A DNA stretch of 32,000 nucleotides from Zymomonas mobilis subsp. mobilis ATCC 10988 (GTDB taxonomy: Bacteria; Pseudomonadota; Alphaproteobacteria; Sphingomonadales; Sphingomonadaceae). The DNA lies in the NCBI RefSeq assembly GCF_000175255.2, contig NC_017262.1, forward strand, positions 1,989,774 to 2,021,773, given 5' to 3'. Shown here piece after piece: positions 1-32,000 of the stretch (the first letter of the stretch is position 1; the number at the start of each line of letters is the position of its first letter). Both the position numbers and the translations under genes were made by a program. The notes under the pieces are model-generated. The model was not told where the DNA came from and did not search any database. It saw nothing but the letters and a program-made list of their open reading frames with translations.

Positions 1-2
1 AA

Positions 3-269
3 CAAGATCCGCAAGACAAAGGCTCAATGAAACTGATGATGGTTGACCAAAATCCGTTTCATCTTATCCATGCGGTGGCGGCAGGTATTGTGGGGCGGCT
101 CGGGAAAAGCCGTATCAAAGGCGTTCATCTCAAACAGGATGATGAAATCAGAATTGCTGGTGAACGCTCACATTTAATCTTGGATGGCGAAGTCTTTTAC
201 GCGGATAACGAACATCCGGTTATTTTGCGGCATACCGAGCCGATTTCTTTTGTGAAACTCGCCGTCTAA
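3..269 (+). CDS. C-terminal fragment of a DAGK/YegS/LCB5-type lipid kinase (5' end lies outside the window)
   Basis: The frame is open from base 3 (QDPQDKGS MKLMM...) to the stop at 267-269. The C-terminal pattern HLILDGEVFYADNEHPVILRHTEPISFVKL resembles the xNLDGEP...hxhxPxAL tail of YegS/DAGK accessory domains. Only about 88 aa are visible, so the family call is tentative. Confidence 0.45.
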   Translation, partial: QDPQDKGSMKLMMVDQNPFHLIHAVAAGIVGRLGKSRIKGVHLKQDDEIRIAGERSHLILDGEVFYADNEHPVILRHTEPISFVKLAV

Positions 270-339
270 ATTTTATTGCACTGATCTAAAAGCAGGGGGA
301 CTATAACCGCTTTTGGCGGTTATAATATGCTATAAATAT

Positions 340-1248
340 ATGATGCAAAAATGGAAGAATACGGATGTGCATGGCCTAAAAAGCATCATTGGTGAAGAAC
401 TGACAAAGACGGTTTTGCCGGAAATATCCGATATGGCGGCCGCTATTGCTGCACGGCATGGCTCTTCACGGGCTGTTCTTTTTTACGGCTCGGCTTTACG
501 CGCGACTGATCTTGATGGCCTGATGCTGGATTTTTACCTGATTGTTGATGATTATCATCAGGCTTATTCTCATCGCTGGTTGGCATGGGCGAATAAAGCA
601 CTGCCACCTAATGTTTTTCTTTTCCGTTACAAGGATTTTGTCGCCAAATATGCGGTGCTGACGCTTTCGGATTTCCGGCGGCTGGCGTCACTTGAAACCT
701 TGTCGGTTTCGGTCTGGGCGCGCTTTGCCCAACCCAGTCGCTTGGTCTGGGCAAAAGACAAAGATTCTGTCACCGCAACAATCGCTGTTGTGGCTTGTGC
801 GGCACCCACTCTTTTGGAAGCAGCGGCACCGCTCTTCTCGGGATCAAAAGATCCCCTTGACCGCTGGCGCGAAGCCTTCCGCTTGACCTATCAAGCCGAA
901 TTGCGGGTTGAAAAATCGGACGGTCGGGCTGATCTGATCGTGGACAGCAATCCCGAATATTACCGCCATATTACCCAAGCGGTTGTCGCTCATATCAGCC
1001 GAAATTTACCGAGCCGTAAGCAGGCTTTGCGCTTATGGGCAAAAAGAAGATGGCGCGGCAAATGGCTTAGTATTTTCCGCTTGGCCAAGGCTAGTTTCAC
1101 CTTCGCAGGTGGGCTTGATTATCTTGCATGGAAAATCAACCGCCATGCAGGCACTCAAATCATGATCAAGCCTTGGCAACGCCGTTTTCCGATTATTGGG
1201 GCATTAACACTTCTGCCCCGCTTACTTGCCAAAGGCACCGTGCGCTAA
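340..1248 (+). CDS. Tam41/Mmp37-family nucleotidyltransferase (phosphatidate cytidylyltransferase-like)
   Basis: The ORF runs 313-1248, with TTG at 313 and the first ATGs at 340/343; the start is uncertain. Motifs FYGSALR, LDFYLIVDD, VAKYAVLTLSDF, WARFAQPSRLVW, FRLTYQAELR..NPEYY and FTFAGGLDYLAWK are collinear with yeast Tam41 motifs as I recall them (GYGSGVF, IDIILGV, VKYGVVS, YLAGRLQKPV, LSYAGDIR, FTAGITKSIKYAWAK). Confidence 0.6.
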   Translation: MMQKWKNTDVHGLKSIIGEELTKTVLPEISDMAAAIAARHGSSRAVLFYGSALRATDLDGLMLDFYLIVDDYHQAYSHRWLAWANKALPPNVFLFRYKDFVAKYAVLTLSDFRRLASLETLSVSVWARFAQPSRLVWAKDKDSVTATIAVVACAAPTLLEAAAPLFSGSKDPLDRWREAFRLTYQAELRVEKSDGRADLIVDSNPEYYRHITQAVVAHISRNLPSRKQALRLWAKRRWRGKWLSIFRLAKASFTFAGGLDYLAWKINRHAGTQIMIKPWQRRFPIIGALTLLPRLLAKGTVR

Positions 1249-1275
1249 TAGCTTTAAACGCATCTGAAATGGAAA

Positions 1276-1309
1276 GAACCGGCCTAGACAGCCGGTTCTT
1301 TTTTATTTT
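1276..1309 (+). terminator. Rho-independent terminator after the Tam41-like gene (overlaps the convergent gene's 3' end)
   Basis: GAACCGGC (1276-1283) pairs with GCCGGTTC (1291-1298) around a 7-nt loop, followed by TTTTTTATTTT. Confidence 0.7.
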
Positions 1310-3510
1310 CCAAGATTTTGTAATAAGCCTGTTGTCAGAATTTGCGGCAATATCTGAATTTCGCCATCGGCGGGATAATAGAGATAAAGCGGAATACCCG
1401 AACGATGCATCTTGGACAGAAAACGGGTAATTTCAGGATCACCATTTGTCCAATCGCCATGCAAGGTAACAATACCCTTCTGCCGGAAAGCCTGACGAGT
1501 GCTATCACGATCAATCGCCATTTTCTCGTTGACCTTACAAGTCAGACACCAATCTGCCGAAAAATAGATGAAAAGCGGTTTTTTCTGGCGATGTAATTCT
1601 TCAACCGCTTGTTCACTAAAAGGCTCTATCTCCGGCGCATCTTTAGCGTTTTCGACTTTTGGATTTGTCTCACTTGCAATCGGATGGGCAGGGGTAAAAG
1701 AACCAATCACCACTGAAAATAGGATCGCTATCGCCGCAGGTAAAAAGCTGTAATTCTTTCCCTTATGTTGGCGTTTTCCTGTCCACCATAACCCTGTTGC
1801 CGATATCAGACAGATACCGAAGGCAACAATTAAACCATCCGTTCCGATCTGATGCCCTAATGTCCATCCCAACCACAAGGCAGTGATAAACATCGGAATA
1901 GCCAAAATATGGCGCATCGTGGCCATCCATGCCCCGGGTCTTGGCAATAATTTCCGTATCGGCGGGACAAAACCAATCGCCAAAAAGGGCAGTGCCATAC
2001 CAATACCCAATCCGGCAAAAACCATCAGGGATTCAATCGGTGACAAGACCAAGGCAACCCCGATCGCTGCCGCCATAAAGGGACCCGTGCAAGGGGTCGC
2101 AATAAAGGCGGCCAAAGCGCCCGTGGTAAAGGCACCTAAAAGGCTATCCTGTTTTGGATTAGCTCCGCCGTTAAAACTCGGAAGCTCAAATAATCCGGCC
2201 AGATTAAAACCAATCATGGCGGTTAAAACCATCAAAGCCAAAACGATATGGGGATATTGCAACTGGAATGCCCATCCAACGGCATGCCCTCCCGCTCGAA
2301 ACAAAAGAAGTGCCGCACCCAATCCCAAACAGACCATAATCACACCAGCGCTATAGGCTGAGGCTTCTAACCGATGGGCTTTTTCAGGGGCATGGGTGCG
2401 GGCAAGGCTCAAGGCCTTCAGGCTCAAGATAGGAAAGACGCAAGGCATGATATTTAAAATCAGCCCACCCAAAAACGCCCCTGCCAAAGCCAACCATAAC
2501 AGCTTGCCATTATGTCCTTTTCCTACAGAGGGAGTTTCATTTTGTGCTGTATTCTGTTGCGGGGAAGCTGTCGCTTTGGCTTGGCCTTCTTCACTTGATG
2601 CCGTCAAAATAACGGGATTTTTGTCCGGTAGAGAGATATTGCCTTTTTGAGCATTGACCAAGAAACCCTTTCCGTCTTTTAAACGGAAAACGCCGGTTAT
2701 AGCGGAGGGAATAGAGGCTTTTTCCCGCAAGGGCAGGGTCAGAAAAAGGGCGTTACCCTCACGAAGCAAGCGTTGATCGGCACTATAGTCAAACACGCCA
2801 TCTTGTGACGGGAAAAACCACACGCCATTGATCGTGGTATCAAGCTTTTCGGTTTCGGGATAATCCAGTTTCAGAATGATTTGATTCTGTTGTTGGGCAA
2901 ATAAAGCCTGCCTTCCAGTTGTTTCTGGTAAAGCCCGTCGAAAGGCCTGAAATAGTTGGCTATTATCCGCTGTAATTTCACCCTTACCGATATGCAGCAA
3001 CAAATGACGTTCGGCCGTTTCTGGCACACAGCTGGTATCGGTGCAGGCCAACCAATTTAACTGCGCCGATATCGGCAAAGCTGTTCCCACAGGCAAGCCG
3101 GCCGGAATATCCAGATCAATCAACAAGCGATAATCATGCTGATAGACATAGCTCATTAAACCGGCGACTTTCATCTTTTCCGGTATCGGATACTGGATAG
3201 CCGAGGTTTTAATTTTATAAGGAAAATGCCAGATTATTTCGGTTTCTTGTCCGGCATCACCCCCGTTTTTCCAATAACCATGCCAGCCCTGATGGGGCTT
3301 CATTTCCAAGGCTACGGTCACCTTTGTCCCTGCTTTAGGGGTTAAGGTCTCTGCGATAAATTGTGGCTCGATATGCAAATCGCTATCGGACAAAGTCGCG
3401 GCAGAAAGGGGATAGATGAAAAGGGCTAAAGCCCAGCAAAAAAGGCAGCCAAAGGCGCGGTAAACGGAGGCCAATATCGTCATAACCCTCACGGTAACAT
3501 TTCTTTTCAT
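1303..3510 (-). CDS. DsbD-family thiol:disulfide reductase (N-terminal periplasmic Cys domain, CcdA-type membrane core, C-terminal thioredoxin)
   Basis: The ORF is 741 aa. It has the N-domain Cys pair LACTDTSCVPE, membrane-core motifs MPCVFPIL and ATPCTGPF, and a C-terminal thioredoxin CxxC (SADWCLTCK). The start is ambiguous (TTG 3528, ATG 3510, ATG 3483); I chose ATG 3510, which opens a signal-like N-terminus. Confidence 0.85.
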   Translation of the reverse strand: MKRNVTVRVMTILASVYRAFGCLFCWALALFIYPLSAATLSDSDLHIEPQFIAETLTPKAGTKVTVALEMKPHQGWHGYWKNGGDAGQETEIIWHFPYKIKTSAIQYPIPEKMKVAGLMSYVYQHDYRLLIDLDIPAGLPVGTALPISAQLNWLACTDTSCVPETAERHLLLHIGKGEITADNSQLFQAFRRALPETTGRQALFAQQQNQIILKLDYPETEKLDTTINGVWFFPSQDGVFDYSADQRLLREGNALFLTLPLREKASIPSAITGVFRLKDGKGFLVNAQKGNISLPDKNPVILTASSEEGQAKATASPQQNTAQNETPSVGKGHNGKLLWLALAGAFLGGLILNIMPCVFPILSLKALSLARTHAPEKAHRLEASAYSAGVIMVCLGLGAALLLFRAGGHAVGWAFQLQYPHIVLALMVLTAMIGFNLAGLFELPSFNGGANPKQDSLLGAFTTGALAAFIATPCTGPFMAAAIGVALVLSPIESLMVFAGLGIGMALPFLAIGFVPPIRKLLPRPGAWMATMRHILAIPMFITALWLGWTLGHQIGTDGLIVAFGICLISATGLWWTGKRQHKGKNYSFLPAAIAILFSVVIGSFTPAHPIASETNPKVENAKDAPEIEPFSEQAVEELHRQKKPLFIYFSADWCLTCKVNEKMAIDRDSTRQAFRQKGIVTLHGDWTNGDPEITRFLSKMHRSGIPLYLYYPADGEIQILPQILTTGLLQNLGK

Positions 3511-3642
3511 GAAAGCAAGAAAGAACAAGTTTAAGATAGTTCTATCGCAAGTTTATTAAGGGCTGGTCGTTCAGAAATCTTTCTTGTAGGCTCCCCCCAT
3601 CGGCGTTTTTCAAAGCCCCATCCCAAGACAGAAAGATCAAAA

Positions 3643-5409
3643 ATGGTTTCTCTTCGGCACCGTCCGTTTCTGACGGCTTTTTCTGCGCTTATTGCTTTTT
3701 CAAGCAGCCATCTGGCCATGGCACGTCAAACCCAAAAACCGGTGACGGTCACAAAAGAAATCGACTGGTCTGATGTTGCCCATCTGCCTAAAAAATCAAC
3801 CGCCTCTCACGCTATGGTAGCGGCGGCCAATCCTTTGGCGGTAAAGGCTGGATATGATGTCTTGAAAGCAGGCGGCAGTGCCGTTGATGCAGCGGTTGCT
3901 ATCCAAGCCGTTTTGGGGCTGGTTGAACCACAAAGTTCAGGCATCGGCGGCGGTGCTTTCATGACCTATTATGATGCCAAAACCCATAAAGTAACGGCCT
4001 ATAATGGGCGAGAAACCGCTCCGGCTGATGCTACGCCTGATATGTTTTTGGATGATAATAAAAACCCGATTCCGTTTAAACAGGCGGTTGTTTCCGGTCG
4101 CGCCACGGGTGTTCCGGGGGCTGTTGCTATGCTGGAATTGGCACAAAAAGAACATGGTATTTTGCCATGGCGTCAATTATTTACGCCTGCGATTGCCCTA
4201 GCCGAGCAAGGCTTTACCGTTTCGCCACGCCTTGCCAGCATGATTAACGGCCATTCCCCCGAAGCCTATACCGAAGACGCTATCCGCTATTTTGTTAAAG
4301 CTAACGGAGAACGCTATCAGGCCGGTGATATTTTAAAGAATCCTGATTATGCGAATAGTTTGAAGGCCATTTCCGAAAAAGGTTCGGCTGCCTTGCTCAC
4401 GGGGGCGATTGCACAGGCGATTGTAGATAAAGTCCATCAAGCGCCTTTGGCGGGCAGTATGACGATGGCTGATCTTGCGGGTTATCGCCCGAAAGAAAGC
4501 GCCGCTTTATGTAAAGGCTATCATCTCTATGTCGTCTGCACTCCCGATGCGCCTTCAGGTGGCGTTGGGTTGCAAGAGGCTTTAGGCTTGCTCTCACATA
4601 CCGATATTGATCGCCGCAATGCCGATGATCCGAAAGCATGGTTGGAATTTGCCGAAGCTAGCCGTCTTGCCTATGCTGACCGCGATTATTTTGTCGGTGA
4701 TCCTGATTTTGTAAAAGTGCCGGTCACCGGATTATTAGACCCTCATTATATCGCCGAAAGGGCAAAATTGATTGGCGATAAAGCCAATCCCCAAGCCCCC
4801 AGCCACGGTAATCCCAAAGGCGCGCCCAGCTATAGCATGGATGCAACGGCTGAACCGGGCGGCACAACCCATCTTGTTATTGTCGATAGCAAGGGAAATG
4901 CTGTCTCGATGACGACGACGGTTGAAAATATCTTTGGCTCTGGTCGTATGGTGGGCGGTTTCTTCCTAAACAACCAATTGACAGATTTTTCTTTCTCGCC
5001 ACAGGCCTATGACAATACACCGGCCGCGAATGCTGTTGCGGGTGACAAACGTCCCCGTTCAACGATGGCACCGACACTGGTCTTTAACCAGAAAGGCCAA
5101 TTTGTCGCTGCCTTGGGTTCACCAGGGGGCAGCTCTATTCAGGCCTACAATCTGAAAGCGATTGTGGCCCTTCTCGATTGGCATATGCCGGTTGATCAAG
5201 CCTTGGCGCTTCCCAATCTGGTCGCCCATGGCACGCTTTTTCTTTCCGACCCGTTTCCTGCCAAGGTATCACAAGGCCTGAAGGATTTAGGCGTTACGCT
5301 AACACCGGCAGAGCATGAAGAATCCGGCCTTCAAGCGATTATCAAACGGGGTAACTATTACGAAGGCGGTGCCGATATCAGAAGAGAAGGCACGGCCGTC
5401 GGCTTCTAA
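3643..5409 (+). CDS. ggt: Gamma-glutamyltranspeptidase
   Basis: The ORF is 588 aa with a signal peptide (…SSHLAMA). It carries the autoprocessing/catalytic Thr motif PGGTTHLVIVDSKGNAVSMTTTVENIFGS and the C-terminal GSPGGSSI motif typical of GGT. Confidence 0.95.
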   Translation: MVSLRHRPFLTAFSALIAFSSSHLAMARQTQKPVTVTKEIDWSDVAHLPKKSTASHAMVAAANPLAVKAGYDVLKAGGSAVDAAVAIQAVLGLVEPQSSGIGGGAFMTYYDAKTHKVTAYNGRETAPADATPDMFLDDNKNPIPFKQAVVSGRATGVPGAVAMLELAQKEHGILPWRQLFTPAIALAEQGFTVSPRLASMINGHSPEAYTEDAIRYFVKANGERYQAGDILKNPDYANSLKAISEKGSAALLTGAIAQAIVDKVHQAPLAGSMTMADLAGYRPKESAALCKGYHLYVVCTPDAPSGGVGLQEALGLLSHTDIDRRNADDPKAWLEFAEASRLAYADRDYFVGDPDFVKVPVTGLLDPHYIAERAKLIGDKANPQAPSHGNPKGAPSYSMDATAEPGGTTHLVIVDSKGNAVSMTTTVENIFGSGRMVGGFFLNNQLTDFSFSPQAYDNTPAANAVAGDKRPRSTMAPTLVFNQKGQFVAALGSPGGSSIQAYNLKAIVALLDWHMPVDQALALPNLVAHGTLFLSDPFPAKVSQGLKDLGVTLTPAEHEESGLQAIIKRGNYYEGGADIRREGTAVGF

Positions 5410-5418
5410 GACATCAAA

Positions 5419-5463
5419 ACACCCCTGTAATCAAAGCGATAACGCTCTGGCTACAGGGGTGTT
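5419..5463. terminator. Bidirectional terminator hairpin between convergent ggt and ctrA
   Basis: ACACCCCTGTA (5419-5429) pairs with TACAGGGGTGT (5452-5462), extendable by 2 A-T pairs. T-rich sequence follows on both strands (TTTAAAT on +, TTTTGATG on -). Confidence 0.55.
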
Positions 5464-5543
5464 TAAATCGGTCAAAATATCCTGCTGATAGATACGATTC
5501 TTATCGTAACCGATCTAAAGTAAATCCACTCGCAACGGAAATT

Positions 5544-6248
5544 TTAAGCCTGCTGGCCTTCCAATTCGGCATGTTCTGCTTCGCGCAAGATGTAACCGCG
5601 TCCCCAGACCGTTTCGATATAATTTTCGTCAGGATAGGCTTTGTTCAGCTTTTTCCGCAGTTTGCAGACAAAGACATCAATAATTTTTAATTCCGGTTCA
5701 TCCATCCCACCATAAAGATGGTTCAAGAACATTTCTTTCGTGATGGTGGTGCCTTTTCTCAAAGACAGCAATTCCAATATGGCATATTCTTTACCGGTCA
5801 GATGAACAGGCTTGTTATCAATCTCGACTGTTTTACTATCAAGATTGACGGTTAAACGGCCTGTTTTAATAATTGACTGGGAATGGCCTTGGGAACGGCG
5901 AACAACGGCTTGAATACGGGCAATCAATTCTTCCTGATGGAAAGGCTTGGTCAAATAATCATCAGCCCCAAAGCCCAAAGCCCGCACTTTGGATTCCATT
6001 TCGGCAATACCAGACAATACAATGATCGGCGTTTTTACCTGCGCCGTCCGTAACGTCTTTAATACTTCATAGCCATGCATATCGGGCAAATTGAGATCAA
6101 GACAAATGATATCATAATCATACAGCTTGCCCAGATCGATGCCTTCTTCGCCAAGGTCTGTCGTATAGACATTGAAACGCTTTTTCGTCAGCATCAATTC
6201 GATAGATTTCGCCGTTGTCGGCTCATCTTCTATCAATAAAACACGCAT
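5544..6248 (-). CDS. ctrA: Cell-cycle response regulator CtrA (OmpR family)
   Basis: The 234-aa product is near-collinear with Caulobacter CtrA as recalled: [96 protein letters not shown]. Confidence 0.92.
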
Positions 6249-6434
6249 TCTCCATTCCCCGTTATAGCTGTCATACTATTATTATAGTTGACAGGTTAAC
6301 TACGCCCCCTGCCATCAACTATCTTTTTCCTAGATATCTCCGTATCTTTGATGAAAAAGAAAGAAAGCCAGCATTCCATGAATTTTTATTATGTGATCAA
6401 AAAGAAGAATGCTGACATCTATAATAATTTACGA

Positions 6435-7130
6435 TCAAGATTCTGTTTTATATTTTAACTCTAAAAAGCGCTGCTGAGTAGCCAATTTATCAAGATCATG
6501 ATGGGCAAGCTCTTCTTCTATGCGACCTAGTGCCTGATTGATCACATCTAGGCCGGTTGCAAGCTGTGAATCAGGGCTATCCAGACCAGCGCGTTTCTGT
6601 GTTCTTAAGTTAACGGGTATTTCGACATAGCCTTTAACCAATTCCGGCATTTCTTCACTGACCAATTTTCGCATCTGGGTCGCTGTCGGATCATCTTCCG
6701 GCAGTTTTTCGGTGACAGAGGACAAATGCGATAATTTATCAAGGATCGATTCTGCCAAAGGACGGGCAGGCGGCGGCAAAGCCTGTTTCTGGGCTGACAG
6801 CCATGAAGCGGCCTGCGACGGTAATTGTTTTAAAGACTGTTTTTGCAAATTTTCAATTTTAACCGGACGCGGCAAGGGCAGGGTCAAAGGTGCCAAAATA
6901 CTCCCCAAGACCAAGGCCGCAAAAGTCAGGATAATACCAGAAATGCCCAGCGGATGGATAAAACCAATAATAAAGGCGGCCAGTATAATCGCCGCATCCG
7001 TTACACATAGCCGCTTTAGTCGCCGTCCTAACAGGCTTTTCTTTGCAAAGGCGCGGCTTGCTTCTTGACCATCCCGAAGCCTTGCCAAAACAGCCTGCGC
7101 TTCCAAAAGTATTTGCTGATTACTGGCCAT
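6435..7130 (-). CDS. Two-TM membrane protein, tentatively XpaC-like (5-bromo-4-chloroindolyl phosphate hydrolysis family), a typical TelA partner
   Basis: The 231-aa ORF starts 9 nt after the TelA-like stop (TAAGGGAAATAAATG). Two adjacent hydrophobic helices (AAIILAAFIIGFIHPLGISGIILTFAALVLGSILAPL) are followed by a helical cytoplasmic tail. The family call rests on architecture and adjacency to telA, not on remembered motifs. Confidence 0.5.
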   Translation of the reverse strand: MASNQQILLEAQAVLARLRDGQEASRAFAKKSLLGRRLKRLCVTDAAIILAAFIIGFIHPLGISGIILTFAALVLGSILAPLTLPLPRPVKIENLQKQSLKQLPSQAASWLSAQKQALPPPARPLAESILDKLSHLSSVTEKLPEDDPTATQMRKLVSEEMPELVKGYVEIPVNLRTQKRAGLDSPDSQLATGLDVINQALGRIEEELAHHDLDKLATQQRFLELKYKTES

Positions 7131-7139
7131 TTATTTCCC

Positions 7140-8414
7140 TTACAAAGGCTTGAACGGATCTCCTGTCGGAACCGTTTTAGAAGCCGCCGCCGCAGGCGGT
7201 GCATTTTTGTCCTCTGCCTGCATCAACTGTTTCATTGCTTGGTCTTGACCTTGGCCGGAACCTTGCGCCCGCGCAATATAACCGCGTGATTTCTCAATTT
7301 CGTCAGACAAGACATCGACCGTCTGTTTCATCGAAGACAAGGCTTGGACTTTATATTGGTCAATAGAATCCATGGTTGCATAGATATTGCTAAAGGCACG
7401 CTTCAGAACATCGAGTGGGATCGTTGCCGATGCCGCTTGTTTCTGAATCTCTCCGGTCTGGTTTCTTAACATTTCGCCAGTGGAATCGATAATATTCGCC
7501 GTCGTGCTGTTCAAAGCATTGATCTGTTCCAGAACAAGCTTTTGGTTGGTCAAAGCCTGCGCCACGGTCACGGCTGTTTTTAGGGCGGCCACTGTCGTTG
7601 TCGAAGCGCGATCAACCCCTTTAATCAGTTCGATATTATTCTTTCTGACCAGATCCAATGCCAGATAGCCCTGAACACTCACGGCTAATTGGGTCAAAAG
7701 ATCTGTTACCCGTTGCCGGACATAGAACAGCGCGCTTTCCCGCAAGGTCTTGGCTTTGGCTGGATCGCTGATGTCCAGCTCATGACTTTTGGCTTCCAAC
7801 TGGCTATCCAGCGTTTTCGCCATATAAATCATCTGTTCCAGACGTTCCAACGTCGCCCATAAGGTCTGGCGCTCAACGTCAATCGCCGCATTATCTTTCA
7901 ACAATTCATCCTTACCGCTTTCAAGACTGGTAAGAATGGTGCCGATATGGGATTGCGCCGATTTATAGCTGTCGAAATAATCGCGGAGCTTGTTTCCGAA
8001 AGGAATAATACCAAAAATCTTCTTGGGCGCCGTTAAATCACCGCGTTTTCCGGGATCAAGGTCTTCGATCACCCGCCGCAACTGGGCAAGATTGGAACCA
8101 ATGGGGCTACTGCCATCCATGGCTTTAACCGGACGATCCAAAAAACGATTAGATTGATTGGCGGCTTCCCGAATTTCATTGCGTCCCAGATTGATGATAG
8201 AATCAACTTTTTTGCCAAATTCGGGGCTATTGGGATTTTCGGCCACCAGTTCTTCAATAAAGCCGCTCACCTTGGCTTCAAGCTGGCTTTTTTTGCCATC
8301 ATCCAATGGGACTAAACCATCGGCTTTTTCTGTCGAAACGGGTGGAACAGGATCAGGGGGAGTTAGCTTTAAATCAGCATTATTCTGACCAGCGGCATTA
8401 TTTTCTGTAACCAT
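7140..8414 (-). CDS. TelA/KlaA-family toxic anion resistance protein
   Basis: The product is about 424 aa. ATG 8414 is preceded by GGGGAG; TTG 8417 is an alternative start. The protein is long and helical with features I associate with PF05816: SPEFGKKVDSIINLGRNEIREAANQSNRFLDRPV, a YFDSYKSAQSHI block and a coiled-coil C-half. Confidence 0.8.
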   Translation of the reverse strand: MVTENNAAGQNNADLKLTPPDPVPPVSTEKADGLVPLDDGKKSQLEAKVSGFIEELVAENPNSPEFGKKVDSIINLGRNEIREAANQSNRFLDRPVKAMDGSSPIGSNLAQLRRVIEDLDPGKRGDLTAPKKIFGIIPFGNKLRDYFDSYKSAQSHIGTILTSLESGKDELLKDNAAIDVERQTLWATLERLEQMIYMAKTLDSQLEAKSHELDISDPAKAKTLRESALFYVRQRVTDLLTQLAVSVQGYLALDLVRKNNIELIKGVDRASTTTVAALKTAVTVAQALTNQKLVLEQINALNSTTANIIDSTGEMLRNQTGEIQKQAASATIPLDVLKRAFSNIYATMDSIDQYKVQALSSMKQTVDVLSDEIEKSRGYIARAQGSGQGQDQAMKQLMQAEDKNAPPAAAASKTVPTGDPFKPL

Positions 8415-8497
8415 CAAGCGGCACTCCCCAACTATCCATCTGTAAAATCTGGCCTTTTATTTCCGGTCTTCAAGAGACGAAAAGAAATTTAACGCTT

Positions 8498-9418
8498 TTA
8501 CCTGACCCATTCCAAACCGATTTCATTATAAATGTCGCGATCTTCATCCCATCTCGGGCTGACTTTAACATGCAGGAATAGATGAACTTTGCAGCCTAAA
8601 ATCTGGGATAATTCGGCACGGGCTTTACTGCCGATTTCTTTCAGCCTTGCACCATGATGACCGACAACAATCGCCTTTTGGGAATCGCGGGCGATCAAGA
8701 TTTGCTGATGAATAGCGACCGAACCATCTTTCCGCTCTTCATATTTTTCGGTTTCAACTGCGGCGGCATAGGGTAATTCATCATGAAGCTGTAAAAAGAT
8801 TTGTTCGCGGGTAATTTCTGCTGCCAACATACGATCCGTGACATCTGACACCTGATCTTCTGGGAAATGCCATGGGCTTTCCGGCATCATATCCGCCAAA
8901 GAACGCTTAAGATCGGCGACCCCATCTCCGGTTGTGGCCGAAACCATAAACAAGGCTTCCGGCTTGATCGCTTCATAAAGCTTTTGTGCCAAAGCCAGTA
9001 ATTCAGCTTTCGGGGTGATATCGACTTTATTCAGAATAATAACTTTGGGTTCTTTACGGGCGGCAACAGCTTCCACCAAAGGTTCAATTCGGCGGGTAAG
9101 ACCAGAAGAGGCATCCACCACCAAAGCCACGAGATTGGCACCTTCGGCACTGCCCCAAGCGGCGGCAACCATCGCGCGATCAAAACGCTTTTTCGGGGTA
9201 AAAATACCGGGCGTATCCACTAACAAGATCTGGGTCTGATCCTGCAAGGCAATACCCATTAAACGGGCGCGGGTTGTCTGCGCCTTGGGGCTGATAATGG
9301 CAATTTTCTGGCCAACCAACGCATTAACAAGGGTTGATTTACCAGCATTCGGCGCACCCACAATGGCGACCAGACCGCAATGCTGGGTATTCTCTGAAGG
9401 CGTATTCGTATCTTTCAT
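8498..9418 (-). CDS. era: GTPase Era
   Basis: The 306-aa product has G1 GAPNAGKSTL, G2 QTTR, G3 DTPG, G4 NKVD and a C-terminal KH domain (VAIHQQILIARDSQKAIVVGHHGARLKEIG). Confidence 0.95.
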   Translation of the reverse strand: MKDTNTPSENTQHCGLVAIVGAPNAGKSTLVNALVGQKIAIISPKAQTTRARLMGIALQDQTQILLVDTPGIFTPKKRFDRAMVAAAWGSAEGANLVALVVDASSGLTRRIEPLVEAVAARKEPKVIILNKVDITPKAELLALAQKLYEAIKPEALFMVSATTGDGVADLKRSLADMMPESPWHFPEDQVSDVTDRMLAAEITREQIFLQLHDELPYAAAVETEKYEERKDGSVAIHQQILIARDSQKAIVVGHHGARLKEIGSKARAELSQILGCKVHLFLHVKVSPRWDEDRDIYNEIGLEWVR

Positions 9419-9551
9419 TCTTTCTTCATAGAGAGAAGCGGGACGGAAAGGAATACCGCTTCTTTTCCGGTATTATCCTTCTCTCTTTTTATTTGTGATA
9501 GAGGCATAATCACCATTCAAATGACAGGCTCTCTTCGCAAAGACGTTGATA

Positions 9552-9584
9552 AAAAGGCCGCCTGCCACAACAGAACGGCCTTTT
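9552..9584 (-). terminator. Terminator after the aminotransferase gene
   Basis: AAAAGGCCG (9552-9560) pairs with CGGCCTTTT (9576-9584). On the minus strand the stem is followed by TTTTATC. Confidence 0.6.
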
Positions 9585-9613
9585 CAGATTAAATAGAAGC
9601 AAGCCGACGACTG

Positions 9614-10954
9614 TTACCGACCTAATTTGGTCAGACTGCGATCAAGCGCTCCGGTTAACCAATCAATATCGCCACTCTGGAAGGCCAGAGGTGGCCGCAA
9701 TTTCAGAACATTACCATAAGGCCCAGCAACCGAGGTCAGAACATGTTCGTCGCGAAGCGCTTCGATCAGATCGAGTGCCAATTCTTTATCCGGTTCTTTG
9801 CTGTTGCGATCTTTCACCAATTCAAAACCGATGAACAGACCGGCACCCCGAACATCTCCAACGGATTCATGCTTATCTTGCAGTTTTTTCAGTTCACCCA
9901 AAAGTTCAGCCCCGACTTTTTGGGTATGGGTCTGAAGATTTTCTTCCTTGATGACATTCAAAACGGCAGAGGCCGCCGCCATTGAAACCGGATTGCCGCC
10001 GAATGTGTTGAAATAAGGGACATGGTTACTAAAGGCTTCCATCACTTCCTTGCGGGCGAAAAGACCGGAAACCGGAATACCATTCCCCATCGGTTTTCCC
10101 GTTGTTACGACATCGGGAATTAAGCCATGCCGCCCAAATCCCCAGAAAGATTCACCGGTTCTAACAAAGCCCGGCTGCACTTCATCGGCAATGAAAATAC
10201 CGCCATTTTTGTGGACGACATCAATCGCCTCTTTCAAAAATCCGGCTTCACCTGGCAAGACACCATCCGAAGAGAAAATCGAATCCGCCATAAATCCGGC
10301 AAATTTGATGCCATGGGCAGCCATATCATCAATCTGCTTTTGCATTTCGGCGGCAAACCATGCACCGGCATCTTGTCCTGCCAAACGATAATGGTCAGGC
10401 GCAGGCACCAAACGCGTATTCGGGGACAAATTTTGACCGCTACCAAGGGCAGGGGATGCGCCAGAGGTCAGAAAACTGGTACCGTGATAGGATTCCTGCG
10501 TCACGATAATGCCGGTTCCACCCGACCATTCACATGCGATCCGCATTGCCAGATCATTGGCTTCGGATCCGGTGCACATATACATAGCGCGATTGATTTC
10601 TTCCGGCATGGTTGCCAAAATCGCTTCGGAATAATCAAGGATCGTTTCATGCAAATAGCGGGTATGGGTATTCAACCGGCCCATCTGCTCATAAACCGCT
10701 TCGATAACGGCAGGATGGCAATGACCGATGCTGGCAACATTGTTATAAACATCCAGATATTTATCACCATTGGCATCCCATAAATAAGCCCCTTTTCCGC
10801 GCACCAGATGGACAGGACGGCGATAAAAAAGGCGATAGGATGCGCCCAAAAGATCTTTACGGCGCTCGGTCAGGGAACGCGTTGCCTCATCCAAAGCGGC
10901 GGCATGTTCATCCCGAAAACTGTTCGTGTCCATAATGGTAGAGCGACTTGACAC
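9614..10954 (-). CDS. Class-III (PLP) aminotransferase-fold enzyme of the AGXT2L/ETNPPL phospho-lyase subfamily
   Basis: The 446-aa ORF starts at GTG 10954, preceded by AAGGAG (10961-10966) at a 6-nt spacing. Blocks are shared with human ETNPPL as recalled: YLD..NNVA..GHCHP, TGSEANDLA.R.A, FIADEVQ.GF.R.G..FW.F, PD.VT.GKPMGNG.PV (PLP Lys), YFNT.GGNPVS, NVLK.RPP. Confidence 0.85.
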   Translation of the reverse strand: MSSRSTIMDTNSFRDEHAAALDEATRSLTERRKDLLGASYRLFYRRPVHLVRGKGAYLWDANGDKYLDVYNNVASIGHCHPAVIEAVYEQMGRLNTHTRYLHETILDYSEAILATMPEEINRAMYMCTGSEANDLAMRIACEWSGGTGIIVTQESYHGTSFLTSGASPALGSGQNLSPNTRLVPAPDHYRLAGQDAGAWFAAEMQKQIDDMAAHGIKFAGFMADSIFSSDGVLPGEAGFLKEAIDVVHKNGGIFIADEVQPGFVRTGESFWGFGRHGLIPDVVTTGKPMGNGIPVSGLFARKEVMEAFSNHVPYFNTFGGNPVSMAAASAVLNVIKEENLQTHTQKVGAELLGELKKLQDKHESVGDVRGAGLFIGFELVKDRNSKEPDKELALDLIEALRDEHVLTSVAGPYGNVLKLRPPLAFQSGDIDWLTGALDRSLTKLGR

Positions 10955-11173
10955 AGTATTCTCCTTTTCAGGATTAAAAAGAAAACTAATGTTCCAATTA
11001 TGTCAGTCGTCCTTGAAACAAACTTGACGGCAGAAGACATTCTTAATTTTTTTATGTCAAAAGTTTCGTCTTTTATTTCTTTGCGGTCAAAAAAGGGTCG
11101 TCTCCAGCCAAGTTATAAATCTCAACCTCTTCTTATCATGACTCCAGAAAATAAACGTTCAGGAGTCTGCCAC

Positions 11174-12184
11174 ATGAATTCCCGACATGCCGATAATCTC
11201 GACACCTCCATTCTTTCCCAATTGGCAGCGCAAGCAATGGAGGCCTATCCTAAAGCCTATCAGGGAAAAATCCGGCTTTTAACGCGTTCGGAAAATGCGA
11301 CTTTTCACATTGCGGCATCTTCCGGTGAAAATTATGCCCTGCGCCTGCACCGTCCCCATTATCACGATAAACAAAGCATTACGGGCGAATTGGCATGGCT
11401 GAAAGCGTTACAGGAAGATATCGGTTTAACGGTGCCGCAAGCTATTCCTGACCGCGATGGGGAAGTGATTCAAACCCTAAAAGCGCCCGATGGCGCGCTG
11501 CGCTATGCGGTGCTTTTCAACTGGGTCGAAGGCGAAATGCCAACGGCTGATCTTGACCCTTCGCTGTTCCAAAGACTGGGCGAAGTGACCGCCCATCTGC
11601 ATCAGCATAGCCAACGCTGGGAAAAGCCGGATAATTTCAAACGTCTTATCTGGAATCATGAAAATATGGTGGGTGCCGACGGCTATTGGGGCGATTGGCG
11701 CGCCACTCCGGGGCTAGATTCAAACGGCATTATCATTATGCGTGAAGCTATGGAGCAAATCGGGCAATCCTTGGAAAAATTTGGCCAATCTTCCGACCGT
11801 TACGGCCTTATCCATGCGGATTTAAGATTAACCAATATTCTTATCCATGAAGGCGATACAAGGGCGATTGACTTTGATGACTGCGGCACTGGATGGTTTC
11901 TGCATGATCTCGCTGCGGCGATCAGTTTTGAAGAACATAATCCGGCCGCGCCTTTATGGGTCGAAAATTGGCTGAAAGGCTATGATCGAGTTCAGTCCCT
12001 TTCTCGGGAAGAAATTGATATTCTTCCAGCGCTTTTCGCCCAAAGAAGAATCCAAATGACGGCATGGGTTGGATCTCATGCGGATACCGATATGGCGCGC
12101 AGTTTAGGGGGCGACTGGCTGGCACATACGGTGCGCTTATGCCGTGACTATCTTGACGGAAAAACACCGCTTGGTGCTGCCTAA
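11174..12184 (+). CDS. APH/choline-kinase-fold small-molecule kinase (COG2334, homoserine kinase type II-like)
   Basis: The ORF is open from 11000, but ATG 11174 has AGGAG (11161-11165) 8 nt upstream. It has the catalytic loop LIHADLRLTNILI followed by IDFDDCG (Brenner and DFD motifs of the APH fold). Confidence 0.8.
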   Translation: MNSRHADNLDTSILSQLAAQAMEAYPKAYQGKIRLLTRSENATFHIAASSGENYALRLHRPHYHDKQSITGELAWLKALQEDIGLTVPQAIPDRDGEVIQTLKAPDGALRYAVLFNWVEGEMPTADLDPSLFQRLGEVTAHLHQHSQRWEKPDNFKRLIWNHENMVGADGYWGDWRATPGLDSNGIIIMREAMEQIGQSLEKFGQSSDRYGLIHADLRLTNILIHEGDTRAIDFDDCGTGWFLHDLAAAISFEEHNPAAPLWVENWLKGYDRVQSLSREEIDILPALFAQRRIQMTAWVGSHADTDMARSLGGDWLAHTVRLCRDYLDGKTPLGAA

Positions 12185-12220
12185 AAAACGATCCAATCCA
12201 GACTCTCTTTTCAGACTTCC

Positions 12221-12270
12221 AATCTCTTCCTTCATAAAATTTCACTATTTTATAAGGAAGAGATTTTTTT
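12221..12270 (+). terminator. Strong rho-independent terminator after the kinase gene
   Basis: AATCTCTTCCTTCATAAAAT (12221-12240) pairs with ATTTTATAAGGAAGAGATT (12247-12265). That is a roughly 19-bp stem with one bulge and a 6-nt loop, followed by a T run to 12270. Confidence 0.85.
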
Positions 12271-12387
12271 AAATTTTATATTGCAATTTGATGACATAAT
12301 ATGATGTTATCCATTTAGGATATAATTTTGGGCATATTCATAGACTCATTATCCTGATGAACCGCATGCCAAGGAAAGTCTGGAAAT

Positions 12388-13458
12388 ATGACATCTTCTC
12401 TAAATACAGCTTTCTCGAAAACCCTCTCTTCCTTTGAAGAAGTCCATCATGGTGTTCTTGCCGCCGCTGGAAGCGGACTTGGCGATTTTATTAAAAAAAC
12501 AGGCGGCGATGCTGACCGTGTCTTTGGGTCATGCGGCGTGGATCCGGCGATTATGGAACGCCCAACACACAGCCTTAGCCTCACCAATTATTGCCGCTTA
12601 ATGGAAGAAGCCGCAATCGATTCCCAAAATGGTAATTTCGGGTTGCATTATGGCAAGCAATTCCAGCCACAAAATCTTGGGTTAATCGGTTATATCGGTC
12701 TCTCTTCTCCGACATTGGGTGACGCCCTTTCCAATGTTGCAAAAGATTTTCACTGGCACCAACATGATACCTTAACCCGCTTTGTAAAACGGGAAAATCA
12801 ATGGCATTTTGAATATCAGGTCAGACATGGTGCCATTACAAGACGGCGGCAGGATGCCGAGCTTTCTATGGGGATGATTCTGAATATCATCCGCAGCGCG
12901 CTTGGTTCTAAATGGACGCCGCAAGAGGTCAATTTTGAACATTATCGGCCAGAACAGGCACATGAACATGAAAAAGTGTTTGGTGCGGCAGTCTGGTTTG
13001 AACAACCCTGCAACTCTATTGTGCTTTCTGAAAAAGACTTGATGCGCCCGATGCCGGGTTATGAACCGGTCTTATTAACGGTAATGCGGGAAACCATCCG
13101 CCGTCTAAATCGCCATAATGTGCCGCAATCATTCCCTGAACGGGTGAGGGCGATCATCCGTATCATGCTGCCCCAAGACGACTTTTCTCTTGAAAAGATT
13201 TCCGAAAAAATGGCGATGACGCCTTGGTCTTTGCAACGGCGGTTGAAAGAAGAAAATGTCACTTTTCTCACGTTGATAGATTCCGTCCGCAAAGAAATGG
13301 CTATCGACTATATGAAGCAACCTCATCTAACGATTTCAGATATTACTTTTATGCTGGGCTATTCCGAGGTCTGCGCGCTTTCACGGGCTTTTCGGCGCTG
13401 GTTCGGTGTCAGCCCCCGTGCATGGCGTAAAAATTATGCCAGTAATGCCAAGGCCTGA
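12388..13458 (+). CDS. AraC-family transcriptional regulator (N-terminal ligand/arabinose-binding-like domain plus C-terminal HTH)
   Basis: The ORF is 356 aa. The C-terminal AraC HTH reads SLEKISEKMAMTPWSLQRRLKEENVTFLTLIDSVRKEMAIDYM...ISDITFMLGYSEVCALSRAFRRWFGVSP. AAGGA lies upstream of ATG 12388. Confidence 0.85.
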   Translation: MTSSLNTAFSKTLSSFEEVHHGVLAAAGSGLGDFIKKTGGDADRVFGSCGVDPAIMERPTHSLSLTNYCRLMEEAAIDSQNGNFGLHYGKQFQPQNLGLIGYIGLSSPTLGDALSNVAKDFHWHQHDTLTRFVKRENQWHFEYQVRHGAITRRRQDAELSMGMILNIIRSALGSKWTPQEVNFEHYRPEQAHEHEKVFGAAVWFEQPCNSIVLSEKDLMRPMPGYEPVLLTVMRETIRRLNRHNVPQSFPERVRAIIRIMLPQDDFSLEKISEKMAMTPWSLQRRLKEENVTFLTLIDSVRKEMAIDYMKQPHLTISDITFMLGYSEVCALSRAFRRWFGVSPRAWRKNYASNAKA

Positions 13459-13777
13459 ATAAAAGGTCGCTGATAACACATAATAGGGCTTTGTTTTGAT
13501 CCTGCACCGGAATTTTTCCGTGCGGGATAATTTTTATACCGCCTCTCGCATCCTTATTTCGTCCCTCTCACTTACCAGAAAACCCTTTTGATAAGCCGCT
13601 TTTGGGTTATTCCTCTTAATCGACAGAGTTCTTTAAAAACGGTAAATTATCACGAAAGATTAAAATTTATTTTCAATAAACAACAAATTGTCATTAAGGG
13701 TCAAGTTTATATGCTTTCATTGCCGATATGGTTTTCTTGTGACTATAGAAAATCCGGTAAGGGGAGAGTCCTCCAAG

Positions 13778-15187
13778 ATGCCAGAAAAATCTCCGAAGCT
13801 TTCAAAAACGCTTAGCTCTTTTCATCTCTGGGGCATCGCCGTTGGCCTTGTGATCTCAGGTGAATATTTTGGCTGGAGCTATGGCTGGGCGACCGCGGGA
13901 ACCATGGGTTTTCTGATCGCGACGGTTATTGTTGCGGCTATTTATACCAGTTTCATTTTCAGCTTTACAGAACTCACCTGCTCTATTCCGCAGGCAGGGG
14001 GGCCTTTCGCCTATAGCTTTCGGGCTTTAGGTAAATGGGGTGGTGCCATTGCCGGTATGGCAACCTTGGTTGAATTTTTATTCGCCCCTCCGGCTATTGC
14101 TCTAGCCATTGGTTCCTATCTCAATGTGCAATTTCCGTCACTTTCTCCCAAAATGGCGGCGGCCTGTGCTTATATCGTTTTCATGGCTTTGAATATCGTG
14201 GGTGTCAGAATCGCCGCGACATTCGAGCTTTTCATCACTGTTGCCGCTATTTTTGAATTACTGGTTTTCATGGGGGTCGTTGCACCTGCTTTTTCATGGG
14301 AACAATTCCTGCATGACGGCTGGGGTGTTGCCAGCCATTTCGACATTCAGGCCATTGGCGGGATATTTGCTGCTGTGCCTTTTGCGATCTGGTTCTTTCT
14401 GGCAATTGAAGGGGTCGCTATGGCCGCTGAAGAAGCCAAAAATCCCCGCCGTTCTATCCCGATCGCTTATACCGCTGGTATCTTAACGCTGGTTTCTCTT
14501 GCTTTCGGTGTGATGGTTTTTGCTGGTGGTTCTATGGATTGGCATCAGCTTGCCAATTTGAACGATCCACTACCTCAAGCGATGAAACATGTGGTCGGCG
14601 CGCATAGCGGCTGGTTGCATATGCTTGTTTTCCTCGGGTTGTTCGGGCTAGTTTCTTCCCTGCATGGTATCATCATGGGCTATGGTCGCCAGATTTTTGC
14701 CTTGGCAAGGGCAGGTTTTCTTCCGGCAACGCTTGGGAAATTACATATCAAACTGCAAACCCCTTATGCCGCGACTATCGCCGGTGGTTTAGTCGGTATC
14801 GCCGCTATCTTTGCCGATGATGTTCTTTCTTTCGGCGGTCATTCTCTGACGGCTATTCTGGTAACAATGTCGGTTCTTGGCTCGCTTACCATGTATGTGT
14901 TGAGCATGGCCAGCCTGTTCCGCTTGCGTCAAACCATGCCGGATTTACCACGCCCTTACAAAGCGCCTCTTTATCCTTTCTTGCCTGCCTTGGCGCTGAT
15001 TGGGGCTTTCTTCCTGCTCGCCGCCGTTATTTACTATAATGCCGGCATTTCCTTCATCTATGCGCTTTTAATGTGCATTGCCTGCCCGCTTTGCCTTTAC
15101 AGCTACAAGCGGAGCCAAAACAAAAAAACAGAAGAAAACGATATCACGACATCTGCTATTCTCGCTGCCGAGGGGGCGGAAGAATAA
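13778..15187 (+). CDS. APC-superfamily amino acid/amine permease, ethanolamine permease (Eat)-like
   Basis: The ORF is open from 13688, but ATG 13778 is preceded by GGGGAGAG (13761-13768). It has about 12 hydrophobic segments. The N-terminal blocks LWGIAVGLVISGEYFGWSYG, ELTCSIPQAGGPFAY and EFLFAPPAIALAIG match what I recall of the ethanolamine permease family. The subfamily call is from memory only. Confidence 0.78.
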   Translation: MPEKSPKLSKTLSSFHLWGIAVGLVISGEYFGWSYGWATAGTMGFLIATVIVAAIYTSFIFSFTELTCSIPQAGGPFAYSFRALGKWGGAIAGMATLVEFLFAPPAIALAIGSYLNVQFPSLSPKMAAACAYIVFMALNIVGVRIAATFELFITVAAIFELLVFMGVVAPAFSWEQFLHDGWGVASHFDIQAIGGIFAAVPFAIWFFLAIEGVAMAAEEAKNPRRSIPIAYTAGILTLVSLAFGVMVFAGGSMDWHQLANLNDPLPQAMKHVVGAHSGWLHMLVFLGLFGLVSSLHGIIMGYGRQIFALARAGFLPATLGKLHIKLQTPYAATIAGGLVGIAAIFADDVLSFGGHSLTAILVTMSVLGSLTMYVLSMASLFRLRQTMPDLPRPYKAPLYPFLPALALIGAFFLLAAVIYYNAGISFIYALLMCIACPLCLYSYKRSQNKKTEENDITTSAILAAEGAEE

Positions 15188-15231
15188 GCGGTCAACGCAG
15201 CGACTGTTTTTGTGAAAAAAGGATGTCCGAC

Positions 15232-16665
15232 ATGCGCTATTACACCTTATCTTTTTGCTTTGGTTGCTGTCTTATCGGCATGGTCGGCGTGCAATCGCCT
15301 GCCTTGGCAGAAGTCCAAACGGGCGATACGCCAACGCCACCGGCCGAACTTTTGCAAAAGGCTGCTCCTGACAAAGCTGACTATGAACAGTCACAAGACC
15401 CTGATTTACCCGCTCTTGAAGCGGGAAATCTGTTTCATAGTAAAGGCGGAAAACTTTCTTATTGGGACGGCCTTGTCGGTCATGCCATGATCGAAGGGGG
15501 TGCGAATGGAAACCCTGTTACCCATTCAGGCCGCAACTTCGGGCAGTATTTTACTGATAAATCCAATACAGGTACGCTTAACCAGATCACGGCTTCTATT
15601 TCTCATCCCGTAACCCCAATCGGAAAAGGCTATGGCATCGGCTTTGTTGTGGAAATGCTCTACGGTTCCGATGCGCGGGTCGATCCTACCTTAGGCATGG
15701 GGGACGGCGCTTTAAAAGGCGGCTATCAATGGGCGCCAACTCAGGCGCATATTGATGTTCATACCCCTTGGCTTTTCAAACATGGTATCGATTTCCAAAT
15801 CGGGCAGATGTATGGCTTGATGGGGGTCGAAGGTATCCCAGCCCTTGCACGTCCCTTCTACAGCTACAACTACAGTTCGGATTATATCGTTCCCTTTGAA
15901 ACGGTAGGGATCGTCGCGACAATGCATGTCTCTCGCGATATTGATTTCCTGCTTGGTATTGATTCCGGTAACGCGTCTACTTTCGGTAATGCGACCGTCA
16001 ATAAACAACCCAAAGGTTATGCGGGTCTCGTCTTTAAAAACCTGATGGATAACAAAATGACCATCCGCGCCATTTCCCATTTAGGGCCCGCGGGTAACTC
16101 CGGCACCGCTGTAACCTCGGCTGATGGCTGGACGAGTGCTGGTATCGGTTCGGCTGCCAATAAACTGATGCAATATAATGTTGAAGTCAGCATGAGCTAT
16201 CGCTTCACGGATAAAGTCACCTTTACAGAAGACATCATCGTCGATCGGGATGAATCCATCCGCGACACCGCTTATGGCTTCACCTCTTATGTGGCATGGG
16301 ATTTACGGAAAAACCTAACTCTGAATTTCCGTGGAGAAATCTTCCGTGATAATACTGGCGGGGTCATTACCCAATTTATTGGTAGCGATTCCTACAGAAG
16401 TTACCTCAGAAATCGGCCTTATGCTTATTACAGCGCCCCCGCGACCACTTATGGCGAGCTGACCGCTGGCGTGTCATGGAAACCGCCGGTTATCAACGAT
16501 CATCTGGGGAAGGGGACTTTCACTTTACGGCCAGAACTCCGACTGGATAGATCTTTAAACGGCACACATCCCTTTAACAGAAGTGCTTCGGTCATGAATC
16601 CGGTGGTTACAAACGGAACCCGAAATATGTTCTGGGTCAGTTGTGACGCGATCCTCAGTTTCTGA
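15232..16665 (+). CDS. Outer-membrane beta-barrel porin (unclassified)
   Basis: ATG 15232 is preceded by AAAGGA at an 8-nt spacing (alternatives ATG 15223, ORF start 15073). It has a signal peptide MRYYTLSFCFGCCLIGMVGVQSPALA/EV, alternating aromatic/polar beta-strand texture throughout, and a C-terminal ...AILSF ending in Phe, as in OMPs. Confidence 0.65.
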   Translation: MRYYTLSFCFGCCLIGMVGVQSPALAEVQTGDTPTPPAELLQKAAPDKADYEQSQDPDLPALEAGNLFHSKGGKLSYWDGLVGHAMIEGGANGNPVTHSGRNFGQYFTDKSNTGTLNQITASISHPVTPIGKGYGIGFVVEMLYGSDARVDPTLGMGDGALKGGYQWAPTQAHIDVHTPWLFKHGIDFQIGQMYGLMGVEGIPALARPFYSYNYSSDYIVPFETVGIVATMHVSRDIDFLLGIDSGNASTFGNATVNKQPKGYAGLVFKNLMDNKMTIRAISHLGPAGNSGTAVTSADGWTSAGIGSAANKLMQYNVEVSMSYRFTDKVTFTEDIIVDRDESIRDTAYGFTSYVAWDLRKNLTLNFRGEIFRDNTGGVITQFIGSDSYRSYLRNRPYAYYSAPATTYGELTAGVSWKPPVINDHLGKGTFTLRPELRLDRSLNGTHPFNRSASVMNPVVTNGTRNMFWVSCDAILSF

Positions 16666-16734
16666 TCTTCGAACAGAAAGGGCATCTATCTTAATTTAAA
16701 GGGGGGATAATGAATAAAGGTGGTATCAAATAAA

Positions 16735-16810
16735 TGGTGCCGGGTGAGGGACTCGAACCCCCATGGTCGCTACTTACAAGGTAGGTGCCTAACCATTCGG
16801 CCAACCCGGC
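16735..16810 (-). tRNA. tRNA, most likely tRNA-Thr(UGU)
   Basis: The reverse complement is 76 nt: GCCGGGT-TG-GCC..GGC-..CCTAC-CTTGTAA-GTAGC..GGGGG-TTCGAGT-CCCTC-ACCCGGC-A-CCA. The acceptor and T arms are perfect and CCA is encoded. The only workable anticodon stem puts UGU in the loop (U33, A37). Its top pair is a C:C mismatch and the variable region is 6 nt, so the isotype call is less certain than the tRNA call. Confidence 0.75.
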
Positions 16811-16963
16811 AGTGATTCGTCTTTCCAGTAAAGCATTTTGATAGAAAAGGGAATCGCTACTTCGCAAAAAAAATCAATTTTTTCCAAATTTTTATAACTT
16901 TTCAAGCTGTTGCAGGATTCCTCTCCATAAAAAACATTTTCCTCGAGAGAGGAGGCATCTTTT

Positions 16964-17704
16964 TTGGCTGATAAACGCTTTTTTGGAACAAAGACGTTTC
17001 CTAATCAAGAAAAGGCTTTAAAAGCTAAGATTATGAATAATGATGCTTTCATAAGCTGGATTGAAAAAAATTTAGGCCATCGGCCTAAAGATCCGGCCTT
17101 GTTTTTACGAGCCATGACTCATCCCAGTCATGGCAACAGCGATTATCAAAGATTAGAGTTTTTAGGCGACCGTGTTTTAGGATTGGTCATTGCCAATTGG
17201 TTATACGACCTGTTCCCTCGCGAACCGGAAGGCAAATTGTCCCGACGATTAAACAGCCTTGTTTCAGGGGCTAGCTGCGCCAGCATTGCGCGGATTGTCG
17301 GACTTCCTCAATGGCTCCGTCTGGGAAAACAGGCGCGCGATGACGGCGCGGCGGCCTCTGACAATGTCTTGGGCGATGTGATGGAAGCCATGATTGGTGC
17401 CATCTTCTTGGAATCCGGTATCGAAGCCGCAGGCAAACTTATTCATAAATACTGGGCGCCTTTGGTGACGGGACAGGAATCCGCCCCGAAACATCCGAAA
17501 TCGGCTTTGCAGGAATGGGCAGCCGCCCATAACCGCCGCCCGCCTGTTTATGAAATTGTCAGTCGGACAGGCCCCCAGCATAATCCTTGCTTTACCATTC
17601 AGGTTTCTATTGCCGGTGTCGGTGAAGCCAGTGCCGAAGGCTCTTCAAAGCAGGAAGCCCAAACGGCTGCTGCTCAAGCGCTTTTGGATATTTTGGCGCA
17701 ATAA
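16964..17704 (+). CDS. rnc: Ribonuclease III
   Basis: The product is 246 aa. TTG 16964 is preceded by GAGAGGAGG (16945-16955) at an 8-nt spacing; ATG 17033 is an alternative start. It has the RNase III signature QRLEFLGDRVLG, the catalytic DVMEAMIGAIF block and a C-terminal dsRBD (PKSALQEW...GPQHNPCFTIQV...GSSKQEAQTAAAQALL). Confidence 0.92.
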   Translation: MADKRFFGTKTFPNQEKALKAKIMNNDAFISWIEKNLGHRPKDPALFLRAMTHPSHGNSDYQRLEFLGDRVLGLVIANWLYDLFPREPEGKLSRRLNSLVSGASCASIARIVGLPQWLRLGKQARDDGAAASDNVLGDVMEAMIGAIFLESGIEAAGKLIHKYWAPLVTGQESAPKHPKSALQEWAAAHNRRPPVYEIVSRTGPQHNPCFTIQVSIAGVGEASAEGSSKQEAQTAAAQALLDILAQ

Positions 17705-17926
17705 CAAGGACGGCTTAAAGCCTGCCCGCTTTTACCATTGACCGAATACAGGCCAAGGGAACAGCTCTATTCTTGTGTAAAAAGCTATCTTTCCGGCTAT
17801 TCTTGCCTTCTTTATTCCGATTATAGCCGGATCTCGCCCAATAAATTAGACGCCAGAGGTGAGGGCATATTGGCTTACTCACAGCTTTTTATTCAACAGT
17901 AGTGTATGATATAACGCTCATTAAAA

Positions 17927-17953
17927 CAGGCTGCCTTTTTAAAAGACAGCCTG
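17927..17953. terminator. Hairpin downstream of the 170-aa ORF (possible bidirectional terminator)
   Basis: CAGGCTG (17927-17933) pairs with CAGCCTG (17947-17953) around a 13-nt loop. On the minus strand it is followed by TTTTAATG. Confidence 0.4.
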
Positions 17954-17988
17954 CTGTTCGTTGCCGATTTTTCGTAAAATTTTAATGG

Positions 17989-18501
17989 CTATGCCATGTT
18001 ATGAACATAGCGGGATGTTTCCGCATTTTTCATCAAAAGATTGTAGATCCACGGCGATCCATTGCCACTTTCATGGGTTTCAGCCAGATGATGGCAAGCC
18101 AAATAGGTCATTGCCGGATTTAACCGACGCGGTTCCCAAGCCATAAAATCACTAATTTGTGATGGATCAGTCGGAAAATTTTTCTCACTGACCATCGCTT
18201 TCGCCAAGGTCAAAGCGTCATCAGCTGGCCGCCATGCCATCCAAAAGCTGTCAAAAACGGCGTATAATTTGGCATGGGGGGCAATGGAATGACCATCATC
18301 CTGAAATAACACCATTTCAGAGCCTAAATCATCAATACCGTCTTTGACATCTTCTTTTGATAATCCGGTGCGTTTAACCAATTCATCCATGGAAATGGGC
18401 TGATCGAATTCGCCCCCATGATAGCTGGTTTGAACAAAAACTTGAGCCACAGCCTTACAATTCGCGGAATAGGCAGAGGCTTCTGATGTCTGGTTAACCA
18501 T
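17989..18501 (-). CDS. Hypothetical protein (170 aa), no family recognised
   Basis: This is a clean ORF. ATG 18501 is preceded by AAAGGA at about 9 nt. A possible HTH-like stretch (ISMDELVKRTGLSKEDVKDGIDDL) is present. It stands alone between long non-coding flanks. Confidence 0.6.
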   Translation of the reverse strand: MVNQTSEASAYSANCKAVAQVFVQTSYHGGEFDQPISMDELVKRTGLSKEDVKDGIDDLGSEMVLFQDDGHSIAPHAKLYAVFDSFWMAWRPADDALTLAKAMVSEKNFPTDPSQISDFMAWEPRRLNPAMTYLACHHLAETHESGNGSPWIYNLLMKNAETSRYVHNMA

Positions 18502-18944
18502 AATCCAGATCCTTTCAGGGACAGATAATGATGAAAATGGTTATCCTGATTTTAAAATATTCAAATAATTTCAGATACAAAAGTTCTTCACAAAGATACG
18601 AAATTATCTTTTAAAAAAGACCAAACCATTTCAACATCTACTATGGGGTTAAACGCATGACATGAAATTTAGATCATTTTTTCTCGTTATATATCTATTT
18701 TTTCGCACGATTGGGCGCAGACTATTATCTTGTTATTTAGAAACCCATAATCAGAATTTTTGTTCGCCAAAAACTAGCTATCCCCGTGTAATCAAAAACA
18801 AAATCTAACCGCTCTTCATTTTTCTTTGGTCTGTCCCCATGCCTTGAAAATGGATTTTGTTTCGTTTCCTTACATTCCAGCCACTTGGCTCAAAATCTTG
18901 TCCCTTTTGTTGTTATAGGAAGAACAACCAAGGATATAATCATC

Positions 18945-19790
18945 ATGGGACATATTCTGATTACGGGTGCCGGTAGCGGTTTTGGGAAAGAAATTGCTTT
19001 CCGTCTGGCAGAACAAGGACATGACGTTATTGCTGCGGTCGAAATCCAGCCCCAGATATTTGCCTTGCAGCAAGAAGCGCAAAAACGCGGCCTCTCTTTA
19101 TCAATAGAAAAACTGGACATCACCGATCCGGCTGATCGTGCCAAAGCATGGCAATGGGACGTTGATATTTTACTGAATAATGCTGGCATTTCCGAAGGCG
19201 GTTCGGTTACCGATATTCCGGCAGAAAATCTTCGGAAACAATTTGAAGTCAATGTGATAGGTACAATCTTGCTTACGCAAGGCTTCGCTCGCGAGATGGT
19301 CAAAAATAAAAAAGGCCGAATTGTTTTTATGTCCTCGGTCGCGGGTCTTACCGTTGACCCTTTTACGGGAGCCTATTCGGCTTCCAAACATGCGATAGAA
19401 GCCTTTGCGATCGCCTTGGATAAAGAATTGAAATATTTTGGCATCCAAATTGCAACTATTAACCCGGGGCCTTTCCTAACGGGTTTCAATGACCGGATGT
19501 TTGAAACATGGAAAAGCTGGCGCGACACCCCTGAAGATAGGGTTTTTGACTATAGCCAACTTGCTTTCCCGCATGAACAATTCGACCCAGAAGAGGTTAT
19601 CACAACAACGCTTTCTGTTCTGACGGGAAAAACCAAGCATTATCGCAATCTGGTGCCTGCCCAAATGGAAAAGGATACTGAAAAACAGATCAATCATGTC
19701 TGGGATAAATTGCAAAATAATCCAGAAGGGGGCGCGAAAGATCCTCTGGTGCAGAAAGCCTATCAAATAAGGCCCGGAACGCCTGCCTAA
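18945..19790 (+). CDS. Short-chain dehydrogenase/reductase (classical SDR)
   Basis: ATG 18945 is preceded by AAGGA; the ORF is open from 18885. It has the cofactor motif ILITGAGSGFG, NNAG, the catalytic S...YSASKHA and PG after the active site. Confidence 0.85.
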   Translation: MGHILITGAGSGFGKEIAFRLAEQGHDVIAAVEIQPQIFALQQEAQKRGLSLSIEKLDITDPADRAKAWQWDVDILLNNAGISEGGSVTDIPAENLRKQFEVNVIGTILLTQGFAREMVKNKKGRIVFMSSVAGLTVDPFTGAYSASKHAIEAFAIALDKELKYFGIQIATINPGPFLTGFNDRMFETWKSWRDTPEDRVFDYSQLAFPHEQFDPEEVITTTLSVLTGKTKHYRNLVPAQMEKDTEKQINHVWDKLQNNPEGGAKDPLVQKAYQIRPGTPA

Positions 19791-19952
19791 GACGGTAATT
19801 TACTGCAATTTGGTTTAAAATTAAGAAACAGTATGAAGCAATACGGACATATTTCCATTTTACAAAAATAACAGTTTTTTATAATATCGAACTACAAAAG
19901 ATATCCCCCTTTTGTAAGCAGATAGTTGTAGCTTTCTCAATTCTCTTAATTC

Positions 19953-19981
19953 GGCCCTGCTTTTGCAGGGTCTTTTTTTTG
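19953..19981 (+). terminator. Rho-independent terminator after the SDR gene
   Basis: CCCTGC (19955-19960) pairs with GCAGGG (19965-19970) around loop TTTT, followed by TCTTTTTTTTG. Confidence 0.8.
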
Positions 19982-20063
19982 CTCTCAACACAAAGCAAGT
20001 CTAGCCGATGCCGCTATAGATAGCCGCAGTTGCATGATAAATTTTAAGGAAATAAAATAGGAC

Positions 20064-20139
20064 TGGTGGGCGATGACAGGCTCGAACTGCCGACATCCTC
20101 CGTGTAAAGGAGGCGCTCTACCAACTGAGCTAATCGCCC
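20064..20139 (-). tRNA. tRNA-Val(UAC)
   Basis: The reverse complement GGGCGATTAGCTCAGTTGGTAGAGCGCCTCCTTTACACGGAGGATGTCGGCAGTTCGAGCCTGTCATCGCCCACCA forms a canonical 76-nt cloverleaf. The anticodon stem is CCTCC/GGAGG, the loop is TTTACAC, and CCA is encoded. Confidence 0.95.
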
Positions 20140-20300
20140 TATCGTTTTGCCAGACCCCGATGCCAGACTATCGCGCTTGGTGCAAGAGAAATTATTAAAA
20201 ATTATAGCTTTAGGGCTAAATTTATTCTTACCTGAATGAACGCCAAGGCGAAGAAAAGACATCGGACGCTCCCGCTGCCTAGGGCGGAAGATAGTCTGCA

Positions 20301-20337
20301 TAAAAAAGGCTGGCATCCTGTTTCTATAATGCCAGCC
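20301..20337 (-). terminator. Rho-independent terminator after aguB
   Basis: GGCTGGCAT (20308-20316) pairs with ATGCCAGCC (20329-20337). A6 at 20302-20307 gives a U-run on the minus strand. Confidence 0.8.
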
Positions 20338-20376
20338 TCTTCCAATCAGATCAAAATAGAACGTCTAAATTTTAAT

Positions 20377-21225
20377 TTAGCGGTCTTCGCTAATCCGATG
20401 ATATAATTCTGGTCGCCGATCACGGAAAAAGCCGAAAGCCGCGCGATGTTGTCTTATTTGCTCAATATCAAAATGAGCGACCAAAACGCCGCTTTCATCT
20501 TTGCCAAAGGCTTGCACTAAATCGCCACGCTGATCGGCAATAAAGCTATGACCATAAAAAGATAGCGTAGCTTCCTGACCAATCCGGTTCGATGCGATGA
20601 CAGGCACGACATTAGAAACGGCATGACCAATCATAGCTCGCCGCCACAAACGGCTGGTATCCAGATCGGGATCATGGGGCTCATTTCCAATCGCTGTCGG
20701 GAAAAAGAGCAACTCAGCACCCATCAGCATCATGGCACGCGCCGTTTCAGGATACCATTGATCCCAACAGATACCGACACCTATCTTGATGCCGCCACAA
20801 TCCCAGACTTTAAAACCGCTATTACCGGGGCGGAAATAGAATTTTTCTTCATAGCCGGGGCCATCGGGAATATGACTTTTCCGGTAAACGCCCATAACCT
20901 CGCCATCTGAATTGATCATGGCAAGGCTGTTATAATAATGGGGCGGATCGCTTTCAAAAAAGCTGGTTGGAATAGTCACTTTCAACCGCTTAGCTAGCTT
21001 TTGCATCGCTAAGACAACGGGATGTTTTTCCACTGGCTTGGCGCGTGCAAAACAGCTCTCGTCTTCGGTCGCACAGAAATAATGCCCTTCAAATAATTCG
21101 GGCGGTAAAATAATTTTGGCACCTTGCGCCGCCGCTTCTTCGACCAATACTGAAACACGATCAATATTGGTCTGGATATCATCCGTCAAAGCCAGCTGTA
21201 ATGCCGCTACAGTGATTTCAGTCAT
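20377..21225 (-). CDS. aguB: N-carbamoylputrescine amidase (nitrilase/CN-hydrolase superfamily)
   Basis: The ATG 21225 start (MTEITVAALQ) is preceded by AGGA and lies 11 nt after the aguA stop. Catalytic triad context is present: PELFEGHYF (Glu), YRKSHIPD (Lys), GVGICWDQWYPE (Cys). The product is collinear with AguB as recalled. Confidence 0.9.
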   Translation of the reverse strand: MTEITVAALQLALTDDIQTNIDRVSVLVEEAAAQGAKIILPPELFEGHYFCATEDESCFARAKPVEKHPVVLAMQKLAKRLKVTIPTSFFESDPPHYYNSLAMINSDGEVMGVYRKSHIPDGPGYEEKFYFRPGNSGFKVWDCGGIKIGVGICWDQWYPETARAMMLMGAELLFFPTAIGNEPHDPDLDTSRLWRRAMIGHAVSNVVPVIASNRIGQEATLSFYGHSFIADQRGDLVQAFGKDESGVLVAHFDIEQIRQHRAAFGFFRDRRPELYHRISEDR

Positions 21226-21236
21226 CAGTAATTCCT

Positions 21237-22217
21237 TCAGGCTGGCCATTGCTGGGAAATACAATGGAAGCTGCCACCCCCTGTCAAAATATGACCGGCT
21301 GGCAAGGCGACGACTTTCCGGCTTGGGAATAAGGCTTCCAAGGCTTGAACAATCGCGCTATCATTTTTGGCACCATAAACCGGAACAACAACGACCTTGT
21401 TCCCAATATAGAAATTCATATAGGAAGCCGGAACGACTTCATCATCAATCGTAATCCGTCCGGTTGAGGGGATGCGGGTTACTTTTACGCCAAACTCTGT
21501 CGCGATTTGAGCCGCTTGGTCATAGACTTCCCGATTAGGATCATCCTGATCCGTCGCGATAGGGACGACCAAATGATTTTCACCGACAAAACGAGCAAGG
21601 TTATCGACATGCCCATCAGTATGGTCATTATGCAGGCCTTTTCTCAGCCACAACACACGATCATAACCCAGATCATTCCGCAAATGACGGGCAATATCGC
21701 CCCGCGATAATTCAGGATTGCGGTTTGGATTTAACAGACATTCTTCGGTTGTAACGACCAATCCATGACCATCACCATCAATGGAACCGCCTTCCAAAAC
21801 CCAATTTTTTTCTAAAACGGGCAGGGCTGTATCTTTGGCAAGATCACGTCCAATAGTCTGATCGCCATCAAGATTATATTTTCCGCCCCAACCATTGAAA
21901 CGGAATAAAGCCAGCGCCTTTTTATCACCCTCTTTGACGAAAAGCGGGGCGTTATCTCTCAACCAGATATCACCGAAAGGATGGCAGATAACCTCAATAT
22001 CCGATCCCGCCATTTTTACAGCTTGATCGGCTGCTTCTTTATGGGCGGCAACCAGATAAACTTTTTCCCCTTCGCCCTGCGCTGCAACAGCCTTGGCAAA
22101 AGCAACTACCTCGGCTTGTGCCGGTTCCAAATCTTCAAGCCAAAGAGAAGCATCACTAGGGAAACCGATCCAAACCGCATCATGCGGCATCCACTCGGCA
22201 GGCTGATGGTAAGGCAT
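21237..22217 (-). CDS. aguA: Agmatine deiminase
   Basis: The 326-aa product has MP.EW.PHDAVWIGFP at the N-terminus, DIWLRDNAP, HVDN and a C-terminal GGGSFHCISQQ (catalytic Cys) typical of the agmatine deiminase/PAD family. GAGGAAGAG lies upstream of the ATG. Confidence 0.9.
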   Translation of the reverse strand: MPYHQPAEWMPHDAVWIGFPSDASLWLEDLEPAQAEVVAFAKAVAAQGEGEKVYLVAAHKEAADQAVKMAGSDIEVICHPFGDIWLRDNAPLFVKEGDKKALALFRFNGWGGKYNLDGDQTIGRDLAKDTALPVLEKNWVLEGGSIDGDGHGLVVTTEECLLNPNRNPELSRGDIARHLRNDLGYDRVLWLRKGLHNDHTDGHVDNLARFVGENHLVVPIATDQDDPNREVYDQAAQIATEFGVKVTRIPSTGRITIDDEVVPASYMNFYIGNKVVVVPVYGAKNDSAIVQALEALFPSRKVVALPAGHILTGGGSFHCISQQWPA

Positions 22218-22453
22218 AAGGGAACTCTTCCTCGACAGAATTCAAAGACAAGCGCTTTAAGATAACGGAATAAATAACAAAACAGGAAAAATAAAATCTA
22301 TCTGATATTCGGAAATGTTTCTAGCATAGGCTGTCCGGCTATTGAGATGCATTATTACAACCCGATTCCCCGCAGAAGTAAATTATTTTTATTTTTGAAG
22401 GTTAGATTGCGGATCATTAAAAAAGAGCTTGCCCAGATCATTTTAGGGCTATT

Positions 22454-22599
22454 ATCCTGACATCCTGACATCCTGACATCCTGACATCCTGACATCCTGA
22501 CATCCTGACATCCTGACATCCTGACATCCTGACATCCTGACATCCTGACATCCTGACATCCTGACATCCTGACATCCTGACATCCTGACATCCTGACAT
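22454..22599. repeat. Perfect octanucleotide tandem repeat (ATCCTGAC)n, about 18.25 copies
   Basis: Direct reading gives 18 uninterrupted copies of ATCCTGAC from 22454 to 22597, plus AT. I saw no variant unit. It is intergenic, between the rpsD terminator and the aguA upstream region. Confidence 0.98.
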
Positions 22600-22666
22600 T
22601 GCCCCCATTATATTCTCGCCTTGTTCCGATCGCTCAACGCCTCTTTACCACAACCTCAATGCCCAT

Positions 22667-22699
22667 AAAAAAAGGCCAGCAGAATAACTTCTGCTGACC
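22667..22699 (-). terminator. Rho-independent terminator after rpsD
   Basis: GGCCAGCAGAA (22674-22684) pairs with TTCTGCTGACC (22689-22699) with one mismatch. A7 at 22667-22673 gives a U7 tail on the minus strand. Confidence 0.8.
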
Positions 22700-22725
22700 T
22701 TCTTCTTTCGGGAAAAAACCAAAAA

Positions 22726-23340
22726 TTAACGTGAATAGAATTCGACGACCAGATTCGGTTCCATTTTCACCGGATAAGGTACTTCGTCCAGCGTTGGGAT
22801 GCGAACGAAGGTCACTTTCGTGTTACCATCAGGCAAAACATAGTCAGGAATGTCGCGTTCTGCGAGGCTCTGAGCTTCAAGAACCAGTGCCATTTCCTGT
22901 GCTTTGCTGCCCAAGGAGATTTCATCACCCGGATTTACGCGACGGGAAGCGATGTTGCACTTCACACCATTGACGCGAATATGACCATGGCTGACCAACT
23001 GGCGGGCAGCAAAAATGGTCGGAGCGAATTTTGCGCGGTAAACAATCATATCCAGACGACGTTCCAGAATACCGATCAGATTCTGTGACGTATCGCCCTT
23101 TAATTTGGAAGCGTCATCATAAGAACGACGGAACTGCTTTTCGGTCACATCGCCATAATAACCCTTCAGCTTCTGCTTTGCTTTCAGCTGAAGACCATAG
23201 TCAGAAATTTTGGAACGGCGACGCTGACCATGCTGACCGGGGCCATATTCACGACGATTGACTGGGGATTTAGGACGACCCCAGATGTTTTCGCCCATAC
23301 GGCGGTCAATTTTATACTTTGAACTATGACGCTTCGACAT
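22726..23340 (-). CDS. rpsD: 30S ribosomal protein S4
   Basis: ATG 23340 gives a 204-aa product, [41 protein letters not shown]..., with the S4 RNA-binding domain ([27 protein letters not shown]). The upstream extension to 23412 is not S4-like. Confidence 0.95.
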
Positions 23341-23520
23341 AGATATAACCTCAATTGCGTTGTTATCAAATTTCGGAATAACCGAAAGACGGATCCGGAA
23401 CCGCGCTGCCAAGTAGAAACTTAGGCGGGCAGGACTACCGCTTCACCGGAGTGCGGAGCCAATTGCGGGATGTCTTATGACGACCGAAAACTTATTCGTC
23501 AAGATTGCAGCCAAGAAATA

Positions 23521-26043
23521 TTAGGATTCGACCCTGTTTCGGCCATTATTTTTGGCCCAGTAAAGCAAACTATCGGCCTTATCGAGGGCAATCGAAATGG
23601 ATTCCTCTGTTGTTATTTCAAAAAGACCAATGCTAACCGTAATTTTTAATTCTGTTTCACCATTTTTAATTACTATTTTCGTGAATTCATTGCGTATCCG
23701 TTCAGCGATATGGCGGGACATCTCAATCGAAGCCGAAATCGCTATGATAAATTCATCGCCTCCATAGCGACCGGCAAAATCTTCCTGACGGATATTATTG
23801 CGAATAATTGAAGCAGCATTCCGCATGACATCATCACCGACCAGATGGCCATAACGGTCATTGATTTTTTTGAAATGGTCAACATCCAGCATTGCAATTG
23901 AGATAGCATTCTCATTCAACAAAGCATCTTGATGCAATTCGCTCAATTTAGCCATCAAGGCTCGACGGTTTAAAAGCCCCGTCAAAACATCCGTATTGGC
24001 CAGTTCACTTAATTGTTTATTCGCCTGCTGCAATTCATGGGTGCGGCCATCAACCAAATGTTGCAGTCGCCTTGTGCGCCTTTCTAGTAAGAAAGTGCGA
24101 AACAAGACCGCCAAATATAAAGCCAGCAAGATCAATGCTGCGACCGCAATCCCAATTTGCCAATGCTCATACCAACGCGGTGCGACTTTAAACAGAAAAC
24201 GCGCTTCTTTCTGATAGGAATGCAGGCCAAGAACTTCTGCCCGCATATGCAGGGCATAATGACCACTCGGCAAATTGGTATAGATGGCCACCGGCGGCGT
24301 ATTGTCCGGTATCCTAATCCACTCGGAATCGATGCCTTCCAGTTTGTAACTATATCTGACATCATTAGGCGCACTATAATCCGACAAGATAAAGCCAACG
24401 CGAAGCGAGCGGGTTCCCGGCGGAATATCGAACATCTGGTCGGTATGGGGCAACAATCCAAAAGGCAGCGTTTTTTCATTCAGATCAAGGGCTGTTATCT
24501 GAATTTTCGTCGCACTATTTCCGCCATTGCCTAATTGGGCAGGCGAAAACAGGATTTGTTCCGGCGCAATAACTGTTAACCCGTTGGTGCCACCGGAAAG
24601 GATTGACCCGTCTTCGGTTAAAACAGACGCTCTCTGGCTAAAATGACCGCTCGAAACATGGTCACGCTGCCCCAAAAAGTGGCTTTGTCTGTTCACGGAA
24701 TCAAAAACCGAAATACCGTCGGGACTGGATGACCAGATATGACCGAATTTATCAACAATCAGACGGTTAATCTCATTCGATGAAGGTTTATTCTTCCGGT
24801 AGATATTATTGAGATTATATCCATTTTTTGTCGGAAAGAGATGGCTAATCCCATTAAAACTACCGACCAACATGCTGTTATCATTGTCTGTAGCGAGAGA
24901 TGTTACAAAACTATGCGAAAAAAGCAGCCGATCGTCCGGCTTTCCTAATAGGTTATTAAATCCAGAGCGATGCGTGTCATGGATACTGATACCATCGGTG
25001 GTTGCAATCCAGACTTCCTCATCTGACCGCACGGCAATGTCTTTGATATGGTCGCCAATCAGGCTGTCTCTGTCATCGATATTATGGGTAAAATGAGTAA
25101 CTTTTTCAGTGCTTCTGTCTTTGACGTAAAGGCCGCTATTCGTTCCGATAAAAAGATTATATTTGGTTTCGGCTAGGGCTGTAATCGTCTCCTTGCCTAA
25201 AATATCATCCATGATAGCGGTCGTTGAAAAATCATTCGGATCAATACGGGCAAGACCCAAAGAACCGGCCAGAATAGCGCCATCCTTTGCCTGTAAAAAG
25301 GCTCTGACCGGCTGCGCCATTTGTAAGCCTTTTAGGCTTATCTTTTTAATCTGGCTTCTTTGTTGGTCGATCATATTGATCATGCCATTTTGAAGACCAA
25401 CCCATATACGGCCTTTTTCATCAGCCAACAGCGCTTCAATCGAATCGCTAATCATGCCGTTTTTATCGACCAGAATATCAGGCAGATTAAAGGCAATAGA
25501 CGGATGGGGATCCCATCTGGATACACCGCGATCGGTTGCAATCCAGATACCGCCATCACGGTCAGCCATAAGGGACAGAATATTATTCCCGCTTACAGAA
25601 TGGTCATTCAGCGGATTATGCGTCCATGTCCTGACATATCCGGTATATTCTTCTCCCGGAGGCGCACATAACTTCCCCTTGGTTCCGGCAGTCCAAAAGG
25701 CATAATCAATAATACCGCCACCCATGGTCGCAATCCAGATATGATTATCCGGCAATTCGGCAAAGCCGTGAATACTTCTGTAATTCAAATAGGGTGATGA
25801 GGCTTTTAACGGTTTGGGTTGATAAAAACGGCCATCTGCAGTCATATAAAGACCACCATGAAAGGCTGATCCAACCCATAATCTATCGTCGCGATCTTGA
25901 TAGAGTGCCGTAATCTGGCTGGTTAAAAGGGTATCTATTTCCTTTTCCGAAGAACGAAGCGCGGTAAAAGCGTCATTCTCTTTTCGGCGGAAAAATAGAC
26001 CATCATTACTGGCAATCCACAGGCGATTATCCTTTGTCACCAA
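23521..26043 (-). CDS. Sensor diguanylate cyclase, distal part: Reg_prop/Y_Y_Y-type beta-propeller repeats, one TM helix, coiled coil, GGDEF domain
   Basis: The 840-aa ORF starts at TTG 26043. It has repeated ..D..G.LW(V/I)G(S/T)..GL.. propeller units, the TM helix WQIGIAVAALILLALYLAVLF, then DVLTGLLNRR ... RQEDFAGRYGGDEFIIAI (intact GGDEF with an RxxD I-site 5 residues upstream). It lacks any N-terminal signal of its own. Confidence 0.85.
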   Translation of the reverse strand: MVTKDNRLWIASNDGLFFRRKENDAFTALRSSEKEIDTLLTSQITALYQDRDDRLWVGSAFHGGLYMTADGRFYQPKPLKASSPYLNYRSIHGFAELPDNHIWIATMGGGIIDYAFWTAGTKGKLCAPPGEEYTGYVRTWTHNPLNDHSVSGNNILSLMADRDGGIWIATDRGVSRWDPHPSIAFNLPDILVDKNGMISDSIEALLADEKGRIWVGLQNGMINMIDQQRSQIKKISLKGLQMAQPVRAFLQAKDGAILAGSLGLARIDPNDFSTTAIMDDILGKETITALAETKYNLFIGTNSGLYVKDRSTEKVTHFTHNIDDRDSLIGDHIKDIAVRSDEEVWIATTDGISIHDTHRSGFNNLLGKPDDRLLFSHSFVTSLATDNDNSMLVGSFNGISHLFPTKNGYNLNNIYRKNKPSSNEINRLIVDKFGHIWSSSPDGISVFDSVNRQSHFLGQRDHVSSGHFSQRASVLTEDGSILSGGTNGLTVIAPEQILFSPAQLGNGGNSATKIQITALDLNEKTLPFGLLPHTDQMFDIPPGTRSLRVGFILSDYSAPNDVRYSYKLEGIDSEWIRIPDNTPPVAIYTNLPSGHYALHMRAEVLGLHSYQKEARFLFKVAPRWYEHWQIGIAVAALILLALYLAVLFRTFLLERRTRRLQHLVDGRTHELQQANKQLSELANTDVLTGLLNRRALMAKLSELHQDALLNENAISIAMLDVDHFKKINDRYGHLVGDDVMRNAASIIRNNIRQEDFAGRYGGDEFIIAISASIEMSRHIAERIRNEFTKIVIKNGETELKITVSIGLFEITTEESISIALDKADSLLYWAKNNGRNRVES

Positions 26044-26768
26044 AAGATCGGTAATATGATGAATGTCCCCCTTATCCGAAAAAGGCAGCTTTTTTCATAA
26101 TGAATAGAATTACTGCCAGCTTTCAGATGTCCAATTCCGGCATCGGAAATAACCCAAAAGCCATTGTGATTATCCGAAGCAATAACTTGGATAGATAGGC
26201 CGCGCCCGGTCGGGGCATCCGAAGATATCGGATCAAAATAATTGGTTTTAGGATCGAAACGGATAACACCCGCTGTTGCCGTTCCTAATAGAAAACCCCC
26301 ACTATTTTGGGGACGCATCGTGCGAATAATACTATCGGGCAAACTATGGGGCTGATTGGCTTGCGGCCTGAATAGCTGGATATGGAGCCCGTCAAAGCGA
26401 AATAAGCCATTCGCAATATTGATCCATATCAAGCCATCCGAATCCTGCATAATTGCATTGACCGTTGTTTGCGGCAGATTCGGGATAGCACCCATGTCGG
26501 TAAAAAAAGCAGACTGGAAATTCTGCCAACCATGCATAGAATCGATAACACCGGGCAAGTGAAAGGTTTTTTCTGCCCGACATTTGACGTCTTCATTCGC
26601 CGAACGCGAAGATATGCCTTCCCAATGAGACAATAGCGGGCGACCATTCGCAAGCATTGCCTGAACTGGTATTCCTAAAAAAAGACACCATAAAAATATC
26701 GGTAATAAAAACCGATAGAATTTTGGCCTTTTCGATTTGCCCGATATTCTCATGTTGAACAGTGTCAT
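26037..26768 (-). CDS. N-terminal part of the same sensor diguanylate cyclase (signal/anchor plus first propeller repeats), separated by a frameshift
   Basis: The 243-aa ORF has the signal/anchor FYRFLLPIFLWCLFLGIPVQAMLA followed by the same propeller repeat texture (DSDGLIWINIANGLFRF, GFLLGTATAGVIRF, NGFWVISDAGIGHL). It overlaps the downstream ORF by 7 nt in a different frame. Confidence 0.7.
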   Translation of the reverse strand: MTLFNMRISGKSKRPKFYRFLLPIFLWCLFLGIPVQAMLANGRPLLSHWEGISSRSANEDVKCRAEKTFHLPGVIDSMHGWQNFQSAFFTDMGAIPNLPQTTVNAIMQDSDGLIWINIANGLFRFDGLHIQLFRPQANQPHSLPDSIIRTMRPQNSGGFLLGTATAGVIRFDPKTNYFDPISSDAPTGRGLSIQVIASDNHNGFWVISDAGIGHLKAGSNSIHYEKSCLFRIRGTFIILPIFW

Positions 26769-26990
26769 GTAATAAAAAACTAAACTAACATTCTATAGAA
26801 AGAAATTTATCATAAATATTTTAAAAAAATAATTCCTTAAAAATAAAATATAGATAAAAAATTGCGGGTTTATTTGATAGTGTTATCGCCTGTTTTCCTA
26901 AAAATAAAAATAAAATTTGTCAAAATTATTCCACCTAATATGATTAGTAGATTTATTCTATTTTGTTAAATTTTGTAACTTTTATTATTT

Positions 26991-28352
26991 TTAGATAGCG
27001 CGGCTAAAGCCTTGTTTTTTCTGCTTACGATAACTGTCGAACACCGCCGCGACGATACGAACAAAGGGGCGTCCTGCATCAGTCATCTCTATTCGGTTCT
27101 GCTGAAACTGGATCAATCCTTCTTCTTCCAGATGACTCAGTTCTCTTTTCTCATCTTCAAGAGATAGGCTTTTATCATAAGGCGTTAAATCAACCGCAAA
27201 ATGACACATAAGGGCGCTAATGATTTCACCTCTAAGATGATCTTCTTGCGATATATCGATACCTCTAAAAGACGCTAAACCCTGTTCTTCAATAGCTCGG
27301 CTATAATTTTTAATATCGGCGATATTCTGGATATAGGCATCTGAAAAAGTCGAGATGGCCGATGCCCCTAAACCGATCAATACCGGCTCGTTATCGGTGG
27401 TATAACCTTGAAAGTTGCGGCGTAGCTTCTTTTCCCATGCAGCTACGGCCAATAAATCATCGGTTTTAGCGAAATGATCAATACCGATTGCTTGATATCC
27501 ATTTTGTTGCAATATTTCGGCAATCAAAGCCGCCTGCTCAAAACGCTCTTTGGTTTGGGGCAGGGCGCTTTCATCAATCAATTTCTGATTGGCTTTCCTT
27601 TCTGGCAAATGGGCATAGCCAAAACAGGCAATTCTGTCAGGCGACAGGCGCAGCGTTTCTTGACAATTAAGACGTATCTCATCCAACCCTTGATGGGGCA
27701 GGCCATAGAGAAGGTCAAAATTAACCTGACTGATGCCCGCTTGTCGCAAGGCCAGAATAGCTTTTTCAACCTGCTCGATGGGTTGAACGCGGCCGATCGC
27801 TTTTTGAATATGCGGGTTAAAGTCTTGAACCCCAAGACTGGTGCGATTGATGCCAATATCAAAAAGATTTTGAGCGAATTCGGCATCCAGTAAACGCGGG
27901 TCAAGTTCCATCGCATGGATCATATCCTCAGCCGCATCAAAATAGCGTTGCAAGGCCTTCATTACCCTACGGATACCTTCAATTCCGATGATGGACGGGG
28001 TTCCACCACCCCAAGAGAGATGACCTATTTTTAGATGATTAGGTGCCAGATTACCGACAGTCTCTATCTCTTTAACCAGAGTATCAACATAGGCTGTAAT
28101 GATTTCCTGACGGCGGACAACCTTGGTGTGACAACCACAATAATGGCAAAGCTGCTGACAAAAGGGGACATGAAGGTAAACCGATATTCGACTATCCGGC
28201 GCAATATTTTTGATTCGGATCGCATGCTCTTTGGGCGTCAGGTCATTACGAAAATCAGCCGCCGTCGGATAGGAAGTATAGCGAGGCACATTACGTCCGG
28301 CATAACGGTCAATAAAATTTTGTTTTAAAATTGTAGGCGGCTGGATTGTCAT
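26991..28352 (-). CDS. hemN: Oxygen-independent coproporphyrinogen III oxidase (radical SAM)
   Basis: The 453-aa product has the N-terminal RYAGRNVPRYTSYPTA, radical-SAM CxxxCxxC (PFCQQLCHYCGC), GGGTPS and the HemN C-terminal domain. Confidence 0.9.
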   Translation of the reverse strand: MTIQPPTILKQNFIDRYAGRNVPRYTSYPTAADFRNDLTPKEHAIRIKNIAPDSRISVYLHVPFCQQLCHYCGCHTKVVRRQEIITAYVDTLVKEIETVGNLAPNHLKIGHLSWGGGTPSIIGIEGIRRVMKALQRYFDAAEDMIHAMELDPRLLDAEFAQNLFDIGINRTSLGVQDFNPHIQKAIGRVQPIEQVEKAILALRQAGISQVNFDLLYGLPHQGLDEIRLNCQETLRLSPDRIACFGYAHLPERKANQKLIDESALPQTKERFEQAALIAEILQQNGYQAIGIDHFAKTDDLLAVAAWEKKLRRNFQGYTTDNEPVLIGLGASAISTFSDAYIQNIADIKNYSRAIEEQGLASFRGIDISQEDHLRGEIISALMCHFAVDLTPYDKSLSLEDEKRELSHLEEEGLIQFQQNRIEMTDAGRPFVRIVAAVFDSYRKQKKQGFSRAI

Positions 28353-28379
28353 AAAGTCACACGGTTCCTTATTTCTTTT

Positions 28380-28601
28380 CTATCCAAACTCTTTGCAATA
28401 GTCTGTAACAAGATGACGGCGACGATATCGGATCTTCATCTCTTTTGGGTCGCGAAAAAATATTAACTTTAATCGAAAAAAATTGAGTCTGTTTTTACTC
28501 GGGACAAGACCACCTTTTTTTATCCAAAGAATATCCCTTTCATCTTCTTTCGAAAGCGAAAAATAAATACTGAAAACAACGGTTTTGACCACAAGATTCA
28601 C
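28380..28601 (-). CDS. Possible small basic protein (73 aa), unknown function
   Basis: The GTG 28601 start is preceded by GAAGGA at a 6-nt spacing, and the ORF ends 27 nt before the hemN start on the same strand. Composition is AT-rich with no recognisable motifs, so this may be non-coding. Confidence 0.3.
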   Translation of the reverse strand: MNLVVKTVVFSIYFSLSKEDERDILWIKKGGLVPSKNRLNFFRLKLIFFRDPKEMKIRYRRRHLVTDYCKEFG

Positions 28602-29099
28602 GGGCTATCCTTCAAAAGAAGAAGCCCTTTTTTATCCTCTCTTAGGGCGTGGTTAAGGGTTGGCTTGGGCTTAACAAATTTTGTTTATGCACAACTTTGG
28701 GTTGACTTGGCGACAATAAAATATCACCAGAGGGGCAGACCGGTTACGGAAACGTTTCCGCTTTGATAGCTCAGACGGAGGGAAAGGCTTTGTCAGTGTT
28801 GCGGTATAATATCTGTAACAGCTCATTGATAAAGCCGGTCGCTCGCCTCGGGCAGTTTTGGATTGATCCTGCCCTGTCTTGTTTGGAATTGATGAGGCCG
28901 TTCATGACAACAGCCGGAAAAATTTTAAAACAGGCGTCTTCGGCTGCTTTAGGTCTCGGCTACGTTTCTACATCTGGTTCTGATTCCCGGTTTACCTTTT
29001 TCAAGGTGTCCCGTTCCTTTTTCCCCTTTTTGGAGGTTGGTTATGTCCTATAATCACTTAATCCAGAAACGGGCGTTTAGCTTTGTCCATCATGGTTGT

Positions 29100-29299
29100 T
29101 TATCGCTCATGATCGCGGCATGTTCTGATATTTTTCCTCTAAAAAAGATAAAAAGTCTTTTCGCTTCGGCAGAAGAGGTTCATCATGAACAAAAATTCGG
29201 CATTTTTAAAAATGCCTATAGCTAAATCCGGAACGACACTTTAGAGGTTTCTGGGTCATCCTGATTCAGACATAGTGTTTTGAATATATGGAGTAAGCA
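29100..29299 (+). promoter_or_regulatory. pdc promoter / 5' leader, including the Shine-Dalgarno GGAG at 29290-29293
   Basis: The sequence directly upstream of pdc matches the widely used Ppdc fragment as I remember it (…ttatcgctcatgatcgcggcatg…tttgaatatatggagtaagcaATG). GGAG lies 6 nt before the ATG. I cannot place the transcription start from sequence alone. Confidence 0.6.
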
Positions 29300-31006
29300 A
29301 TGAGTTATACTGTCGGTACCTATTTAGCGGAGCGGCTTGTCCAGATTGGTCTCAAGCATCACTTCGCAGTCGCGGGCGACTACAACCTCGTCCTTCTTGA
29401 CAACCTGCTTTTGAACAAAAACATGGAGCAGGTTTATTGCTGTAACGAACTGAACTGCGGTTTCAGTGCAGAAGGTTATGCTCGTGCCAAAGGCGCAGCA
29501 GCAGCCGTCGTTACCTACAGCGTCGGTGCGCTTTCCGCATTTGATGCTATCGGTGGCGCCTATGCAGAAAACCTTCCGGTTATCCTGATCTCCGGTGCTC
29601 CGAACAACAATGATCACGCTGCTGGTCACGTGTTGCATCACGCTCTTGGCAAAACCGACTATCACTATCAGTTGGAAATGGCCAAGAACATCACGGCCGC
29701 CGCTGAAGCGATTTACACCCCGGAAGAAGCTCCGGCTAAAATCGATCACGTGATTAAAACTGCTCTTCGTGAGAAGAAGCCGGTTTATCTCGAAATCGCT
29801 TGCAACATTGCTTCCATGCCCTGCGCCGCTCCTGGACCGGCAAGCGCATTGTTCAATGACGAAGCCAGCGACGAAGCTTCTTTGAATGCAGCGGTTGAAG
29901 AAACCCTGAAATTCATCGCCAACCGCGACAAAGTTGCCGTCCTCGTCGGCAGCAAGCTGCGCGCAGCTGGTGCTGAAGAAGCTGCTGTCAAATTTGCTGA
30001 TGCTCTCGGTGGCGCAGTTGCTACCATGGCTGCTGCAAAAAGCTTCTTCCCAGAAGAAAACCCGCATTACATCGGCACCTCATGGGGTGAAGTCAGCTAT
30101 CCGGGCGTTGAAAAGACGATGAAAGAAGCCGATGCGGTTATCGCTCTGGCTCCTGTCTTCAACGACTACTCCACCACTGGTTGGACGGATATTCCTGATC
30201 CTAAGAAACTGGTTCTCGCTGAACCGCGTTCTGTCGTCGTTAACGGCATTCGCTTCCCCAGCGTCCATCTGAAAGACTATCTGACCCGTTTGGCTCAGAA
30301 AGTTTCCAAGAAAACCGGTGCTTTGGACTTCTTCAAATCCCTCAATGCAGGTGAACTGAAGAAAGCCGCTCCGGCTGATCCGAGTGCTCCGTTGGTCAAC
30401 GCAGAAATCGCCCGTCAGGTCGAAGCTCTTCTGACCCCGAACACGACGGTTATTGCTGAAACCGGTGACTCTTGGTTCAATGCTCAGCGCATGAAGCTCC
30501 CGAACGGTGCTCGCGTTGAATATGAAATGCAGTGGGGTCACATTGGTTGGTCTGTTCCTGCCGCCTTCGGTTATGCCGTCGGTGCTCCGGAACGTCGCAA
30601 CATCCTCATGGTTGGTGATGGTTCCTTCCAGCTGACGGCTCAGGAAGTCGCTCAGATGGTTCGCCTGAAACTGCCGGTTATCATCTTCTTGATCAATAAC
30701 TATGGTTACACCATTGAAGTTATGATCCATGATGGTCCGTACAACAACATCAAGAACTGGGATTATGCCGGTCTGATGGAAGTGTTCAACGGTAACGGTG
30801 GTTATGACAGCGGTGCTGGTAAAGGCCTGAAGGCTAAAACCGGTGGCGAACTGGCAGAAGCTATCAAGGTTGCTCTGGCAAACACCGACGGCCCAACCCT
30901 GATCGAATGCTTCATCGGTCGTGAAGACTGCACTGAAGAATTGGTCAAATGGGGTAAGCGCGTTGCTGCCGCCAACAGCCGTAAGCCTGTTAACAAGCTC
31001 CTCTAG
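29300..31006 (+). CDS. pdc: Pyruvate decarboxylase (ThDP-dependent)
   Basis: The 568-aa product begins [37 protein letters not shown] and ends [19 protein letters not shown]. It is recognised as Z. mobilis PDC and contains the ThDP motif [11 protein letters not shown]...NNYGYTIE. Strongly biased codon usage is typical of a very highly expressed gene. Confidence 0.99.
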
Positions 31007-31035
31007 TTTTTAAATAAACTTAGAGCTTAAGGCGA

Positions 31036-31070
31036 AAAGCCCGTCCGGTTTTACCGAGCGGGCTTTTTTT
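31036..31070 (+). terminator. pdc rho-independent terminator
   Basis: AAAAGCCCG (31035-31043) pairs with CGGGCTTTT (31059-31067), with an inner CGG/CCG extension, followed by T7 ending at 31070. Confidence 0.85.
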
Positions 31071-31343
31071 ATCCAAGACGACTCAAATGATGGGGCAGGA
31101 GGCATAGCGCTTTTTTACGCGTTCCCTTTTTTCCTGATTTTCCCTCTCAACAAAAATGTCTTATTGAAACATAAATGACAGCTTTGTTTTTCTTTTCTAT
31201 AAAATTGTTACAGAATCCCTTGCTAAGCAGGGCTGGCTCTTGACCGATAAAAAGAAAAGCCATAAAGACTTCTTCTTCGTAAGGGCTGAATTATTGAAGT
31301 CAGTGCCTTAACTATTTATTTTCTGATTACATCGAGGACAAGC

Positions 31344-31607
31344 ATGGCGAATACGCCGCAGGCAAAAAAGCGCATCCGTCGTAACGACCGTCGCGCTGAA
31401 ATTAACGGTAACCGCGTCAACCGCATTCGTACTTTCATTAAAAAAGTCGAATCTGCTATTGCTGCTGGTAACAAATCCGAAGCTGAAACCGCTTTAGCAA
31501 GCGCACAGCCGGAATTATTCCGTGGCGTTTCTAAAGGTGTTTTGCATAAAAACACGGCTTCACGGAAATTCTCTCGTTTGGCAAAAGGCGTCGCTGCGCT
31601 CGCTTAA
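31344..31607 (+). CDS. rpsT: 30S ribosomal protein S20
   Basis: The 87-aa product is [36 protein letters not shown]...[12 protein letters not shown], the classic S20 pattern. GAGGA lies 5 nt upstream of the ATG. Confidence 0.95.
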
Positions 31608-31612
31608 ACGTC

Positions 31613-31660
31613 AGGGAAAGGGATGCCATCGCTCTTCTTTAGAAAGATGGCATATTCCCT
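31613..31660 (+). terminator. Two-part hairpin immediately after rpsT (probable terminator or 3' UTR structure)
   Basis: ATGCCATC (31623-31630) pairs with GATGGCAT (31646-31653), and an outer AGGGA (31613-31617) pairs with TCCCT (31656-31660). It is followed by CTATTTCTGTT. Confidence 0.45.
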
Positions 31661-31718
31661 CTATTTCTGTTCCAAACCATTCCAGCCCTGCTTGATTTGT
31701 CGTAATCAGGTAAAATAT

Positions 31719-31746
31719 ATCCATTCGTCCTGAATGGATGTTTTTC
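31719..31746 (+). terminator. Second intrinsic-terminator-like hairpin about 110 nt downstream of rpsT
   Basis: ATCCATTC (31719-31726) pairs with GAATGGAT (31732-31739) around a 5-nt loop, followed by GTTTTTCT. Confidence 0.6.
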
Positions 31747-32000
31747 TGTATCCGCTTTAAAAATCTGACACGACCGGATATGCTGGCCGTGAAGGCTTGC
31801 GGCTGCCAGAAATACTTTTCTTGAACGCGCCAATAGCTGCGATTAAAAACCGTCATTTCCAAGGGGTAGATTGGGTAATTTTCTCTGGCCTATGCCCGAC
31901 AGCTATAATACAGGATTCCTGACAGAATTTCTGTGGCGGTTTATTCAAGTGATTGTATCTTATGAAGTGATTCATGTGCATATATCGAGTCAAGATATAA

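Follow-up and report, generated by a model that had tools for sequence, protein, structure and literature searches.

A gene cluster of Zymomonas mobilis subsp. mobilis (ZMO1382–ZMO1377 in ZM4 numbering) probably encodes a self-contained, B12-independent ethanolamine utilisation module, which would import the substrate, phosphorylate it and cleave it to acetaldehyde, ammonia and phosphate. Judged from homology and gene context, we give this reading a probability of about 0.78. Kinase/phospho-lyase chemistry and the pathway as such are already known to biochemistry. New in the present analysis are a predicted operator preceding both the kinase and the permease genes and the occurrence of homologous regulator, operator, permease and porin with eutBC in acetic acid bacteria. 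The cluster would explain a reported ethanolamine nitrogen-source phenotype that has no assigned genes. An earlier note on the window (the whole 32-kb stretch of DNA that was analysed) had read five of its genes as a route for import, phosphorylation and cleavage of an amino alcohol. Coordinates and strands of all five were correct (Table 1), and each element of this proposal that could be tested computationally held. For four of the five proteins, exact copies are found among the entries of Z. mobilis subsp. mobilis. The porin, taken from start 15223, is 100% identical, across 99% of its length, to a protein annotated in Z. mobilis. EutB, EutC and shell genes were not found in the cluster, and according to the literature EutBC is missing from the whole Z. 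mobilis genome.

Table 1. Genes and predicted operators of the putative ethanolamine cluster (positions in the window)
Feature	Position	Strand	Remarks
PLP enzyme, candidate ethanolamine-phosphate phospho-lyase, class-III aminotransferase fold	9614..10954	-	ZMO1382 orthologue, 446 aa
Predicted AraC-regulator operator, kinase side	11080..11120	+	direct repeats GGTCAA at 11085, AGCCAA(G) at 11106, 21-bp period
Candidate ethanolamine/amino-alcohol kinase, APH fold	11174..12184	+	ZMO1381 orthologue, 336 aa
AraC-type regulator, PF12625 sensor domain, predicted ethanolamine-responsive activator	12388..13458	+	ZMO1380
Predicted operator, permease-porin side	13673..13713	+	strong proximal half-site GGTCAAG at 13699, weak distal half-site
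Ethanolamine permease, Eat family, APC superfamily	13778..15187	+	ZMO1378, 469 aa
Outer-membrane BBP2 (OmpL-like) porin	15223..16665	+	annotated start 15232

The PLP enzyme belongs to the Pfam family Aminotran_3 (E 2.7e-76), and its present database name is 'aspartate aminotransferase family protein'. The earlier note had considered it ETNPPL-like rather than an ordinary transaminase, and this view was borne out. Searched against all PDB sequences, the protein matched human ETNPPL best (6TOR, E 1.4e-104), followed by the Arthrobacter phospholyase 5G4I (E 1e-93). The next match had an E-value of 2e-53, and GABA and ornithine transaminases scored 1e-47 or worse, so that the two lyases stand some 50 orders of magnitude in E-value ahead of the transaminases and racemases. 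Sequence identity is 43% to ETNPPL and 38.6% to the Arthrobacter enzyme (A1RDF1), compared to 23-29% for GabT, PuuE, ArgD and PatA of E. coli. A neighbour-joining tree, from which PHYKPL (the 5-phosphohydroxylysine lyase) and the mycobacterial lyase were left out, likewise placed it in a clade with ETNPPL and A1RDF1, apart from the four E. coli transaminases. The enzyme keeps the PLP residues K287, D257, Q260 and T317, but the three residues with which GabT-type transaminases handle carboxylates (GabT R398, R141 and E211) are all gone, being replaced by K418, T159 and S229; both characterised lyases likewise have K, T and S at these places. We therefore regard this protein as a candidate ethanolamine-phosphate phospho-lyase.

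The product of the divergent gene is, as had been proposed, a small-molecule kinase of the APH fold (Pfam APH, E 5.9e-25). Its best PDB match is the aminopropanol kinase 6EF6 from Mycobacterium smegmatis (E 2.7e-66, 38.8% identity), and its catalytic loop (H214-x-D216-x4-N221) is intact, as is the D233-F-D235 motif. Matches to the NCBIfam models for SrkA-type and homoserine kinases were weak and all far below the cutoffs. The statement that homologues of kinase and lyase are often fused agrees with the matches of both proteins to a single fused family of 1015 positions, PRK06148: the kinase covers positions 26-291 and the lyase positions 575-1010. We consider the protein a candidate ethanolamine or amino-alcohol kinase, whose nearest characterised relative prefers 1-amino-2-propanol. 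The annotated form has been used here; a longer alternative reading frame starts at 11000 and would contain the operator.

The permease, annotated as an ethanolamine transporter, passes the curated NCBIfam equivalog TIGR00908 'ethanolamine permease' with 568 bits (cutoff 381.75), which settles its supposed placement in the Eat family. The predicted beta-barrel porin was likewise recognised by PF07642 (BBP2, E 1.9e-37), and its signal peptide ends with ...SPALA|EVQ. Its gene follows that of the permease after a gap of 36 bp, with no terminator found between the two, and is probably co-transcribed with it.

Between these genes and the kinase lies the regulator, which combines Arabinose_bd and HTH_18 domains (Pfam) as expected for the AraC family and scores 302 bits against the NCBIfam model named 'QhpR' (cutoff 250). 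Orthology to E. coli EutR was considered and rejected, as the two proteins are unrelated outside the HTH region. Direct repeats of the form GGTCAA-N15-GGTCAAG are found ahead of the kinase and permease genes. Kinase orthologues of at least nine genera have repeats arranged in this way 55-100 bp upstream. A weight matrix was built from 13 non-Zymomonas sites in kinase promoters and used to scan the window. The permease-side operator was the best match (score 16.3, against a mean maximum of 11.0, sd 2.5, in simulated 32-kb sequences) and the kinase-side operator the second best. Individually these matches are modest, their scores being reached in 4% and 10% of simulated trials. The distance from the end of the operator to the ATG is 54 bp on the kinase side and 65 bp on the permease side, where the operator also overlaps a sigma-70-like -35/-10 match (13688-13715). 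No operator copy facing the lyase gene was found in Zymomonas. The repeat is a conserved sequence feature, which the regulator may bind in response to an inducer.

Lyase, kinase and AraC regulator were found within 10 kb of each other in 27 loci, which belong to several alpha- and gammaproteobacterial genera, so that their linkage exceeds chance; the regulator accompanies the kinase in all 27. Linked genes, usually including the permease, are present in Zymomonas, Gluconacetobacter, Gluconobacter, Halomonas, Zymobacter, Celerinatantimonas, Acinetobacter, Klebsiella indica, Rosenbergiella, Pantoea ananatis, Pantoea allii and Pectobacterium. Erwinia tasmaniensis has permease, kinase and AraC regulator together and the lyase elsewhere. 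In most Erwiniaceae only a DeoR regulator accompanies the lyase, which is separated from kinase and permease. A divergent DeoR regulator of its own lies beside the lyase in 65 of 82 loci and is absent from the Zymomonas cluster. Other versions of the cluster contain genes for a Tat-secreted phospholipase C, a PchP-like HAD phosphatase and TonB-dependent receptors, which suggest that the ethanolamine comes from phospholipid head groups.

Further evidence for the substrate comes from the eutBC operons of acetic acid bacteria. The permease is 75-78% identical to its counterpart in the eutB-eutC-permease-porin operons that Gluconobacter and Acetobacter possess, and the porin 59-64% identical to the porin that accompanies eutBC. 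Porin homologues directly follow eutB-eutC-permease in five of the seven contexts examined; one more distant homologue is located downstream of methylamine dehydrogenase genes. Gluconobacter has, divergent from eutBC, a regulator that shares 41% identity with the whole length of the Zymomonas AraC protein (E 1e-92). The top match of the kinase-promoter matrix falls in the AraC-eutB intergenic region at both loci where such a regulator is present, with a score of 25.3 in Gluconobacter (next match 11.6). Since homologues of regulator, operator, permease and porin appear to serve the B12-dependent EutBC there, this cassette is tied to ethanolamine. The arrangement points to swapped enzyme cores, kinase-lyase or eutBC, under homologous transport and regulation.

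In the proposed pathway, ethanolamine would enter through the BBP2 porin in the outer membrane and the Eat-family permease in the inner membrane, as suggested by family membership and by the same gene pair inside eutBC operons elsewhere. The APH-fold kinase would then convert ethanolamine and ATP to O-phosphoethanolamine, a step predicted from its homology to aminopropanol kinase and its linkage and fusion with the lyase. A 1,2-elimination by the PLP enzyme would release phosphate, ammonia and acetaldehyde; here we rely on the placement with ETNPPL and A1RDF1 and on the lost carboxylate-binding residues. Assimilation of the ammonia would yield nitrogen at the price of one ATP. Acetaldehyde would join the ordinary pyruvate decarboxylase/alcohol dehydrogenase pool of Z. 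mobilis, which could account for the lack of a dedicated aldehyde enzyme or microcompartment. The AraC regulator is predicted to activate the kinase and permease-porin promoters through the conserved repeats, with ethanolamine or a close derivative as inducer. The earlier note was not aware of any characterisation in this organism, in agreement with the literature, which reports use as nitrogen source with no genes assigned. According to PMC2836469, strain ZM4 'appeared to utilize' ethanolamine as nitrogen source, based on a positive Biolog result. A 2020 metabolic model paper (PMC7451989) states that the genes for ethanolamine use are not known; transport by ZMO1378 is the only step present in that model, and the Biolog result was not re-tested in that study.

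The same kinase and phospho-lyase mechanism could in principle serve 1-amino-2-propanol (from aminoacetone/threonine breakdown) or another small amino alcohol, with propionaldehyde as product and ethanolamine at most a side substrate. The only close solved relative of the kinase is 6EF6, and some Acinetobacter clusters carry a different APC permease (only 37-39% identical), suggesting substrate variation. Moreover, the Erwinia and Pseudomonas enzymes described in 1973 (see below) reportedly acted on both ethanolamine and 1-aminopropan-2-ol. But the Zymomonas permease falls within the ethanolamine-permease equivalog and closely resembles those of eutBC operons, regulator and operator are common to these operons, ZM4 tests positive on ethanolamine, and both characterised lyase relatives act on phosphoethanolamine, as far as PDB molecule names and reference titles indicate. 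We consider this alternative unlikely.

Even less probable is that the enzymes work as proposed but mainly recycle phosphoethanolamine and phospholipid head groups from the cell itself or from a host, in membrane turnover or detoxification, instead of using free external ethanolamine for nitrogen. The lone lyase of most Erwiniaceae would fit phosphoethanolamine that is obtained without the help of a kinase, and phospholipase C and PchP-like phosphatase genes occur inside some clusters. However, a secreted phospholipase and an extracytoplasmic phosphatase would yield external ethanolamine, which fits uptake; the Zymomonas lyase adjoins a dedicated importer, a porin and a kinase, sensible only for an external unphosphorylated substrate; and the Biolog phenotype concerns external ethanolamine. 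We give least credence, and very little of it, to an ordinary omega-transaminase located by coincidence next to an unrelated antibiotic, homoserine or protein kinase. Current database names agree with this, Aminotran_3 consists mostly of transaminases, and the kinase does show the weak SrkA-type and homoserine kinase matches mentioned above. Against it stand the PDB score gap, the loss of all three GabT-type residues, the adjacency kept across two proteobacterial classes and the common fused family.

We finally compared the ethanolamine module with known systems. PMC8154272 cites Veiga-da-Cunha et al. 2012 for ETNPPL (AGXT2L1), for the paralogous PHYKPL and for HYKK, a hydroxylysine kinase of the APH fold, and describes PbfA as (R)-1-hydroxy-2-aminoethylphosphonate ammonia-lyase. 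PbfA is also a class-III fold enzyme performing 1,2-elimination in place of transamination, but the Zymomonas protein scores far below the PbfA equivalog cutoff (196.7 bits, cutoff 525), and phnW, phnX or other phosphonate genes were not found near its gene. With human ETNPPL it shares the fold, the PLP lysine, aspartate and glutamine, the Arg-to-Lys exchange at the R398 position and the lack of counterparts to R141 and E211, and the ETNPPL/PHYKPL-HYKK system likewise pairs functionally with an APH-fold kinase. Unlike there, the Zymomonas genes are clustered with permease, porin and regulator as a putative catabolic uptake module, and among PDB sequences their kinase is most like the mycobacterial aminopropanol kinase. 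A1RDF1 from Arthrobacter aurescens TC1 (5G4I/5G4J) is a bacterial class-III protein, entered in the PDB as a phospholyase, with the same three-position residue signature, although less similar to the Zymomonas enzyme than human ETNPPL; it was reportedly characterised as an isolated enzyme and not as part of a pathway.

The RMM/aminoacetone-utilisation microcompartment locus of M. smegmatis, as described in PMC7314540 and PMC6620236, encodes an aminopropanol kinase, a class-III aminotransferase-like protein and a GabP-type permease. The logic of kinase, class-III PLP enzyme and APC permease is the same, but its shell proteins, amino-propanol dehydrogenase, CoA-acylating aldehyde dehydrogenase and GntR regulator are all absent from the Zymomonas cluster, which instead has an Eat-type permease, a porin and an AraC regulator. 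The B12-dependent EutBC route, with or without Eut microcompartment and EutR, shares the substrate and the end products acetaldehyde and ammonia, whereas the Zymomonas mechanism would depend on ATP and PLP and not on adenosylcobalamin. Closest in chemistry is a route that Jones, Faulkner and Turner are said to have described in the Biochemical Journal in 1973, with an amino alcohol kinase and an amino alcohol O-phosphate phospho-lyase from Erwinia carotovora and Pseudomonas; it likewise leads from ethanolamine via phosphoethanolamine to acetaldehyde, ammonia and phosphate. This work was reportedly enzymology, with no genes assigned. Its activities may belong to the present type of cluster: the E. 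carotovora group, now called Pectobacterium, has the same four genes clustered, and their products are 74% (lyase), 57% (kinase), 56% (AraC regulator) and 64% (permease) identical to those of Zymomonas.

The five genes that the earlier note had described were all recovered as open reading frames with the same positions and strands, and between era on one side and tRNA-Thr and rnc on the other no further non-overlapping ORF of at least 80 aa was found among them. For four of the five proteins, identical entries exist from Z. mobilis strain ATCC 10988 (AEH63536-39), and their ZM4 orthologues are AAV90006, AAV90005, AAV90004 and AAV90002. Published names are 'aspartate aminotransferase family protein' for ZMO1382, AraC regulator for ZMO1380 and ethanolamine transporter for ZMO1378; from the locus numbering we infer that ZMO1381 is the kinase and ZMO1377 the porin. 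As far as the 32-kb window reaches, the cluster contains neither EutBC nor BMC-H/T/P shell genes and hence no Eut or RMM-type microcompartment, as had been proposed, and eutBC are presumably missing from the rest of the genome as well. An Rfam scan of the window returned two tRNAs only; a riboswitch or leader was not found in the cluster.

Features of the cluster and its surroundings (coordinates refer to the window)
Feature	Coordinates	Strand	Locus	Match or remark
TelA-like protein and 231-aa membrane protein	6435-8417	-		
era	8498-9418	-		one border of the cluster
PLP enzyme (Aminotran_3)	9614-10954	-	ZMO1382	PF00202, E 2.7e-76
Predicted operator, kinase	11080-11120	+		score 14.1; ends 54 bp before kinase ATG
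Kinase (APH)	11174-12184	+	ZMO1381	PF01636, E 5.9e-25
AraC-type regulator (Arabinose_bd + HTH_18)	12388-13458	+	ZMO1380	domain match
Predicted operator, permease	13673-13713	+		score 16.3; ends 65 bp before permease ATG
APC permease	13778-15187	+	ZMO1378	domain match; TIGR00908
BBP2 porin	15223-16665	+	ZMO1377	PF07642
tRNA-Thr(tgt)	16735-16810	-		other border of the cluster
rnc	16964-17704	+		beyond tRNA-Thr
PAD_porph and carbon-nitrogen hydrolase genes	20377-22217	-		overlapping
Reg_prop/Y_Y_Y/GGDEF protein and 243-aa ORF	23521-26768	-		7-nt overlap
Pyruvate decarboxylase	29300-31006	+		568 aa

The PLP enzyme was compared with all PDB sequences. Human ETNPPL (6TOR) came first with 353.7 bits (E 1.4e-104), followed by the Arthrobacter phospholyase 5G4I (318 bits, E 1e-93); all remaining sequences reached at most 185 bits, the third match having an E value of 2e-53 and the GABA, ornithine and acetylornithine transaminases E values of 1e-47 or worse. 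We also aligned the enzyme and eight orthologues with ETNPPL, the Arthrobacter protein (A1RDF1) and the E. coli transaminases GabT, PuuE, ArgD and PatA. Identity was 43.0% to ETNPPL and 38.6% to A1RDF1, compared to 23-29% for the four transaminases, and in a neighbour-joining tree the enzyme clusters with the two lyases. The cofactor residues are kept (K287, D257, Q260 and T317, corresponding to GabT K268, D239, Q242 and T297). The positions of GabT R398, R141 and the gating E211, which we take to bind the substrate carboxylate and to recognize the oxo acid, are occupied by K418, T159 and S229 in the Zymomonas protein and in all eight orthologues. They read K/H/C in ETNPPL and K/N/T in A1RDF1, as against R/R/E in GabT, ArgD and PuuE and R/K/E in PatA. 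Loss of these residues may be the defining signature of the lyases, judging from the two lyases and four transaminases aligned. In addition, 28 positions, including R99, N71/N72, N291 and N316, are invariant among the lyases and different in all four transaminases. Fold and PLP residues, closest sequences and the loss of the carboxylate residues thus all agree with phospho-lyases of the ETNPPL/A1RDF1 type (EC 4.2.3.2). The view of the earlier note that this protein is ETNPPL-like and not an ordinary transaminase is borne out by the PDB score gap, the tree and K418/T159/S229, and when placed against ETNPPL, A1RDF1 and the four E. coli transaminases it falls with the lyases. As a protein, it is therefore of the lyase and not of the transaminase type, and lyase activity itself, setting free phosphate, ammonia and acetaldehyde from O-phosphoethanolamine, is predicted from its sequence. 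According to a paper on PbfA, lyases are rare exceptions within this class-III subgroup, where the documented phosphate-eliminating members are ETNPPL and one close relative (PMC8154272).

For the kinase, the best PDB match was 6EF6 (E 2.7e-66, 38.8% identity across 309 residues), far ahead of the next one, amicoumacin kinase (E 1e-23), and the NCBIfam models for SrkA and homoserine kinase remained far below their cutoffs. An independent paper describes 6EF6 as an aminopropanol kinase (PMC7314540). Both the catalytic HxDxxxxN loop (H214-A-D216-L-R-L-T-N221) and the metal-binding motif (D233-F-D235) are intact. With this fold, these motifs and an amino-alcohol kinase as nearest characterised relative, the protein is a candidate APH-fold amino-alcohol kinase, in line with the APH fold ascribed to it before. 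It would phosphorylate ethanolamine or 1-amino-2-propanol with ATP. The kinase and the PLP enzyme match one and the same NCBIfam family, PRK06148 (1015 positions), at 26-291 and 575-1010, respectively, which indicates that both activities are fused in other organisms. Together with the conserved linkage described below, this agrees with the statement that bacterial homologues of the two are often adjacent or fused.

Upstream of kinase orthologues from at least nine genera we found a direct repeat, (G)GTCAA-N16-GTCAAG (GGTCAA-N15-GGTCAAG). Its 21-bp period is typical for sites of AraC-family activators. A weight matrix was built from 13 sites outside Zymomonas and used to scan both strands of the window. 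The two best matches precede the permease and the kinase gene (see table), and the third-best scored 11.5. Singly, the two scores are modest, since 4% and 10% of simulated 32-kb sequences attain them; that the two top sites lie in both expected promoter regions and in the right orientation is not plausibly due to chance. The predicted kinase operator is located inside a longer alternative ORF (start 11000), which supports the annotated start at 11174. No operator site facing the lyase gene was found in this matrix scan of the window. The predicted inducer of the regulator is ethanolamine or a close derivative. Promoter and terminator consensus scans gave background-level results and carry little weight.

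The permease matches TIGR00908 (Eat family, TC 2.A.3.5) over its full length with 568.3 bits (cutoff 381.75), placing it, as had been supposed, in the ethanolamine permease family. Orthologues occur inside three eutB-eutC-permease-porin operons with 77.5%, 75.4% and 67.1% identity, and the first two are closer to the Zymomonas protein than any permease from a kinase-type cluster (61-67%). The permease orthologues are thus coupled to ethanolamine catabolic enzymes, and the same order was found in two further genera. The porin has relatives outside Zymomonas in Acetobacteraceae only (50-64% identity). Of seven genomic contexts inspected, five have the porin gene directly after eutB-eutC-permease, namely those in Gluconobacter japonicus, Acetobacter thailandicus, Asaia bogorensis, Swaminathania salitolerans and Acetobacter aceti, and these eutBC-operon porins share 53-64% identity with the Zymomonas porin. 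A more distant homologue (49%) lies directly 3' of methylamine dehydrogenase genes (mauB-E-D-A-like) in an Acetobacter locus (L096, 2346-7362), which hints that this BBP2 subfamily could form channels for small primary amines generally. One other homologue adjoins a LysR-regulated catabolic cluster.

In G. japonicus and A. thailandicus a divergent AraC-type regulator gene lies upstream of eutBC. The eutBC-linked regulator is 41% identical to the Zymomonas regulator over the full length (E 1e-92). In both of these regulator-bearing loci the matrix derived from kinase promoters had its top match in the AraC-eutB intergenic region, directed toward eutB, scoring 25.3 in Gluconobacter (next match 11.6) and 12.5 in Acetobacter. 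Permease, porin, regulator and operator are therefore common to both settings, and one cassette serves two cores, in one setting the B12-dependent ammonia-lyase and in the other the pair of kinase and phospho-lyase. In our view, none of the available evidence speaks more strongly than this sharing for ethanolamine as the substrate and for kinase and lyase as functional substitutes for EutBC.

Other identities for the regulator and other substrates for the enzymes have to be weighed against this. The regulator passes the 'QhpR' equivalog NF049968 (302.5 bits, cutoff 250), which would make it a regulator of quinohemoprotein amine dehydrogenase. It travels, however, with kinase and permease (27 of 27 loci) or with eutBC, and no qhp amine dehydrogenase genes are present in the window. 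Because amine dehydrogenase genes are not nearby, we treat the QhpR name as an over-extension and prefer to call the protein a related regulator of amine clusters. A published QhpR operator for comparison was not found in the literature searched, where the acronym matched unrelated terms only. NF049968 also passes its cutoff on homologues in ethanolamine clusters that have no amine dehydrogenase genes nearby, and QhpR naming in public annotation is probably too broad systematically. An orthologue of EutR is not a better choice, as just a 53-residue HTH segment aligns to the E. coli protein (27 bits). Regarding the substrate, a lyase of this kind could also act on 5-phosphohydroxylysine like PHYKPL, but the Eat permease and the eutBC-type cassette form a context that argues for ethanolamine. 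Choline, which has no primary amine, is for this reason not a possible substrate of the PLP enzyme.

The distribution of the cluster was surveyed by scanning a genome collection with the lyase-orthologue alignment, taking the best 80 of 379 relatives' loci and adding loci derived from the kinase. In this set, kinase and AraC regulator occur together in 27 loci, 23 of which also carry a permease. Carriers belong to Zymomonas, Gluconacetobacter, Gluconobacter, Halomonas, Zymobacter, Celerinatantimonas, Acinetobacter, Klebsiella indica, Rosenbergiella, Pantoea ananatis and allii, and Pectobacterium. P. aroidearum has a compact form with lyase and permease on one strand and kinase and AraC divergent on the other. 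In many genomes of Erwinia, Pantoea and Tatumella the lyase gene stands separately beside a divergent DeoR regulator gene, and a permease-kinase-AraC triad can be found away from the lyase, for example in Erwinia tasmaniensis. Overall, 65 of 82 loci have a DeoR-family regulator gene divergent from the lyase gene, some 150-950 bp upstream of it (loci L003-L080, comprising the majority of those from Erwinia, Pantoea, Tatumella and Acinetobacter, some of them also with the AraC regulator). This implies a second control layer on the lyase. In Zymomonas such a regulator gene is missing. As to the neighbourhood survey proposed by the earlier note for Sphingomonadales, no other member of this order was found among the best 80 of 379 relatives' loci. 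Although Zymomonas is an alphaproteobacterium, its lyase shares 74-80% identity with the lyases of these gammaproteobacteria and of acetic acid bacteria; taken together with the lack of other Sphingomonadales among those 80 loci, this suggests lateral transfer among sugar-rich, plant-associated bacteria.

Some clusters contain accessory genes. Gluconobacter sphaericus has three extra genes between regulator and kinase, encoding a TonB-dependent receptor, a Tat-signal phospholipase C, which passes the PC-PLC equivalog (758 bits, cutoff 580), and a HAD-family protein. A homologous HAD lipoprotein (31% identity) is encoded in Acinetobacter baylyi and A. soli, with 4GXT and the phosphorylcholine phosphatase 4AS2 as PDB relatives, and both clusters additionally encode a TonB-dependent receptor as well as an alcohol dehydrogenase of the zinc type. 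The 436-aa Acinetobacter protein, considered as a porin analogue, bears no likeness to the porin and is a HAD-family lipoprotein related to 4GXT and PchP. These genes suggest an extracellular supply chain from phospholipid via the phospho-head-group to free ethanolamine and its uptake, and also that hosts without the alcohol dehydrogenase flux of Zymomonas add an enzyme for the aldehyde. Accessory genes are located at L034 2809-8587 and at L062 11828-15464 and 18730-20865, and also occur in L047, L053 and L076.

Taken jointly, these results can be read as a portable sensing and uptake cassette (PF12625-type AraC regulator, operator, Eat permease and BBP2 porin) that was recombined with two mechanistically unrelated cores, the Zymomonas cluster being a chimera from acetic-acid-bacterium-like donors and the genetic basis of a 50-year-old orphan Erwinia pathway. 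We give this reading as a whole a probability of about one half. Within it, the cores are the adenosylcobalamin-dependent EutBC of acetic acid bacteria and the ATP- and PLP-dependent kinase plus phospho-lyase of Zymomonas and many gammaproteobacteria. The orphan pathway goes back to enzymology of 1973, when Erwinia carotovora (now Pectobacterium) was reported to possess an amino alcohol kinase together with an amino alcohol O-phosphate phospho-lyase. If the reading is true, the regulator would represent a so far undescribed, third kind of transcription factor responding to ethanolamine, and the porin would define a family of small-amine channels. The shared cassette itself offers a clear case from nature of non-orthologous displacement, with the catabolic core swapped inside one regulatory and transport unit, and it supplies a candidate promoter system responsive to ethanolamine.

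Z. mobilis is used industrially to produce ethanol, and its metabolic models are under active curation. Acetaldehyde, the predicted carbon product of the route, is a mainstream, central intermediate of this organism. The native acetaldehyde flux is consistent with a cluster that lacks aldehyde-handling and microcompartment genes. Neither the chemistry nor the two types of enzyme are new; the cluster assigns genes to an orphan phenotype of this organism and probably also to the 50-year-old bacterial pathway, and offers the models a concrete gene-to-reaction assignment (ZMO1378, ZMO1381 and ZMO1382). In Biolog plates, strain ZM4 'appeared to utilize' ethanolamine as nitrogen source (PM3, D9; PMC2836469). 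A model paper left ethanolamine use without genes, stating that these were unknown, and its reaction table contains ZMO1378 for the transport step only, with ZMO1381 and ZMO1382 absent (PMC7451989). A 2023 model of Z. mobilis reportedly uses ethanolamine. In transcriptome papers the cluster genes appear under generic names only. A gene-level account of a bacterial kinase plus phospho-lyase route for ethanolamine was not found in the literature searched, which is not proof of absence. The interpretation put forward in the earlier note is supported by family placement, residue signature, fusion family, linkage, operator and the cassette shared with eutBC operons. Hundreds of proteobacterial genes that carry the names 'aspartate aminotransferase family protein' and 'phosphotransferase' probably represent this B12-independent route, which to our knowledge is known only from the enzymology of the 1970s. 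It would therefore escape annotation pipelines and pathway prediction wherever the use of ethanolamine is equated with eutBC.

The surroundings of the cluster were also inspected. The 3' end of tRNA-Thr points toward the cluster, as in a genomic island inserted at this tRNA, but att-like repeats of at least 12 nt are absent from the whole window, and GC and GC3 resemble those of the flanking genes. A recent insertion is therefore unsupported, and any insertion or inversion would be old. The genes era and rnc usually share one operon; here they are oriented apart with the 7-kb cluster and tRNA-Thr in between, and the arrangement is identical in subsp. francensis (L001). Flanked by era and a response regulator gene are the genes for a TelA-like toxic-anion-resistance protein (425 aa) and, following it, the 231-aa membrane protein, which has no Pfam match. 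The pyruvate decarboxylase gene, whose product matches 2WVA and 1ZPD, structures of the Z. mobilis enzyme, over the full length, is located 13 kb from the cluster, a proximity that is probably coincidental. Upstream of the gene for the 840-aa Reg_prop/Y_Y_Y/GGDEF protein, the overlapping 243-aa ORF has a weak Reg_prop match; the two may be one frameshift-split gene for a sensor diguanylate cyclase, or the start may be wrongly chosen. Finally, agmatine deiminase and carbon-nitrogen hydrolase are the usual pair for conversion of agmatine to putrescine, and overlapping genes of these two types are also present in the window.
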